Below are positions 1 to 64,000 of a stretch of DNA of 64,000 bases, one piece after another; positions within the stretch are counted from its first letter, which is position 1, and each line of letters begins with the position of its first letter. The notes beneath the pieces are model-generated. The model had not been told where the DNA came from. It was given only the letters and a program-made list of their open reading frames with translations, and made no database searches. The translations under genes and the position numbers were made by a program. The DNA comes from a bacterium (GTDB lineage: Bacteria > UBA8248 > JACPRG01 > G963555815). The DNA is taken from NCBI GenBank assembly GCA_965261595.1, contig CBDHDG010000006.1:800001-864000 (forward strand). The letters are read 5' to 3'.

Positions 1-257
1 TTCTTGACGCTCACCCGCGCGTGCATTTGCATTTCACCCCAACTTATTCCTCTTGGTTGAATCAGGTCGAAATCTGGTTCTCAAAAATCCAACGCGACGT
101 CATTGCCCGCGGCGTCTTCACTTCGGTTCCTGATTTGGCTCGAAAACTGATGCGCTATATTCGACAGTGCAACAAGAAACCCAAACCCATCAAGTGGAGC
201 TATACTGATGGCTCACGGCGAATCACCACTAGCAAAGTCTCTGTTACAAGGAACTAG
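1..257 (+). mobile_element. IS630-family element, right end (partial, runs off window start)
   Basis: Matches the reverse complement of 4095-4351; encodes the HFTPTYSSWLNQVE...WSY C-terminus of an IS630 DDE transposase and ends in CTAG. Confidence 0.93.
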
Positions 258-890
258 GCGGAGATTCCGGGTTCAGGGTGTGGAGGATCGTTTATATCTG
301 TAGGGGCTGTTTTAACGAACCTATGCGGAACTTGGCGGAACATAACGGAACGGGAGTGGCTGTGGGGGCCGTGGCGGCGCGTCGCAAAGATGCGTCTCAA
401 ATGCGCCTCGGTGGTCGCAAATCCGACCGCCGCTTTCTTGCGTCAAACGCCTAAAAATCGCGTAACAAGCGCCTTTTTCGGGACAATTTAACGACCGAAG
501 GGGTGAGAAGCAGCTTTTTATGCCTGGATGGGCGGACAGCGCCCCGCTGAGGGTCAGACAGCGCACCCTGGAGAACACCTGGACGACCGCTCGAACCCCG
601 AAACAACCGAAAAAAATTATCTGTAGATTACGGCCTTGCAACGGCCGAAAAAGGCCCCGGAAACGCTTTTTTCCCGGGCGATTCAGGGCCTTTTTTCCGG
701 GGGGATTTTCCAGGCGTTACGGGCGAGTTTCATCCCAAGGAGCAGGTCAGGCTGAACAAGACCGCAGCCAACCACGCTTATGGTGCATCAGGACGGACAA
801 TTATTGCAGAAATCGCCGAAAATGCGTTGGCCGAGTTCCTTGCCGGTGGCCTCAAAACTCCCGCCACAACCAACGGGAGATGGTCATCGT

Positions 891-1766
891 TCAAAACCGG
901 TATTTCAAGGCAAGGCTCAACCCCCAGAACTGGATATCGTCCGTCTCTACACTGTAGACAATCGGCTCGCCGCCGGGCCCGGTGAGCGAATCATGGCTGC
1001 GAAGGCGGTCCCAGGGGTTCCCGTCGTCCTTGAATTCGCCAAATTTGGCCCATCGGAGCTTGAGTCCCAGGGTGACCCGGTCGTTGAGTAGATAATCCAC
1101 ACCCGCGAGCAACTGATAAACAAACCCGTCATCCGAAAACGTCTCTTTGGCAACGGTGGTCGTTCCGGCAACAGGGGGATCCAGATCTACGGACCGCGTG
1201 AAGTTGGCGGCATAATCAAACGAGATGCTTGAATAACCCGCTCCTGCTCCCACGTACGGCCGAAACTTTGTGCCGATGGGGATGTCATAGTAGACGTTGA
1301 AGAAAAGACTGTGGGATGCGAGGTCGCCGAGATGGACGGAACTGTTGATGCCGACGCCCAATTCGTTGAGCTTCTCCTCTGACAAGCCCGCAATCGTCGG
1401 CGTGTTCTCATGGTCATAGCCTGCGGTGCGATAGAAATACTCCCCCTCGATTCTGATCGAACCCAGACGGTAGCCGAACGTCAAACCGGACAGAATCCCG
1501 GTGCCTCCGTCGAACGCGTTTTCCCATGTGTTGCCGCGGGCAGCGCAGTCAGAATGACCTGGATCACCTCCAATGAACCCGTCGCAAACGTTGCTACCTC
1601 CTTGGAAATCGTTGTCCTGACCGGATATCATGATCTTCGGAGACATCGCCATTCCCAGCTCCAGGCCGCCGTACCATCCGTCCATCCCGGCGGCGTTGGC
1701 GACCAGGAACGGCATCGTTGCCAGGGAAAAAACAACCGCTCCCAACGTCATCCTGAATTTCTTCAT
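891..1766 (-). CDS. Outer-membrane beta-barrel protein (opacity/porin-like, Cys-containing loop)
   Basis: Signal peptide, GWYGGLELG first strand, RPYVGAGAG motif, FVYQLLAGVDY, C-terminal LKYRF typical of beta-barrels. Confidence 0.8.
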   Translation of the reverse strand: MKKFRMTLGAVVFSLATMPFLVANAAGMDGWYGGLELGMAMSPKIMISGQDNDFQGGSNVCDGFIGGDPGHSDCAARGNTWENAFDGGTGILSGLTFGYRLGSIRIEGEYFYRTAGYDHENTPTIAGLSEEKLNELGVGINSSVHLGDLASHSLFFNVYYDIPIGTKFRPYVGAGAGYSSISFDYAANFTRSVDLDPPVAGTTTVAKETFSDDGFVYQLLAGVDYLLNDRVTLGLKLRWAKFGEFKDDGNPWDRLRSHDSLTGPGGEPIVYSVETDDIQFWGLSLALKYRF

Positions 1767-2178
1767 CCTTCACCCCTCCCTTTCGTATCCAGCAACAAAC
1801 CCGCCGGCACCGAAAAAACGCCCCCGATCGGGGGGAACAGGTCGCGACCGCTTGTTCGTTCCCGTCCCTAATTTATCACAAAGCGCGGCCCGATATGCAA
1901 GATGTCCGCCCATGCTCGTTCGCGCTGCGCCGTCATCCCGGCCCCGCGGCCATGGCTATCGCGCCTGTCGTTCGGCGCTCAACGCCCTTCGGCATCACGC
2001 ATGATTGCGCAGGCGAAGCCGGCGCGCCCGACGCTTGCGGTCGCGAGCTGACGGTCAAACTGTCAGGTGATGACCGCCTCAGTACATGTCAAGGGCATCA
2101 TCCACTCCTCTTGCCGCATCGCCTCCCCTCTGCTAGCGTTCGGAAAATCCATTTCTTTTCCTCAGGAGGAGGCGCGCG

Positions 2179-2703
2179 ATGGCGGAATTCACCGTAGCTC
2201 AGTTCAAGGATGTGTCCGAGGGCCTGCAAGAGGGCCAGTTCGCCGTGGGCGAGAGGAAAAAGGCGAGCGGCCTGGCGGACCTGGACCCCATCTACAAACA
2301 ATTGCTGGACATGCCGATCACGGTCACGCTGGGTTTAACCGGCCCGGACGGACGGGTGAATCTGACGCCCATGTGGTTTGACTACGAGGGCGACACGATT
2401 TTGGTGAACACGGCCTCGCACCGAGCGAAATCCGGGTGGATAAGAGAAAACCCGCGGCTCACGATCCTGATCGTGAACCCCGAGAACCCCTACCACTGGA
2501 TAAGCATCAAGTGCACGGTCACCAACCAGATACGAGAGGGCGAGCCGGGCGGGGAGAAAGCCGGTGAGCAGCTCGACCGTATCTGGACGAAATACACGGG
2601 CCAGGACCCGCCCTACGCGCTCAGAGACCCCGTGATCGAGGAAAAACGCGTCCTGTTCGAGTGTCGCGTGGATCGGGTCGCCACGTTCGGAAAACCGTCA
2701 TAA
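2179..2703 (+). CDS. Pyridoxamine 5'-phosphate oxidase-family (PPOX class, possibly F420-dependent) protein
   Basis: TLGLTGPDGRVNLTPMWF...VNTASHRAKSGWIRENPRLTILI split-barrel motif; GGAGG RBS. Confidence 0.8.
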   Translation: MAEFTVAQFKDVSEGLQEGQFAVGERKKASGLADLDPIYKQLLDMPITVTLGLTGPDGRVNLTPMWFDYEGDTILVNTASHRAKSGWIRENPRLTILIVNPENPYHWISIKCTVTNQIREGEPGGEKAGEQLDRIWTKYTGQDPPYALRDPVIEEKRVLFECRVDRVATFGKPS

Positions 2704-2800
2704 GGCCCCCCAAAGGCCATCGGTTCGTCCCGCCCGGTTATGATTCCGGTGGCAGACGAGGACCGTCCGGAGAATCCCGGTGAGAAAAGAACCCGCTGAC

Positions 2801-2842
2801 ATGCGCCTGTCGTGGAACGAGATTCGCGTCTGCGCCGCCGCC
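2801..2842 (+). repeat. Diverged direct-repeat copy of the 5' end of the MmeI-like gene at 3849
   Basis: ATGCGCCTGTCGTGGAACGAGATTCGCGTCTGCGCCGCCGCC versus ATGCGCCTGTCGTGGAATGAGATTCGCGCCCGCGCCGCCGCC at 3849-3890. Confidence 0.85.
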
Positions 2843-2871
2843 TCGGTCGGCGCGAAGACCGGGGAAAACCC

Positions 2872-3696
2872 ATGATCCATCATTGTGCGTCATGGTTTCG
2901 GACAGCGCTCATCGCGGCGGTCGCGGCCACGGCTGTTCCGGCCATCACATCCGCGCAGAGGCCGGTGTCCTCGGGATCCGTGGCCCAGGATGATTTCTAT
3001 TTCAGGGCCGGGTTTGTTCTGGATGGGTCCAAACAAACGCGGTTCAAGGACGAGGACTGTTCGATCACCTCCCCGGCGGCCCTCTATGGCTGCGGGAGCG
3101 GTAACGACGGCGCGCCCCTGAGCTCGCTCGGCGACTTCGGAATGATGGCCGGTTTCGAGCTCGGCGTCGGTTATGCCGCAGCGCCCGCCCTGCGGCTCGA
3201 AGCCCTCGTTCAGCACCGGCCGGGCTTCTCCTTCCAGGGCCGCGCCAACTTTATCCAGACCACGGCTCGGCAGGCCGTGTCCGCGGATCTGTCCTCCCTG
3301 ACCGGCATGATCGCCGCCTATCTCGATTTCCCTCCACTAGGCCTGCTCCGGCTCGGTCCCCTCGGCCCGTTCATCGGCGCCGGCGTTGGTCTCGCCCGCA
3401 TCGACATCGAAGAGACGCGCATGGAGTTCACGAGGACGACGACCATCGTTCCGGGCGGACAACGAACCAATCTCGCCTGGATGCTGACCGCGGGAGTTTC
3501 GATACCGCTCGGGGACAGGGTGACCCTCGATCTCGCCTGGCGCTACACCGATTACGGCGCCGTCCAAACCGGCAAGGGCGGGGGTCGGATCGTCTGGCGC
3601 GACTGAAGCCGCGCGCCGTTGGAGCTCGATCTCGCTCCAACAAAGGCAGATCTGGCGAGTCATGGGCTTATGCTCTCCTTGCGCTATGCGTTCTGA
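2872..3696 (+). pseudogene. Outer-membrane beta-barrel protein with in-frame TGA at 3604-3606
   Basis: Signal peptide, GPFIGAGVG motif; the frame continues past the TGA as SRAPLELDLAPTKADLASHGLMLSLRYAF*, a canonical beta-barrel C-terminus. Confidence 0.8.
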
Positions 3697-3848
3697 AGCC
3701 GGGCTCCGGTCGGATCGACGGCGTGAAGCAATACGATCGGACAGGCTGGATGAGGACTTGGACGCTCTGCGGGTCGTCATTCCCGCGCAGGCGTACCGCC
3801 GCCTGACCCGAAAATTCGCTCCCGGACAAAGCAGAAAGACCCGACTGA

Positions 3849-4097
3849 ATGCGCCTGTCGTGGAATGAGATTCGCGCCCGCGCCGCCGCCTTCGCGCGGG
3901 AATGGGCGGGCGAGGGCTACGAGAAGGGGCAGACCCAGCTCTTCTACAACGACTTCTTCGATGTCTTCGGCTTGTCCGTCCGCAGGGTGGCCGCCTTCGA
4001 GGAACCCGTCAGGAACCTCGACAACACGCACGGCTACATCGACCTGTTCTGGCCGGGCGTCCTGCTCGTCGAGCAGAAGAGCGCCGGGCGCGATCTA
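3849..4097 (+). pseudogene. N-terminal fragment of an MmeI-like (Type IIL/IIG) restriction-modification enzyme, cut by IS630
   Basis: MRLSWNEIRARAAAFAREW...YEKGQTQLFYNDFFDVFG...GYIDLFWPGVLLVEQKSAGRDL resembles the MmeI-family PD-(D/E)xK N-terminal domain. Confidence 0.8.
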
Positions 4098-5159
4098 GTT
4101 CCTTGTAACAGAGACTTTGCTAGTGGTGATTCGCCGTGAGCCATCAGTATAGCTCCACTTGATGGGTTTGGGTTTCTTGTTGCACTGTCGAATATAGCGC
4201 ATCAGTTTTCGAGCCAAATCAGGAACCGAAGTGAAGACGCCGCGGGCAATGACGTCGCGTTGGATTTTTGAGAACCAGATTTCGACCTGATTCAACCAAG
4301 AGGAATAAGTTGGGGTGAAATGCAAATGCACGCGCGGGTGAGCGTCAAGAAACTGTCGCACGCGGCGGCTCTTATGAGCCGACAGATTGTCTGCGATGAT
4401 GTGAATTTCACGCCGCTTGGGTTGTCTGGCCACGATGCCAGAAAGCAAAGCCACAAAGGCCTCGCTGGTGTGCCTCGCTGCGGTCTTGCCGATGACCTCG
4501 CCGGTCTTTGTATTCAGGGCCGCATACAGCGAGAGCGTTCCGTGCCGGTAATACTCGAAACCGTGACGCTCGGCGCGACCCGGAGAAAGCGGCAACACGG
4601 GATCGAATCGGTCCAAGGCCTGAATGGCGGTTTTTTCATCCACACAGAAAACGGCGGCGTGTTGCGGCGGGTTGACATAGAGGCCAATGATATCGGCCGC
4701 CTTCTTCTCAAAGTCTGGATCATTCGATGCCATGTAACGTTGAATGCGGTGGGGTTGCAGACCCGCACGTTTCCAAACCCGGGCCACCATCATGTGGTTG
4801 GTGCCCAACTGCCGCGCCAGCTTGCGACTACTCCAGTGCGTCGCTCCGTCCGGTGGTCGGCGCCTGGTCCAGTCCAGAATCCGAGCCTCCAGCCGGGGGG
4901 TGCGCTTGTGAACCGCTCGACCGCAATGTCTGGAATACAAGCCGGCCAGTCCCTCTTGTTGGAACCGGGTCTTCCATCGGCTCACATACCGGGCATCGCA
5001 GCCCACGGCGCGCTGGATCCTCAAATAGGACTCCCCGGCATCGAGCATCAGAATGACTTGGGCTCGTCGGACGTCTTCGGACCGCAGCACGCGCGAACGG
5101 GATCGCCGTTGCAGTTCTTCTCTTTCATCGGAAGTCAGCTGAATGGGGGTGTTTGGCAT
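4095..5159 (-). CDS. IS630-family transposase
   Basis: HTH region plus VFCVDEKTAIQAL, IIADNLSAHK, SSWLNQVEIWF DDE motifs. Confidence 0.95.
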   Translation of the reverse strand: MPNTPIQLTSDEREELQRRSRSRVLRSEDVRRAQVILMLDAGESYLRIQRAVGCDARYVSRWKTRFQQEGLAGLYSRHCGRAVHKRTPRLEARILDWTRRRPPDGATHWSSRKLARQLGTNHMMVARVWKRAGLQPHRIQRYMASNDPDFEKKAADIIGLYVNPPQHAAVFCVDEKTAIQALDRFDPVLPLSPGRAERHGFEYYRHGTLSLYAALNTKTGEVIGKTAARHTSEAFVALLSGIVARQPKRREIHIIADNLSAHKSRRVRQFLDAHPRVHLHFTPTYSSWLNQVEIWFSKIQRDVIARGVFTSVPDLARKLMRYIRQCNKKPKPIKWSYTDGSRRITTSKVSVTRN

Positions 5160-5211
5160 GCATGATACTGTACTAAACATTACTGGCTATTTCAATGTTA
5201 CGGTCCACTAG
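4095..5211 (-). mobile_element. IS630-family insertion sequence (complete)
   Basis: CTAG at both ends (4095-4098, 5208-5211; TA duplication), imperfect TIRs TAGTTCCTTGTAACA / TAGTGGACCGTAACA, one transposase ORF. Confidence 0.93.
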
Positions 5212-5363
5212 GCGAGGTGTTGCTTGTGTATGCCACCGATGATCGCTATCTTCTGAGCAGCTAAAGTTACAGCGAACTACGCGACTTTCGAACAAACGCT
5301 CTGCTTCTAGCCAGCCCCAGAAGGAGCGCCTGGTAAACAGATGAAAGCGACCACCGTCGGGGA

Positions 5364-8300
5364 ATGGCGATGAACAACGGCTTCGAAAGAGTCCTGGATC
5401 ATATCCGCTCGATTGCCGACTCTGAAGCGCAGAAGGGCCGCTTGTTCGAGCGGCTGATGAAGAAGTTTTTTGCCGAAGATCCTTGGTACAAAGAGCGCTT
5501 CTCGAATGTCTGGCTCTGGTCCGAATGGGCGGCCTGGCAGCCGGGTTTCGACGGCGCGGATACAGGGATCGACCTCGTGGCCGAGGAGCGAGAAGGCGGC
5601 TTTTGCGCCGTCCAGTGCAAGTGCTACGCGCCCAAGACGCGAATCTCGAAACCGCATCTCGATTCGTTCATCTCCGCTTCAGCCCGCGACCCCTTCACCG
5701 CCCGCATCGTAGTCGATACCGGCCATCCATGGGGGCCGACCGCCAAGAAGACCATCGCCGGACTCAAGCCCAAATGCGACGCGCTTTACCTGAACGATCT
5801 ATTAAGCCAGCATTTCGACTGGCCCGACTTGGCCCGCGAGGAACCGGAAGACCTGCGCTATCGGCCCGAGACGTTCCAATTGCGTCCGCATCAGCGGGAA
5901 GCATTCGATGATGTGATAGCAGGTTTCCGGGAGCATGATCGAGGCAAGCTCATCATGGCGTGCGGCACGGGCAAGACCTTCACCGCACTTCGCATCGCGG
6001 AAGCCGTTGCCGGCGTCGGCGGCCGGGTGCTTTATCTCGTGCCCTCGATTTCGCTGTTCGCCCAATCCATGCGCGAATGGGCGACGCACAAGGAGATACG
6101 ATACCGCTACTTGGGCATCTGCTCGGATACGCGCGCCGGAAAAAAGGATGAGGACGCCTCGCTTGAGGAGCTTGAAATTCCGGTCACGACGGAGCCGTCC
6201 AGGATTTCAAAAGCGTTGCGGCTGGCGCAAGGGGGTGCGTTGACGGTGGTCTTTTGTACCTACCACTCGCTCGGCCTCGTGGAGGCTGCGCAAAAGGAGG
6301 GCGCACCGCCGTTCGACCTCATCCTTTGCGATGAGGCCCACCGGACGACCGGCGTTGAGCGGCCCGAGGATGGGAAGACATCGCCGTTCTTGCTCGTTCA
6401 TGACGGGGAAAGAATCAAGGCCGCAAAACGCCTCTACATGACGGCCACGCCGCGCCTTTACACCGAAAGCGCGAAGGAGAAGGCGGCGAGCCACGATGTC
6501 GAGGTGTTCTCGATGGACGATCCGGCGACCTACGGGCCGGAGTTCCATCGCCTTCCCTTCTCCCGCGCGGTCGAGCAGGATTTGCTCTCCGACTACAGGG
6601 TCGTGGTTCTCACCATATCCGAACAGCACGTTGACGCGGCGCTCCAGGCGCATCTGGCGGCGGGCGACAGCGAGATCAACCTCACCGATGCAGCGAAGAT
6701 CGTCGGTTGCTGGCGCGCGCTGCAAAACCCGGAGAACAAGGGCAAGGATGAAGGGCCGGCCCGACCCCTCAAGCGCGCCATCGCGTTCACGAATACGATC
6801 AAATCATCACAACGGCTGGAGGCGCATTGGGACGGCATCGTCACGCGAGCCCGCGACAGGTTACCCGAGGAGGAGCAAGCGGACGCTCTGCAGTGCGAGA
6901 CGCGCCACGTCGACGGGCAGCACAACGCGCTTGATCGCAAGGCACGCATCGATTGGCTCAAGGGTGATTCCGCGGATGAGAATGGAGCCTGCCGGATTCT
7001 CTCGAATGCGCGGTGCCTGTCCGAGGGTATCGACGTACCCGCGCTCGACGCGGTGCTCTTCATGAGTCCGCGAAACTCACACGTCGATATCGTTCAGGCC
7101 GTGGGCCGCACCATGCGGAAGGCCGAGGGTAAGGAGTACGGCTACATCATACTGCCGATAGCCGTGCCGGCGGGCATCGATCCGGCCACGGCCCTCGACC
7201 GCAACGAGCAGTTCGACGTCGTCTGGAGCGTGCTCCGCGCGCTGCGCTCGCACGACGACAGGCTGGACGCCGAGATCAACAAGATCGACCTCAACAAGGC
7301 GCTGCCCGAAGGCATCATCATCTTCGATGGCGAGGGCAATGAGACGGTGGACGCCTCAGAACTGCCTTTTCCGCCGCTCGACCTGCCGCCTGGCGCGATC
7401 TTCGCCAAGATCGTCGATAAATGCGGGGACAGGAAATATTGGGAGACTTGGGCGAAGGATGTCGCCGATATCTTCGCCCGCTTGGTCGCGCGCATCGGGA
7501 GTCTGCTGGAGAGTCCCGAAAATGAAACCCTGCGCGTGTGGTTCGACGATTTCCACGAGGAGTTGAAAGTCTCCATCAATGAGTCCATCACCCGCGAAGG
7601 CGGCATCGACATGATGGCCCAGCACATTCTGACGCGGCCTGTTTTCGAGGCCCTTTTCGAGGCCTACGATTTCGCCGCAGGCAACCCGGTGTCGCAGGCG
7701 TTGGACAAGTTGCGGAAAGATTTCGGCGAATTCGGTCTTGAGAACGAGATTCGAGACATGGCGCCTTTCTACGAGAGCGTCCGCAACCGGGCGCGCGGCC
7801 TCGACAACAGCGAAGCGCGCCAGCGGGTGCTGATGGAGCTTTACGAGAAGTTCTTCGCTACCGCCATGAAGAAGGACGCGGACCGGCTGGGCATCGTCTA
7901 TGCACCGCCCGAAGTGGTGGATTTCATCTTGCACAGCGCGGATCACGTGCTGCGCGAGGAATTCGGCCGGAGCCTGAGCGATGAGGGTGTGCACGTGCTC
8001 GACCCATTCACGGGCACGGGCATCTTTCTCGTCCGGATGCTCCAGTCCGCGCTGATACGGGATGACGATCTGGCAAGGAAGTATCGCGAAGAGCTTCACG
8101 CCAACGAGCTTGTCCTGCTCGCCTACTACATCGCGGCCATTCACATCGAAGAGGCGTTTCATGGCCGCCGCGGGGCCGACAGCGCCTATGAACCGTTCGC
8201 CGGCATCGTCCTGACCGATACGTTCAATCTGCATACCGAGCGGACGGGCTTCCCGAAGGACTGGCTGCCGGACAACAGCGCGCGCGCCGAGCGTCAGCAG

Positions 8301-10119
8301 AAGCTGCCGATCCAGGTCATCGTCGGCAACCCGCCTTGGTCGGGAAAACAAAAAAGTTCGGCGGATGAGAACCCGAACGTGGATTATCCTGAATTGGAGC
8401 AACGCGTTGCCGAAACCTATGCAGCGCGATCCAATGCAACGAACAAGAACAGCCTCTACGACACCTACAAGATGGCCATCCGCTGGGCTTCCGACCGGAT
8501 CGGAGACCAGGGCGTCGTCGCCTTTGTCACCAACGGCTCGTGGATCGACGGCAACGCGGATTCAGGCGTGCGGGCTTGTCTGGCGGAGGAGTTCAGTTCG
8601 ATCCATGTCCTGAATCTGCGGGGAAACGCCCGGACATCCGGCGAATTACGACGTACAGAGGGCGACAACGCATTCGGCCAAGGCTCCCGTGCGCCGGTGG
8701 CAATCACTATCCTCGTTCGCAACCCGGATGCTGCGCATGACGGCTGCCGCATCCTCTACCGTGACATCGGCGATTATCTGAGACGCGAGGAAAAGCTGGA
8801 GATCCTGCGCGAGGCGGGGTCGATTGCCGGCATCGAGGACTGGCGCGAAATTACGCCCGACCGGCACAACGACTGGATAGGCCAGCGTGACGAGGCGTTT
8901 CAGCGCCTCTACCCGATGGGGTCGAAAGAGGCGAAGGCCGGCAGGGCGGACAATGCGATATTCCGGCTGTATTCAAGAGGTTTTGCGACCAGCCGCGACG
9001 CTTACATCTACAACTTTTCCCGCGATGCCTGCGCGGGGAACGCCCGCGCGATGGTGGATGACTACATGGACGCCATGCGGGTTCGGGAAGAACATCCCGG
9101 CTACACGGTCGATGAGGTTGCAAGGCAACACTCGTCGAATGTCCGGTGGGACCAAGCGCTAAAGGACAACTTGGGGCGGCGCAAGACCGTGGCGTATTCT
9201 CAGGACAGGATCTGGACGACCCAGTATCGGCCTTTCGTCAAGCAGCACTGCTACATCGATTATGTGCTCGTGAACAGAAAATACCAGCAGGACAGCATTT
9301 TCCCGGCGCTGGACAGCGAGAACCGGGCGATCTGCGTGCCGGGCGTCGGCTCGACCAAACCGTTCTCCGCCCTCATGGTCGATACGATGCCGGATTTGAA
9401 CCTGAATGAAGCTGGTGCCCAATGCTTCCCGCGCTACCAATATCAGGAGCCGATGGATGCGCAGAGCGATCTTCCGGGCCTTGAGACGAGACTGGAGCGC
9501 GTGGACAATATCACGGATACGGCCTTGCGCGCCTTCCGCGTTCACTACAAGGACAACGGGATAACCAAGGACGCGATTTTCGATTACGTTTACGGCGTTC
9601 TTCATGCGCCCGACTATCGGGGACGCTTCGCCAACGATCTGACGAAGGAGCTTCCCCGCGTACCGTTCGCACCTGATTTTCACGCTTTCGCCGAGGCCGG
9701 GCGCGCGCTTGCGGAACTCCACCTAGGCTATGAGACCTGCGAGGAATACCCTCTGGAGGTCGCCTTCACGGGAGAGGGAAGCCCGCGTCCCGAGCATTTC
9801 CGGCATCGGCGCGCGTGCGATGCGGTTCGCCGACGATGAAAAGACGGTGCTTGTTGTCAACGACCATATCCAGCTGGAGGAGACCCCTCCCGAGGCGCAT
9901 GAATATCAGGTCAACGGGCGGACGCCGCTGGGATGGTTCATCGACCGCTACAAAGTCACACAGGACAAGGAAAGCGGAATCGTCAACAATCCCAACGGCT
10001 GGTTCGACGATCCGAAGGACTTGATCACCGCGATTCGCCGCATCGTGCACGTGAGCGTGGAAACCACCCGCATCGTGAACGCCCTACCTGAATCGATCGC
10101 TGACACGGGCATGTCTTGA
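5364..10119 (+). CDS. Type ISP restriction-modification enzyme (Mrr-like nuclease + SF2 helicase + N6-adenine MTase + TRD); one frameshift near 9800
   Basis: GIDLVA...VQCKCY nuclease, MACGTGKT Walker A, DEAH, LSEGIDVP, VQAVGR, LDPFTGTG motif I, NPPW motif IV; C-terminus (EYQVNGRTPLGW...IRRIVHVSVET) continues in the 9730-10119 frame. Confidence 0.92.
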
Positions 10120-10586
10120 GAACTTACCGGATGACGCGGACCGCTTCATGGGCTGACCGAACTATTTTGCGCGTTGCCGGCGGTGTTCCGGTGAACGAGG
10201 TGCTTGCCACGTCGCGCTTGCTAGCGGGCGAATGACCGCCCACAGACGACGATCTCGCCTCGGGTCCCCTCTCTCTCTTCCCTTCGGAAAACAAAATCTC
10301 GTCTTACAGCGTCGCGCTCGACGAAATACGAAGCGGCGAGCGTTGCGATGTCCAATACCTCCAACACGGCTTGGTAAATCTCGATTCAGAAACTTTTGCC
10401 CGCTCGGTTGACCCTGGGTCGCGATAGGCGTGGAGCATGAGGGCGAGCGCAAAAGGCGAGGCAAACCCAGCGACGTGGCGCTATCGGTGATCCTGATCGG
10501 ACCGAGCGGTTCGACCACGGACACCCACCCGGCGGGTCGGTGTTCCCCTCGACGATCCCGGCGATTCGCCTTCTGCTTCTGACTAG

Positions 10587-12281
10587 CCTGGATATCTCAC
10601 AAAGAAAGAGAGCCAAGCCGGTTTTTTTCGGGTAAACTCTTTTTGATCAACGGGTTGCCCGAAGAAAGGAGACCGACTTGACTCGCACACAGTGTATCGC
10701 AGAACAGATGGAATTCCAAGGGTTGGGTTCTCGGCGTGTGATCGCCACTTCCAACGGCGGGGCGATCACCTCTGATGCGGGCGGTCTTTTGCTACGCGAC
10801 ACCGAGGGGCGGGTGAAGCTGATCGCAGGCTTCGCGGCCTGTTTTGAGGACGGTCGGGACGCGAGGCGGGTGGAAGATGAGTTGTGGGCGTTGTTGCGGC
10901 AGCGGGTGTACGCGCTGGCGCTTGGCTATGAGGACGTCAATGACCACGAGCGGCTTCGCTTTGACCCGATGCTCCAGATCCTCTCGGGCAAGCTGGAGGC
11001 CACGCGGCGCAAGGGGGGTCCGGCCCTTGCGGGCAAGAGCACGCTGAACCGTTTGGAGCGTCTTGCGGGCGATGGCGATGAGCGCTACCACAAGATCGCC
11101 TACCGAGGCGAGGCGATCGACCGGCTGTTGGTGGAGGGCTTCCTTCGGTCGCAGAGGCGGGCGCCGGGTCGGATCGTTTTGGACATCGACGCCACCGACG
11201 ACCCGGTGCACGGCTGTCAGGAGGGGCGTTTCTTCCACGGCTATCACGGTCATTACTGCTACCTTCCGCTTTACATCTTCTGCGGGGATTTCCTTTTGTG
11301 CGCTCGGCTTCGGCCCTCCAATATCGACGCCTCCTCGGGGGTGGTGGAGGAGTTGGAGCGGATCGTTGCCCAGATTCGGGCACGCTGGCCGCAGGTGTCG
11401 ATCCTGCTTCGGGCGGATTCGGACTTCTCGCGCGAGTGGATCATGGCCTGGTGCGAGGCGCAGGGGGTGGATTACGTGTTCGGCCTGGCCAAGACCTCCC
11501 GGCTGCAGGAAGCGGTGAAGGACGAGCTGGCCGAAGCGAAGGCGCGTCATCAGAGCACGGGGAAGGGGGCGCGGTTATTCCGGTCGTTTCCTCACCGGAC
11601 GCTTACATCCTGGAGCCGGGTGCGGCGGGTGGTTGCCAAGGCCGAGCACCTGGCCAAGGGCGCCAATCCGCGCTTCATCGTGACTTCGCTGGACGAGGAG
11701 GCGATCGACGCGAAGCCTCTGTACGAGCGCATCTACTGCGCCCGGGGGACGATGGAGAACCGGCTCAAGGAGCAGCAGCTCGACCTGTACGCGGACCGGA
11801 CGTCGTGCACGCGGATGCGCTCCAATCAGTTGCGGCTCTACCTGTCGGCGGTGGCCTATGAACTGATGCATGCGTTGCGTCGGCTAGGCCTTCGGGGGAC
11901 GGCGTTTGCAAAGGCAACGTGTGGAACGGTGCGGACGCGGCTGCTGAAGATCGGGGCGCAGGTTCGGGTGAGCGTGCGGCGAGTGCACGTGGCCCTTGCG
12001 ACGGGTTATCCGTACATGAATGTGTTCTTCCACGCCTGGCGGAACCTGCGCGCGGGGCCGGAGGGAGAGCCCGCCGTCTAAGACAGATTGCAAAATGAAC
12101 GCGCAGGGAGTCGAGGCAAACGTGCGTGCGGAGCCGAGCCAAATCGGCCAAAAAGCCCCTCTCACGGGTCAACTCCAACCACCCACCGGCCCTGGTTCCA
12201 CCGTAAAAGCGACAGACAGGAAAAAACACTCCAATTCACACCCGATAATCCATCCGCCGAGTGGGGGGTGAGAAATGCGGG
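10587..12281 (+). mobile_element. IS1380-family insertion sequence
   Basis: TIRs CCTGGATATCTCAC / CCCGCATTTCTCAC (rc), CTAG duplicated at 10583-10586 and 12282-12285. Confidence 0.9.
10678..12081 (+). CDS. IS1380-family transposase
   Basis: GGAITSDAGGLLL, VLDIDATDDPVHG, LLRADS, YCARGTMENRLKE motifs. Confidence 0.95.
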   Translation: MTRTQCIAEQMEFQGLGSRRVIATSNGGAITSDAGGLLLRDTEGRVKLIAGFAACFEDGRDARRVEDELWALLRQRVYALALGYEDVNDHERLRFDPMLQILSGKLEATRRKGGPALAGKSTLNRLERLAGDGDERYHKIAYRGEAIDRLLVEGFLRSQRRAPGRIVLDIDATDDPVHGCQEGRFFHGYHGHYCYLPLYIFCGDFLLCARLRPSNIDASSGVVEELERIVAQIRARWPQVSILLRADSDFSREWIMAWCEAQGVDYVFGLAKTSRLQEAVKDELAEAKARHQSTGKGARLFRSFPHRTLTSWSRVRRVVAKAEHLAKGANPRFIVTSLDEEAIDAKPLYERIYCARGTMENRLKEQQLDLYADRTSCTRMRSNQLRLYLSAVAYELMHALRRLGLRGTAFAKATCGTVRTRLLKIGAQVRVSVRRVHVALATGYPYMNVFFHAWRNLRAGPEGEPAV

Positions 12282-12349
12282 CTAGGCGCCGTCTTTGCCC
12301 GGCTGGACCGCCCCTGGGTTATTGGACACTCGGGTGAGGGTATTCGACC

Positions 12350-13258
12350 TCATGCGGCCTCCGCAACTTGAGCGAGTTTTTCCTGCCTTGCCTGGGCCGG
12401 CGTTCGGTAGCCGTAGCCCTCGAGAATCCAATGATGGTTATACAGGTTCTTGAACTCAAGCAGCGCCCACCGCAGTTCCTCTACGGTGGCGAAAGAGCGC
12501 ACCCACAGGAGATTCTCCTTCAAGATGCGGATGAACCACTCACAGTAGCCATTTCCCTCGGGCGCCCGCACGAAGCTGGGCGAACTGGTCATGCCCAGGT
12601 AGGCGATCTCCCGCTGAAAGTCATCGGACAGATAGGCGGGGCCGTGGTCGTGACGAACTTTAAGCCCCTCGGCGACGTCCGCCTCCAAGCCGGCGAAGCG
12701 CTCGGCGACCCCCTGCCGGATCGGCTCCAGGGCCTCGAAGCGGTTGCCGCTCTTGGCCGCATGGATCCCCACGCAGTCCACCGAGCAGTGATCCACCGCC
12801 ACGAACACCGAGGCCATCCCCTCCTCGGTGGTCACCGTCGTCGTCATGTCCGTGCCCCACATTCGGTCGGGCCGCTCGGTGCGGATGGTCCCGTTGTGGG
12901 CCTTGGGACCTCGGGGTTTGCCCACCCGGTGGGGGGCCTGAAGCCCCGCCTCCCGCATCAGGCGACGCACCCGCTCCTTGCTGGTGCGGATGCCCGCGAA
13001 GCGCAGCCTCGCCCACACCTTGCGGTAGCCCTCGCCATGGAAGGGAGAGTCCTCCAGGACCTGCCGGATGTGGCCGAGGAGTTCCGCATCGGTGCACGGG
13101 CCCACAGGGCCGCGCTTATTGGGCGTGGGGCGTTCATGAACGGGGACCGCCTCTCGCCGCCGTTGCGCGTAGACCGTGGAGCGCGCCAAGCCCCAAAGGG
13201 CGCACACCCGCTTCAGGCCGTAGGCTCTGCCCGTGGAGGTGAAGCGGGCCTGACTCAT
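12350..13258 (-). CDS. IS3-family transposase OrfB (integrase core)
   Basis: EGYRKVWARL, WGTDMT, RHDHG, NGYCEWFIRILKE. Confidence 0.93.
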   Translation of the reverse strand: MSQARFTSTGRAYGLKRVCALWGLARSTVYAQRRREAVPVHERPTPNKRGPVGPCTDAELLGHIRQVLEDSPFHGEGYRKVWARLRFAGIRTSKERVRRLMREAGLQAPHRVGKPRGPKAHNGTIRTERPDRMWGTDMTTTVTTEEGMASVFVAVDHCSVDCVGIHAAKSGNRFEALEPIRQGVAERFAGLEADVAEGLKVRHDHGPAYLSDDFQREIAYLGMTSSPSFVRAPEGNGYCEWFIRILKENLLWVRSFATVEELRWALLEFKNLYNHHWILEGYGYRTPAQARQEKLAQVAEAA

Positions 13259-13641
13259 CGCCTCCACCTCCTGCCGGCTAAAGGGCGGCCGGCCTCCAGG
13301 CGGTCGATCTTCTCCCGCAGGACCTCGCCCTCCATCGTGAGTTCGCCCACCTTGGCCTTGAGCCGGGCGTTCTCCTCGTCCCGCTCATCCGCCGGGCGGG
13401 CTTTGAGCGCCGCCTCGCCCCCGCGAAGGAACGCCTCGCGCCAGGCGGAAAGCCGAGCCGCTGTCGTGCCCAACTCGCGGCAGAGCGTCTCCAGGCTCTC
13501 GCCCCGCAAAAGACGCAGGACCGCCTCCCGCTTGCGCTGGCAGGAGAACCGACCCCGCTCACTGCGATGCCCTGGGGCCTTGGCTCCGTTCGCCCTGCGG
13601 GCGCCCTCCGCCAAAGCCCCCTCTTGCTTTTGTTCGTTCAT
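13255..13641 (-). CDS. IS3-family transposase OrfA (HTH)
   Basis: RKREAVLRLLRGESLETLCRELG HTH plus ENARLKAKVGEL coiled coil. Confidence 0.88.
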   Translation of the reverse strand: MNEQKQEGALAEGARRANGAKAPGHRSERGRFSCQRKREAVLRLLRGESLETLCRELGTTAARLSAWREAFLRGGEAALKARPADERDEENARLKAKVGELTMEGEVLREKIDRLEAGRPLAGRRWRR

Positions 13642-13820
13642 CGCGACACCCCTTTCTCCATGAATCATGGATCAATCGAGTGTCCAACAAAACCCTAGAG
13701 CGGGGGACGGCTTCGGCAACATGCTCTTGTGCTTTTGCCCCAAAAACCGGAAACTGGCGTAATCCTGCGTTCAGGCGTTGTTGGCGATTTTGTGCCGGAA
13801 GGCACATGGAGGATCTTTGC

Positions 13821-16367
13821 ATGCCCACGGCCAGCAGATGCCGCGCTCATTCGATTCTTCAGGCGGTCGTCCTGGCGATGATCTCGGTGGTGACGACGAA
13901 TGTCGCGGCGCAAGACGGGGCCGCTGACGGGAATCCGTCGGCGGCCAGCCATATTACCCGTCCCGCGGCGGACATGACGCGCCCCGTCGCCGTGATCGAC
14001 CGGCGCGATATCGAACTCTCCGGCATGACGAACCTGGGGGACCTGCTACTGAGGCGCTCGGTGTACAACAGTTTCGGCATCTATCGACCGTTCGTCCTCG
14101 GAAGCGGCCGGTCGCGATTCTCGTCAACGGGCGCCGCATATCCGATTCAACCTTCGATTTCGACGCCCTCCCCATATCGGCCGTCGAACGGGTCGAGATA
14201 CTGAGCGATACCGCCGCCGCCCTGCACGGTGGACACGCAATCGGCGGCGCGGTCAACATCGTGCCCAGGCGTGGTTACGAAGGCATTGAAGTCCAGGCGG
14301 GCGCGTCCCGGCCGACTCAGCAGGCGTGTGGCGATTCCGAGCACGGGAGTGCCCTGTTGGGAGGTGCGCTTGGGCGCGGTCGTCTGGTCATCGGCGTCGA
14401 CACCTTCCGACGACAGGAGATACGCGACGCCGACCGGGACTACGGTCGCGCTTCGTGGATGCCGGGCGGCTCGTTCGCCGACGCGTCCGGCGTTTCGGTG
14501 GGCGGCAACACCGTCTTCATCAGCACCACTGACGGCTCGATCGCCCGTCCTCTCGGCGACTGTGAGGGAAGCGCCTACGCCAGTGGACTCACCAACCCCT
14601 TCGATATTCCCGGAACGGGCTGCGGTTTTGCCTACTCCGCCATCAAGTGGCATTGGGAGCGTCTCAGGCGAGACAGCGTGTTCCTCAACGCCGATTACCC
14701 TCTTGTCCGGGGCGTGAACATGTATCTTGACGCCCGGACCGCGCGGGGTGAAACCGACTTCCGGTATGCTCCATCGGTCGATTCCTTCTCCTTTGCGCCC
14801 TCGGAGGACTTCAAGGATGAACTGCTTGAAAAATATCCTGAGATTAAACGTGACGATCTCAAGAAAGTTAGAGTGTTCCATAGATTCGTCGCCCACGACA
14901 ATCGCGACTGGCAGACGGATATGGAGGAGCATGATCTCTCGGTCGGCGTCCGGGGCCGGTTGTACGGCGTCGGCTATGACGCACATCTTCGCTACTATCT
15001 GTACGACGCGGTTGAAACCGGCGACACGTTCGTGAGCAGGAGCGCGATTGTGAAAGCCATTGGCGATGGACGTTATGACATCGAAAACCCGTTTTCGACG
15101 GACCCCGACCATCTGGCGGCCGTTCGGGAGACCGGCCTTCAACTCAAGCACGATCAGGTCACGGAGCACAGGACGACGCGGGTCTCGTTCAACGGCGCGG
15201 CGTTCCCACTCTCCGGAGGCCATGTCCTATTGGGCCGCGGGAACCGAAGTCGTGTCCGAGGACTGGCGAGACGTCCGCCGTTACCGGGACATCAATGACC
15301 GCTCCTACGACCCGACCGACGTGCTCGGCTCCGGCGGAACCTCGACATCCGGAGAACGGCGGCGTTGGTCGACGTTCGCGGAAGTCTCCATCCCGTTGCT
15401 CAAGGGTTGGGACCTCACCCTCGCCGGGCGGCGTGACGACCACGACGACGTCGGCGAGACATTCTCCGGACAGGTCGCGAGGCCGGTACCGGCTGAACCA
15501 AAACATCACGCTCCGCGCGTCCTGGGGCACGGGCGCCAGGGTGCCTGGCCTCGGTGTTCTCCACGTACGCGACGCGATCGACTATCCATTCATTTGCGAC
15601 CGGAGGATGCTCGTCGGCGATATCGGTGATTGCGACAGGCAACAGGTGGAGCGCGTGAGCGACGGGAACCCGAACCTGAAGCCGGACGACGCGGAGAGCC
15701 TCAACATCGGCGCCATGGCGTCCCTGGGGCCTTTTTCCCTGAGCTTGGACTGGTTCCGTATCAATCTTTCCGATGTGCCGACGAGATTCCCTGCGCAGTC
15801 CACCATCGACCTGGAAGCGAAAGGGCGGCGGCTGCCCTCCGATGTGAGGGTCATACGCGAAGGAGATGTCATCAGGGGGATCGAGAGCAAGTGGTTCAAC
15901 CTCGGGAAACTGACGTCGAGGGTCTCGACCTGCGGGGGCGCATCGATTGGAAAACCGATTTGGCGGATATGGCCTTCGACCTCCGATGGTCACACGTGAT
16001 CGAGCATGAAAGCCGGGCGGCCGGCGAGAAGGTGCCGGGCGACTACCCGCGAGACCGCGTCCACGCATCGCTTCGCACGACGCGAGGCGGCATCATCGCG
16101 AACTGGAACGTCCATGCGGTTTCGGACTATTGGAATACGGATAGAACCGCTCGCTACGAAAAGTGGATAGGGCATGATATTACGCTGAGCTGGCACGAGG
16201 CGTTCGGCTTGCTCGGGCTGAAGGTTGTGGGTGGCGTCCTCAATATCGGCGATCGCGGTCCGTCCACGGATTCCACGAACCCCGGCATTGATGGCGCGGA
16301 CGTGACTCTTGATTCCGCCCTGGGGCGTACGCTGTTCCTAAAAGCCAAAGTCTCCTTCCGCTTCTAA
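13821..16367 (+). pseudogene. TonB-dependent receptor, about 4 frameshifts (near 14110, 15230, 15480, 15910)
   Basis: PVAVIDRRDIELSG plug start, AIGGAVNIV (read across frames), FAEVSIP, GNPNLKPDDAES, LNIGDRGP...GRTLFLKAKVSFRF C-terminus. Confidence 0.85.
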
Positions 16368-16446
16368 AGCGGGCCCAAGGCCCGTACTTGGCTGTTGAGC
16401 CGGGCGCGCGGCGTGGGCCGCGCTCGACCGGCAGGGGCCTACCCCA

Positions 16447-16530
16447 TGGATTCCTGCCCTACGTAGGAATGACAGACTAAATCCACGTCGATCCCCCCGG
16501 TCCGTCATTCCCGCGAAAGCGGGAATCCAG
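16447..16530. repeat. Inverted pair of REP/RS3-like palindromic elements
   Basis: GGATTCCTGCCCTACGTAGGAATGAC and GTCATTCCCGCGAAAGCGGGAATCCA; a partial copy GTCATTCCCGCGCAGGCG lies near 3776. Confidence 0.65.
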
Positions 16531-16749
16531 TATCGCCGGAATAACCCCGCCGGGGGCCTTCCCTGCATCTCTTGGGCGGGGGCATGAGTGACAGACACGC
16601 GGCTACTGCGCCTTGATCTGGAGTGTCAGGATGAACTCGAGCAGGGCCGCTTTTTCGCCGTCCCGCCGTCCCAGGGTCCAATGATTCCACGCGGGCTTGT
16701 GCCGGTTTCGTCGCTTCGCCGGGCAGTTCCGGGGCCGTCTTAGAGACGT

Positions 16750-17400
16750 CCCGGAGGGTCGGCCAGGTAGTTGATGTGTATTCCGTTGACTGACGGAGGG
16801 GCACGAGATGAGGAGAAGGGGCGGATTTTGTGGGAAGTTGAAGGCGAAGGTGGCGCCGGAGGCGCTTTGGGGCGACGAGACGATTCAGGAGATCGCCTCG
16901 AGTCATGAGGTTCATCCGAACCGGCGTCTTCGCGTGGAAGCGCCAAGCGAGCGATGGTCTTGGTGAGGTGTTCTCGAACGGGGTCGAGCGGCGGGAGATG
17001 GGGGTGCGCGATCACACGGCGTTGAGCGTGAGCCGTCAATGCCGTTGGGTCTCGATGAGCCGGTCCTCGTTGTACTACAGGCCGCGCGGACAACCCGGCG
17101 CTGATGCGGCGCATCGATGAGCCGTTCCTGAAGCATCCGTTCTACGGCAGCCGCCGGATGGTCCGTCATCTGTGCCGCATCCCGCGCACCGGGTTTACCC
17201 GCATCTGCTCAAGGGCTTGGCGATCGAGCGGCCCGATCAGGTCAGGTGCGGCGCGGCTTCCCGTATCCGGTGGCGGTCATGGACTGGGCGAGCCAACATG
17301 TCTTGGCCTGGCGGCTCTCGAACACCCTGGACGCGGGCTTCCGTGTCGAGGTGCCGGTTCGCCGGCGTCGCCTTTCAGAGGTGAGTGCGCGCCAGGGAGT
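16750..17400 (+). mobile_element. Degraded IS3-family remnant (different subfamily)
   Basis: Fragments in shifting frames: KAKVAPEALWGDETIQEIAS, LSVSRQC...SRSSLYY, PFYGSRRM, IERPDQV, VAVMDWASQHVLAWRLSNTLD. Confidence 0.8.
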
Positions 17401-17723
17401 GGGCACAATTCGCGAGACCGGGCAGAGACCTCCAAGGAGGCGACCCGTGGCGACAGATCAGCCAGGCGCCGTATGTACGAGACGATCCGGCTGCGCCTGA
17501 GGGGCCATTCCCCACTGCGAATCCCAGGTGGAACTCCGGGGTGGAAATCGCAGGGTCGTTGGCTTCCTCATCAGACTGGCAGCAGCCCACGGTAGGGTGG
17601 CCGTCGCGGGCGTAAACCGGATCTATAGCCGCGGGAAGGATCGCGCCAAAGACGAAATGGATGACGGGTTGACCAACGGCGCATACTCCAGATTTCGTGA
17701 CCGTTCAAGAAAGGAGTCCGACC

Positions 17724-18194
17724 GTGAAGAAGAGAGTTTACCTGGCAAACCCCTACGGGTTTTCACAACAACAGCAGCACGGGCTGCTTCCCGCCTTTGT
17801 AGAGGCGATTGGTTCGCTGGGAGCGGAGGTGTGGGAGCCCTTTCAGCGAAACAATCAGATCGACTTCACCGCGTCCGGATGGGCATACAAAGTGGGGCAA
17901 GCCGACCTGAAGGACGTTTTCGAGTCGGACGGTATTTTTGCCATCGTGAACGGGACCCCGCCCGACGAAGGAGTCATGGTAGAGCTCGGCGTCGCGATCG
18001 GCCTCGGGAAAAAGATCTTTCTCTTCCGCGACGATTTCAGAAGATGTACAGAATCGGAAGTTTATCCCCTGAACCTCATGCTCTTCACCGGTCTCCCTGA
18101 ATGGGGGTGGGAAGACCACTACTATACGTCCGTGAGCGAGATCCCTTCTCCGAAGAAGGCGCTGGCCCGGTGGGTGCGTGGTGAACTCGACTGA
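17724..18194 (+). CDS. Nucleoside 2-deoxyribosyltransferase-family protein
   Basis: VYLANPYGFS, DLKDVFESDGIFAIVNGTPPDEGVMVELGVA, YPLNLML; AAGGAG RBS before GTG. Confidence 0.88.
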   Translation: MKKRVYLANPYGFSQQQQHGLLPAFVEAIGSLGAEVWEPFQRNNQIDFTASGWAYKVGQADLKDVFESDGIFAIVNGTPPDEGVMVELGVAIGLGKKIFLFRDDFRRCTESEVYPLNLMLFTGLPEWGWEDHYYTSVSEIPSPKKALARWVRGELD

Positions 18195-18348
18195 CCTGAT
18201 ACGCGACGCTATGATAGATGTTGAATGTTTACCTTGCCTGGACTCGGGCGGATCAGCGGTCGCCGCCGGTTCAGATATGGCGCATAGCCAACTTCGAGCA
18301 TACCTCTCGCATTTGTCCGATCATCGAAATCAGACGGAAGGTGTTGTA

Positions 18349-18732
18349 ATGCAGCTGTCATCGGCGATGTTTCGCGCCATCCGGGGCATACTGGGCATTC
18401 TGGGGGTCTGCATTGTGCTCGGCGCGTCGGGCAAGAGCGCTGCCGGAGAGCCGCGGCGGTCGGGGTGGTACATGGGCGCGGGCGCCGGGGCGAATTGGTC
18501 TTCCAGCATGTAGCAGATGGGCCACAACCGGGAAACGACCTGTTATCCGAACGACGATTGCAGTCATCTCCCCGGTGGAATTCCCGACGGCTATCGCTGG
18601 CGCTACGACCTGGAAGCGGATACCGGTGTTGCGTTCGAAGCTGCAATCGGCTTTATGTTCGACGGCGTGCGCCTGGAATTGTCAGCCAGCCAGCGAAACA
18701 ATGATCTTGAGCAGAAATTCTCTGGGGGTTAA
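18349..18732 (+). pseudogene. Third outer-membrane beta-barrel paralog: in-frame TAG at 18511 and truncated at about 18725
   Basis: Signal peptide, GWYMGAGAG first strand, TTCYPNDDC Cys pair, VRLELS strand; ends where AT-rich DNA begins. Confidence 0.7.
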
Positions 18733-18760
18733 AAAGGGGTCAGATCTATTTTTAACGTAT

Positions 18761-18840
18761 TTATATACTTGACACAGACGACCACAACATGTAGGTCGCG
18801 CCCGCGTCTCGGCTGACCACAAGATGTAGGGGCATGCTTC
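18761..18840 (+). repeat. 80-bp inverted repeat, left copy
   Basis: 75/80 identical to the reverse complement of 19579-19658. Confidence 0.95.
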
Positions 18841-18885
18841 CATCGATCCGTTTCCAGAAGATGCGCTCTATCAGATCGTTCGGTT

Positions 18886-19585
18886 TCATTGATCGATAAA
18901 ATCCACGCGCTGAATATCGCCCTTTTCATTGAAGTGTAAAAACAACTTTTTGTTTATATGCAATGTGTTGTTGGTTTTTCCTTTTCTTCCGTACTTAAAC
19001 TCAAATTCAAGACCGCCCTCAAAAACGCCGCTTCTCTTCTGCTCTATAGGATATGTAGTGATCGTCAAACCACCCCATCCCTCCTGCAGGGATGGTATAG
19101 CTATTCTTGGCATATGGCTCTTTTGTCGGGTACAACTTATCAAATGTTGAGACGACATTTACAACCTCAAATGTCACCGGGAAAAGAGCTTTGTTGTTAA
19201 ACGTAGCACCAATCCGCAGTGATTTTACTACACCAGCTTTGTCGATTATTCTGTCAGTTCTCACACTATGAAAGTTAAGCATATCCGCAACTCTATTACG
19301 ATACCGCCATTCGCTGAATCGCAACAATCCCATAGAGGAAACTGAAAACAGAATGACCGCTCCAACATATAGGTTGAACAACTGGATATGTTGCGCAAAA
19401 CCGATCGTGACGCCAGCCGCCGTGACCGCAATGGGCCATATCCAGCTCCGCAGTAATTCACCCGCCAAAAAGAGGGCGACTTTGCGAAGCCAATTGAGCA
19501 TGATTCAGTCATTGTATGATCCCTCTTCGGTTGAGTCAAGCGCATAATTGCGAATCCAACTCCACCATGACTTGAGTTGAAGCAT
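18886..19585 (-). pseudogene. AT-rich hypothetical membrane-anchored protein (in-frame TGA near 19506, frameshift near 19055)
   Basis: ATG at 19585 inside the right repeat is in frame with ORF 19019-19501 (two hydrophobic helices); plausible C-terminus in the 18886 frame. Confidence 0.55.
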
Positions 19586-19658
19586 GCCCCTACATCTTGT
19601 GGTCAGCCGAGACGCGGGGACGATCTACATGTTGTGGTCGTCTGCGTCAAGTACATAA
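19579..19658 (-). repeat. 80-bp inverted repeat, right copy
   Basis: Partner of 18761-18840; contains TTGAC, two ACCACAA(C/G)ATGTAG boxes and an ATG near its inner end. Confidence 0.95.
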
Positions 19659-19948
19659 TTCCGATTTTTAAAGGGACTTATATATTTGGGTTAATGTGAC
19701 GATACTGCCACAAATAAGGGGAATTATATACGAACGTCCCGAACCTCAGCGCCTCCGGTTCCGGGGCTTGTCAATTAGGCGGACGTTCACAGTATCAAGC
19801 AAGGCCCCGGTGACCTCTTCCATGCTGGGGGTCGATCCGTATCGCTTCCTCAGATTGGCGTCCATGCCCTCTTTGAGTTCCCGTCCCCCGCTCAGGGTTT
19901 TGTTGGACACTCGATTGATCCATGATTCATGGAGAAAGGGGTGTCGCG

Positions 19949-20335
19949 ATGAACGAACAAAAGCAAGAGGGGGCTTTGGCGGAGTGCGCCCGTAGGGCGA
20001 ACGGAGCCAAGGCCCCAGGGCATCGCAGTGAGCGGGGTCGGTTCTCCTGCCAGCGCAAGCGGGAGGCGGTCCTGCGTCTTTTGCGGGGCGAGAGCCTGGA
20101 GACGCTCTGCCGCGAGTTGGGCACGACAGCGGCTCGGCTTTCCGCCTGGCGCGAGGCGTTCCTTCGCGGGGGCGAGGCGGCGCTCAAAGCCCGCCCGGCG
20201 GATGAGCGGGCCGAGGAGAACGCCCGGCTCAAGGCCAAGGTGGGCGAACTCACGATGGAGGGCGAGGTCCTGCGGGAGAAGATCGACCGCCTGGAGGCCG
20301 GCCGCCCTTTAGCCGGCAGGAGGTGGAGGCGATGA
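19949..20335 (+). CDS. IS3-family transposase OrfA
   Basis: Near-identical to 13255-13641. Confidence 0.88.
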   Translation: MNEQKQEGALAECARRANGAKAPGHRSERGRFSCQRKREAVLRLLRGESLETLCRELGTTAARLSAWREAFLRGGEAALKARPADERAEENARLKAKVGELTMEGEVLREKIDRLEAGRPLAGRRWRR

Positions 20336-21240
20336 GTCAGGCCCGCTTCACCTCCACGGGCAGAGCCTACGGCCTGAAGCGGGTGTGCGCCCTTTGGGGC
20401 TTGGCGCGCTCCACGGTCTACGCGCAACGGCGGCGAGAGGCGGTCCCCGTTCATGAACGCCCCACGCCCAATAAGCGCGGCCCTGTGGGCCCGTGCACCG
20501 ATGCGGAACTCCTCGGCCACATCCGGCAGGTCCTGGAGGACTCTCCCTTCCATGGCGAGGGCTACCGCAAGGTGTGGGCGAGGCTGCGCTTCGCGGGCAT
20601 CCGCACCAGCAAGGAGCGGGTGCGTCGCCTGATGCGGGAGGCGGGGCTTCAGGCCCCCCACCGGGTGGGCAAACCCCGAGGTCCCAAGGCCCACAACGGG
20701 ACCATCCGCACCGAGCGGCCCGACCGAATGTGGGGCACGCACATGACGACGACGGTGACCACCGAGGAGGGGATGGCCTCGGTGTTCGTGGCGGTGGATC
20801 ACTGCTCGGTGGACTGCGTGGGGATCCATGCGGCCAAGAGCGGCAACCGCTTCGAGGCCCTGGAGCCGATCCGGCAGGGGGTCGCCGAGCGCTTCGCCGG
20901 CTTGGAGGCGGACGTCGCCGAGGGGCTTAAAGTTCGTCACGACCACGGCCCCGCCTATCTGTCCGATGACTTTCAGCGGGAGATCGCCTACCTGGGCATG
21001 ACCAGTTCGCCCACCTTCGTGCGGGCGCCCGAGGGAAATGGCTACTGTGAGTGGTTTATCCGCATCTTGAAGGAGAATCTCCTGTGGGTGCGCTCTTTCG
21101 CCACCGTAGAGGAACTGCGGTGGGCGCTGCTTGAGTTCAAGAACCTGTACAACCATCATTGGATTCTCAAGGGCTACGGCTACCGAACGCCGGCCCAGGC
21201 AAGGCAGGAAAAACTCGCTCAAGTTGCGGAGGCCGCATGA
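20332..21240 (+). CDS. IS3-family transposase OrfB (first catalytic Asp replaced by His)
   Basis: Near-identical to 12350-13258. Confidence 0.9.
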   Translation: MSQARFTSTGRAYGLKRVCALWGLARSTVYAQRRREAVPVHERPTPNKRGPVGPCTDAELLGHIRQVLEDSPFHGEGYRKVWARLRFAGIRTSKERVRRLMREAGLQAPHRVGKPRGPKAHNGTIRTERPDRMWGTHMTTTVTTEEGMASVFVAVDHCSVDCVGIHAAKSGNRFEALEPIRQGVAERFAGLEADVAEGLKVRHDHGPAYLSDDFQREIAYLGMTSSPTFVRAPEGNGYCEWFIRILKENLLWVRSFATVEELRWALLEFKNLYNHHWILKGYGYRTPAQARQEKLAQVAEAA

Positions 21241-21484
21241 GGTCGAATACCCTCACCCGAGTGTCCAATAACCCAGGGGCGGTCCACCGTGAGCTTAAAA
21301 AGCGACGCTCAGGCGCGAGAATATTATTTCTGCGGGGTTGTGGTGCCCGTCGGAAAACAAGGGCCTCATAGGCGAGGTTTGGTGAAATTCTCGTATATTC
21401 CTGCGTTCCGTGTGGTGATAATCGTGGGGACAATGGATAGATCATAATTATAGATTTATTAAATACAATATATTGCAGTGTGCT

Positions 21485-21507
21485 TTCGATTCCCCCAGCC
21501 TCCACCA
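21485..21507 (+). other. 3' fragment of tmRNA (ssrA) or tRNA-Ala; probable island att site
   Basis: TTCGATTCCCCCAGCCTCCACCA = T-loop, 3' T-stem, acceptor strand with U70 and CCA; upstream DNA lacks the 5' T-stem. Confidence 0.7.
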
Positions 21508-21556
21508 AACAAACGCAAAGCCCCGTGGTCAACCCACGGGGCTTTGCGTTTGTTTG
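21506..21556. terminator. Long perfect hairpin, probable bidirectional intrinsic terminator
   Basis: 23-bp stem CAAACAAACGCAAAGCCCCGTGG / CCACGGGGCTTTGCGTTTGTTTG, 5-nt loop. Confidence 0.85.
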
Positions 21557-21565
21557 TAGGCTCTT

Positions 21566-21620
21566 GGGTCGGATGACCCACCGGGTCGGTTGACCCCTCG
21601 GGTCGGTTGACCCACCGGGT
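21566..21620. repeat. Three tandem 17-bp units, each a mini-palindrome
   Basis: GGGTCGGATGACCCACC GGGTCGGTTGACCCCTC GGGTCGGTTGACCCACC. Confidence 0.85.
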
Positions 21621-21667
21621 TCGTCCCCGCGTTCCCAGAAAGTGTGCCACAGGCAGCCTGTCCGCCT

Positions 21668-22141
21668 TTAATACCTGCCGCTGAAATAGTCATCGAGGAT
21701 CTGCGCGTGGTCGAAGTAGAGGGGCGAGGGCAAATTTTCCCGGGTGTACACACCGACGGCCGCGGCGTCGGAGCCGGCGGTGGGCGTTCGGGGACCCCGT
21801 CCCCAGACCCGGCCGATGAAGACCACCGTGATGTTGTGCTGCCGGGCGTCCCTTTTGGGATCGGAATAGGCGTGAAACTGCCGGACCAGCTCGACGCTCA
21901 GGCCCGTTTCCTCCTTGGCCTCGCGGACCGCCGCGTCCTCGAGGGACTCGCCGTAATCCACGAAACCTCCCGGGATGGCCCATCCCCGCGGGGGGTTTTT
22001 TCTTTCGACCAGGATAACGGCCCGCCCGGTTTCAGGGGAAGACGGATCGTCCACCTCGATGATCACATCGACCGTCGGGAAAGGATTGCGGAAGGGAGAT
22101 GCCGCGTCGCCGGGGGCGAATGGGCGGCGGTCGTCGTTCAT
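21668..22141 (-). CDS. NUDIX hydrolase
   Basis: Nudix box [44 protein letters not shown]. Confidence 0.93.
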
Positions 22142-22282
22142 AGCAGTCTCCTCGGGCGGGCGGGGCGGGTGGTCCGGGTGTGAAGGAGAAAATCCCCCCC
22201 TCCCCTCCCCTCCCCCCAACACATCCGGATAGAATAAGGGCGGGCCGGCCGGTTTGCCAATACTCGGGATGGGAGATCTGCA

Positions 22283-23056
22283 GTGGGTCGCGGTTTTTCA
22301 GGATGGCGATGGTCTCGGGCCGGGGTCTTGGCGCTGGCCGCGGGGTGCGGCGGCGCCTTCGCCGCCGGGGCGAATGAGCCGCCGCCCGAGGAGCGCTTCC
22401 CCGTCCGCCTGATCAAGGGGGAAAAGACCGGGGCGGCGCGGTTCTTCCTCGAGGATTACACCCTTTTCCGCGAGCGGCGCACGGAATTTCGCAGCACTTT
22501 GAAGATCTACACCTACCTCTTCGCGCGCTTGCCCATCGCCTCGGACATGATCCGGGCGTTGAAAATCGGCAAGTACAAAATTACGGAAGGGCCGGACGGT
22601 TCCTACCTGCTCGACACCGGCGCCGGCGTCACAGGACGGTTCTGGATCGTTCACAACGGAAAGGACCGAAAGGTCATCTACGCGGAGGGCGGTTACAGCG
22701 GGTGGCTTCTCCGGAGCCTTGGAGGCCGCGCCACCTTCGCGATCACGTACACACCGGCCCGGACGGACAGGAGCCTCGTCGTGAAGAACCACCTGATGGT
22801 GTTCGTCAAGGTGGACAACGTCGTCGCGGACTTCCTCATCAAGTCCCTGGATTGGATGAGTCGCCTTCTGGTCCGAACCCGGATCCGCCAGGCGTCCTCA
22901 GCCGCCCAAAAGCTGACCGAGGCCATCGCACGGGAGCCTGAGAAGGTTTACGAGCGGCTGGAGAAGAGCCTTCGGATTCCAACGTCCGCGCTGAACGCGT
23001 TTCGGACAAGTTTCCCGGGAGACAGGAACAAGGGGGGGGGAGGGGGGGGGGGGTGA
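22283..23056 (+). CDS. Hypothetical exported protein
   Basis: Long ORF with signal-like N-terminus and protein-like composition; family not recognised. Confidence 0.65.
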
Positions 23057-23207
23057 AAAACTCCGACTGACCCCGGGCGGGATATCATCCGCGCTCTACC
23101 CGTTCATCCCAACCAGGGTCATGCGGGCCGGGCGAGGAAGCCGCACCCGCCGCCCCGACTCGATCAGCGGGACGGAAGAACGGTGAGAGATCCGGGGAAA
23201 CCGTAGA

Positions 23208-25640
23208 TCAAGCGCCAGGAACTCCATTGGCGTACATGGCGCCCATTCCGGCCCGCTTCCCCGCGGAAGTCGCCCGAAACGCGTCCACCACATCTTTGTC
23301 GAACTGCACGCCGGCGGACTCTTCAAGATTGCACAAGGCCTGTTGAGGGCTCATCGCGTCGCGGTACGGCCGGTCTGACGTCATGGCGTCGAAAGCGTCG
23401 GCAACGCTCAGGATTCGGGCCAGCAGGGGGATCTCCTCCCCCGTCAAACGGTCCGGATACCCGTCTCCATTCCACCACTCGTGGTGGTTGCGGATGACCG
23501 CCCGCTCCTCGGTCAACAGGCAAACCGGCCGAACGATCTGTTCGCCGATCACCGGGTGCCGGCGCATCGATTCCATCTCGTTCCGACTCAAGCGATCCGG
23601 CTTGAGCATGATGGCGTCCTGAATCCCGACTTTTCCGATGTCATGGAGACGGCCGGCGAATTCCAACATCTCCCGCTGCTCCGGCGGACATTCCAGGATG
23701 TCCGCCATCATGAGGGCGCTTTCAAGTCCGAACAACGCCCTCCCGTACAACCGGCCGTCAGCGTAATCCTCCACCAGCCTCCGGAAGACCTCGACGGCCT
23801 CTCCAAACCGCTTGCGGCTCATCAGCGCGTCGCCCAGGAACGACCAGGCCAGCTCCGCCAAGGCGCGAGGCTTTCCCTCCTTGCCGATCCGACGGTAGGT
23901 CTTGAGGGGATCCCGCAGGGCGGGGTGTTTGGCCTTTAGTTTTTTCGTAACAAATTCGGGTTCCTCGACCGCCAAATCCGCCAGGCGGATCAGACTGATG
24001 ATGGACGATTCCGTCCGCGGGTGTTTCCCGATGACTTTGGCATAACCGTCGATGGCTCGGGCCAAGTCCTTTTCAAGGAGATGGCTTTCGGCCACCCGCG
24101 TCATCACATAGGGCAGGTTTTCGGAATCCGGGAATTTCTCCATTTGCTTGGCATAGAATTTTCTGGCGCGGGAAAACTCCCCGGAAGCCAGGAATGTTTC
24201 CCCCATCAGGAACAGGACATCCGGGGAGAAATTCGCCAATGTGGGCGCCTTCTTGAGCGCCTTTTCAAATTCGGCCTTCGCCAATTCGATCTTTTTCAGC
24301 TGAAAATACGCGCCGCCCAAGCCGTATCGGGCGAGGGCGTGAGCGCCCGCACGCGGATGCTTCAGGGCTTTCTGGAATATCTCCAGGGCCAACTCCGAGT
24401 CGCCCAGTTTCAGATTCGTGAAACCTTGATACGCCATTCCCACCGCGGTGAGCGGATGCTTCGGGTACCGGTCAGCGAGATCCTGAAACGTGGTCTCCGC
24501 CCGAAAGTAAAACCCCAGCTGGCTCTGACTCCGGCCGAGCTGAAGCAGTCCCCAAGGGGTCCATTCGGTCTCGGGGAATGCCTGAACCGCCCAGCGGTAA
24601 GCCGTGACCGCCTGCCTCAGCCGCTTCTTTTTCCGGTCACGCTTCAGCTTACCGATAGAAGCGCCGGGATCATCGAGGTCCAGATCGAATTCATCCACGG
24701 AGGGCTCGGCCTCGAAATGGCTGTCTCCCGACAAATAAGCCGCGCTGGGGGCAAGCCGGCTGCCGGAAAATTTCCGGGCGAACCGGCCGAAGGATTCCGA
24801 CGCCTCGGTGGAATTTCCTTCGTGGTAATGCTTGAGGGCTTCCAGGTATTCCTGGGCGCCCTCTTCTCCATGCCACGGTTTGGGAATGACCGGTTTCCCA
24901 AAAAGCGGCCGCTTGACTTTCACCAATTGAGGGGCGGCCGCCGGAATCACGGCCGGGGCCTTCGGGATCACAGGAGGGGGGGCCTTGCGGCCGATCAGCG
25001 AAAATCTCTCCGCCTCCAACGGCGGCGAGATCACCACCACGGACGCCTGAGCCAGGTAAACCGGAGACGCGGGACGCTCGGCGTCGGCCGTGCGGACCGC
25101 CCGCCCTTTGGGGCCGGGCCGTTGGACAAGCCGGTAAGGCGACATCAGAATCGGACCCGTCCGAAAATCCGGGACTTTCGCCGTAGCCACCGGCCGAATC
25201 GCCAGGTCCAGGACCACCCGATCCGGATTCTTCAGCGTGAAATGGTCATAGGGGCCTTCCGTGCGCGGCAACGGAAGGCGGGCGAGGACCCGAGAGCCTT
25301 TGGCGCGCTCGAGCTTCAGAATCACACCGTCCCTGCCGGCGAGCGCAATCCGATTCGGGACATCAAGTTTCGACACGCCGGAAAATTCCAAGGTCAATCG
25401 TCCCACCTGAACGCCCCACGGCCGGACCCGAACGCGATAGGAGACAGGCTTGGAAAAATCGAAAACCACCCGAAGCCATCCCCCCCGCAGAGCCGCCCGG
25501 ACGCCCAGGAGCCTCCCCCCCCCCTCATCGGCATGCGCCGCGGGAGCGCGCCATGCGGCCCAACTCAGTCCCACGGCCGCCCCGATCAGGACCGTGAAGA
25601 TCCATCGGTTGTGACGGGATTTGGGTTTCATGCGTTCCAT
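23208..25640 (-). CDS. AMIN-like + tetratricopeptide-repeat protein fused in frame to a partial HD-GYP domain
   Basis: Signal peptide, LRVVFDF and LKNPDRVVLD (AMIN-like), multiple TPRs, then LHDIGK, HHEWWNGDGYPDRL, VADAFDAMTSDRPYR. Confidence 0.8.
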   Translation of the reverse strand: MERMKPKSRHNRWIFTVLIGAAVGLSWAAWRAPAAHADEGGGRLLGVRAALRGGWLRVVFDFSKPVSYRVRVRPWGVQVGRLTLEFSGVSKLDVPNRIALAGRDGVILKLERAKGSRVLARLPLPRTEGPYDHFTLKNPDRVVLDLAIRPVATAKVPDFRTGPILMSPYRLVQRPGPKGRAVRTADAERPASPVYLAQASVVVISPPLEAERFSLIGRKAPPPVIPKAPAVIPAAAPQLVKVKRPLFGKPVIPKPWHGEEGAQEYLEALKHYHEGNSTEASESFGRFARKFSGSRLAPSAAYLSGDSHFEAEPSVDEFDLDLDDPGASIGKLKRDRKKKRLRQAVTAYRWAVQAFPETEWTPWGLLQLGRSQSQLGFYFRAETTFQDLADRYPKHPLTAVGMAYQGFTNLKLGDSELALEIFQKALKHPRAGAHALARYGLGGAYFQLKKIELAKAEFEKALKKAPTLANFSPDVLFLMGETFLASGEFSRARKFYAKQMEKFPDSENLPYVMTRVAESHLLEKDLARAIDGYAKVIGKHPRTESSIISLIRLADLAVEEPEFVTKKLKAKHPALRDPLKTYRRIGKEGKPRALAELAWSFLGDALMSRKRFGEAVEVFRRLVEDYADGRLYGRALFGLESALMMADILECPPEQREMLEFAGRLHDIGKVGIQDAIMLKPDRLSRNEMESMRRHPVIGEQIVRPVCLLTEERAVIRNHHEWWNGDGYPDRLTGEEIPLLARILSVADAFDAMTSDRPYRDAMSPQQALCNLEESAGVQFDKDVVDAFRATSAGKRAGMGAMYANGVPGA

Positions 25641-25650
25641 GGCGGAGCGT

Positions 25651-26004
25651 CTATCTCTTTCTGGCGATTCGTTTGAGCAGCTTGATGATCTCTTTGTTCT
25701 GGCGGATCAGCAGGATGCCCGTCCCGGCCTGGATGCGCGCGGCCTCGGCGATTTGTTTGAGGGCCATCTGATCCGATTCTGTCGACAAGGTCCCATCGTT
25801 CTTGTCCATGATGTACTTGATGAGCTTGGCGAAGTCGTCCTCCAGAACCAGGATGTTCTTTTCAGACACCGCGCCGGACCCAATGCTCACCTTGCCCTGG
25901 CCGTAAGCCCCCGTAGCGAGGAGAAGGACGAAAATGACCGTCATGGAGGTGAATTTCCACAGGCTCAATCTTCTTTTAGAGAAACTTATCCCGATTGATT
26001 GCAT
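25651..26004 (-). CDS. Hypothetical small exported protein
   Basis: Hydrophobic signal (VIFVLLLATGAYG), C-terminal LLIRQNKEIIKLL; 10 bp upstream of the TPR gene. Confidence 0.6.
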   Translation of the reverse strand: MQSIGISFSKRRLSLWKFTSMTVIFVLLLATGAYGQGKVSIGSGAVSEKNILVLEDDFAKLIKYIMDKNDGTLSTESDQMALKQIAEAARIQAGTGILLIRQNKEIIKLLKRIARKR

Positions 26005-26279
26005 GGGACTCCATCCAGAATTCAAAGTGAAATTTGGTTTCCCTAACCTGATAGATCGGAGAGCAATACTTATGCCGCTCCAGGGATAGCGGAGAGGGGA
26101 CGCCTTCAAATTCGGTTCAAATTCAAAGGGTTACACTTTGCTCATCAATGCGGTTCATAAAGCGAGAGTGCGGAGGCCTTTGAACCGTATGGAAGAGGTC
26201 TTCTGTCAAAAACTCGACGCCCGACCTTGATTCGCGGGGTGATCCGGGGTTTTCGCGGGAGGGGTTCGGAAATATCCGA

Positions 26280-27005
26280 TCAGGCGGAGGAAGGACGATC
26301 CGTCTCAGCCAGTTCTTGCAGGATTGGGATGGACGCGATCTTCTCCGGGGAGAGACGGTCCCAGTCAATGCCCTCAGGCGCTCCCGCACGGCCCCGGCTG
26401 GGTTGAATTTCATCGGGCACGCAAAAATGGCTCACCGGAACATCATGCTCCATCATGGGAATGGCCCGTTCAACAACCTGGATCGGATGGACCGTCGTTA
26501 CAACGGGGGTGGAGGAGGAGACCTTTCCGAACCTTCGCAGCAGGGCGTATTCCAGGTCCGCATACCCGCCCCCCTTTCCGACTCGCTCGCCCCGCCGGCT
26601 CACGGCCACCGACCCCATCACAATCAAATCGATGTCCGGAAGCGTCTCCGGCGAGACGGGGAGTCCATACCGGGAGGCGCCCCGGATGCTGGAAGCCGCG
26701 TAAGGAGACACGGGGAGTTTCGCGGGATCCAGGAGGATGAAGCATTCCCTTCGCGTCAGCCTGGGAACCGCCATGAGGAGGGTCTTCCCCTGTTCCAGGG
26801 CCAGGCGGCGGACCGGCCGTTGCGGGGAATCCGGGTTTGTCTTGACAACCCGGGCGCTTTCCCATTCGGGAAGCGCGTTCAACCGATCGGCGGCGGCCTC
26901 GGCACCCTTGAAGTTGGGGATTCGCCCGACCGTCCCCGGAAAGAGAGCGACGCCCTCCTCCATCATCCGGGTCCAAATCATTTCGCGCAAAGACTGCTTA
27001 TCCAT
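26280..27005 (-). CDS. 5-formyltetrahydrofolate cyclo-ligase (MTHFSD-like type)
   Basis: GRIPNFKGAE, KTNPDSPQ, GSVAVSRRGERVGKGGGYADLE, HDVPV. Confidence 0.9.
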   Translation of the reverse strand: MDKQSLREMIWTRMMEEGVALFPGTVGRIPNFKGAEAAADRLNALPEWESARVVKTNPDSPQRPVRRLALEQGKTLLMAVPRLTRRECFILLDPAKLPVSPYAASSIRGASRYGLPVSPETLPDIDLIVMGSVAVSRRGERVGKGGGYADLEYALLRRFGKVSSSTPVVTTVHPIQVVERAIPMMEHDVPVSHFCVPDEIQPSRGRAGAPEGIDWDRLSPEKIASIPILQELAETDRPSSA

Positions 27006-27127
27006 CGCCGATTCTGTCAAAATACGCCGTCGAGACCATTGTCCGGACGCGGCCCCTCTCCCCGAGAGCCGGGAGTCGTCGGGGGCGGATTATCCCATCG
27101 ATCGATTGCAAAGGACGGGTGAAAGAA

Positions 27128-27829
27128 ATGGAGAATGAAGCCGCCAGTCGAGAGTTGCTGACCGAGGCCCACGGGATTGTCGAAAAGGAAAAACTGGGAG
27201 ACTGGATCGGCCACGTTACGTGCCGCATTCCACCGGGCGACCGGATTCTGATCAAGCCGCAGTGGGTCCGTCTGGGCGGTCTGCGGCCGAAGGATTTCCT
27301 GGTGGTGGATCTGGAGGGGAAGGTCCTGGATTGGGGCGCCTGCGATCCGGCCCGGAAAGGCTTCAATCCACCCTCCGAATGGCCCCTTCACACAGAGATT
27401 TACCTCGCCCGCGAAGACGTGCAGGCCGTCGCGCACACCCACCCCCTCGTCGCCACGGCCATGACGGTTGCGGGGGTGGACATCGAGCCGCTCTATCATC
27501 GCTCGGCCTACTTCGGCGCCGGGGTCCCGCTCTACCGGAAGCCCGACCTGATCAACACCCGGGCGCTGGGGATCGAAACGGCCCAAGCCCTGGGCGATCA
27601 CAATGCCCTCCTGTTACAGGGCCACGGGGCCATCACGGTCGGCGCCGAAGTGGAGGAATCGGTCATTCTCGCCATTTTCCTCGAACAGTCGGCCTGGACC
27701 CAATGGGTGGCGCAAAGCTTCGGCAAACCGCTGGAAAGACTGCCGGATGACTTCACGGCCCCTTATGTCGGCCTCCAGCCCAATCGCTTCCCCTTCGTGT
27801 GGGATTTCTACAAAGCGATTCACTTGTAG
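27128..27829 (+). CDS. Class II aldolase/adducin-family protein
   Basis: GHVTCR, PPSEWPLHTEIY, AVAHTHP, ALLLQGHG metal-binding histidines. Confidence 0.9.
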   Translation: MENEAASRELLTEAHGIVEKEKLGDWIGHVTCRIPPGDRILIKPQWVRLGGLRPKDFLVVDLEGKVLDWGACDPARKGFNPPSEWPLHTEIYLAREDVQAVAHTHPLVATAMTVAGVDIEPLYHRSAYFGAGVPLYRKPDLINTRALGIETAQALGDHNALLLQGHGAITVGAEVEESVILAIFLEQSAWTQWVAQSFGKPLERLPDDFTAPYVGLQPNRFPFVWDFYKAIHL

Positions 27830-27884
27830 CCGGTATTGCTTAAAACGCTATCGGCTTGCGGGCTCAGCGGGCGCGGCCGAAGCC

Positions 27885-28620
27885 TCAATGGTCGACGGGT
27901 TTTCCGCCCATCACCATGGCCGTCATTTTCCGGGTGAAAAGGTTTTCCATGAGATCGTCCCGCCGGGCGTTCGATAAATCCATCCGTTCCCGATGAACCA
28001 TCCGCTCCAGGGGGCGGCGCGCGCTGGATCGGCCCTGAAGGGGATAGCCGAGGGGGGTGAGACTGGGGATGAAGAAAGAATCCGGGATTCCCAGCAGCTT
28101 TTTCAACTCCTTCTCGGTGGGCTCCTCCACCGTGTACCAGACGGTCCCCAGGCCCAAAGCCGCCGCGGCCAGGTGCACGTTCATGATGGCGGCCGAGATG
28201 CTCATGTAGAGCGTCATATCCACCGGAAAGGGCTCCGTCTGCGGAAAGGACCGCTTGGCCCGATCGTCGCACGCGAAAATGCAGGTACAGGGGCACGTCC
28301 CGGTGATAGCGGCGTTGATAGGCCGGAAACCGGGGATCTTTTCTTTGGAGGTAACGGCCCTCTTCAATCAGCAGCTCCGCGACGGCCCCGCGACGCTCGG
28401 CGTCCTCGACCACCAGAAAGGCCCAGGGTTGGATGTTGGCCCCCGAAGGCGCCCAACGCCCGGCCTCCAACACCCGCATGAGGTCTTCTTCCGAAACGGG
28501 CCGGGGATCGTATTTGCGGATGCTCCTTCGCCTTCGGATCACGGACAGCAGGCTCTCGTAGGCATCCAAGTCCCGGACAAGCGCGGAACCCACGACATCC
28601 CGCGGTGATTGGTCTGTCAT
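27885..28620 (-). CDS. Nitroreductase-family protein (frameshift near 28283)
   Basis: RRRSIRKY, AGRWAPSGANIQPW; second frame AAIMNVHLAAAALGLGTVW...LGYP. Confidence 0.85.
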
Positions 28621-28922
28621 CTCCTCGGTCTCCAAGCCATACGATAAATCGACATCAGGCACCCCAACGAAAGATATCGCCAAGCGGCTATCAGAAACGG
28701 TCGAGCTTACCCCCGGCGCGGCCGGATTGAAAGCGGATTTCGCACCGGGATCATCCCGCAAACCCTTGGATCAATGAATCTTCGAAAGCACGCGCGGCCG
28801 GAAGACCCACCTTCGGCCAGCAGAAAATGGCATGAAAAGTGAATCTCCCTTGATTCCGGTGTTCCAACGTCCATGGAAACCGGAAGGCCGCTTCCCGGAC
28901 GCCGCAGACAGGGAGAGTTTTC

Positions 28923-30185
28923 TTGCAGCCGCAACCCCTCAAGGTCATGGTCGCCGTGGGCGCCCGGCCCAATTACATGAAGGCGGCCCCTCTGATCCGC
29001 GCCTTGACCGGCCCGTCAACCGCCGTGGAAACCGGCCAGCCACCTATCGAGCTGACCGTCACGCACACAGGACAGCATTACGAAGACGGCCTTTCCAGGA
29101 CGCTGTTCGAGGAGCTCTCTCTGCCTGCCGCCGATGTCAACCTGAATGTCGGCTCCGGGCCGCACGGGCGGCAGACCGGCCTCATCCTGCAACGCTTCGA
29201 ACCCGTTTTCGAAGAACAGTGGCCGGACGTTCTCGTCGTCGCGGGGGACGTCAACTCGACGCTGGCCTGCGCGCTGGTCGCGGCCAAGAGCTGGCGGCGG
29301 CTTCCCGGAGGCGGCTGGAAACGCCCGCGCATCGCCCACATCGAGGCCGGACTCCGCAGCTTCGATCCCACGATGCCCGAGGAGACCAACCGCAGACTGA
29401 CCGACGCCCTGTCCGACGACCTCCTCATCCACTCCCCCGAGGCGCGCGGGAACCTCCTGCGCGAAGGGGTCCGGGAGGACGACATCCTGGAGGTCGGCAA
29501 TCTCATGATCGACACCCTGGACCGGCTCCTGCCGCTCGCCCGGCGATCGGACATCTTCGTCCGCCTGGGCCTGCGGCTCGGCGGTGCGCCGGAAGAAGGG
29601 AAGCCGTACGCGCTGTTGACGCTTCACCGGCCGTCCAACGTGGACGATCCCGAGCTCTTCAAGAGGCTTCTGCGGGGGGCGGCGCGCATCTCCCCGGATC
29701 TGGAGATCATCTTCCCCATGCATCCCCGCGTCCGCAAGGCCGCGCCGAAAATCCTGGAAGCGCTTCACCGGGAGCGCGCCGGGCCCTTGGCGCCCATCCG
29801 GCTCATCGAGCCTTTGGGCTACCTCGATTTCATCGCCTTGATGGACCGGGCCGCGCTGGTCCTGACGGACTCGGGCGGCGTTCAGGAGGAGACAACCGCC
29901 CTGGGCGTCCCCTGCCTGACGCTCCGGGAAAACACCGAGCGGCCCGTGACAGTCACGATGGGAACAAACACCTTGGCGGGGATCGAGGAGGAACGGATCG
30001 TTCAGGAGGGCCGACGGTCCTTATCCGGAAACTCCATGCCTTCCTCCCGCCCTCCCCTGTGGGACGGACACGCCGGAGAGCGGGCGGCCGATCTTTTGGT
30101 GCGACGGACACTGGCGGCCTCGGCGGCCGGATACGAGTTGGCGCCCGCCTCTTTGGAACAGAAACAGATTGCGCTTCCCGTCTAA
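28923..30185 (+). CDS. wecB: UDP-N-acetylglucosamine 2-epimerase (non-hydrolysing)
   Basis: VGARPNYMK, HTGQHY, GDVNST, HIEAGLRS, PEETNR, TLHRPSNVD, TDSGGVQEE, RENTERP. Confidence 0.93.
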   Translation: MQPQPLKVMVAVGARPNYMKAAPLIRALTGPSTAVETGQPPIELTVTHTGQHYEDGLSRTLFEELSLPAADVNLNVGSGPHGRQTGLILQRFEPVFEEQWPDVLVVAGDVNSTLACALVAAKSWRRLPGGGWKRPRIAHIEAGLRSFDPTMPEETNRRLTDALSDDLLIHSPEARGNLLREGVREDDILEVGNLMIDTLDRLLPLARRSDIFVRLGLRLGGAPEEGKPYALLTLHRPSNVDDPELFKRLLRGAARISPDLEIIFPMHPRVRKAAPKILEALHRERAGPLAPIRLIEPLGYLDFIALMDRAALVLTDSGGVQEETTALGVPCLTLRENTERPVTVTMGTNTLAGIEEERIVQEGRRSLSGNSMPSSRPPLWDGHAGERAADLLVRRTLAASAAGYELAPASLEQKQIALPV

Positions 30186-30269
30186 AAGACCCCTGGAAGC
30201 GAGGCCAAGCCCCACGGGGTCGCCCAGCGAATTCGGCCGACAGGGCGAGGGAACGCCCGGCCCGGGGCC

Positions 30270-30437
30270 GATCCGGGGGGTGGGCCGGTCTGGCGGCCGC
30301 GGCGATCCTGCTCCTGTCTTGGGCTGGAACCTGCTTTCGACAAAGGGGGATCTCCGGACCCTGCGCGCCCAACTCACGGCGCTTCAGGCCGACTCGGCCC
30401 AATCACGGGCGGAACAGGCGAAGCTGGAGGAAGTCCT
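30270..30437 (+). pseudogene. Fragment of a membrane-anchored coiled-coil protein, cut at IS3 copy 3
   Basis: WAGLAAAAILLL then (shifted frame) LGWNLLSTKGDLRTLRAQLTALQADSAQSRAEQAKLEEVL. Confidence 0.35.
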
Positions 30438-31842
30438 TGGACCGCCCCTGGGTTATTGGACACTCGGGTGAGGGTATTCGACCTCATGCGGCCTCCGCAA
30501 CTTGAGCGAGTTTTTCCTGCCTTGCCTGGGCCGGCGTTCGGTAGCCGTAGCCCTCGAGAATCCAATGATGGTTGTACAGGTTCTTGAACTCAAGCAGCGC
30601 CCACCGCAGTTCCTCTACGGTGGCGAAAGAGCGCACCCACAGGAGATTCTCCTTCAAGATGCGGATAAACCACTCACAGTAGCCATTTCCCTCGGGCGCC
30701 CGCACGAAGCTGGGCGAACTGGTCATGCCCAGGTAGGCGATCTCCCGCTGAAAGTCATCGGACAGATAGGCGGGGCCGTGGTCGTGACGAACTTTAAGCC
30801 CCTCGGCGACGTCCGCCTCCAAGCCGGCGAAGCGCTCGGCGACCCCCTGCCGGATCGGCTCCAGGGCCTCGAAGCGGTTGCCGCTCTTGGCCGCATGGAT
30901 CCCCACGCAGTCCACCGAGCAGTGATCCACCGCCACGAACACCGAGGCCATCCCCTCCTCGGTGGTCACCGTCGTCGTCATGTCCGTGCCCCACATTCGG
31001 TCGGGCCGCTCGGTGCGGATGGTCCCGTTGTGGGCCTTGGGACCTCGGGGTTTGCCCACCCGGTGGGGGGCCTGAAGCCCCGCCTCCCGCATCAGGCGAC
31101 GCACCCGCTCCTTGCTGGTGCGGATGCCCGCGAAGCGCAGCCTCGCCCACACCTTGCGGTAGCCCTCGCCATGGAAGGGAGAGTCCTCCAGGACCTGCCG
31201 GATGTGGCCGAGGAGTTCCGCATCGGTGCACGGGCCCACAGGGCCGCGCTTATTGGGCGTGGGGCGTTCATGAACGGGGACCGCCTCTCGCCGCCGTTGC
31301 GCGTAGACCGTGGAGCGCGCCAAGCCCCAAAGGGCGCACACCCGCTTCAGGCCGTAGGCTCTGCCCGTGGAGGTGAAGCGGGCCTGACTCATCGCCTCCA
31401 CCTCCTGCCGGCTAAAGGGCGGCCGGCCTCCAGGCGGTCGATCTTCTCCCGCAGGACCTCGCCCTCCATCGTGAGTTCGCCCACCTTGGCCTTGAGCCGG
31501 GCGTTCTCCTCGGCCCGCTCATCCGCCGGGCGGGCTTTGAGCGCCGCCTCGCCCCCGCGAAGGAACGCCTCGCGCCAGGCGGAAAGCCGAGCCGCTGTCG
31601 TGCCCAACTCGCGGCAGAGCGTCTCCAGGCTCTCGCCCCGCAAAAGACGCAGGACCGCCTCCCGCTTGCGCCTGGCAGGAGAACCGACCCCGCTCACTGC
31701 GATGCCCTGGGGCCTTGGCTCCGTTCGCCCTGCGGGCGCCCTCCGCCAAAGCCCCCTCTTGCTTTTGTTCGTTCATCGCGACACCCCTTTCTCCATGAAT
31801 CATGGATCAATCGAGTGTCCAACAAAACCCTAGAGCGGGGGA
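30438..31842 (-). mobile_element. IS3-family insertion sequence, copy 3 (orfA frameshifted)
   Basis: Near-identical to copy 1; CCT on both flanks; extra C near 31671; orfB 30484-31392 keeps WGTDMT. Confidence 0.93.
30484..31392 (-). CDS. IS3-family transposase OrfB
   Basis: Same protein as copy 1 OrfB. Confidence 0.92.
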   Translation of the reverse strand: MSQARFTSTGRAYGLKRVCALWGLARSTVYAQRRREAVPVHERPTPNKRGPVGPCTDAELLGHIRQVLEDSPFHGEGYRKVWARLRFAGIRTSKERVRRLMREAGLQAPHRVGKPRGPKAHNGTIRTERPDRMWGTDMTTTVTTEEGMASVFVAVDHCSVDCVGIHAAKSGNRFEALEPIRQGVAERFAGLEADVAEGLKVRHDHGPAYLSDDFQREIAYLGMTSSPSFVRAPEGNGYCEWFIRILKENLLWVRSFATVEELRWALLEFKNLYNHHWILEGYGYRTPAQARQEKLAQVAEAA

Positions 31843-32053
31843 CCTAATTGTTGGGAGACCACTTCCATAACCGCTGGGCGGGAGGGATCCCGCTCAGCGG
31901 TTCATGCATGGGCGCTGTTGTAGGGGGAAGATTGTCCTTTTGCCCTCCGGTTCATAGGCCGCGATCCATATATAAACGGCTCACGACGCCGTGGGATACC
32001 CGCCCATTTGCTTGAGAGGAATTATGGGACCCGTTGTGACCAATTTGTGACCA
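31843..32053 (+). repeat. Shared non-coding module R1 (hairpin + conserved segment + TTGTGACCA tandem repeat)
   Basis: 31843-31985 aligns with 43972-44115; 31935-32032 aligns with 34722-34818 and 41464-41562. Confidence 0.85.
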
Positions 32054-32164
32054 CCCCTTCCTCTCAATGTGCCCTCATTCTCCCGTCAGCTTAAAAACCT
32101 GCTAAAATTCCCATCGTCAACCCGAAAAGATACAGACCCGCCCACCTGATGGGGGCAACACGTC

Positions 32165-34647
32165 ATGCGGTACCGGCGCACCGTCCTGATTGCCGTTCTG
32201 GCCTCAGTCCTTATTGCTCCCTCCCTGTTCGCCCAGACGCTGACGGTCAAGGTCCAACGGGGAAACGTGCGCTTCGGGCCTGGCAAGTCCTACCCCGTGA
32301 TCGGAAGGGTCCAAAAAGCCGATAACTTCCCCATCGAGGCCCGCCAGGGCGACTGGTTCAAGATCCTGCTGGAGACGGGCCGGGAGGGCTGGGTCTTCAA
32401 GTCTCTCGTCGAGGTCTCCGGTAAGCGGACGATTGGCGTCGTTCCTTTGGGTCCCACCCCATCGGCCTCCCGGCCTTACGGCGACTCCTGGGCCATCGTT
32501 GTGGGTATCAACCGGTATCGAAAACCGGCCCTGCGCCTCCACTACGCCGTCAACGACGCCCGGAGCGTCACGGCCGCCCTTCAGAAGATCGGCTTTCCCA
32601 AAAGAAACATCATCACCCTACTAGACGAGCGGGCCACGGCGCTGGCCATCCGCACGGCGTTCAACACCCTGATTACAAGGACACAGGGGCAAGACCGGGT
32701 ATTCATCTTTGTCGCGGCGCACGGTTTGACGCTCGACCGTCCGGGGGGCGGGGCGATGGGATACCTGCTTCCGGTGGGGGCGGACCCGGCCAACATTGTG
32801 GGGACGGCCATGCCGATGAGCGAGGTGAAGGACATGGCGTCGCTTCTCAAGGCGAAGCACGTCTTCTTTGCCGTGGACGCCTGCTTCTCAGGTCTTTTGG
32901 CCGCACGGAGCGTGCCTCGGGCGGAAAAGCGGCGTGGACGCGGCTTACCTGACCCGGGGCCGTCTGCGGCAGATCCTCACGGCGGGCGAGCGGGACCAGC
33001 CGGTCCTGGAGGAAGGGGGCCACGGCCTTTTCACCCGGCGGCTCCTGGAGGCGATGGAGGGCGAGGCGGACAATTCTCCCCGGGACGGCGTCCTCACGGC
33101 GATGGAGGTGGCGGCGTTCGTCCAGGGGCAGGTGATCGCCTCGTCCAGCAGCCGTCAGACGCCCTTTTTCGGGACGATGGACGGCGTGGGGCAGTTCGTC
33201 TTCACCGCGCCGGCCATTGGAAATCGTCCGGCTGTTTCTCCGCCTCCGGCAACGCCCCGGCCTCCTGTCGCCTCCATCCCCATGGCTGACCCATTTGCTG
33301 GTCTCGGAAGGGTAGTTAAAGACCCCGATGAATTTGCGGGGTTGGGTAGGAAGGGCACGGGAGACCTGTTCTTGAATTCGAAGCCCCCTGGGGCGGTGGT
33401 CTTCTTGGATGGAAAGCGTCTTTCGGGTCCCACGCCACTCTTGGTCGAGAAGGTCCCCGCCGGTGAGCACCGAATATTGGTCCGCAAGGGCGAGAAGCAT
33501 GGCGGGTTCCGGGACGTTCGGCTCAAAGCGGGTGAGTTGAAGAACCTCACTGTGAGCCTGGAACGCCTGAAGGGTGAGCTTTACGTCAAGGTGCGTCCCT
33601 TCGGTTCGGCAGTTCTCGTGGACGGCAAGCGGTTGGGGAAGTCGCCGCTCAAGACAAAGGTGAACCCCGGTGAACGTCAGGTTGAAGTGAGACAGGAGGG
33701 CTACCGGAGGTACAGCGGCCGAGTGAAGGTCGAATTCGGGAAAACCACGGAAGTCTCGCAGACCCTCGCCGCGCTCGCCACGGCTACGCTGGTGGTTTCC
33801 TCGACGCCTTCGGGGGCGGAGATTTTCATTGGGAAAAAATCAGTGGGCAAGACGCCGCGGGCGATTCGGCTCTATGAGGGGGAATACACCGTTCGATTCA
33901 GGAAGCCGGGTTACAAGCCTTCAAGCCAGAAGGCCCTCGTTCGCGGGGACAGGAAGAGCACGGTTGTTGCCGTCCTGGCCGTTGACCCGATCCCTCCCGG
34001 GATGGTCAAGGTCCCTGCGGGTTGGTTCATCATGGGGAGCGGAAAGTACGAAAGTGAGAAGCCGCGCCGCCGGGTTTACCTGAATGAGTTTTTCATCGAC
34101 AAGTATCCGGTGACGAATGTCCGGTTCCGGAGGTTCGGAAAACCAAAGAAGGATCACGGCTCGAAGTTCAACGGCACCCGTCAGCCTGTGCGTGGGTGTG
34201 ACTTGGAGTCAGGCACGGGATTATTGCGGATCCGTGGGCAAGCGCTTGCCCACGGAGGCCGAATGGGAGAAAGCGGCTCGTGGGGTGGACGGCCGGAAGT
34301 ATCCCTGGGGGAATCAGTGGGACCCCTCGAAGGTGATTTGGGATAAGAACAGCGGCGATAAGACACACCCCGTGGATCGGACGTACAACACCCACCGGAG
34401 CCCTTATGGGGCTGTGGACATGTCGGGGAACGTGTGGGAGTGGGTGGGTGACTGGTTCAAGGCGGATTATTACCGGACCGCCCCGGATCGCAACCCGAAG
34501 GGACCTGCCTCCAGCAGCAGGCGCGTTTTGCGCGGCGGTTCCTGGAGCAGCGACAATACGTCGAACTTCCGCGCGGCGAATCGCAACGATTGGCCTCCGG
34601 ACAACCGGGGCAGCTGGGTTTCGTTTCGTTGCGCCAAGGCTCCATAA
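32165..34647 (+). CDS. SH3 + caspase (peptidase C14) + PEGA repeats + FGE-sulfatase (C-type lectin fold) protein; probable DGR target; frameshifts near 32925 and 34190
   Basis: Signal peptide; NVRFGPG...GREGWV (SH3b); [16 protein letters not shown] and DACFSG dyad; [53 protein letters not shown]...FRCA. Confidence 0.88.
34480..34647 (+). repeat. DGR-type variable region VR1 (3' end of FGE-sulfatase gene)
   Basis: Homologous to 41224-41389 and 41904-42078; constant scaffold codons alternate with hypervariable codons. Confidence 0.75.
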
Positions 34648-34706
34648 TTACCCTTTGTCCTTTCGCCCTCTTACCCTTTGGGGGGTCCAGGGGGCTTGCC
34701 CCCTGG
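34648..34706 (+). promoter_or_regulatory. Pyrimidine-rich spacer and GC hairpin downstream of VR1 (DGR target-recognition-like element)
   Basis: CCCTTT repeats then CCAGGGGGC-TT-GCCCCCTGG (34687-34706); the hairpin recurs unchanged at 41430-41449. Confidence 0.7.
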
Positions 34707-34721
34707 TTGGTTTAGCGATTA

Positions 34722-34843
34722 GCCCTTTTTCCCTCCGTTCATATCCTCAAACCCATAATGATCCGGCTCGCGACGCCGTGGGGACCCGCCCATTCGCTTA
34801 AGAGGAATTATGGGACCCAAAGTAGGTGTCTATTCAGGTGTCT
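34722..34843 (+). repeat. Shared module R2 ending in AGGTGTCT tandem repeat
   Basis: CGACGCCGTGGG.ACCCGCCCATT.GCTT.AGAGGAATTATGGGACCC shared with R1; AGGTGTCT at 34824 and 34836. Confidence 0.85.
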
Positions 34844-34961
34844 TCTGAGGGTACACAAACCCACACACAGACACACAACCAGCACAAAGAGGTTTTCGCG
34901 GGAATCCAACAACAACGGGGATTTACGGGGGTTGGCCTGAGAATCCCGGAAGGCTTCTGAC

Positions 34962-35072
34962 GGATTTAATGTGCGCCGCCTAGAGGAAGGGCTGCCAGGA
35001 TGAAAAGCCGCAGGTCTGCCGGTTCAAGCCGAAGCATCGAGCTAACAGCGAAGACTCAAGAATGACCCCGCC
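34962..35072. ncRNA. Possible fragment of a structured RNA (6S/ssrS-like)
   Basis: GGTTCAAG...AGCGAAGACTCAAG loosely resembles the 6S RNA closing region; judged by eye only. Confidence 0.2.
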
Positions 35073-35083
35073 GCTTCTCCTCC

Positions 35084-35887
35084 TCAATCTATCAGGATCT
35101 GGCTGAGGAACAGCTTGGTGCGATCGTTCTGGGGGTTCTCGAAGAATCCATGGGGCTCGTTCTGCTCGATGATCTCGCCGCCGTCCATGAAGATGACACG
35201 GTCGGCGACGGTCTTGGCGAAGCCCATCTCATGGGTCACGACGAGCATGGTCATGCCGGTGCCGGCGAGTTCGATCATCACGTCCAGAACCTCCGTGATC
35301 ATCTCCGGATCCAAGGCCGAGGTCGGTTCGTCGAACAGCATGATCTTGGGCGACATGCAGAGCGCCCGCGCAATCACCACCCGCTGCTGCTGGCCGCCCG
35401 AAAGCTGGCCCGGGAACTTCTCTGCCTGTTCGGGTATCCGGACTCGCTCGAGATATTCCCGCGCCAATTCATTGGCCTCGGCCTTGGGCTTATTGCGCAC
35501 CCAGATCGGGCCCAATGTCAGATTCTCAAGCACCGTGAGATGGGAAAATAGATTGAAGTGCTGAAACACCATGCCGACTTCGCTGCGAATGGTGTGAATG
35601 TTCTTGAGATCGTTGGTGAGCTCGGTCCCGTCGACGAGGATCTGGCCCTGCTGGTGTTCTTCGAGCCGGTTTATGCAGCGGATCAGGGTGGACTTTCCAG
35701 ACCCCGACGGCCCGCAGATGACGATGCGCTCACCCTTATTGACGGTCAGGTTGATGTCCTTGAGCACATGGAAAGAACCGAACCATTTGTGGACACCCGT
35801 CATCTCGATCATGACGTCCTCGGAGACGGTCATGGTCTTGGTTGGGTGTTTGAGTCCGTCTTCCGATAAACCGGCTTTGTCATACAT
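35084..35887 (-). CDS. aapP: General L-amino acid ABC transporter ATP-binding protein
   Basis: [30 protein letters not shown]; last gene of the operon. Confidence 0.9.
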
Positions 35888-35928
35888 TATTATTTCTCCA
35901 ATCCTTACGTAAGATCCCCCGCCTAAGC

Positions 35929-37050
35929 CTAATGGCCGGTATCGAGTTTTCGCTCAAGAAAAAGCGAATACCTCGACATGCTGAAGCAGCAAATGAAGAA
36001 AAACAGCGCGACAAAAATATAGACCTCGCGAGCCAATCCTGCCCAGGCAGTGTCCGCCAACGACGCCCGGCCGACGCCCAGGGGATCGAACATACCTATA
36101 ATCAACACCAGCGTGGTGTCCTTGAAAAGCCCGATAAAGGTATTGACGATTCCAGGAATTGAAATCTTCAGCGCCTGCGGCAAAATAACCAGCCAGTGAG
36201 CCTTCAGGTAGGTTAGGCCAAGAGATTCGGCGGCTTCGTACTGGCCACTGGGAATTCCCTGCAACCCGCCACGAACGACTTCAGCAATATAACCCGCTGA
36301 AAACAGCGTCACCATAATCAGCACCCGCATAAGCAGGTCGAAGACTGTGCCCGGCGGCAGAAAGTAATTGAGCATCGTCGAAGCGATGAACAAAAGGGTG
36401 ATCAGGGGCACTCCGCGGATAAACTCGACGAACAAGACGCAAATAATCCTCAGAATCGGCATCTTCGACCGGCGTCCGAGGGCGAGGAGAATACCGATCG
36501 GAAGTGAGAACGATATGCCAGTGACGCCGATGATCAGTGTCAGCAAGATGCCACCGAATTGGTCGGTTTCAACTGGGCTCAAGCCGAAGCCCCCGACCAG
36601 GAGCCAGCCGGTAATGAACGGGAACGCCATCGCATACAAAAGCCCGACTTTTCGGCCTGGCATCTTATCGTAAAGCACCGGCACGATCGCCATTATCAGG
36701 AGCACGAACGACAGGTTCACCCGCCAGCGCAACGGTGCGGGATAGAACCCATAAACAAAAAGTCCCAGCCGATTTCTGATGAAGGCCCAGCAGGCGCCGC
36801 CCTCCGGCACCTCCATTTTGTCCCAGCATTCCTTGCGTGACTCTGCCGTCCAAACCGAATCCAAGAAGATCCACTCAAATAGCGGCGGTATCACCAACCA
36901 AAGGAACCAGATGGCCAAGAGGGTTAGCACCACGTTGAGCGGCGTAGATAGGAGGTTGTGTTTGACCCATCCGAGAACGCCAACTTCGGTGCGCGGTGGC
37001 GGCAATTCCGGATGCTGACCGGTTTCGTAGGTTTTCTCAACGTCAGCCAT
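35929..37050 (-). CDS. aapM: General L-amino acid ABC transporter permease
   Basis: [42 protein letters not shown]. Confidence 0.88.
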
Positions 37051-37053
37051 GGC

Positions 37054-38253
37054 TTATCTCTCCACCAGGGCCATCTTCTTGTTGTACCAATTCATGAATC
37101 CCGAGATCAGCAAAGAGATTGTGAGATACAGCAGAAGGACGATAATCATCGTCTCCATCTCTTTGCCCGTCTGCATCAGGGTAATCCCGCCGATCGTGGC
37201 GACGATATCCGTGTAGCCGATGGCGATCGCCAACGACGAGTTCTTGGTCAGGTTCAGATACTGGCTGGTCAGCGGCGGGATGATGACGCGGAGCGCCTGG
37301 GGTATGATGATCAGCCTGAGCGTTCTGTTGGGACGAAGCCCGAGCGCATAAGCGGCCTCGGTCTGCCCGTGGCTGACCGCGAGGATTCCCGAACGGACGA
37401 TCTCCGCGATAAAGCACGATGTGTAATAGGAAAGCGCCAGCCACAGAGCGATGAACTCGGGTTTGATTGCCAGCCCGCCGTTGAAATTGAACCCCTTCAG
37501 CTCCGGAATACCCCAAGAAAGCGGCATGCCAGCGGAAAGAAAAGCGGCCGCCATCATCACCACGATCACTCCAGTCGATATCCAGAAAACGGGGTAAACC
37601 CGACTCGTCTCACCCTGGATTTTTTTCGCCCAGCGTCTGAAAAAGAACACAAAAACAACCGAGATCACGAAGGCCGCCGCGACGATCCCGGCACCGGGTT
37701 CCAAAACGGGTTGGGGAATGAAGAATCCTCTGTTCGTGAGAAAGAAGATATCAGCAAAATTTATTGCCTTCTTTGGCACCGGCAAATGGATGACGACCAG
37801 CCCGTAGATGAACAGGATGTGCAAAAGGACAGGAACGTTGCGCGTGAATTCCAGGAAGCAATAAACGATACGGTTGACCAGCCAGTTCGTGGAGAGCCTG
37901 AGGATCCCCATTATGAAACCCATTATTGTCGTGAGAACTATACTGCAAGCTGCAACCAGCAGAGTGTTGAGAATTCCTACGAAGGCAGCCCGTAGATGAG
38001 TGGACCTTGAGCTGTATTCGATAAATGGAGAAAACGTTATGTCGTAACCAGCCGGGTACAAGAGGAAGCTGAAGCTAAACTCTTTTCCTACCGTTTCGAG
38101 GTTGATTACGACGTTACGGAGGATAAGGGCGAGGGCAGCGAATATCACCGTCAGCGTCACGATCTGGATGATGACGGACCGGGCTTTATGGTTTCTCCAA
38201 AGGCGTGTGACCAGGTTGCGGGTGTCAGGACCGGTCTCGACAATTCTGGCCAT
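37054..38253 (-). CDS. aapQ: General L-amino acid ABC transporter permease
   Basis: VGILNTLLVA, EFTRNVPVLL, GFNFNGG, AEIVRSGILAVSHGQTEAA, YLNLTKNSSL. Confidence 0.88.
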   Translation of the reverse strand: MARIVETGPDTRNLVTRLWRNHKARSVIIQIVTLTVIFAALALILRNVVINLETVGKEFSFSFLLYPAGYDITFSPFIEYSSRSTHLRAAFVGILNTLLVAACSIVLTTIMGFIMGILRLSTNWLVNRIVYCFLEFTRNVPVLLHILFIYGLVVIHLPVPKKAINFADIFFLTNRGFFIPQPVLEPGAGIVAAAFVISVVFVFFFRRWAKKIQGETSRVYPVFWISTGVIVVMMAAAFLSAGMPLSWGIPELKGFNFNGGLAIKPEFIALWLALSYYTSCFIAEIVRSGILAVSHGQTEAAYALGLRPNRTLRLIIIPQALRVIIPPLTSQYLNLTKNSSLAIAIGYTDIVATIGGITLMQTGKEMETMIIVLLLYLTISLLISGFMNWYNKKMALVER

Positions 38254-38547
38254 GGCCAACAACGATCTCCTTCACGGGCTCATCAAGACCAAAAAAACCC
38301 AATATTGATACAATTCACGGGGGTGATCTTTGCTGCTGATCACTAGTGAGCTGCACCGTGGTGAGGGTCATTTCAAATAACCAGGGACGCCATCCAAGAC
38401 AAAACGTTCCCAGCCTTCGGTCGGGAAAATTGGTCCATTGGGTGTCTCAGGCACAATCAAATAACAACAAACATGGAATTTCAAGGGTCAATAGGTGCAG
38501 ACGCGTACCGGGACCCGATAGGTCGCCAGCACGCTTTTAGATTGATC

Positions 38548-39956
38548 TGGACCGCCCCTGGGTTATTTATTGGACACTCGGGTGAGGGTATTCGACCTCA
38601 TGCGGCCTCCGCAACTTGAGCGAGTTTTTCCTGCCTTGCCTGGGCCAGCGTTCGGTAGCCGTAGCCCTCGAGAATCCAATGATGGTTGTACAGGTTCTTG
38701 AACTCAAGCAACGCCCACCGCAGTTCCTCTACGGTGGCGAAAGAGCGCACCCACAGGAGATTCTCCTTCAAGATGCGGATGAACCACTCACAGTAGCCAT
38801 TTCCCTCGGGCGCCCGCACGAAGCTGGGCGAACTGGTCATGCCCAGGTAGGCGATCTCCCGCTGAAAGTCATCGGACAGATAGGCGGGGCCGTGGTCGTG
38901 ACGAACTTTAAGCCCCTCGGCGACGTCCGCCTCCAAGCCGGCGAAGCGCTCGGCGACCCCCTGCCGGATCGGCTCCAGGGCCTCGAAGCGGTTGCCGCTC
39001 TTGGCCGCATGGATCCCCACGCAGTCCACCGAGCAGTGATCCACCGCCACGAACACCGAGGCCATCCCCTCCTCGGTGGTCACCGTCGTCGTCATGTGCG
39101 TGCCCCACATTCGGTCGGGCCGCTCGGTGCGGATGGTCCCGTTGTGGGCCTTGGGACCTCGGGGTTTGTCCACCCGGTGGGGGGCCTGAAGCCCCGCCTC
39201 CCGCATCAGGCGACGCACCCGCTCCTTGCTGGTGCGGATGCCCGCGAAGCGCAGCCTCGCCCACACCTTGCGGTAGCCCTCGCCATGGAAGGGAGAGTCC
39301 TCCAGGACCTGCCGGATGTGGCCGAGGAGTTCCGCATCGGTGCACGGGCCCACAGGGCCGCGCTTATTGGGCGTGGGGCGTCCATGAACGGGGACCGCCT
39401 CTCGCCGCCGTTGCGCGTAGACCGTGGAGCGCGCCAAGCCCCAAAGGGCGCACACCCGCTTCAGGCCGTAGGCTCTGCCCGTGGAGGTGAAGCGGGCCTG
39501 ACTCATCGCCTCCACCTCCTGCCGGCTAAAGGGCGGCCGGCCTCCAGGCGGTCGATCTTCTCCCGCAGGACCTCGCCCTCCATCGTGAGTTCGCCCACCT
39601 TGGCCTTGAGCCGGGCGTTCTCCTCGTCCCGCTCATCCGCCGGGCGGGCTTTGAGCGCCGCCTCGCCCCCGCGAAGGAACGCCTCGCGCCAGGCGGAAAG
39701 CCGAGCCGCTGTCGTGCCCAACTCGCGGCAGAGCGTCTCCAGGCTCTCGCCCCGCAAAAGACGCAGGACCGCCTCCCGCTTGCGCCTGGCAGGAGAACCG
39801 ACCCCGCTCACTGCGATGCCCTGGGGCCTTGGCTCCGTTCGCCCTGCGGGCGCCCTCCGCCAAAGCCCCCTCTTGCTTTTGTTCGTTCATCGCGACACCC
39901 CTTTCTCCATGAATCATGGATCAATCGAGTGTCCAACAAAACCCTAGAGCGGGGGA
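38548..39956 (-). mobile_element. IS3-family insertion sequence, copy 4 (orfA frameshift, Asp to His), between aapJ and aapQ
   Basis: TSD GATC; 4-nt duplication in one TIR (GGTTATTTATTGG). Confidence 0.93.
38598..39506 (-). CDS. IS3-family transposase OrfB (WGTHMT variant)
   Basis: Near-identical to the other copies. Confidence 0.9.
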   Translation of the reverse strand: MSQARFTSTGRAYGLKRVCALWGLARSTVYAQRRREAVPVHGRPTPNKRGPVGPCTDAELLGHIRQVLEDSPFHGEGYRKVWARLRFAGIRTSKERVRRLMREAGLQAPHRVDKPRGPKAHNGTIRTERPDRMWGTHMTTTVTTEEGMASVFVAVDHCSVDCVGIHAAKSGNRFEALEPIRQGVAERFAGLEADVAEGLKVRHDHGPAYLSDDFQREIAYLGMTSSPSFVRAPEGNGYCEWFIRILKENLLWVRSFATVEELRWALLEFKNLYNHHWILEGYGYRTLAQARQEKLAQVAEAA

Positions 39957-39977
39957 GATCAACAATCAGTCGGTCTT

Positions 39978-40997
39978 CTAACGGAACGGCGGCGAATACT
40001 GCAGGCCGCCATTCGTCCACAAGGCATTTTGCCCACGAGGGAGACCGATAGGCGTTTTGGTGCCAATATTGCGCTCAAAGATCTCGCCGTAGTTACCGAC
40101 GAACTTGATGATATTGTACGCCCAGTCATTGCTCAGGCCCAACTCTTTACCCTGGCTACCCTCAACGCCCAAGAGACGCAAGACTTCGGGGTCTTTGGAG
40201 CTTTTCATCTTATCGACATTAGCCTGCGTGACGCCCTTTTCCTCAGCCGTAATCGTCGCGTTGAGAACCCAGGTTATAATATCAGACCACTGGTCGTCAC
40301 CTTGACGGGTGGCGGGACCCAGGGGCTCTTTCGAGATGATCTCTGGCAGGATGATGTGATTCTGCGGATCAGAGAACGTTGAACGGGTGGCGGCTAGACC
40401 TGAGGCGTCGGTGGTGTAAACGTCGCACCGTCCAGAAGAGTAGTTCTGCCGCGCCTCCTCGTTGGTCTCGATGGGTACGGCCTCATACTTCATGCCATTG
40501 GCGTGGAAGTAATCGGCTAGGTTGAGTTCAGTTGTTGTGCCGGTTTGGATGCAGACCGAAGCGCCGTTAAGTTCCTTAACGCTCTTGACACCGATCGCCT
40601 TCTTCACCATAAAGCCTTGGCCATCATAGTAGTTTACGCCATGGAATCGCAACTTAACGCCGACGTCGCGAGAGAAGGTGATGGTGGTGTTCCGCCACAG
40701 TACGTCGCCCTCACCTGAGTTGAGCTTGGTGAACCGGGTCTTGCCGGTCGCCGTCACCGCCTTGATCTTGCTTGCATCTCCCAGTACCGCCGCGGCAGTC
40801 GCCCGGCAGAAATCGATGTCGAAGCCTTTCCAAACGCCGCTCGCGTCCGGATAAGCAAAGCCGGCGATGCCGGTGCTTACGACGCAGCGCAACACACCGC
40901 GGGACTTGACGTCATCCAAGGTTCCGGCCCCGGCGCCAACCGGCCCGAGCGCCACGGCCATCGCCGCGCCTACGACCATCAACTTTAGAGTTTTCAC
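39978..40997 (-). CDS. aapJ: General L-amino acid ABC transporter substrate-binding protein
   Basis: Signal peptide, GFDIDFCRA, NYYDGQGFMV, GTTTELNLADYF, ISKEPLGP, GNYGEIFERN, NALWTNGGLQYSPPFR. Confidence 0.92.
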   Translation of the reverse strand: MKTLKLMVVGAAMAVALGPVGAGAGTLDDVKSRGVLRCVVSTGIAGFAYPDASGVWKGFDIDFCRATAAAVLGDASKIKAVTATGKTRFTKLNSGEGDVLWRNTTITFSRDVGVKLRFHGVNYYDGQGFMVKKAIGVKSVKELNGASVCIQTGTTTELNLADYFHANGMKYEAVPIETNEEARQNYSSGRCDVYTTDASGLAATRSTFSDPQNHIILPEIISKEPLGPATRQGDDQWSDIITWVLNATITAEEKGVTQANVDKMKSSKDPEVLRLLGVEGSQGKELGLSNDWAYNIIKFVGNYGEIFERNIGTKTPIGLPRGQNALWTNGGLQYSPPFR

Positions 40998-41223
40998 TGC
41001 TTGCCCTCCCAGTTTGTCGGTATGTGACTAAATATGTTCAGCCTCCAAGATCGGACAAAGATTCGCGCCTACACGAATCGCCTCAACGCCCTGATTCGGA
41101 TAATTACCCGAACGCAGCGGCCTCACGGTGCCCGGATCAGATTTAGATCTTACGCTTCTGAGTCGGACAGGGCAAGGGGTAATATATAGCACAGGCCAGG
41201 AGTGGATGCAAGTAGCTGTCTCG

Positions 41224-41449
41224 GCCGCCCGCAACCCGAAGGGCCCATCCTCGGGCACGTTCCGCGTGGTTCGTGGCGCCTCGTGGTTCTACGTCAGTCC
41301 GTCACTCTTCCGCGCGGCGTTCCGGATCTGGTACCCAACTGGGCTTCACGTATGGCAACGTGGGTTTTCGTTGCGCCAAGGCTCCTTAAATTACCCTTTG
41401 CCCTTTCGCCCTTTTACCCTTTGGGGGGTCCAGGGGGCTTGCCCCCTGG
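41224..41449 (+). repeat. Orphan DGR-type variable-region cassette VR2 with stop, spacer and hairpin
   Basis: ARNPKGPSSGTFRVVRGASWFYVSPSLFRAAFRIWY/QLGFTYGNVGFRCAKAP* (one extra base); no upstream FGE gene. Confidence 0.85.
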
Positions 41450-41463
41450 CGGGTTTAGCGATT

Positions 41464-41588
41464 AGCCCTTTTGTCCCTGCGTTCATAGGCCACGACCCAT
41501 AGATATAGATCGCACGATGCCAGGGGGTCCCGCCCCTTCGCCGTGGAGAAGATAGGGGACCCATGCTGTGCCTGTTTTCGTGCCTGTT
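41464..41588 (+). repeat. Shared module R3 ending in GTGCCTGTT tandem repeat
   Basis: GCCCTTTTGTCCCTGCGTTCAT identical to R4; ends GGGACCC then GTGCCTGTT at 41568 and 41580. Confidence 0.8.
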
Positions 41589-41695
41589 GGCTAAGCATTA
41601 GGAGATATACCGAGATAGATCGGAGCGGCGGACAATCCCTTATGGTTATTGGGAAACCCTTGATTTTTCTATGGTTTCCGTGCCACCATTCTCTT

Positions 41696-41752
41696 GATTC
41701 AGGGTCTAGTGGGGGAAACCTCGTGGGAGTTCGAGTCTCCCCTTCGGCACCA
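41696..41752 (+). other. 3' half of tRNA-Leu(CAG); probable att duplication
   Basis: GATTCAGGGTCTAGTGGGGGAAACCTCGTGGGAGTTCGAGTCTCCCCTTCGGCACCA has anticodon loop, long variable arm, T-arm and CCA, but no D-arm or 5' acceptor strand upstream. Confidence 0.85.
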
Positions 41753-41903
41753 TAAAATTCAAGCGTTTACAGGATGGGCGCGTTGCTTGCTTTCGGGATA
41801 TTTCTTTTCGCGTCGCCTGCGCAACCCGCATATGCGAATCGAAACTGTGCGACTTCCAGCGAACTCCATTCAGCACTCGGGCAAGTTTCTTTGAACTATC
41901 CTT

Positions 41904-42078
41904 TACCAAAACGCGCCCGCCCGTAATCCAAAGGGACCTGCCTCGAGCAGCTGGCGCGTGGTTCGCGGCGGCTCGTGGGGCAACCCTCAATCCAACGGGC
42001 TTCCGCGCGGCGATCCGGAGCGGGAGCCGTCCGGGCGGCAGGTACGTCGACCTGGGTTTTCGTTGCGCCATGGCTCCT
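41904..42078 (+). repeat. Orphan DGR-type variable-region cassette VR3 (no hairpin)
   Basis: [58 protein letters not shown] (one extra base). Confidence 0.85.
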
Positions 42079-42440
42079 TCACCGGGGCCGAAACCCTGAC
42101 CTTAAATAACCCTTTGCCAATCCCGATAACCAACCTTCCCCGTCATTCTCGCAGATCCAAATGGGAGAAAATCAGATGACAATCGAGAATCGAATCGCGG
42201 CGCTGGAGAAAAGGTGCAAAAGGCTGGGCAAGACCCTTGTGGGGGTAGGCACCCTGGCTCTTTTTGCCGTTGTCGCCGGTACGGCCGGGTGGACGGTGGC
42301 GTATACGGGCGCCATCAGCCCATCGAGCATCACGACGAGATTGATTATTCTAGAGGATTCAGCCGGAAAGACGCTCCCCCGCTCTAGGGTTTTGTTGGAC
42401 ACTCGATTGATCCATGATTCATGGAGAAAGGGGTGTCGCG

Positions 42441-42827
42441 ATGAACGAACAAAAGCAAGAGGGGGCTTTGGCGGAGGGCGCCCGTAGGGCGAACGGAGCC
42501 AAGGCCCCAGGGCATCGCAGTGAGCGGGGTCGGTTCTCCTGCCAGCGCAAGCGGGAGGCGGTCCTGCGTCTTTTGCGGGGCGAGAGCCTGGAGACGCTCT
42601 GCCGCGAGTTGGGCACGACAGCGGCTCGGCTTTCCGCCTGGCGCGAGGCGTTCCTTCGCGGGGGCGAGGCGGCGCTCAAAGCCCGCCCGGCGGATGAGCG
42701 GGACGAGGAGAACGCCCGGCTCAAGGCCAAGGTGGGCGAACTCACGATGGAGGGCGAGGTCCTGCGGGAGAAGATCGACCGCCTGGAGGCCGGCCGCCCT
42801 TTAGCCGGCAGGAGGTGGAGGCGATGA
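42441..42827 (+). CDS. IS3-family transposase OrfA
   Basis: Same protein as copy 1 OrfA. Confidence 0.88.
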   Translation: MNEQKQEGALAEGARRANGAKAPGHRSERGRFSCQRKREAVLRLLRGESLETLCRELGTTAARLSAWREAFLRGGEAALKARPADERDEENARLKAKVGELTMEGEVLREKIDRLEAGRPLAGRRWRR

Positions 42828-43732
42828 GTCAGGCCCGCTTCACCTCCACGGGCAGAGCCTACGGCCTGAAGCGGGTGTGCGCCCTTTGGGGCTTGGCGCG
42901 CTCCACGGTCTACGCGCAACGGCGGCGAGAGGCGGTCCCCGTTCATGAACGCCCCACGCCCAATAAGCGCGGCCCTGTGGGCCCGTGCACCGATGCGGAA
43001 CTCCTCGGCCACATCCGGCAGGTCCTGGAGGACTCTCCCTTCCATGGCGAGGGCTACCGCAAGGTGTGGGCGAGGCTGCGCTTCGCGGGCATCCGCACCA
43101 GCAAGGAGCGGGTGCGTCGCCTGATGCGGGAGGCGGGGCTTCAGGCCCCCCACCGGGTGGGCAAACCCCGAGGTCCCAAGGCCCACAACGGGACCATCCG
43201 CACCGAGCGGCCCGACCGAATGTGGGGCACGCACATGACGACGACGGTGACCACCGAGGAGGGGATGGCCTCGGTGTTCGTGGCGGTGGATCACTGCTCG
43301 GTGGACTGCGTGGGGATCCATGCGGCCAAGAGCGGCAACCGCTTCGAGGCCCTGGAGCCGATCCGGCAGGGGGTCGCCGAGCGCTTCGCCGGCTTGGAGG
43401 CGGACGTCGCCGAGGGGCTTAAAGTTCGTCACGACCACGGCCCCGCCTATCTGTCCGATGACTTTCAGCGGGAGATCGCCTACCTGGGCATGACCAGTTC
43501 GCCCAGCTTCGTGCGGGCGCCCGAGGGAAATGGCTACTGTGAGTGGTTCATCCGCATCTTGAAGGAGAATCTCCTGTGGGTGCGCTCTTTCGCCACCGTA
43601 GAGGAACTGCGGTGGGCGCTGCTTGAGTTCAAGAACCTGTACAACCATCATTGGATTCTCGAGGGCTACGGCTACCGAACGCCGGCCCAGGCAAGGCAGG
43701 AAAAACTCGCTCAAGTTGCGGAGGCCGCATGA
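42824..43732 (+). CDS. IS3-family transposase OrfB (WGTHMT variant)
   Basis: Near-identical to the other copies. Confidence 0.9.
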   Translation: MSQARFTSTGRAYGLKRVCALWGLARSTVYAQRRREAVPVHERPTPNKRGPVGPCTDAELLGHIRQVLEDSPFHGEGYRKVWARLRFAGIRTSKERVRRLMREAGLQAPHRVGKPRGPKAHNGTIRTERPDRMWGTHMTTTVTTEEGMASVFVAVDHCSVDCVGIHAAKSGNRFEALEPIRQGVAERFAGLEADVAEGLKVRHDHGPAYLSDDFQREIAYLGMTSSPSFVRAPEGNGYCEWFIRILKENLLWVRSFATVEELRWALLEFKNLYNHHWILEGYGYRTPAQARQEKLAQVAEAA

Positions 43733-43971
43733 GGTCGAATACCCTCACCCGAGTGTCCAATAACCCAGGGGCGGTCCAACGCGGCTTAGGCTCCGTGGGT
43801 CAGATGGCACTGTCAGAGCATGTGATTCAGCTGGAAAGACGCGGCTTCAGCTCCATGGGCATGGTAGTATCAGAGCATACGACTCAGCCGGGAAGTGGCG
43901 GGTTAAGCTCTATGGGGAAACCGGAAAGATCTCTTTCAAAACTCTAAACGCCAGAGGAACGGTTTCTCATC

Positions 43972-44115
43972 CCTAATTGTTAGGAGACCACTTCCATGCC
44001 AGCCGGGCAGGAAGGATCCCGCTCGGCGGTTCATGCATGGGTGTAGCTGTAGGGGGAAGGTTGCCCTTTTGTCCCTGCGTTCATCGGCTCGCAATCCATG
44101 TGTATCTGGCTCGCG
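43972..44115 (+). repeat. Shared module R4
   Basis: CCTAATTGTTAGGAGACCACTTCCAT...GGATCCCGCTCGGCGGTTCATGCATGGG...TGTAGGGGGAAG aligns with R1. Confidence 0.85.
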
Positions 44116-44471
44116 CCATCAGCAGGACAACCTTCGTGAGTTCCATTTCCCCCAAAATCGAGGGTGCGGGTTGCATGGAAGATGCCCCCCCTACGTTTGC
44201 CCATTCGATTTCCCCGAATGCCCTGATGGTGGCCAATAATAATGTCAGGATTATCATCATTGGGTATCAGATAATAGGTAAGGAGTGGAGGAAACGGGGC
44301 CGAAACCCCCGAAAATGAGTGAATTGGGGCCTGGGATGGCCTTTTGGGCTGATTCTCGAGCGAGTGTGAGGGCCTAAAAACCTCTCCTGGCCCCCCTCTA
44401 GAAACCTCCATTTTCGTCTGTCATTACTGGCTATATCTTTGATTCTAATACGCGTGCGCGTGCGGGGGTAG

Positions 44472-44819
44472 TCAGGCGGGGGCAGTCCAGGCAAGTCTCC
44501 CGGTTTCGAATTCCTCCCTGAGCCGATTCATGGCATGGGTGAGTATCCCCAATTCTGAAAATCCCGTCTCCCTGGCTTCCGCCCGGAGCCATTCCCCATC
44601 TTCTCCCGGAATTTCTATCCTCCCCTCCCGGCCGTTCTCTTGTCTCGGGGCCTCGGGGGTGTCTGCACCGTTTCCCTCCTGGGCGCGGGCCATCTCCAGG
44701 GCATGGCAAACCGTCTCGGAGAGAGACCGCTTGCCTTGGGTGCCCGGCCCCTGCATCCAGTCCTTGAGTTCCTGGGGGATTCGGACGGTAATGGTTGCGT
44801 CTTTGACTACATATTCCAC
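44472..44819 (-). CDS. Putative ribbon-helix-helix DNA-binding protein (two RHH-like segments)
   Basis: ATITVRIPQELKDWM...RSLSETVCHALE and RIEIPGEDGEWLRAEARETGFS. Confidence 0.55.
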   Translation of the reverse strand: MEYVVKDATITVRIPQELKDWMQGPGTQGKRSLSETVCHALEMARAQEGNGADTPEAPRQENGREGRIEIPGEDGEWLRAEARETGFSELGILTHAMNRLREEFETGRLAWTAPA

Positions 44820-45074
44820 GTTGTCTTACCTTTCCCGCGGAGCGGGGTTCACAAGAGACTCAATGTAGGACATGGGACATGGAGCTGACAACGGGTGGGG
44901 CCAGTCAGTGTCCATCCGACACCCCCAATCCAACGGTGTGAAAAACGGTGTGAATCGGAACCCCAACGCCTGCATATCACTTCACATGGTTGCATGCGGT
45001 TGCTGGTTTGTAAACGCCTCACAAATCCTGTAACATCAAGGATATCCGCTGGATTCGTAAACATGGCCTTGCTC

Positions 45075-45171
45075 GGAAGCGCATAGGGTCCCGGTGGCCC
45101 TCCTGGACTTCAAATCCAGTGTTCCGGCTTAACCCCCGGTAGGTGGGTTCGACTCCCACGCGCTTCCGCCA
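45075..45171 (+). tRNA. selC: tRNA-Sec (TCA)
   Basis: 8-bp acceptor stem GGAAGCGC/GCGCTTCC, 6-bp D-stem, CTGGA-CTTCAAA-TCCAG anticodon arm, long variable arm, GGTTCGACTCC, GCCA end. Confidence 0.95.
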
Positions 45172-45691
45172 TTTTCACTTTTCCGACGGGCCGTCCAAAT
45201 CGACTTCGGCGCGTGACGCGCGCGGCGAAAATCGCCCCGCTTCCGATGGCCCGCCCTCCGTCCGACTTCCAAACAAACTTGAGAAAAGACCCCACGAACG
45301 CCCGGAGCGCACAAGGGGCCGACAACGCGGAACCGGCGCGCCGCCACGCCTGAAATCTCCAGTCCCATTTCGGCCTTCCTTTCTGATCCAAGGGAGTGGC
45401 GCCCCGGAGGGAGCGGCTGCCCGGAGGGAGGAGGGGGTGGACGAATCCGGATGAGGTTCATGCTGAATCAGGCTTTGCCGACTCGCAAGATGACAAAGGA
45501 TGACTTGTCACTGTGTTAGAATTCAACGGTTCGCCTACATGCGTCAGGAATTCATGCGCCTCCGCGCTTCACCGCCATCGCCGATGGGCCGATCCGCGAT
45601 AGGACATCAGCCCCCTCCCTCCCCCCCCCCCGCCGGTCCTCGCGTCTCCGGGTTGGCGGGAAAACCGGGGCGGCGCCATCAGGAGAAATCA

Positions 45692-46477
45692 ATGAGCGTG
45701 CTCGCCGAGAAGAAGGACCGCATCCTCACATTGACCATCGACCGCCCGAAAGCGATGAACGCCCTGGATCCGGACACCCGGGGCCGGCTGGCCGATCACT
45801 TCGAGGAATTTCACGACGACGACGACCTGTGGGTCGCGGTGCTCACCGGGGCGGGCGAGAAATCGTTCTGCGCCGGAGCGGACATCAAGAAAACCATCGG
45901 CGCTTCCTTGGATCAGACCGTCTGGGCGAGGCGGAAGCCTTTTCTCAAGGGCCGGGACCTCTACTCCGTCCTGGGAAACCTCACCAAACCGGTCGTCGCC
46001 GCCGTCAACGGTTACGCCCTGGGCGGGGGCCTGGAGTTGGCGCTCTGCTGCGACATCCGCGTCGCCTCGGAGACGGCGACCTTCGGCCTGCCGGAGGTGG
46101 GCCTGGGGATCATCCCGGGCGCGGGCGGGACCCAGCGGCTCACGAGCGTCGTGGGCGTCGCCCACGCGTTGAACCTGATCCTCACGGGAAACCGGATCGA
46201 CGCCGGGGAGGCGCACCGCATCGGCCTCGTCAGCGCCGTTGTTCCTCCCGGCGAGCTCATGAGCGCGGCGCGCGAGACGGCCGAGTCGATCCGCAAGCGC
46301 GGACCCATCGCCGTCCGGTTCGCGAAAGAAGCGGTCCTCCAGGGCGCCGACATGACGATGCGCGAGGGCCTGCTGCTGGAAAACCTCCTGTCGAACCTGA
46401 TTCGCGGGACCCAAGACGCCGCCGAGGCAACCCGGGCCTTTTCCGAGAAACGAGCCCCGAATTTCATCGGGGAATAG
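45692..46477 (+). CDS. Enoyl-CoA hydratase/isomerase
   Basis: IDRPKAMNAL, FCAGADI, AVNGYALGGGLELAL, FGLPEVGLGIIPGAGGTQRL. Confidence 0.93.
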   Translation: MSVLAEKKDRILTLTIDRPKAMNALDPDTRGRLADHFEEFHDDDDLWVAVLTGAGEKSFCAGADIKKTIGASLDQTVWARRKPFLKGRDLYSVLGNLTKPVVAAVNGYALGGGLELALCCDIRVASETATFGLPEVGLGIIPGAGGTQRLTSVVGVAHALNLILTGNRIDAGEAHRIGLVSAVVPPGELMSAARETAESIRKRGPIAVRFAKEAVLQGADMTMREGLLLENLLSNLIRGTQDAAEATRAFSEKRAPNFIGE

Positions 46478-46524
46478 CAAAGAAGACCGAAGCCGATTTC
46501 CCCGCGGACCCGGGATTCCCCTAT

Positions 46525-48221
46525 CCGGGATTTCCCAGATGACCACTCTTAGCCATCCTGCGGTCCTCCTGTGTCATCAAAGTACCCCATTTTACTACAG
46601 ATTCAGGGTCTCTTTGCAGAACCCTCTGCTCAATCGAGGGGCAACGGCCGTCCTAAAGCCGCAATCCCTTGAAAACCCAGCTCTACCGGCACACTCAGGG
46701 GAGTTCGGCACAGACTGATCCCCCGTCTCCACCACGTCACTAAGCTTCCGGGCCATCTGCTCCGTCATCCGGTATCTGGTACGGGAGGCGGTAACCACAA
46801 CCGTCGAATTCGTTCAAGGATTGCCCTGAACAGTTGACGCGGCACGGCCACCTCGGCCATCTGGAAGGTGGTGTGCCGGGCGTGGGTGACCACCTTGGCC
46901 CCAATCTTAATCAGCTTCTCGCGTAACGTCGTCAGCGACCAGTGCTTCACCGCTCTGGGCAACGCCAGCCGCCGCAGGAAGTTTGCCAGGTTGTACGCCA
47001 AGGCAAATAGTTGCAAGCGAACCTGGTTCTCTTCAAAGCCGTGGCAGGACAGGCGCGTCCAGTTCAGGGCGTACTTGCCCTCCTTGATCCACTGCTCCGC
47101 CGTCCCACGCTGGTTGTAGAACCTCACGACGTTCTCTTCCCGCCAGTGCAGGTTGGTCACGATGAAGCTGACTCTTGGAAACAACTCGCCCTGGTGCCAC
47201 TCGACCGCCACCACCACCCGGCGAGGCTTCTCCCAACTAGCCGCCTGATAGGGGAGACGCTGTGGTAGAAGATAATGGGCCTTTTGGGCGGTCGGCCAAC
47301 CGGCCGGGTCAGAAGGTATTCGATGTCCCTGTACAAGATGGCGTTGGCCGGAAGCCGAATCGCATAGGAGTAGCCCTCCGCCTCAAGGTATCGGTACACC
47401 TCCGGCTTGGCAAATGCCGCGTCGCCTCGAAAAAACCGACAGACCTTCGCATCCCGGTAGCGAGCTACCACCGGCTCCAATACAGACCACCAGTCATCAG
47501 CGCTGTGGACCTTGCCGTTGCGCAACAGCGCCCGCTCCAGATCGCCAAACTGGTTGAAGCAAAACAGTGGGTGATAGCAGGTGCAGCCGAAGTGGCCGTT
47601 GTAGGAAGAGCCTTCCTGCTCACCGTGGGTCGGGCTGACCGAACTGTCCATGTCCAGGATCAGCTTGCGAATCGGCTTGCGTTTGCGGACACGATCCACC
47701 AACACACCGGGCAGACCGCTCAGCGCCTTGAGGGGTTAAGGGGCCGGGTGAGGGTCTGCGTCTCGAATCGGCTCATCTGGCTGGTGGAGGCAGCGGTGTG
47801 ATACTTCGCTCGCCCCCCAACCACCTGACGCATGGCGGGATCGACACAGAGCCGCTCGGCATCATTGGTGTCTTTATATCCTGCCAGGCGGCTGTAGACC
47901 GACTGGCGCACCAAAGCGGTGAGGCTGTGCCGGGTGTTCCCGCCCGTCCGTGAATCGGACAGAAACCCCTCGGCCGCCTTCGTCAGCCCCAACACCTCAT
48001 CCAGTTCACGATAGGCAAGCAAACCGGCGTCACTCGTAACCTTTGCTCCGTGAAACTCCAGCCTGAGCCGACCGTCGAATTGGAGCCTCAACGGCCTCTT
48101 TTTCGCTTCACCCATTGGGTCCCCTCGCAAGATGATGGCAGGGAGAGGCCAACACCTTGATTTTACACGAGAAAACGGCCTTCGGGGCGTTAAAAATTAT
48201 CATCCATATGGGAAATGCGGG
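46525..48221 (-). mobile_element. Second IS1380-family insertion sequence
   Basis: TIRs CCGGGATTTCCCAGATG / CCCGCATTTCCCATATG (rc); 5-bp TSD CCTAT. Confidence 0.88.
46765..48115 (-). pseudogene. IS1380-family transposase, two frameshifts (near 47730 and 47255)
   Basis: [48 protein letters not shown]. Confidence 0.9.
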
Positions 48222-48549
48222 CCTATACTTTCCCGGTTGGCGGGAAACGGAAGTGGGGATAATGAATCTGCCGGATTTCTCACAAAGATTTCGATGAGGA
48301 CGCACCACCAACGAACAACTCACGCGCGGCGCAACTCCGGGGCCGGTACAGAGCCCGGCCCTTACATGATAAACACTAACAATAACGCACCTGTAAGGGC
48401 GGGGATCTGTACCCGCCCCAACAAACTCTCCGGAAGACACAATGTCTGGGCCAAGTCGAGAGCCTCTTATCGGGGAAGCGGTTGATCCACTCTAAGTTTC
48501 CCCGAGAATAGGCAGCCTGACCTTCCCAATTGTGAAATAGAGGACGGGG

Positions 48550-49707
48550 ATGAAACGAAAAGACGTTGCGATTGCCGCTTACTACGAAACCGCCTTTTCA
48601 AAAAAGCCGGAAAGAGACGTGTACGACTACGCCGCGGAGGCCGCGACGGGCGGGCTCAAAAAGGCCGGGCTGAGCAAACAGGACGTCGACGGCCTGCTGG
48701 TGACCACGGCCCTTTCCGGCGCCTCGGAGCCGATGTGGTCCGGGCGGATCAACGAGGCCCTGGGTCTTGAGACCCGTTGGCTCCAGACGATGGACACCGG
48801 CGGGACCGCGCCCATCGCCGGCATCTCGCGCGCGGCGTCCGCAATCCGGGACGGCAGCGTCGACGTCGTGCTCCTGGTGGCCGCCGATGCGCCCATCACG
48901 GCTTCCAACGAAAATTACATGGGGTACCGGACGAACTTCGAGTTCCCCTTCGGGCCGATGGGACCTCCGGGGCTCTTCGGATTCCTGCAGAAACGGTACG
49001 AACACCAATACGGCATCACCATCGAGCAACTGGCCAAGGTGGCCGTCACGCAGCGGCGGCACGCGCAACTCAATCCGAACGCCCTGCTTCAGGGCGAGAT
49101 GACGGTTGAGACCTACCGGGACTCCAGGGTGATCTTCGACCCCATCCGCCTGCTGGACTGCGTGATGCGGTGCAACGGCGGGGACGCCCTGGTGATCACC
49201 TCGGCCGAACGGGCCCGGGAGCTGACGCCGAAGCCCGTTTACGTGGCCGGCGTGGGAGAGGTCCACAATTACCGGGCGTCGGAGCTCCTCGCAGACGTGA
49301 CGGACGTGGGGATGGGCAAGGCCGGCCGCCGGGCCCTGGAGGAAGCGGAGCTTTCCATCTCCGACATACAGACGTTCCAGCCATACGACGATTTCGTGAT
49401 TGCGGTCATCCTTCAGCTCGAGAGCCTGGGGTTTTGCGGGGTCGGCGAGGGCGGGCGGTTCGTCGAGTGGACGGACCTTTCCTTTCAGGGAGACCTTCCG
49501 CTCAATACGGGCGGCGGCCAGCTTTCAACCGGGCAGAACGGCTTGGCCGGCGGCGCGGTGAACGTGATTGAGGCGGTCCGGCAACCTCAGCGGGAGGGCG
49601 GGGCGCGTCAGGTCGAAAAATGCGACAACGCCCTGGTGACCGGAATCGGCACCGTGAACTATCTCCGCAACTGGCATTCCAGCGCCGTGATGGTCTTGGA
49701 GGTGTAA
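48550..49707 (+). CDS. Thiolase-family (SCP2/lipid-transfer-like) protein
   Basis: RRHAQLNPNA, DPIRLLDC, YDDF, PLNTGGGQLS; paired with a DUF35 gene. Confidence 0.88.
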   Translation: MKRKDVAIAAYYETAFSKKPERDVYDYAAEAATGGLKKAGLSKQDVDGLLVTTALSGASEPMWSGRINEALGLETRWLQTMDTGGTAPIAGISRAASAIRDGSVDVVLLVAADAPITASNENYMGYRTNFEFPFGPMGPPGLFGFLQKRYEHQYGITIEQLAKVAVTQRRHAQLNPNALLQGEMTVETYRDSRVIFDPIRLLDCVMRCNGGDALVITSAERARELTPKPVYVAGVGEVHNYRASELLADVTDVGMGKAGRRALEEAELSISDIQTFQPYDDFVIAVILQLESLGFCGVGEGGRFVEWTDLSFQGDLPLNTGGGQLSTGQNGLAGGAVNVIEAVRQPQREGGARQVEKCDNALVTGIGTVNYLRNWHSSAVMVLEV

Positions 49708-49710
49708 GCC

Positions 49711-50124
49711 ATGAATCAGAAAACGCCGCCGCCCAAACCCCTGCCGGTCTTCGACAAGCTGACCACCCCGTTCTGGGAGGCCGCGAACCGGGATGAGCTC
49801 CTTCTCCAGCGCTGCGGGGATTGCGGAACGTTCACCTTTTACCCGCGCTACGTGTGCAATCAGTGCATGTCGAGCGCGCTCGAATGGACCCGCGCGAGTG
49901 GCCGGGGGACGATCTACTCGTTCACCGTGACGCGCGTGGCCCCCCCGCCGTTCCGGCCGGACGCCCCCTACGCCCTGGTGTCCGTGGAGCTCGAGGAAGG
50001 GGTCCGCATCCTCGCGGGGGTCGAGGACATCGAGCCGGAGGATTTGGAGATCGGCCAGGAAGTGGTCGTGTCCTTCCGGGAAGCGGCCGAGGGGATCAAG
50101 CTTCCCTGTTTCCGCCCGGCTTGA
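49711..50124 (+). CDS. Zn-ribbon/OB-fold (DUF35) protein
   Basis: PFWEAA...QRCGDC...PRYVCNQC, GRGTIYSFT, VELEEG. Confidence 0.9.
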   Translation: MNQKTPPPKPLPVFDKLTTPFWEAANRDELLLQRCGDCGTFTFYPRYVCNQCMSSALEWTRASGRGTIYSFTVTRVAPPPFRPDAPYALVSVELEEGVRILAGVEDIEPEDLEIGQEVVVSFREAAEGIKLPCFRPA

Positions 50125-50129
50125 CCGGG

Positions 50130-52916
50130 TCAACTCCCCTTGGCCCGCAGGGCCTCCAGGACCTTCTTCGGCGTTGCCGGGAGATCGGTGATCCGCACGC
50201 CCACCGCGTCGTAGATCGCGTTGGTGATGGCGGGCGCCGTGGGGAGCAGGCCGGCCTCGGCGAAGCCCTTCGCGCCGAACGGCCCGTAAGGCTCGGGGTC
50301 CTCCACAACAAACGTCCGGACCTCGGGCGTCATCTCGATGGTCGGAATGCCCGCGTCGGTCAACGTCCGGGTGAGGGGGCGGCCGTTCTCGACCTTGTAT
50401 TCCTCCGACAGGGCGTAACCGAGCCCCATGGAGACGCAGCCCTCGACCTGTCCCTCCAACCCCCGGGGATGGATCACCTTTCCGCAGTCCGCCGCGACGA
50501 TCACCTCGAGGACCTTCACCTCCCCCGTCGTCTCGTCCACCTCGACCACGGCCGCGTTGGCCACAAAGGAGAAAGTCAGGTAATTCCTGTACCCCTCGGT
50601 CTCGGGCGGCACGTCGTCGAAGATGATCGACACCGTCTTGGGGCCCTCGAATTCGTCCGCCCCGCTCAGCTCAACCCCCCGGCCGCGCGCCCGATCGGCA
50701 ACGGTCCGGTTGTCGGCGATGGGCCGCCCGCCCTTTGAGGTGAACCCTTTCCCGTCCCAGACGAGGTCCTCCCGCGCAATCTCGAATTCTTCGGCGACGA
50801 AATTGAACAACTTCTCCTTCAAGGCCCGGCTTGCGCCGACGACGGCGTTGCCGGTCCAAAGGGTCTGGCGCGACGCGCTGGTCTGTCCGCCGTCCGGGGT
50901 GAGGGCCGTATCCGGGTCCATGAGGGTGATCTCCTCGTAGGGCACGCCCAGCGTGTGGGCGGCCATCTGAGAGGCGACCGTCATGATGCCCTCGCCGAGG
51001 TCGGTCGCGCCCAACCGCAGCCGGATGTCTCCCGTCCCGGTCAGCTCCATCACGGCGCCCGACAAATCCGGCCGGCCCTGGCCGATGCCGCAATTCTTGA
51101 ACGCCCCGGCGATGCCGACGCCGATCTTCCTCCCGGGTTCCGGCCGGGCCGTCCGGCGGGTCGCCAGGCCTTCGCGAATCTTCCCCAGGCACTCCTTGAA
51201 ACCGACGCTGGCCTCCAGGACTTGCCCCGTCGAGGTCTTCATGCCCACGGCCAGGGCGTTCCGCTCCCGCAGCTCGATGGGGTCGATGTCCAGCGCTCTC
51301 GCGATTTCGTCGAGCTGGGATTCCATGGCGAAGGCGGACTGGTTGATCCCGTAACCCCGGAACGCGCCGCAGGGAAGGTTGTTCGTGTACGTGCGGATAC
51401 CTTCCAGCCGGAGGTTGGGAACGTCGTAGGGGCCCGCGCCGAAGACGGTGCTCTGCGCCAGGATCATCGGACCGCCGTGGGCGTAGGCGCCGCCGTCGGA
51501 GATCGCGCGGCGCTCGACCGCCAGGATCTTCCCGTCCCGCGTCACGCCCGTCTTATAGTGCAGCCGCATCGCGTGCTTCTTGACGTGGACGAGAAAAGAC
51601 TCCTCCCGGTTGGTGACGAGCTTCACGGGGCGATCCGTCCTCAACAACCCGAGGGCCACGTAGGGATGAATCGAGAGGCCGCTCTTGCCGCCGAACGCGC
51701 CCCCGATGGCCGGCGAAACGACCCGGACCTTCTCCAGGGGCAATCCGAGCGCCCCGGCCAGCTCCCCCCGCTCGCGGTATGTGTTCTGGGAGGCGATGAC
51801 CACCGTCACCCGCCCTTCCTCGTCCCGGTAAGCCACCGCGCTCTCGGGCTCCAGAAACGCGTGGTCCACCCACGGGACCGAGTAGTCCCCCTCCACGACA
51901 AGGTCCGCTTCCTCGAACGCCCGGTCTACATCCCCCCGCCTGATCACCGCGTGCGTCAGCCGGTTGCCGTCCGGATAATCCGGATGGACCCGGGGGGCGT
52001 CCTCCCGAAGGGCCTCCTCGGGGTCGAAGACCGCCGGAAGCGCCCGGTAGGAGACGCGGATGGCCGCAACGCCCTCGCGGGCTTGCTCCTCGGTTTCGGC
52101 ATACACCGCCGCCACCACCGTTCCCACGCAATGCACCCGGTCCTCGGCGAAGACGGGAACGTCCTGGATCTTCTGGCCGAACCTTCGGACCTCGGGGGAG
52201 TTTCGGGAGGTCAATACCAGTGCGACGCCGGGGATTTCCTCGGCCGCGGACGTGTCGATGGAGAGGAGTTCCGCGTGTGGATGCTCGCTGAACAGGAGCT
52301 TGCAGTGGAGCATGTCCTCCAAATACCAGTCCGCGGCGAACCGGGCCTTTCCGGTGACCTTGGGGATGGAGTCCTTTCGGATGACCGATACGCCCAAAGG
52401 ACCCCCGTCGGCCGCCTCCCCCACCTGAGACTCGATGGGGGGCCACTCGCCCTCGGACAAGAAGGTCGCGGCCTGCTCAACGGCCTCGATCACCTTGTTG
52501 TAGCCGGTGCAGCGGCACAGGATTCCGGAGAGCCCTTTGTAGATCTCCTCCCGGCCGGGACGGGAGTTCCTTTCCAGGAGGGCCTTGGCCGCCATGACGA
52601 ACCCCGGAACGCAGAAGCCGCACTGCACGGCCCCGGTCCGGACGAAGGCCTCCTGGACCGGGTGAAGGTCGCCGTTGGAAGCGAGGCCCTCGATGGTCTC
52701 CACCCGCTTCCCGGCAACGTCGCTCGCGGCGACCAGGCAGGCCCTTTCGGGCGCCCCGTCGATCAGGACCGTGCAGCACCCGCAGTCCCCGTCGCCGGGG
52801 CTGCACCCCACCTTCGTCCCGGTCATCCGGAGGTCGTCCCTCAGACAACGGTCCAGGGTCTTCCCCGGAAGGTCATCGGCCGTCACCGGTTGGCCGTTCA
52901 GCTTGAAAGAAAGCAT
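50130..52916 (-). CDS. Xanthine dehydrogenase/aldehyde oxidoreductase-family molybdoprotein with fused (2Fe-2S) domains
   Basis: GCSPGDGDCGCC, QCGFC, CRCTGY, GGAFGGK, AFRGYG, SASR, GAKGFAE. Confidence 0.92.
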   Translation of the reverse strand: MLSFKLNGQPVTADDLPGKTLDRCLRDDLRMTGTKVGCSPGDGDCGCCTVLIDGAPERACLVAASDVAGKRVETIEGLASNGDLHPVQEAFVRTGAVQCGFCVPGFVMAAKALLERNSRPGREEIYKGLSGILCRCTGYNKVIEAVEQAATFLSEGEWPPIESQVGEAADGGPLGVSVIRKDSIPKVTGKARFAADWYLEDMLHCKLLFSEHPHAELLSIDTSAAEEIPGVALVLTSRNSPEVRRFGQKIQDVPVFAEDRVHCVGTVVAAVYAETEEQAREGVAAIRVSYRALPAVFDPEEALREDAPRVHPDYPDGNRLTHAVIRRGDVDRAFEEADLVVEGDYSVPWVDHAFLEPESAVAYRDEEGRVTVVIASQNTYRERGELAGALGLPLEKVRVVSPAIGGAFGGKSGLSIHPYVALGLLRTDRPVKLVTNREESFLVHVKKHAMRLHYKTGVTRDGKILAVERRAISDGGAYAHGGPMILAQSTVFGAGPYDVPNLRLEGIRTYTNNLPCGAFRGYGINQSAFAMESQLDEIARALDIDPIELRERNALAVGMKTSTGQVLEASVGFKECLGKIREGLATRRTARPEPGRKIGVGIAGAFKNCGIGQGRPDLSGAVMELTGTGDIRLRLGATDLGEGIMTVASQMAAHTLGVPYEEITLMDPDTALTPDGGQTSASRQTLWTGNAVVGASRALKEKLFNFVAEEFEIAREDLVWDGKGFTSKGGRPIADNRTVADRARGRGVELSGADEFEGPKTVSIIFDDVPPETEGYRNYLTFSFVANAAVVEVDETTGEVKVLEVIVAADCGKVIHPRGLEGQVEGCVSMGLGYALSEEYKVENGRPLTRTLTDAGIPTIEMTPEVRTFVVEDPEPYGPFGAKGFAEAGLLPTAPAITNAIYDAVGVRITDLPATPKKVLEALRAKGS

Positions 52917-52928
52917 TCGATTCGTCTC

Positions 52929-53939
52929 CTACTCGACCCCCAGCTCCCCCAGGAACCTCCGGTAAGCCAGGGCGGCGGCGTCCGGCCCCTTGATGTGAAG
53001 CTCCTCGGCCAGGTCCAGGGGCAGCTCCTCGGGCCGTTGGTTCTCGACAATGACACGGTCCTGCTCGGCAACAAGATTCTGAAGGTCCGCATGGGAATCC
53101 CCGGCGTAAGGTCCGCCCTCATAGTTCCGGACCGTGAACATGAACCGTTGGCATTCCCCGGCCGATACGGGCGTCACCACATAGATGAACGCCTCGATGT
53201 TCCCGCCGGGCTCCTCCTTCCACTGGTGGATTGAGAAAGGACGGGTCACGATGTAATGGTTTCGGTGGGATACGGAGTGAACGGCGTGGGTCGAATCCAC
53301 CGACCGGTCGGCCCAGAATCGCAGCTCCTCGCCCTCCCGCTCCAGGGTGACTTGCGGCGGAATGGGATGGTCCCGGTCGCCCAGGATCCCTTCGTGCACC
53401 CAGGCGAAGTGGCCGAAATCGAAGAAGTTCTCGATGGCCCGCGCGGCGCTGCACGCCCACCGTCTCCTGTCACGGAAAATGACCTGAAATTCCGGGTCCT
53501 CCAGGGGGGGATATTCGGGAAGCGGCGCCCGAGGCTCGCCCAGGCAGACCCAGACGATGCCGTACCGCTCCCGGGCCTTGTACCGGGTCAGACACGCCTT
53601 CTTGGGGATGGGATGCCCGGACGGGACCGAGGGGATCCTCGTGCACCGGCCCTCTCGGTTGTACGACCAGCCGTGATAGGCGCAGACGACCTCCTCCCCC
53701 TCGATCCAGCCCAGGGAGATCGGCGTCCCCCGGTGAACGCACAGGTCGAGAAACGCCGCGACCTCGCCCCCATGGCCCCCCCGAGCGCCCAGCCGGCAGA
53801 GGGCCAGCCGCTCATCCAACAGGCGAACGGCAAGGGGCTTCTCCCCCACCTCATCGCTGAAGGCGACGGGCAGCCAGTAGTCCCGAAGCTGGGGCCACAG
53901 GCCGGTCTCGGTCATGCCCTTACGGGCGGCCATCGCCAT
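52929..53939 (-). CDS. Rieske non-heme iron oxygenase alpha subunit (VanA/Ndm-like demethylase type)
   Basis: CVH...CAYH Rieske motif; ENFFDFGHFAWVH iron site; EQDRVIVENQ. Confidence 0.9.
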   Translation of the reverse strand: MAMAARKGMTETGLWPQLRDYWLPVAFSDEVGEKPLAVRLLDERLALCRLGARGGHGGEVAAFLDLCVHRGTPISLGWIEGEEVVCAYHGWSYNREGRCTRIPSVPSGHPIPKKACLTRYKARERYGIVWVCLGEPRAPLPEYPPLEDPEFQVIFRDRRRWACSAARAIENFFDFGHFAWVHEGILGDRDHPIPPQVTLEREGEELRFWADRSVDSTHAVHSVSHRNHYIVTRPFSIHQWKEEPGGNIEAFIYVVTPVSAGECQRFMFTVRNYEGGPYAGDSHADLQNLVAEQDRVIVENQRPEELPLDLAEELHIKGPDAAALAYRRFLGELGVE

Positions 53940-54239
53940 ATCCCATTACCTCCCGCGATACACCGCACAGCGCCGCCCGGCCTTCGCGGCGGCGATCAAA
54001 CGCCATTTTCGGTCCGCGTGTCCTCATCATACCCCATCCGTTGAGCGTCGGAATTTGTTTCGCGATCCCCAAGAACGCCGCTCATCGCGTCTCCGGCGCT
54101 CACCTCGCCGCTCCGCCGCCCGTAACGGATGTTCGGTCGTCCTCCCCAGAAATGTTATAAACTCGCCGAGAGGGTGAAGGCATCATCCATTGAACACCAT
54201 CTTGAAAAATGTTCACGCCGCGTTGCGAGGGGGAGACGG

Positions 54240-55228
54240 ATGCGATTCGGGATAGGGTGCCCGCCAAAAGAGAGCGGCCAATCGGCGGAGGCCATCGCCC
54301 AAACGGTCCAGCGGGCGGAGGACTGCGGCTTCAATGAAGCGTGGGTGGGCGATTCCCAGGGAATCTGGCACGACCTCTACGTCTCCATTACGCTTTGCGC
54401 TGTCCGCACCCGGCGGATCCGGCTTGGGGTGGGCGTCACCAACCTCATCACGCGCCATCCCGCCGTCACGGCCCGGGCGATGGCCACGCTGGACGAGGTT
54501 TCCGGCGGCCGCGCGCTCCTGGGTTTCGGGGCCGGAGACACGGCGCTCAAGCACCTGGGGCTGAAACCCTCCTCCTTGAAAGACATGGAGGAAGGAATCC
54601 TCCTGATTCGCGGTCTGCTGGCCGGGAGGACGGACAGTATCAGGGGAACACAATCCCCCGATTCACGGGATTTCAACCAAGGAAGGTCCCCATTTACCTG
54701 GCTTGCTACGGGCCAAAAATGCTTGAGCTGGCCGGGAGAGTCACAGACGGCGTGAACGTCCCCACCGGGATTTCGCCCGAACTCATTCAATACGCGCTGG
54801 GCCGGATCGAAAGCGGCAGGCGCGCCGCCGGCCGGGACCCCGCCTCCGTCGCCGTCGCCTTCCAGGTGGGCTGCTCCATCCGGGAGGACGGGGATCGGGC
54901 GCGGGAGGATGTCAAATCGTGGGCGGCCCGCCGGGCGCTCTCGCCCATTCCGCTCTCCATCCTGGGGATCACCCGGGAAGAGGCCGAGGGGTTTCGGCAG
55001 GCGTACCGGATTTCCGATCACCTCGTCCCCCACGCCCCCCACAGCGCGGCCGTGCGCAAAGACTGGGCGGCCGGCCTTTCGCTGGCGGGGACGCCCGAGG
55101 AGTGCGTCGAGAAGCTCCACGCCCTCGATGAGCAGGGGATCGACCAGGTCATCCTCGTTCCCGCGACGCAGAATTCCGAAGAAATGTTGAAGACATTCGA
55201 GAAGCGAATTCTCCCGCATTTTGCTTGA
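54240..55228 (+). CDS. LLM-class flavin/F420-dependent oxidoreductase (frameshift near 54645)
   Basis: AWVGDSQ, GVGVTNLITRHPAVTA, SGGRALLGFGAGD; second frame PIYLACYGPKMLELAG. Confidence 0.87.
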
Positions 55229-55278
55229 GAAACCACTCGCCGGCGGGCCGGCATTTCCTTCGTATCGGCTGTAAGGGT

Positions 55279-56694
55279 TTAAGACACCAAACTTCCCGTC
55301 CAGTCCGCGGGAATTTCTTCCGGTTCGGAAGTGACCCAATCCGACCAGATCCGCTCGACCTCGGCCATTGCTTCCTTCGGCACATCGCAAACCCGCGGGA
55401 GGCCCTTATTGTCGGGGCGCGTGGCGTCGATTCCCACTTTGGTGATGAGGTTGTGGGGGCGATCCCGGGAAGGATCGAGCTGGCCGGGCGCCCGGGTGAG
55501 GACGGTCCCGTCGCGATCAAACTGGGACCGGGTCGCGATGGCCCACTCCACATCGTCCATGTTGCGAATATCCACATCGTCGTCCACGACCACCGCGTAC
55601 TTGATGTTGATGCGGCTCGCGAGGATCGCGCTGAGGGCGAGTTTCCCATCTCCGGGTGACCGCTTCTTGATGGAGACGATCGCGTGGAACCGGCCGCAGC
55701 CGCCCGTTGTAAAGTGCACGTCCCGGACCTTGGGGACCACTTCCTTGACCAGGTTGTAAAGGTCCGTGCAAGCCGGAAGCGCCCGCATGAAAGCCCCCTC
55801 CGTGGGCGGTTTTCCGAGGTAGACGCTCTGGAAGATGGGGTCCCGTCGATGCGTGACGGCGTTGAACCGGATGACGGGCATACGGTTTTTCTCGGCCAGG
55901 GCGCCGTGATAATAGCCCGTGAACTCTCCGAAAGGTCCTTCGTCCTCCCGCACACCCGGCGGAATGACCCCTTCCAGGACGATCTCCGCATCGGCCGGAA
56001 CTTGCAGATTCACGGCCTCGCATTTTACGAGGTCGATTGGCTTCCCCCGAAGCGCCCCGGCCAGCTCGTATTCGTCGACGTGGATGCTTCGTGTGATCTG
56101 GGAAGCGATATGAAGGGCGGGATCGCACCCGATAACCACCACAATCTCCAAAGGCTCGCCCCTTTCCTCGGCCTTCTCATGGTAGGTCTTCAAATGGACG
56201 ACCGGGTTGTAGAAAATGCCGGTTTCGTCCCGGCCCCGAAGCTGAAGGCGTTGAAGGGAGAGATTCGGGCCGAGCTCCGGGTCGTCAACGATGATGATCC
56301 CCGCCGTGATGTAGCGGCCTCCATCAAGCTCGTTGACCGTGGGGATCGGAAACGTTCGAAGGTCGAGCTCCTCTCCTTTCAGGATGACTTCCTTCACCGG
56401 CCCATCCGAAACCGATTTCGGGGCCAGGGGCCGCTGAATCCTTCGTTGATATTCCTCGATCAGGTCAACCGCGGGTTTGCCGAACATCATCTCCAACTAC
56501 CGATAACTTCCCAGGACGTTGGCGACCAGGGGGATATCCGACCCTTTCACGTTCCGGCAAAAGACGGTCTTTCCCCCCGCTCTTTTGATCAGCGCGGAGA
56601 TTTGATGATCCGGATCGACCTCCTCCCGGACGTATGCCAACTCACCAGCACGCCTCACGCAGTCCAAAAATCCCCGGAAGCCTTCGTACATCAT
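55279..56694 (-). pseudogene. UbiD-family decarboxylase with in-frame TAG at 56497-56499
   Basis: FRGFLDCV...GEL N-terminus in frame with DGGRYIT, EIVLEG, EGPFGEFTGYY, VDDDVDI, EWAIATR, KVGIDAT. Confidence 0.88.
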
Positions 56695-56798
56695 CCCCTT
56701 ACCCTCCTTCGAGAGAGTTCATCAACGCGGAAAAACAACGCGTCGCGTTCACGAAAGCCCGGAATCTTAAATCGGCTGCCCTTTGCGAGAAATCGGGA

Positions 56799-57494
56799 TC
56801 AGCCGGGCCCGAGACACCGGTCGAAAAACGCAATCATCCTGTCCCAGGATTCATCGGACGCCTCTTGATCGTGGTTGGGTGCGCCCTCGAAGAAATAGGC
56901 GTGCCCGGCCTCGGGAAATTCCAGAAATTCATGCTCCTTCCCGGCCGCCTCCAGCCGGTCCCGGTATCGGCGCGCGTCCGCGATGGAAAAGTAGGCGTCT
57001 TGTCCTCCGCGAAAAACCAACAGGGGCGCCCGGATGTCTTCCACGAAGTCGATGGCCGAGACGGGCTTGTCGGAATCGGTTTCCTCGTAAACGGCTTGCC
57101 CGTAGAAAACAACGCCGGCCGAGAGCTCCGCGATTCGGCCCGCGGCCAGCATGGCGATGGTCCCGCCCCGGCAGAAACCGACCGTCCCGATCCGGTCCGG
57201 ATCGACCGGCTCGTTTTCTTTCAAATAGCGAATTCCCGCCCGGATGTCCTCCATGATCAGGTCATCCGCCGGATCGTGCGCCCGGCTCTGCCAGCCGTGG
57301 GCGAGGGCCACATACCCGCGCGAGGCCAGCCGCTGAATCAGGCCGAGGTCGGGCGGATTGAGGCCAAAAATCCCGTGAATCGTCATGATGGCGGGAAAGG
57401 GGCCGTCCCCCTCCGGCCGGGAGACAAACGAGCGCGTCTCGACCTCCCCGCTCGAATACGACACTTCCAAAGGCGCACCCATTCCTGGATTCAT
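56799..57494 (-). CDS. Dienelactone hydrolase-family protein
   Basis: HGIFGL, GTVGFCRGG nucleophile elbow, AGHAY. Confidence 0.9.
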   Translation of the reverse strand: MNPGMGAPLEVSYSSGEVETRSFVSRPEGDGPFPAIMTIHGIFGLNPPDLGLIQRLASRGYVALAHGWQSRAHDPADDLIMEDIRAGIRYLKENEPVDPDRIGTVGFCRGGTIAMLAAGRIAELSAGVVFYGQAVYEETDSDKPVSAIDFVEDIRAPLLVFRGGQDAYFSIADARRYRDRLEAAGKEHEFLEFPEAGHAYFFEGAPNHDQEASDESWDRMIAFFDRCLGPG

Positions 57495-57760
57495 TCCGGC
57501 ATCCCTTTTCTCAAATCAAGCCGCTCCTGATTTCTTTCCCCGCTTGGTTCATGTTAACTGAATCCCGGGAAACCGGCGAACTCTCCGTCAAGCCTTCCCC
57601 CACGGGGGCCCGGAGGATATGTTCCATGAGGACCGGAAACCCGCGAGGATGTTAAAGTAGCGTCCCGCGCCGGGTTTTACAGTCAAGAAGAATTGGGCCG
57701 CCCTCCTCCGGAGATCGACGCCGGACGGGAAAATTTCAGCGGCGGCGGAGAACGCGAAAG

Positions 57761-59840
57761 ATGAGCTACCGAATCGGAATCGACGTCGGAGGTACGTTCA
57801 CCGATTTCCTGATCATGGACGATCAGGGCCGGGCGGAGGCCTTCAAGACCCCTTCCGTCCCGGATGACCCGGCCGAAGGCGTGTTCAACGGGTTCGAGGA
57901 AGCCGCGGCCTCGAAGGACCTGTCGGTTCCGGATTTTTTGGAGCGGACCGAGCTGATCATCCACGGAACCACCGTCACCACAAACGCCCTGTTGACCCAT
58001 TCGGGCGCCAAGGTCGGCCTCATCACAACGGAAGGGTTCCGCGATTCGCTGGAAATGCGGCGCGGCGTCAAGGAGCGGCTCTACGACATGCATTGCAGCC
58101 CCCCCCCCGCCCCTGGTTCCCCGGTCTTTGCGAATCGGGGTCCCGGAGAGGACGAACGCCCAGGGGGAAGCCGTCCTCGCGCCGCGCCGCGATAGCGTCC
58201 TTCGCGCCGTGAAGGACCTCCGCGCGGCCGGCGTCGAGGCCGTGGCGGTGAGCCTGCTGTTCTCGTTCCTGAACCCGGCGCATGAGGAAGCCATCCGCGC
58301 GCTCATCAAGCGGAAGTGGCCCGAAGTCTACCTGTCCGTCTCTTCCGAGACCCTGCCGGTGGTCCGTGAGTACGAGCGGACGAGCACGATCGTCCTCAAC
58401 GCGTACGTCGGCCCCATCCTCACCCGGTATCTCGAGCGGTTGGAAACAAGGCTCGCCGAATGCCGGTTCGGCGGCGTCCTGCTGATCATGCAATCCAACG
58501 GCGGGGTCGCGAGCCCTGAGGCGGCCCGGAAGTTTTCCGCGGGCACCCTGCTGTCCGGTCCCGCGGCGGCCCCGGCGACGGGACTGTTCTACGGGCGTCC
58601 GCATGAGACCGAGAACCTGATCACCCTGGACATGGGCGGAACGAGCTGCGACATCTGCGTCGTCAAGGACGGAGACCCGCGGGTGACGACGGAGGGACAG
58701 CTCGGCGGATACCGGATCGCCTCGCCGATCATCGACATCCACACCCTCGGCGCCGGCGGCGGGAGCATCGCCTGGATCGATGACGGGGGAATGCTTCAGG
58801 TGGGACCGAGAAGCGCCGGCGCGAGACCGGGGCCGATCTGCTACGGCCGGGGGGGCGATGAGCCCACGGTCGTCGACGTGAACCTGCTGCTCGGCTACCT
58901 GAACCCGGGGTTCTTTCTCGGCGGAAGGATCCCGCTGGACGTCGCCCGGCCCGAAACGATCCTCCGGGAACGAATCGCCGGCCCGCTGGGCCTGGACGTC
59001 CTGGAAGCCGCCATCGGAATCTCGAAGGTGGTCAACGCCAACATGACGGACGGACTGCGGGCCGTTACGATCGAGCGGGGGGACGATCCGCGGGAGTTCA
59101 CGCTGGTCGTCGCCGGCGGGGCGGGGCCCATTCACGCCTGCGCCATCGCGCGGGAGCTGGAAATCCCCTCCGTTTTGATCCCCCGGAGCTCTTCGGTCTT
59201 CTGCGCGGCGGGGATGCTGATCTCCGACCTCCGGCATCACTTCGTTACGACGTATCGGGCGAGCGCCGGCCGGTTGAACCTGGCCGCGGTCCGGGAGCGC
59301 TTCGAGAACATGGCGGTCAGGGGACGGGCGCTGTTGGCGTCGGAGGGGGTGAAAGAGGAAAACCGGACCTTGGCCTGCTCCGTGGACGCGCGCTACCTGG
59401 GCCAGCCCCACGAGGTGAACGTGGGCATCGAATGGGAAGAGCTGAGGCGAGAAGACTTGTCGCCGGTCTTCGAGCGTTTTCACGCGCGCCACGACGACCT
59501 GTTCGGCTACAGCGAGCCGGAGGAGACGGTGGAGTTCGTCAATCTACGGCTTGTGGCCGTCGGCCTCACGCAAACACCCCGAATGTCCGAGCCGCCCCCG
59601 GCGGCCGATTCCGCCGAATCGGCCCTCAAAGAACACCGGGACGTGTGTTTCCCCGCTTCCGGCGGATGGGTGCGGACCCCCGTCTACGACGGCCACCGCC
59701 TGGCGCGCGGCCACCGGGTCGAAGGAGGGGCCGTCATCGAGCGGCGGAACACGACCATCGTCGTCGAGCCGGGGTGGGAGCTCGCCTGCGACCCGCGCGG
59801 AAATTACGTCCTCACGCCCAACGGGGGAGAACATCCGTGA
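57761..59840 (+). CDS. Hydantoinase A/oxoprolinase-family subunit (frameshift in poly-C near 58100)
   Basis: IGIDVGGTFTD, HGTTVTTN, REYERTST, LSGPAA, DMGGTS, GAGGGSIA, GGAGPIHA. Confidence 0.9.
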
Positions 59841-61618
59841 GCGGATTCGACCGGGTTCAGTGCACCGTCATCCAGAACCGCCTGACGGCCATCACGCGCG
59901 ACATGGGGACGACGATGCTGCGGACCTCGCGCTCGCCCATTCTGACCGAGGCCCGGGACTTCATCACGGCCGTCTTCGACGAGAAGGGCCGGGTCGCGGC
60001 CCAGACCGAGTACATCCCCATCCTGTGCGCCTCCACACCCGAAGCGGTGAAAAAAACGAGCGAGGCGTTCGAAGGGGAGATCAATGAGGGAGACCTCTTC
60101 CTGCTGAACGACCCCTTCTGCGGCGGGAACCACCTCCCGGACCTGACCGTTCTGAAGCCTGTCTTCAGCCCGTCCGGCCGGCGCCTGTTCTGGGCCGTGA
60201 CGAAAGGCCACCATGCCGACATCGGCGGGGCGGTGATGGGGGGGTACAACCCCGGAGCCCGGGACGCCTTCCAGGAGGGAATCCGGATTCCGGCCATCAA
60301 GCTGTATGACCGCGGCCGCCGCCGGGAGGACATCTGGCGGATGCTGCTGTCGAACACGCGGCTTCCCGGACACCTCCGGGGGGATTTGCGGGCGCAGATC
60401 AGCGCCGTGGGCCTGGCGGAGCGGTTGCTCAAGGAGATGGTGAGCAAGTGGGGGGAGGAAACCCTCCGGGAGGCCATCGAGTTCTTCCTCGACGCGACGG
60501 AGCGCCGGGTCCGCCGCGAGATCTCGGCGATACCGGATGGAACCTACCGGGCCTGCCGCACCCTCGATCACGACGGGATCGACAAGTCCCGAAGGGTCCG
60601 GATCGACGTGGAGATCACCGTCGAGTCCGACCGGATGGTTTTCGACTATTCGCGCAGCGACCCACAGACGAAGGGTTTCGTGAACAGCTCTCTGCCCAAC
60701 ACGGTCTCCGCGAGCCTGATCGGCCTGTACACGATCATCGACCCCGAGATCCCGCACAATGAAGGGTGCGCCCGGCCCGTCGAGGTGATCGCCCCGCTGG
60801 GTCTGGTCGTGAACGCGCGCGAGCCCGCGCCCTCGAGCCTCTGCACCCTCTCGACGGCGGAGGCGATCATCGAGGCCGTCTGGCTGGCCCTGTCGGACGC
60901 CGTCCCGGAGCGGATCTCCGCGGCCTGGGGACGTGTCAGCGGCCCCAACATCTCCGGCGTCGATCCCAGAACCGGCGAAGGGTTCAGCGAAATCACTTTC
61001 TTGCGCAAGAACGGCGGCGGCGCGGCTTACGGCTTCGACGGGTGGAGCCACGTCGGAACGGTGGTCTGCTGCGGCGGGGTCCGGGCCCCGAGCATCGAGA
61101 TGCACGAGATGGACAGCCCGCTCTTTCTGCTGAAACACGAATACCGAATGGACTCGGGCGGCCCGGGCCGCTGGCGGGGAGGGCTCGGCGTGGATTACGT
61201 CTTCCGGGTGGACGCGCCGGCGGCCCAGGCATGCAGCACGGGGGACGGCATGCTCGAGGAGAACCGGGCCTTCGGCCTGGCGGGGGGGCTTCCCGGCGAA
61301 ACGAACCGGGTCTTCATCCGGACGCCGGACGGAGAGCGGATCGACGTGGACTCCAAGTCGGTGCACGCCCTTCAGGAAGGATGCGAGATTTATATCCATT
61401 CCAGCGGCGGCGGCGGCTGGGGCGCGCCCCGGGAGCGGGACCCGGAGCTCGTCGCCTCGGACGTCGGGAACGGATTCATCTCACCCGAGAGCGCGCGGCG
61501 GGACTACGGCGTGGTCCTGGACGCCGCCACGGGCCGGGTGGACGAGGAGGCCACGGAGCGGGCGAGACGGGCGCCGGCCGAAAGGACGGAGAGCCCGATG
61601 GAAGCGCGCGACCCCTGA
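59837..61618 (+). CDS. Hydantoinase B/oxoprolinase-family subunit
   Basis: GTGA overlap with subunit A; NDPFCGGNHLPD, HHADIGG, QEGIRIP, DSGGPGRWRGG, GGGGWG. Confidence 0.92.
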   Translation: MSGFDRVQCTVIQNRLTAITRDMGTTMLRTSRSPILTEARDFITAVFDEKGRVAAQTEYIPILCASTPEAVKKTSEAFEGEINEGDLFLLNDPFCGGNHLPDLTVLKPVFSPSGRRLFWAVTKGHHADIGGAVMGGYNPGARDAFQEGIRIPAIKLYDRGRRREDIWRMLLSNTRLPGHLRGDLRAQISAVGLAERLLKEMVSKWGEETLREAIEFFLDATERRVRREISAIPDGTYRACRTLDHDGIDKSRRVRIDVEITVESDRMVFDYSRSDPQTKGFVNSSLPNTVSASLIGLYTIIDPEIPHNEGCARPVEVIAPLGLVVNAREPAPSSLCTLSTAEAIIEAVWLALSDAVPERISAAWGRVSGPNISGVDPRTGEGFSEITFLRKNGGGAAYGFDGWSHVGTVVCCGGVRAPSIEMHEMDSPLFLLKHEYRMDSGGPGRWRGGLGVDYVFRVDAPAAQACSTGDGMLEENRAFGLAGGLPGETNRVFIRTPDGERIDVDSKSVHALQEGCEIYIHSSGGGGWGAPRERDPELVASDVGNGFISPESARRDYGVVLDAATGRVDEEATERARRAPAERTESPMEARDP

Positions 61619-61658
61619 ACGGGGGGAGGGGGGGGGCTCCGGCCATTCAGGCGCCCAA

Positions 61659-62801
61659 TCAAGACCTCAGCAATTCCCGGGCGATGAGAAAACGCAGGAT
61701 CTCGCTTGTTCCCTCCGATATCCGGTTGTGCCGCAGGTCCCGGTAATGCCGCTCGATGGGCAGCTCTTTGGTGTAGCCCAGCCCGCCGTGGATCTGAAGC
61801 GTGCGGTCCACGACGCGGCCGGCCATCTCCGTGCAGTGGACCTTCGCCATCGCCGCTTCCTTCCGGAACTCCATCCCCTCATCAGCCATCCAGGCGGCGT
61901 GGCAAATCATTCCCCGTCCGGCGTAAATCTCCATGGCCGACTCCACGAGCATCCACTGAATCGCCTGACGATCGGAGATGGGCTTGCCGAACGTCTCCCG
62001 CTGGCGGGAATGGTCGACGGCCAGATCCAACATGGACTGGGCGACGCCCAGCGAATAGGAAGCGACGGACAAACGGCCGTGGCCGATCCACCTCATGGCC
62101 AGGCGGAATCCCTCGCCCACTTCCCCCAACACGCCCGCGGCCGGGAGCCGGCAATCCTGGAAGACCAGCTCGACGTGGCCGATCCCCCGCCAGCCCAGGG
62201 TCTCCACGGGGCGCCCGATTGTGAAGCCCGGCGTTCCCCGGTCAATGAGGAAGGCCGTGATCCCCCCCCGCGCCCGCTTCTCCTTGTCCGTGAGGGCGAA
62301 GACGACAAAGAAGTCTGCGATGTCGCCGTCGGTCGTGAAGTGCTTGGTCCCGTTGAGGACGAAGGCGTCGCCGTCCGGGACGGCGGTGGTCTGGATGGCC
62401 GCCGCGTCGGAGCCAGCGTTGGGCTCGGATAGGGCGAAGGCATACTCCCGCTCGTTTCGCATGTAGGGCCGGAGATACTTCTCTTTCTGGTCCTCGTTTC
62501 CGAAGAGCAGGATCGGCGGCGTCGGCTTGACCACCTGGGCCATCGCGTAGCTCGTCCGGCCCAGCTCCTCCCGGACGACGCAAAGCGCCAACACCCCGAG
62601 CCCGGCCCCGCCTTCCTCCTCCGGGATGTTCAGGCCGAGGAGGCCCAGATCCCGGGCCTTGTCCCGGATGCTCTTGCGGAGCTCCGGCGCAACCCGGTCC
62701 GCCCGCTCGACCTCGTTCTCATGAGGCTTGAGTTCCCGGTCCACGAAATCGTGAACCATTTTTTTGAGCAATGTGAGTTCCTCAGGAAGCCGGAAGTCCA
62801 T
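61659..62801 (-). CDS. Acyl-CoA dehydrogenase
   Basis: FALSEPNAGSD, LNGTKHF, RETFGKPI, QIHGGLGY, RISEGTSEI. Confidence 0.94.
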   Translation of the reverse strand: MDFRLPEELTLLKKMVHDFVDRELKPHENEVERADRVAPELRKSIRDKARDLGLLGLNIPEEEGGAGLGVLALCVVREELGRTSYAMAQVVKPTPPILLFGNEDQKEKYLRPYMRNEREYAFALSEPNAGSDAAAIQTTAVPDGDAFVLNGTKHFTTDGDIADFFVVFALTDKEKRARGGITAFLIDRGTPGFTIGRPVETLGWRGIGHVELVFQDCRLPAAGVLGEVGEGFRLAMRWIGHGRLSVASYSLGVAQSMLDLAVDHSRQRETFGKPISDRQAIQWMLVESAMEIYAGRGMICHAAWMADEGMEFRKEAAMAKVHCTEMAGRVVDRTLQIHGGLGYTKELPIERHYRDLRHNRISEGTSEILRFLIARELLRS

Positions 62802-63292
62802 TCGATTCCCCCCCCCGCGCGCAAGCGGGCAACCCGCCTGAAGCGCCCTCGCGGCCCGGATGCGCAAGCGGGCGTTGATTCTCAATAGCCACGGTCGAAA
62901 CAGATCGACACTGTCGGCCAGAAATTCCACATTTTCTTGGGATTTACACACAACAAAACGACAGCCGTCAAGCCGTTTCGCGAAGCTCGCCGAAACCCTC
63001 GCCGGAGGGTCAAGGCTCGGCCTCGGCACGATCATCGCCGAATTTCCCGGATGGAACGTTGGTTTATCTCACTCCACGGAACCCGGTATAGGGATTTCAA
63101 ATATCCCTTGACAGTGATTCCGGAAAAGAATTGAATGCCTTCACGCGGGAACAAATCCATATGAGCGCTGCCTAATCGTAAGAATATACGGGGGAACGCA
63201 GAGAGGCGGCCCCGCCGGTTGAAAATGGGAAGCTCCCGCCAAGAGGGGTTCAATCGCCGTATTTTTTGTCTCTACCACAAGGAGATGGAGTC

Positions 63293-64000
63293 ATGAAGCG
63301 TTTCGCTCGAAATTTTAATCCCCCCCCCTCCCCCTTCTGGGCGGGCTGGTCCTTGTCGTGTTTCTGGGGTTCGCAACCGGCGTCTACGGCCAATCCGACA
63401 TTTCTGATCGCCCCGGTTCCGCCATGCAAGTGGCCCAGGCGAAAAAGTTCTCGACCCGGAAAACGGGACAACGCCGGGTCGTCCGTCAGAAAACGAGAAA
63501 GCTGAAAAGTCTTCATTTCGAAGCGCCGGCGTTCCCCGTCAAACTGGAGAAGGTGCGGTTCAAGAAATTACGCTTCGTCGTCAACGCCCCGAAAATCGAG
63601 CTTGCCATCGAACCGCAGGAAGGCAACAACCTCGTTTATCATCCGCTTCCCGGCTGGACTTCCAAAGAGAGGAGAGGCGGCCAATTATCCGTTTTGTTGT
63701 ATATCAGGAACAAGGAAAGCAAAACGATTACCTTGAAAAAGGTGGCGTTTGTTTATGGCGGAAGAACCAAGGAGGTTTCCGTCCAAAAGAAAATAAAAGA
63801 CGGTGTAGTCAAATGGGATAATGCCATCGCGCTCAACAAACAAAGAAGGTGGATCAACGGACGGGGCTACCATCAGGTGGGCGATGTGATTTACTTTGAG
63901 TCCGGCGTTCCCTCCTCAATCACAATCAAGCTGTATTTCAAGGAATTCACCTCTCCCGTATCCATCACGAAAAGGCTGAAACCATACCGCAAATCCTTCG
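63293..64000 (+). CDS. Hypothetical Lys-rich exported protein, partial (frameshift in poly-C near 63320; runs off window end)
   Basis: RBS + MKRFAR, then open frame LLGGLVLVVFLGFATGVYG...ITIKLYFKEF to the window end. Confidence 0.55.

What the first reader, a model, noticed from the sequence alone, without database searches (positions are those of the whole stretch)
31843..45171. Tandem array of related element ends: one shared module joined to different integrase arm-like repeats and RNA-gene att fragments
Seen: four diverged same-orientation copies of a 100-200 bp non-coding module (R1 31843, R2 34722, R3 41464, R4 43972). R1-R3 lose similarity right after GGGACCC and are followed within a few bp by a different 11-12 bp period tandem repeat (TTGTGACCA x2, AGGTGTCT x2, GTGCCTGTT x2); another such pair (AACGGTGTGAA x2, 44932-44954) precedes tRNA-Sec. 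About 110 bp after the R3 repeat lies a tRNA-Leu 3' half. Known: tyrosine-integrase islands have tandem arm-type sites near a duplicated tRNA 3' fragment. Inference: a family of small integrase-less or decayed elements sharing a terminal module, carrying DGR target genes next to the att end and using different integration specificities, has accreted here. This coupling of DGR targets to swappable att ends is the best candidate for an undescribed system.
Basis: partly seen in the sequence, partly recalled or inferred. Interest (0 to 1): 0.75.

Follow-up and report, generated by a model that had tools for sequence, protein, structure and literature searches.

The report
Shared end of swappable tRNA islands
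A conserved 97-base DNA signal marks one end of a family of small mobile elements that insert into several different tRNA genes and trade docking sites, metabolic genes and hypermutated surface-protein genes with each other; the signal is likely what a helper element recognises to move them between cells.

Summary
The repeat is three modules; the core, B (97 bp, ending GGGACCC), occurs 9 times in this genome, 11 in a congener, once in a sister genus and on 15 metagenome contigs. A tandem repeat follows 20 of 28 copies (background 1.4%), and a half-tRNA lies 132-164 bp on in 11 of 28 (six tRNA types). Three repeat types recur at integrase 3' ends, so they are arm-type sites. A 7.5-kb relative at tRNA-Phe has its own integrase and no replication, relaxase or terminase gene found. 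The window is a decayed composite island 5' of tRNA-Sec. The R2 gene is a true remote DGR target (14 of 15 differences at template adenines), but only 8 of 28 B copies follow such a target and the RT is broken. B has no RNA covariation, fixed block spacing (44±1 bp) and is shuffled throughout, not at one cut. Best reading: a cis mobilisation signal (cos-like 45%, oriT 20%) that doubles as a recombination linker; no helper found. The scan noted integrase-less tRNA cassettes on other DNA, not this module.

The parts
28923..30185 (+). wecB, host gene on the left flank; lies just upstream of tRNA-Sec in the congener G001
   Evidence: NCBIfam TIGR00236 above cut-off; G001 sequence upstream of tRNA-Sec matches 28761-29997 at 90.5%
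30438..31842 (-). IS3-like insertion sequence forming the left junction of the island; flanks do not match, so the true left end was likely deleted
   Evidence: 178 near-full copies in the genome; no 4-bp target duplication, unlike the two other copies in the island
31843..31935 (+). Module A of R1: 3' flank of the beta-repeat gene with a strong hairpin (31870-31901)
   Evidence: z -5.05 against shuffles; follows the beta-repeat stop in other copies
31936..32032 (+). Module B, copy R1
32034..32053 (+). Arm-type tandem TTGTGACCA x2; no att core follows
   Evidence: only other tandem in the genome is 90 bp from an integrase beside a tRNA-Ala fragment, C4:590235
32165..34647 (+). SH3-caspase-PEGA-FGE (C-type lectin fold, by family knowledge) DGR target gene, frameshifted in this assembly
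   Evidence: Pfam; the extra base near 32931 is absent from contigs of 4 of 4 runs
34520..34641 (+). DGR variable region matching the template repeat at G000:C7:827378-827499
   Evidence: 14 of 15 mismatches at template adenines, binomial P 1.3e-7
34648..34722 (+). Module H: C/T tract and GC hairpin (34687-34706) after the variable region
34723..34818 (+). Module B, copy R2
34824..34967 (+). tRNA-Phe-type element end: arms AGGTGTCT x2 (34824-34843) and spacer up to the core, here joined to non-tRNA DNA
   Evidence: 98.7% identical over 149 bp to the end that joins the tRNA-Phe 5' half in G001
35084..40997 (-). Amino-acid ABC transporter cluster (cargo), with an IS copy at 38548-39956
   Evidence: NCBIfam; the binding-protein end of the same block precedes H, or H and B, in L032 and L063, which carry other ends
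41230..41385 (+). Orphan FGE tail with a variable region of a second template lineage
41389..41465 (+). Module H (hairpin 41430-41449)
41466..41562 (+). Module B, copy R3
41568..41588 (+). Tandem GTGCCTGTT x2, arm-like; no cognate integrase found
   Evidence: single occurrence in G000 and the G001 loci held
41698..41752 (+). tRNA-Leu(CAG) 3' half (att fragment); the intact gene is about 597 kb away
   Evidence: 55 of 55 bp identical to C6:244445
41922..42077 (+). Second orphan FGE tail
42161..43977 (+). Beta-repeat protein gene, split by an IS copy (42375-43778); a recurrent gene of the family
43972..44121 (+). R4: module A plus the first 58 bp of B (truncated)
44472..44819 (-). 115-aa ORF, tandem ribbon-helix-helix-like by eye; conserved in related bacteria
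   Evidence: 13 homologues; no PHROG or NCBIfam hit
44932..44954 (+). Tandem AACGGTGTGAA x2, likely the arms of a tRNA-Sec 5'-targeting end
   Evidence: same layout as the Leu(CAA) and Leu(TAA) 5' ends in L061 and L069; no cognate integrase found
45008..45036 (+). Sigma-70-like promoter read by eye (TTGTAA-17-TAACAT) that would drive tRNA-Sec
   Evidence: coordinates; the promoter-like motif seen upstream of tRNA-Sec in G001, G004 and G006 was not found in G000
45075..45171 (+). Intact tRNA-Sec, the anchor of the island

Best explanation
The four repeats are the right-hand ends of a family of small tRNA-integrating elements, and their shared 97-bp module B is likely a DNA signal, most likely a cos-like packaging site, that lets a helper mobilise them. 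Shown: B is followed by integrase arm sites and, 132-164 bp on, by a half-tRNA; the other end carries a tyrosine integrase with an RHH/HTH gene; between them lie variable cargo genes, including remote DGR targets. Shown: every sub-segment of B is shuffled against its neighbours and flanks. Inferred: elements excise as circles, recombine with one another through short shared blocks (FGE tail, H, beta-repeat gene, A, B), and so swap cargo and integration modules. The window is such a composite, inferred to have entered through its tRNA-Sec 5' end (which supplies a new promoter) and to have lost its integrase end to an IS-linked deletion. Predicted: read on the minus strand B would be cosQ-like GGGTCCC, a nick segment GGGCGGGWCCCC, and a small-terminase site at +49 to +70.
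For: Arms: the R1 tandem recurs only beside an integrase and tRNA-Ala fragment; GGTGTCCA x2 lies at the 3' ends of three integrases and after B in L033; the Phe motif recurs inverted at the integrase end of L035. Half-tRNAs in 11 of 28 informative copies against 0.4% background. Complete element L035:4116-11611 with integrase and RHH, and no replication, relaxase or terminase domain among its scanned ORFs, so a cis signal would be needed for transfer. B is a DNA-type site: no Rfam match, no covariation, no stable fold, yet the GTTCAT-to-GGGWCCC distance is 43-45 bp in 25 of 25 copies (44 in 20) across variable sequence. The layout parallels lambda cos fetched; lambda R3 is at bp 50-65 and N15 has a single R3 at 48-60 (PMC9026076, passages). 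Lambda-type small terminases occur in this host's satellites. Mosaicism. Synteny at tRNA-Sec.
Against: No helper was found. B is absent from IMG/VR and GenBank phages. The two cos-like sites seen before real small-terminase genes in this phylum read CACGGGTCCT and are otherwise unlike B. GGGTCC-N17-26-GGGCGG occurs 83 times in the genome, 5 of them in B, so that likeness alone is weak. The cosQ-to-nick distance would be 18-20 bp and variable, against 23 in lambda. No terminase or rpp-like gene lies on the cosB side of any scanned copy. Divergent copies keep GGGWCCC but not GGGCGG. The tRNA-Phe island of G000 has the same arms without B. No excision junction was seen, though only contigs were available. 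No cognate integrase was found for the R3 and Sec repeats.
Confidence: 0.45

Rival explanations
1. B is an origin of transfer used in trans by a relaxase, making these oriT-only integrative mobilisable elements; the att side of B is the leading region.
For: In the two most divergent settings (G003:C152, G000:C7:87465) B is followed by a shared promoter/leader and an ardC-like antirestriction gene, typical of leading regions. RHH-type genes lie in the elements. G000 holds 9 TrwC matches.
Against: No TrwC match in G001, which has 11 B copies, nor PF03432 in G000, G001 or G003; other relaxase families were not searched. No B in the 520 bp upstream of four TrwC genes or near any. No conserved hairpin next to a fixed nick. 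No B near 81 other ardC loci or in 40 of those genomes. Crossovers are not confined to one point.
Confidence: 0.2
2. B is a binding platform for an element-encoded regulator or accessory protein (RHH, HTH, excisionase) or an origin-like site; two GGGWCCC sites three helical turns apart bind a dimer that controls excision or transcription, with no role in cell-to-cell transfer.
For: The invariant core is two GGGWCCC 29-32 bp apart. An excisionase-like or HTH gene points away from B in L061, L067, L071 and L035.
Against: B lies outside the outermost arm pair, whereas accessory sites of lambda-type att lie between arms and core (recalled). It is kept with unrelated integrases. The C5 Phe island has the same integrase and RHH without B. 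No sigma-70 consensus found around R3.
Confidence: 0.25
3. B has no current function: it is a relic of one ancestral element kept alike by gene conversion among many decayed copies.
For: Many copies are truncated or lack an att core; recombination at short homologies is frequent.
Against: Conservation is in blocks with fixed spacing while spacers diverge, and it persists in a sister genus, which fits selection better than conversion.
Confidence: 0.1

Closest known systems
Tycheposons and the 'cryptic' integrase-plus-excisionase elements of Prochlorococcus (bioRxiv 10.1101/2020.12.28.424599; abstract start and passages read)
   Same: Small elements at several tRNA genes, flanked by partial tRNAs, carrying metabolic cargo, piling up with degenerate copies into islands; half of that paper's elements have only integrase and excisionase.
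   Different: Here one non-coding end module is shared across at least six tRNA specificities, both 3'- and 5'-targeting, and DGR targets are among the cargo; no replication genes in the B-bearing complete element; different host phylum.
Gram-negative PICIs with lambda-like cos (PMC9026076; passages read) and P4-like satellites, whose cargo hotspot is near cos (PMC13586616; passages read)
   Same: Integrase at one end, a conserved cis site near the other, variable cargo beside it; B's block layout parallels cosQ-cosN-R3.
   Different: PICI cosQ/cosN are nearly identical to the helper's with matching spacing and are followed by rpp; B has 18-20 bp spacing, no rpp/terS beside it, no primase, and no helper is known.
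oriT-only integrative mobilisable elements (iOriT) and other hitchers (PMC11389934; passages read)
   Same: Integrase plus a short cis motif as the only mobility features; that review notes such motifs are often unknown.
   Different: No matching relaxase or nick motif identified.
Chromosomal DGRs with FGE-sulfatase (CLec) targets and remote targets (PMC5758913; passages read)
   Same: TR after the RT, adenine-specific differences, FGE targets with added domains, targets far from the RT.
   Different: That survey argues remote targets are cellular and not inherited with phages; here a remote target rides on a tRNA-integrating element.

Membership tests
tRNA-targeting tyrosine-integrase element (lambda-type att) | Tyrosine integrase next to an intact tRNA | tested here: met
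   Met for the relative L035 (403 aa, PF00589) and C2:195104; none in the window island
tRNA-targeting tyrosine-integrase element (lambda-type att) | Duplicated tRNA part at the far end | tested here: met
   11 of 28 informative copies, six tRNA types
tRNA-targeting tyrosine-integrase element (lambda-type att) | The same tandem arm motif on both sides of the core | tested here: met
   Phe, Met/Glu and R1/Ala types; not found for the R3 and Sec repeats
tRNA-targeting tyrosine-integrase element (lambda-type att) | Excision to a circle | tested here: inconclusive
   No circle junction in contigs of 7 runs; contigs drop rare forms
Gram-negative PICI with lambda-like cos | cosQ and cosN near-identical to a helper phage, same spacing | tested here: not met
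   6 of 7 cosQ and 8 of 12 cohesive-end bases match lambda, spacing 18-20 against 23; unlike the host's own terminase-linked sites
Gram-negative PICI with lambda-like cos | rpp/terS beside cos and a primase-replicase module | tested here: not met
   None by Pfam in scanned B-bearing loci
Gram-negative PICI with lambda-like cos | Packaging by a helper phage | not testable with these tools
   No B in IMG/VR or GenBank phages
oriT-only IME | oriT recognised by a relaxase of a helper | tested here: inconclusive
   TrwC in G000 but not G001; B not beside it
Tycheposon | Hallmark recombination and replication genes | tested here: not met
   L035 has integrase, RHH and HTH only
Tycheposon | Membership of the tycheposon integrase clade | not tested
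   No tree built
DGR remote target | VR differs from a TR almost only at adenines | tested here: met
   14 of 15 for 34520-34641; not met for 41922-42077 against this TR (23 A, 19 non-A)
DGR remote target | Intact RT in the genome | tested here: not met
   RT at C7:827.5-828.8 kb is cut by an IS, frameshifted and partly duplicated; no PF00078 match in G001
DGR remote target | Accessory avd gene | not tested
   No family search run
Structured RNA or IS/MITE end | Rfam match, covariation, or link to a transposase with target duplication | tested here: not met
   flanks are arms and cargo, not duplicated targets

The most novel reading that the evidence does not exclude
An undescribed family of minimal hitchhiking elements whose only transfer determinant is a shared cos-like site, which serves at once as packaging signal and as the joint through which integration modules for many tRNAs, host metabolic operons and DGR-hypermutated surface genes are recombined, spreading DGR targets apart from their reverse transcriptase.
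Probability: 0.4. Interest if true: 0.72.

Novelty: new variant of a known kind. Interest (0 to 1): 0.52.

Why it matters
How integrase-only genomic islands move between cells is an open question, because their cis signals are usually unknown (PMC11389934, passages). Here a candidate signal is defined to the base across more than 30 copies, with fixed geometry, so it can be tested directly. It also shows a route by which remote DGR targets travel without the retroelement, and how one element backbone can change its tRNA target by recombination next to the arm sites. The components themselves (tRNA islands, arms, FGE-type DGR targets) are known, the copies in the window are decayed, and the distribution is narrow.

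Tried and rejected
Structured RNA: no Rfam hit, no covariation, folding no better than shuffles. IS or MITE end, decayed ORF: rejected; flanks are arms and cargo, and length is kept without a reading frame. One site-specific cut at GGGACCC: rejected, all segments are shuffled. Obligate DGR link: rejected. Phage sources: 0 exact hits, 3 and 11 loose hits that do not score against the B profile, and only 22-34 bp chance hits in GenBank phages. ardC neighbourhoods in other taxa: no B. GpA terminase fragments in G000 and G003 have no B beside them. Three weak model hits lie inside host coding genes and were dropped. The empty site of the R2 junction could not be found. The protein atlas gave no answer, leaving the beta-repeat and RHH-like proteins without a fold-level lead; long homologues of the beta-repeat protein hit phage repeat families of mostly unknown function. 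Nine paper searches listed no description of this module; subscription journals and supplements were not searched.
Full report
What is in the window. Genome-wide BLAST and profile searches split them into three modules. A (31843-31935, 43972-44062) is the 3' flank of a beta-repeat gene and holds a 15-bp hairpin (z -5.05). H follows FGE-type variable regions. B, 97 bp, runs from CCCTTTTG through GTTCAT, CCAT and GGGGWCCCGCCC to GGGACCC. R1 is A+B, R2 and R3 are H+B, R4 is A plus 58 bp of B. Contigs from independent public runs span the R1, R2 and R3 junctions with 0-2 differences.

Distribution of B. A sequence-only model built from 25 copies matches 3 of 61 related genomes. In the family search it gives 10 matches in G000, 12 in the congener G001 and 2 in G003 of another genus; one weak match per genome lies inside a host coding gene and was dropped, leaving 9, 11 and 1. 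An exact pattern found 16 stretches on 15 metagenome contigs, none in IMG/VR. Looser patterns gave 3 and 11 viral stretches that do not score against the profile. None of 40 genomes chosen for a related ardC gene matched. Source labels of relatives point to Nitrospinota; the sponge association comes from an earlier scan note and was not tested.

What follows B. Of 28 copies ending in GGGACCC, 20 have a perfect direct repeat of 7 bp or more, period 10-13, starting within 25 bp; 1.4% of 20,000 random positions do (two rows are duplicates, and kin are not independent). Of 33 rows, four had under 200 bp of flank and one was cut in the wrong orientation; 11 of the remaining 28 have a 35-55 bp tRNA half starting 132-164 bp after GGGACCC (background 0.4%): Met, Leu(CAG) and Ala(GGC) 3' halves, Leu(CAA) and Leu(TAA) 5' halves, and Phe 5' antisense. 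The repeats behave as arm-type sites. The R1 tandem recurs once in the genome, 90 bp from an integrase 3' end and beside a tRNA-Ala fragment; GGTGTCCA x2 lies at the 3' ends of the tRNA-Met and tRNA-Glu integrases and after B in L033; the R2 motif recurs inverted in the last codons of the tRNA-Phe integrase. No partner was found for the R3 or Sec repeats.

A complete relative. G001:C9:4116-11611 runs from a tRNA-Phe 5' fragment to the intact tRNA-Phe. It holds B (3' two-thirds), a formamidase gene, A, the beta-repeat gene, an FGE gene, CsgG-TPR, DUF1989, a small HTH, an RHH and a 403-aa tyrosine integrase; no replication, relaxase or terminase domain was found among the ORFs scanned. Its end is 98.7% identical to the 149 bp after R2. 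G000:C2 has a similar, IS-broken element at tRNA-Met. Cargo is mostly metabolic. The G000 tRNA-Phe island has the same integrase and arms, a large primase/helicase-like ORF (likeness recalled, no family hit) and no B.

The DGR link. The variable region at 34520-34641 differs from the template repeat at C7:827378-827499 at 15 places, 14 of them template adenines (P 1.3e-7). It is a true remote target. The RT is cut by an IS and frameshifted, and none was found in G001. The tail at 41922-42077 has 19 non-adenine differences, so it belongs to another template. Among 11 related regions, 29 of 33 adenine columns vary against 21 of 89 others (the window's two orphan tails were not in that set). The link to B is optional: 8 of 28 B copies directly follow such a region, and 2 of 9 regions in G000 directly precede B.

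How the array arose. In G001 the DNA upstream of tRNA-Sec matches window 28761-29997 (wecB), so about 30.4-45.07 kb is an island 5' of tRNA-Sec. G001 is itself deleted there, so no pristine empty site was seen. The island's right end has an arm-like pair 120 bp before the tRNA and a promoter-like sequence read by eye, the layout of the 5'-supplying Leu ends; the promoter-like motif of relatives was not found in G000. The left junction is an IS without target duplication. The Phe, Leu(CAG) and R1-type ends are not at their tRNAs, so I infer they arrived as parts of a composite. The same amino-acid ABC block is followed by the Leu(CAG) end here, a Phe end in L063 and a third end in L032. Across 22 non-redundant copies, similarity in one segment barely predicts the next (Mantel r 0.14-0.27 for neighbours, -0.04 to 0.11 otherwise); 0 of 4 pairs with near-identical middle segments share the spacer, and 5 of 10 pairs with near-identical spacers carry unrelated ends. 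This fits recombination at short homologies all along B, not one cut.

What B does. It is not a structured RNA. Its blocks keep fixed distances: 43-45 bp from GTTCAT to the inner GGGWCCC in 25 of 25 copies, and 29-32 bp between the two GGGWCCC. That is the signature of a protein-DNA site under selection. On the minus strand it reads GGGTCCC, 18-20 bp, GGGCGGGWCCCC, an A/T-rich tract, and a conserved block at +49 to +70; lambda has GGGTCCT, 23 bp, its 12-base cohesive end, and R3 at 50-65 (PMC9026076 passages). Against this: the six-plus-six pattern occurs 83 times in the genome; the spacing differs and varies; the cos-like sites before real small terminases in this phylum are different; no terminase gene adjoins B; and no phage carries it. 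For oriT, two divergent copies precede an ardC-like gene with a shared leader, but no relaxase tracks with B. I put cos-like at 0.45, a regulatory or accessory site at 0.25, oriT at 0.20 and a relic at 0.10.

Comparison and novelty. The elements work like the cryptic, integrase-plus-excisionase tRNA elements described with tycheposons (10.1101/2020.12.28.424599, passages) and like hitchers in general (PMC11389934, passages). They fail the PICI and tycheposon membership tests that I could run. Remote FGE targets are known (PMC5758913, passages), but as cellular genes. Nine searches of the open literature (listings only, except the five papers read in passages) showed no account of this module. 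The scan holds notes on integrase-less tRNA cassettes in other genomes and none matching B by sequence. Verdict: a real, new variant of a known kind. The unusual part is one end signal shared across many integrase specificities; its function is untested.

Noticed in passing
L041:7174-12815 (G000:C6, just upstream of the window): PICI-like satellite at tmRNA: P4-type integrase, Toprim primase, 612-aa ORF and a lambda-type small terminase preceded by a cosQ-like CACGGGTCCT; the same motif precedes a homologue in G014.
   Followed up: partly
L061:2312-2490: A Leu(CAA)-type end is fused head-to-head with a Phe-type end at their shared anticodon-loop core, suggesting cross-talk between integrases of different specificity.
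   Followed up: no
L061, L066, L069; window 44932-45075: Several ends supply a tRNA 5' half in sense orientation (Leu CAA, Leu TAA, probably Sec), while the Phe type leaves the 5' half antisense; both are the less usual 5'-duplicating mode.
   Followed up: partly
window 32931 and 32521: Contigs of 4 of 4 runs lack one base at 32931, and 3 of 4 at 32521, so the target gene may be less broken in the population or mis-assembled here.
   Followed up: no
L048:6572-8734 (G000:C5): 720-aa ORF in the tRNA-Phe island, primase/helicase-like by eye (recalled likeness, no Pfam, PHROG or NCBIfam hit), followed by GCGGTTAC repeats and an excisionase remnant; this island has the Phe arms but no B.
   Followed up: partly
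window 42161-43977; L047:9380-9964: Unnamed protein with an N-terminal coiled-coil-like stretch, one hydrophobic helix and about 20-residue beta-rich repeats; 44 close homologues, and weaker likeness to repeats of large phage proteins.
   Followed up: partly
G000:C7:827250-827235 and module A: A 14-bp stretch downstream of the DGR template repeat matches the 5' arm of the module A hairpin in some copies; may be chance.
   Followed up: no
whole genome: 178 near-full, more than 97% identical copies of one IS3-like element; 63 tyrosine-recombinase matches and 9 TrwC matches.
   Followed up: no
window 3849-9839: MmeI fragment and a 1491-aa type ISP restriction-modification gene inside the tmRNA-linked island.
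   Followed up: no
L220/L224 (G001:C64): In G001 wecB is cut at its 3' end just upstream of tRNA-Sec, and about 1.1 kb of extra genes lie downstream of the tRNA.
   Followed up: no

Follow-up and report, generated by a model that had tools for sequence, protein, structure and literature searches.

Three variable regions in a bacterial genome are probably remnants of two related, decayed diversity-generating retroelements

Diversity-generating retroelements (DGRs) make cDNA from the RNA of a template repeat (TR), inserting random bases wherever the template has an adenine; this cDNA replaces the matching 3' end, the variable region (VR), of genes for a ligand-binding C-type-lectin/FGE fold. In a 64,000-nt stretch of bacterial DNA (hereafter the window), a first-pass annotation had pointed out three dispersed repeats that resemble such VRs. 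This locus raises the question of whether these repeats are DGR targets, which templates they were written from, and whether the responsible elements still function. We consider it very probable that the window holds three VRs left by two related DGRs that have since decayed, and that VR2 and VR3 are dead stumps (Table 1).

Table 1. Coordinates of the features discussed, numbered within the window.
Feature	Position	Strand	Basis or remark
IS3-family element (1.4 kb), copy	30444..31843	-	Repeat families D1-D4, I3-I4; just upstream of target gene
DGR1 remote target gene	32165..34647	+	Pfam; reads in three frames in assembly
Extra G, cause of first target-gene frameshift	32931..32931	+	Missing in related populations
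VR1, written from TR1	34520..34641	+	122 nt ungapped match, 15 mismatches
ACCCTTT-rich conserved spacer, then GC hairpin	34645..34706	+	Repeat family D8
Repeated element (~175 nt) 3' of target gene	34646..34819	+	blastn, 75-83% identity
Same IS3-family element, copy	38567..39957	-	Repeat analysis
VR2 stump, last ~58 codons of FGE target gene	41213..41389	+	No gene body upstream
Hairpin identical to that of VR1	41430..41449	+	8-bp GC stem, 4-nt loop
tRNA-Leu(CAG) gene copy, 3' fragment	41698..41759	+	Sequence identity
VR3 stump, last ~60 codons of FGE target gene	41890..42078	+	In-frame TGA just upstream
Small repeat-containing gene, 5' part	42161..42374	+	91.6% identical to G000:C6:241751-242025
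Same IS3-family element, copy in small gene	42375..43785	+	I1, I3, I5

The three copies lie where they had been placed (blastn, alignment, repeat family D6), and the likeness among them is far above chance (blastn E 2e-24 for VR2 versus VR3 and 8e-17 for VR1 versus VR3). The scaffold blocks TCGTGG, TTCCGCGCGGCG and GGTTTTCGTTGCGCC and the listed pairs of variable codons were recovered as described, the latter in a codon table. The same applies to the spacer and hairpin common to VR1 and VR2; the 84 nt behind their stop codons are 95% identical (repeat family D8). The third codon base, described as fixed between VR2 and VR3, is mostly but not entirely so, as the differing columns are distributed 11/14/6 over codon positions 1/2/3. 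Neither an RT nor a template occurs in the window, as had been noted, and both RVT_1 matches of the genome (n = 2) are located outside it. Points that had gone unmentioned are the 1-nt insertions in VR2 and VR3, the truncation of both, and the three reading frames of the VR1 gene.

VR1 pairs with a template on another contig, TR1 (G000:C7:827378-827499, minus strand), which starts 5 nt past the stop codon of an RT gene (RT1). Of the 15 mismatches between them, 14 fall on TR1 adenines (binomial P = 1.3e-7) and the remaining one is T>C. A cis VR at C7:1187666-1187787, followed by a hairpin (9-bp stem, 3-nt loop), has 18 of its 22 mismatches to TR1 at adenines (P about 1e-7). RT1 matches RVT_1 with 64 bits and contains the motifs IGNLTSQ and YVDD; the best match among solved structures is 8ub7_A ('Reverse transcriptase', 328 aa; E 5e-36), which we take to be the BPP-1 enzyme. 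VR2 and VR3 fit a second, AAC-rich template (TR2), which lies beside an uninterrupted RT frame (RT2; its 5' end is cut by the contig end) on L018, a metagenome contig from a relative. RT2 shares 74-82% amino-acid identity with RT1, and the flanking 1659 nt of L018 are 92.8% identical to contig C5. Against TR2, all 21 mismatches of VR3 are at adenines, plus one insertion (P = 6e-13, computed on the count of 22/22 in a MAFFT alignment), as are 22 of the 31 mismatches of VR2, plus one insertion, and all 16 of a further VR at C3:127413-127534. Adenine accounts for 27-28% of each template. The columns that differ between the C3 VR and VR3 number 10/11/1 at codon positions 1/2/3, and a further count, 12/10/2, likewise spares the third position. 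Judged from these alignments, VR1, VR2 and VR3 are genuine DGR variable regions that go back to two different templates. The first-pass annotation had proposed remote targets, and a template does lie beside a DGR-type RT both on C7 (TR1 and RT1) and on L018 (TR2 and RT2). It had also suggested that VR1 may derive from a second template. A separate template is indeed found; however, the genome contains that of VR1, whereas that of VR2 and VR3 is absent from the assembly.

The gene that ends in VR1 encodes SH3_3, Peptidase_C14 (caspase-like), three stretches of PEGA and an FGE-sulfatase domain of the C-type-lectin fold (Pfam), and PF03781 (FGE) reaches the last residues of the C-terminus, where the VR sits. 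Its C-terminal 176 aa match Treponema denticola TvpA (PDB 2y3c; E 9e-15), a DGR variable protein of FGE-type fold. In both proteins the VR is at the extreme C-terminus, whereas the SH3, caspase-like and PEGA domains upstream distinguish the window protein, which is also nearer to true formylglycine-generating enzymes (E 2e-24) than to TvpA. The gene extends over the frames 32165-33289, 32868-34346 and 34117-34647, and tblastn with the intact 726-aa paralogue as query recovered it in frames 2, 3 and 1. One switch of frame is near 34189-34199, where an extra C stands between two GTG codons, and the other near 32931. The base at 32931 was left out in 24.9 of 24.9 depth in run X20, 11.5 of 11.5 in X21, 5.19 of 5.19 in X1, and 3.2 of 7.8 in X18. 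Since X20, X21 and X1 lack this frameshift, as does part of X18, the run that best represents this DNA, some of the gene breaks may be errors of the consensus or peculiar to one strain. None of the 40 listed contig differences across runs (761 in total; assembled contigs only) falls within VR1. The hairpin after VR1 (34687-34706) has an 8-bp GC stem (34687-34694/34699-34706) with the loop CTTG, begins 45 nt past the end of the TR homology and also scores as terminator-like; together with the spacer, it may serve in target recognition or DGR homing. Other copies of the ~175-nt element that follows the gene are located at 41389-41563, 31936-32032 and G000:C2:198750-198885.

The cassette that contains TR1 is broken. 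At C7:1185.6-1188.2k, the intact 726-aa target gene is directly followed by bAvd (C7:1187890-1188219; PF22296, 69.6 bits at a cut-off of 40), which overlaps the RT start codon. This start codon and seven further codons are present before an insertion sequence (IS) begins; the remainder of the RT is 360 kb away and adjoins another IS copy at C7:828807. A full IS copy with CTTT is found at each of the two junctions, and the target sites flanking the IS are not arranged as a single simple inversion would leave them. The same 1.4-kb element is present in 178 near-full copies of 99-100% identity in the genome, and its 305-aa ORF (read on the identical copy in L003) contains HTH_21, rve and rve_3 domains. 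By its HTH, rve core, CTTT junctions and copy number, it is an IS3-family insertion sequence. In the RT body there is a frameshift as well as an internal duplication of 230 nt, and the conserved SAAPF stretch, still present in RT2 and in the RT of L019, has been lost. RT1 is thus wrecked, and it is the sole DGR RT of the assembly, as tblastn found no further one there. TR1 has GCA where all eight compared VRs have GCG, and at one of its AAT codons three of three VRs of the TR1 family end the codon in C. The earlier suggestion of a DGR acting in trans therefore holds as a past event, but not for an RT that is now IS-split and damaged.

VR2 and VR3 had been described as stand-alone cassettes. 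Both lack a gene body, with FGE homology beginning only at ~41213 and ~41890, respectively, but they are not working units; they are truncated, frameshifted gene stumps. The TR2-type VR spans 41261-41383 in VR2, which has a +1 insertion and its stop codon at 41387-41389, and 41953-42075 in VR3, which has a 1-nt insertion. An orthologue of the VR2 stump in the same-genus genome G041 (L017) is 93% identical over 646 nt and has the insertion and every variable codon in common with it; its divergence is about that of the local background (93%), as would be seen in neutral DNA. At the VR3 locus the gene body is gone, and what remains is a patchwork of segments with paralogues in the C6:242-244.5k locus. 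No hairpin was found after VR3 or after the C3 VR. FGE homology in this genome amounts to 26 tblastn segments, and in seven of ten FGE paralogues the open frame ahead of the stop is just 94-206 aa long.

These observations suggest the following history. VR1 would be a remote target of DGR1, whose cassette on C7 would have had the order target, bAvd, RT, TR1. An IS3-family element would have entered the RT at about the eighth codon, a later IS-driven rearrangement would have parted the two halves by 360 kb, and the RT body would also have gained its frameshift and internal duplication. VR2 and VR3 would have been written from TR2 by a sister element, DGR2, before their genes were cut down to 3' stumps. 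Because TR2 and RT2 come from the metagenome contig of a relative, we infer that DGR2 once resided in this lineage. Neither was found in the assembly by blastn or tblastn (7 contigs, no N runs, G+C 63%), and as the assembly is 96.7% complete, an unassembled DGR2 is conceivable. Both DGRs are probably inactive now.

VR3, although a stump of just 190 nt, shows zero drift at non-adenine positions of TR2 and may have been rewritten recently. It is possible, although we regard it as unlikely, that this rewriting went on after the loss of the gene body, by a living DGR2 that might persist in unassembled or mobile DNA and write orphan cassettes. If so, DGR homing would be blind to gene integrity and would keep free-standing VR cassettes fresh, and these could pass new binding sites to full-length paralogues by recombination. 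Distinctly improbable is the broader reading that the DGRs are still active, with the breaks being artefacts or confined to one subpopulation, DGR2 residing outside the chromosome or in DNA that was not assembled, and rewriting of the VRs continuing in trans. The mixed state of 32931 even in run X18, the lack of non-adenine mismatches to TR2 in VR3 and the C3 VR, and Bordetella phage homing, which is described as needing only the VR and downstream sequence and no intact gene (PMC3240598), would agree with activity. However, indel errors in a consensus would not be expected to yield an RT split over 360 kb with a full IS at each junction, and the internal duplication, the lost SAAPF stretch, the two positions at which TR1 has drifted away from its VRs, the unchanged variable codons of the VR2 stump in a ~93% identical genome, and the absence of TR2 and RT2 from blastn and tblastn results in a genome without N runs all argue against it.

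We consider it very unlikely that VR2 and VR3 are silent donor cassettes that recombine with full-length paralogues in a pilS- or vls-like manner, beside or instead of DGR mutagenesis. They do stand alone, share flanks with expressed paralogues (95% identity for the 3' flank of VR1 and VR2), and the VR2 stump is kept in two genomes, but no mosaic tracts connect the stumps with full-length VRs, both stumps lie in a stretch crowded with deletions and IS copies, VR3 stands in a patchwork locus that lost its gene body, and the VR2 stump diverges at about the background rate. Ordinary divergence of FGE C-termini by point mutation and diversifying selection, with no retroelement, can be dismissed: although FGE paralogues are numerous here and variable loops of the lectin fold evolve fast, it is refuted by the concentration of mismatches on adenines in VR1, the cis VR, the C3 VR and VR3 relative to the adenine content of the templates, and further contradicted by the spared third codon positions and by the DGR-type RT directly adjoining each template.

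The preferred reading, a decayed DGR system with remote targets, is of a kind already known, and its mechanism is not new. Remote targets, caspase-CLec targets and IS-shaped DGR loci have been published (PMC7517822; bioRxiv 10.1101/2023.09.22.558884). In cyanobacterial DGRs, remote variable proteins have an orthocaspase or kinase N-terminus and end in a CLec/FGE domain (Vallota-Eastman et al. 2020, PMC7517822). These DGRs share with ours one TR that serves scattered CLec paralogues with the VR at their 3' ends, caspase-type N-terminal domains, paralogues with remnant TR-VR homology and no RT nearby, and degraded cassettes between transposases; unlike those, our system has two template families side by side, an IS-split RT gene with its halves 360 kb apart, one template absent from the assembly, and two VRs that remain only as truncated stumps. 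The work on Thiohalocapsa PB-PSB1 (bioRxiv 10.1101/2023.09.22.558884) likewise describes IS elements that duplicate, split and delete DGR loci, as well as several DGRs and targets with FGE-type CLec and protease effectors, and also asks which elements are active and which are inactive remnants; there, 14 targets are reported as diversified in nature, whereas here the assembled sequence bears signs of decay. With the DGR of Bordetella phage BPP-1 (mtd-avd-TR-brt), our system has in common the adenine-specific TR-to-VR differences, bAvd and an RT related to 8ub7_A, and it differs in its order target-avd-RT-TR, the FGE subtype of the target fold, and its chromosomal location with remote targets. 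In both, the VR is followed by a GC-rich hairpin (8-bp stem, 4-nt loop), although by the target-site rules of Guo et al. (2011, PMC3240598) the distance of 45 nt exceeds the reported 4-34 bp and CTTG is outside the GRNA consensus.

If this reading is correct, the locus records the death of a multi-target DGR system completely and in datable form: a spreading IS cut the RT gene and dispersed the cassette, the sister element disappeared, and written VRs persist as fossils in broken genes and stumps, some conserved across species. For the template absent from this genome, a metagenome contig of a relative supplied the sequence, which could then be compared with the orphan VRs base by base, and such recovery from relatives helps in annotating 'orphan' VR-like repeats elsewhere.

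Two minor features accompany the stumps. The tRNA fragment between them is 98.4% identical to G000:C6:244438-244499, inside an intact tRNA-Leu, and ARAGORN and Rfam called no tRNA at 41698-41759. The small gene behind VR3, of which an intact 150-aa version (L017) gave no Pfam match, is interrupted by the IS at 42375 and continues past 43785; it is found 3' of FGE target genes at several loci.

The three repeats in the window, hereafter the variable regions VR1, VR2 and VR3, are real. VR2 matched VR3 with E 2e-24 and VR1 matched VR3 with E 8e-17 (blastn), common scaffold blocks were visible in a three-way alignment, and all three were assigned to family D6 by the repeat search, in agreement with the first-pass annotation, which had described them as dispersed targets of a diversity-generating retroelement (DGR). 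Past the stop codon, VR1 and VR2 have a further 84 nt in common at 95% identity (repeat D8), among them a GC hairpin (8-bp stem, 4-nt loop). VR2 and VR3 differed in 11, 14 and 6 columns at codon positions 1, 2 and 3, respectively; positions 1 and 2 thus dominate as had been claimed, whereas the third base, described as fixed, differs in six columns. As also stated in that annotation, the window contains neither a reverse transcriptase (RT) nor a template repeat (TR), and the only two RVT_1 matches in the whole genome were located on contig C7 and at C6:24198. The latter was rejected as a DGR RT, with RVT_1 scores of just 30-32 bits, a 1306-aa frame and no similarity to the C7 enzyme (RT1).

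A genome-wide blastn search with VR1, of the kind that had been proposed, retrieved its template (TR1), an AAC-rich sequence of 122 nt with 33 adenines that begins 5 nt past the stop codon of RT1. VR1 aligned to TR1 without gaps and with all mismatches but one at TR1 adenines (binomial P 1.3e-7), which, together with the position of TR1 beside an RT on another contig, bears out the earlier proposal that VR1 is a remote DGR target. RT1 carries the motifs IGNLTSQ and YVDD, and its best solved relative was 8ub7_A (328-aa RT, E 5e-36; entry title only "Reverse transcriptase"), which we take to be the Bordetella phage DGR enzyme. The cis VR on C7 forms the end of an intact 726-aa protein with PEGA and formylglycine-generating-enzyme-type (FGE) domains and a signal-peptide-like N-terminus. 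One codon reads GCA in TR1 and GCG in all eight VRs compared, and one TR1 AAT codon ends in C in all three TR1-family VRs, which suggests that TR1 has drifted since the last homing.

When 12 FGE C-termini of the genome were aligned with TR1, they displayed two scaffolds. The TR1-type scaffold comprised VR1, C7:1187787 and, more distantly, C7:392650, while VR2, VR3, C3:127410, C6:337014, C6:1229371 and C6:242023 shared the second, as anticipated by the earlier guess of a second template. The variable columns of the second type coincide with TR1 adenines: 20 of the 31 columns that differ between VR2 and VR3 are TR1-adenine columns, which make up 33 of 122 (Fisher P 2.6e-7). The C3 VR and VR3 differed in 10, 11 and 1 columns at codon positions 1, 2 and 3. 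A template of this family was absent from the assembly according to blastn searches (word sizes 7-9; queries VR2, VR3 and TR1) and three scaffold motif scans, and tblastn with RT1 and RT2 recovered RT1 alone. An RT search of metagenome contigs led to L018, which contains the uninterrupted, but 5'-cut, RT2 (74-82% identical to RT1) and, 3' of it, a 122-nt template (TR2) that has the second scaffold, its variable sites being occupied by AAC codons. Because 1659 nt of its flank are 92.8% identical to a C5 stretch of the source genome, L018 stems from a close relative; the syntenic C5 stretch has no DGR remnant. Compared with TR2, all mismatches of VR3 and of the C3 VR were located at template adenines. 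A metagenome scan with the TR1-type 3' scaffold (23-nt exact pattern) gave no match. Beside DGR2, the element on L018, lies a ~120-nt sequence with about 40 matches in the source genome at 84-88% identity, which is probably part of a second abundant mobile element.

Features of the DGR system and of the window (coordinates without contig are window positions; C2-C7, contigs of the source genome; mismatches, those at template adenines of all mismatches)
Feature	Position	Template	Mismatches	Other feature noted
VR1	34520-34641	TR1	14/15	
Cis VR	C7:1187666-1187787	TR1	18/22	
C3 VR	C3:127413-127534	TR2	16/16	none
VR3	41953-42075	TR2	21/21	one 1-nt insertion
VR2	41261-41383	TR2	22/31	one 1-nt insertion
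FGE C-terminus	C6:337014	TR2	20/30	none
FGE C-terminus	C6:1229371	TR2	18/27	none
TR1	C7:827378-827499			
bAvd (accessory protein)	C7:1187890-1188219			
Rejected RT candidate (L002)	C6:24198-24692			
Stretch syntenic to L018	C5:937639-939297			
~120-nt element	L018 1423-1545			
IS3-family copies	12304-13707, 19894-21286, 30444-31843, 38567-39957, 42375-43785			
~175-nt element	34646-34819, 41389-41563, 31936-32032, C2:198750-198885			
Small gene	42161-42374 + 43786-about 44090			
Small-gene paralogues	C6:241300-242025, C2:197100-197630, C6:1439500-1439820			
Paralogue of VR3 flanks	C6:241.7-244.5k			
tRNA-Leu(CAG) fragment with preceding 95 nt	41603-41759			
Match to the 95 nt	C7:93390-93484			
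NMT1/THI5-like gene	L003 4870-5914 (C7:824870-825914)			
Inverted repeat	1-257, 4095-4351			
tRNA-Sec	45075-45171			

The genome (6.17 Mb in 7 contigs, 63% G+C, 96.7% complete, no masked stretches) has undergone a massive expansion of one 1.4-kb element, which belongs to the IS3 family because its 305-aa ORF has HTH_21 and rve domains. Five copies are located in the window, which spans C6:800001-864000, and 178 near-full copies at 99-100% identity in the whole genome, amounting to about 4% of it. The normal order of the clade, found in L019 (a metagenome contig of a relative), is target VR, bAvd, a 358-aa RT and then the TR. In the source genome, this cassette (DGR1) is in two pieces. The bAvd gene (PF22296, 69.6 bits) directly follows the intact target gene, and past it an IS interrupts the RT after its start codon and seven more codons; the remaining RT starts at another IS copy at C7:828807, on the opposite strand and 360 kb away. 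Pfam searches detected no Avd beside the RT body, and bAvd turned up at the other cassette half. Both RT/IS junctions read CTTT, and the two frame pieces continue each other and are collinear with the N-terminus of the L019 RT. One simple inversion was rejected as the cause, since the outer IS flanks lack matching target duplications, and more than one rearrangement is likely. Furthermore, the RT1 body has lost a stretch reading SAAPF in RT2 and the L019 RT, resulting in a frame shift, and contains a tandemly duplicated segment of about 230 nt whose copies are separated by junk sequence. No other DGR RT was found in the assembly by tblastn with RT1 and RT2. An NMT1/THI5-like gene near the RT locus is likewise split into two frames, another sign that gene breakage or consensus indels are widespread.

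The gene with VR1 at its 3' end codes for SH3_3, Peptidase_C14, three PEGA stretches and an FGE-sulfatase domain in three reading frames, broken by an extra C near 34190 and an extra G at 32931. When contigs of four sequencing runs were compared over 31850-38560, this G was absent from the entire depth of X20 (24.9/24.9), X21 (11.5/11.5) and X1 (5.19/5.19), and from part of that of X18, the run best covering the region (3.2/7.8). Among the 40 differences listed of 761, none was inside VR1; the long listed pieces of X18, X20 and X21 all miss VR1, and the sole listed piece entering it is one of 190 nt from X1 that ends at 34555. Contigs of X1, a "sponge metagenome", cover parts of the gene (32203-34555) with 1-11 differences per 190-470 nt; therefore, a close relative of the source organism was present in that sample. 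The same-genus genome G041 (also G001) had no convincing orthologue of the gene.

VR2 and VR3 had been described as stand-alone cassettes. They are gene stumps, without FGE homology 5' of about 41213 and about 41890, respectively. The VR2 stump begins about 215 nt from a divergent solute-binding-protein gene and has a +1 insertion. Its orthologue in G041 (locus L017), 93% identical across 646 nt that take in the neighbouring gene, agrees with it in boundary, insertion and variable codons; hence, VR2 became frozen before these genomes diverged. VR3, which is absent at the corresponding place in G041, begins directly past an in-frame TGA; 5' of it lie the last 62 nt of a tRNA-Leu(CAG) copy, and 3' of it a small repeat-containing gene cut by an IS. 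Both flanks are paralogous to a C6 region of the same gene order, where the tRNA-Leu is intact and is followed by a target gene that is frameshifted but of full length, and then by the small gene; about 2 kb of gene body are thus missing from the VR3 locus. Of 10 FGE paralogues across the genome, 7 are open for just 94-206 aa ahead of the stop, and a further short stump at C4:592137 abuts a transposase-like (rve-type) C-terminus (by eye).

The 95 nt preceding the tRNA-Leu fragment do not correspond to a tRNA 5' half; the match to the C7:93390 paralogue is 87% over the whole 151 nt, and the combination may be an old integration scar. A tmRNA at 41603-41752 was rejected, as Rfam and ARAGORN detected none in the window or at the C7 paralogue and the 3' 62 nt are the tRNA-Leu fragment. 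The small gene occurs behind FGE targets at several loci and may encode a partner of DGR targets; its intact form in L017 (150 aa) has ~20-aa tandem repeats, an N-terminal hydrophobic stretch that by eye resembles a membrane anchor, and no Pfam match.

With RT1 split and damaged, TR1 drifted, DGR2 missing, targets broken and VR2 frozen, everything testable points to a dead DGR system, although VR3 and the C3 VR lack non-adenine drift and the assembly is incomplete. Among 40 relatives, no close RT was found; three other genomes had RT matches with 32-37% identity in 471-506-aa frames, which we take to be another RT class. G041 had no RT and no TR1 (DNA search), and its VR-like sequences were all TR2-type, with 8/18 to 22/32 mismatches at adenines. 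Remote variable proteins, orthocaspase-CLec (C-type-lectin) targets, paralogues retaining traces of TR-VR homology and RT remnants flanked by transposases are already described in PMC7517822, and IS-shaped multi-DGR genomes in bioRxiv 10.1101/2023.09.22.558884. This locus stands out in three respects: its decay is so completely reconstructable, it has two template families, and the template lacking from the assembly could be retrieved on a metagenome contig of a relative.

3' of most VRs, whether of either family or from the relative, lies a spacer rich in ACCCTTT. The GC hairpin was found 3' of VR1, VR2, the cis VR and, carrying an insertion, C7:392650; VR3 and the C3 VR lack it. According to Guo et al. 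2011 (PMC3240598), such hairpins have 7-10-bp GC stems and 4-nt GRNA loops, lie 4-34 bp past VRs, and are a structural requirement for homing in phage BPP-1. The stem in the window fits these rules, but its loop (CTTG) and distance (45 nt) do not, and it also scores as an intrinsic terminator; a role in targeting is therefore only inferred. The conserved non-coding element of ~175 nt 3' of target genes is better conserved than the coding VRs. Elsewhere in the window, a perfect 257-nt inverted repeat flanks 3.8 kb at the left end, and a tRNA-Sec gene was identified by ARAGORN and Rfam (72 bits).
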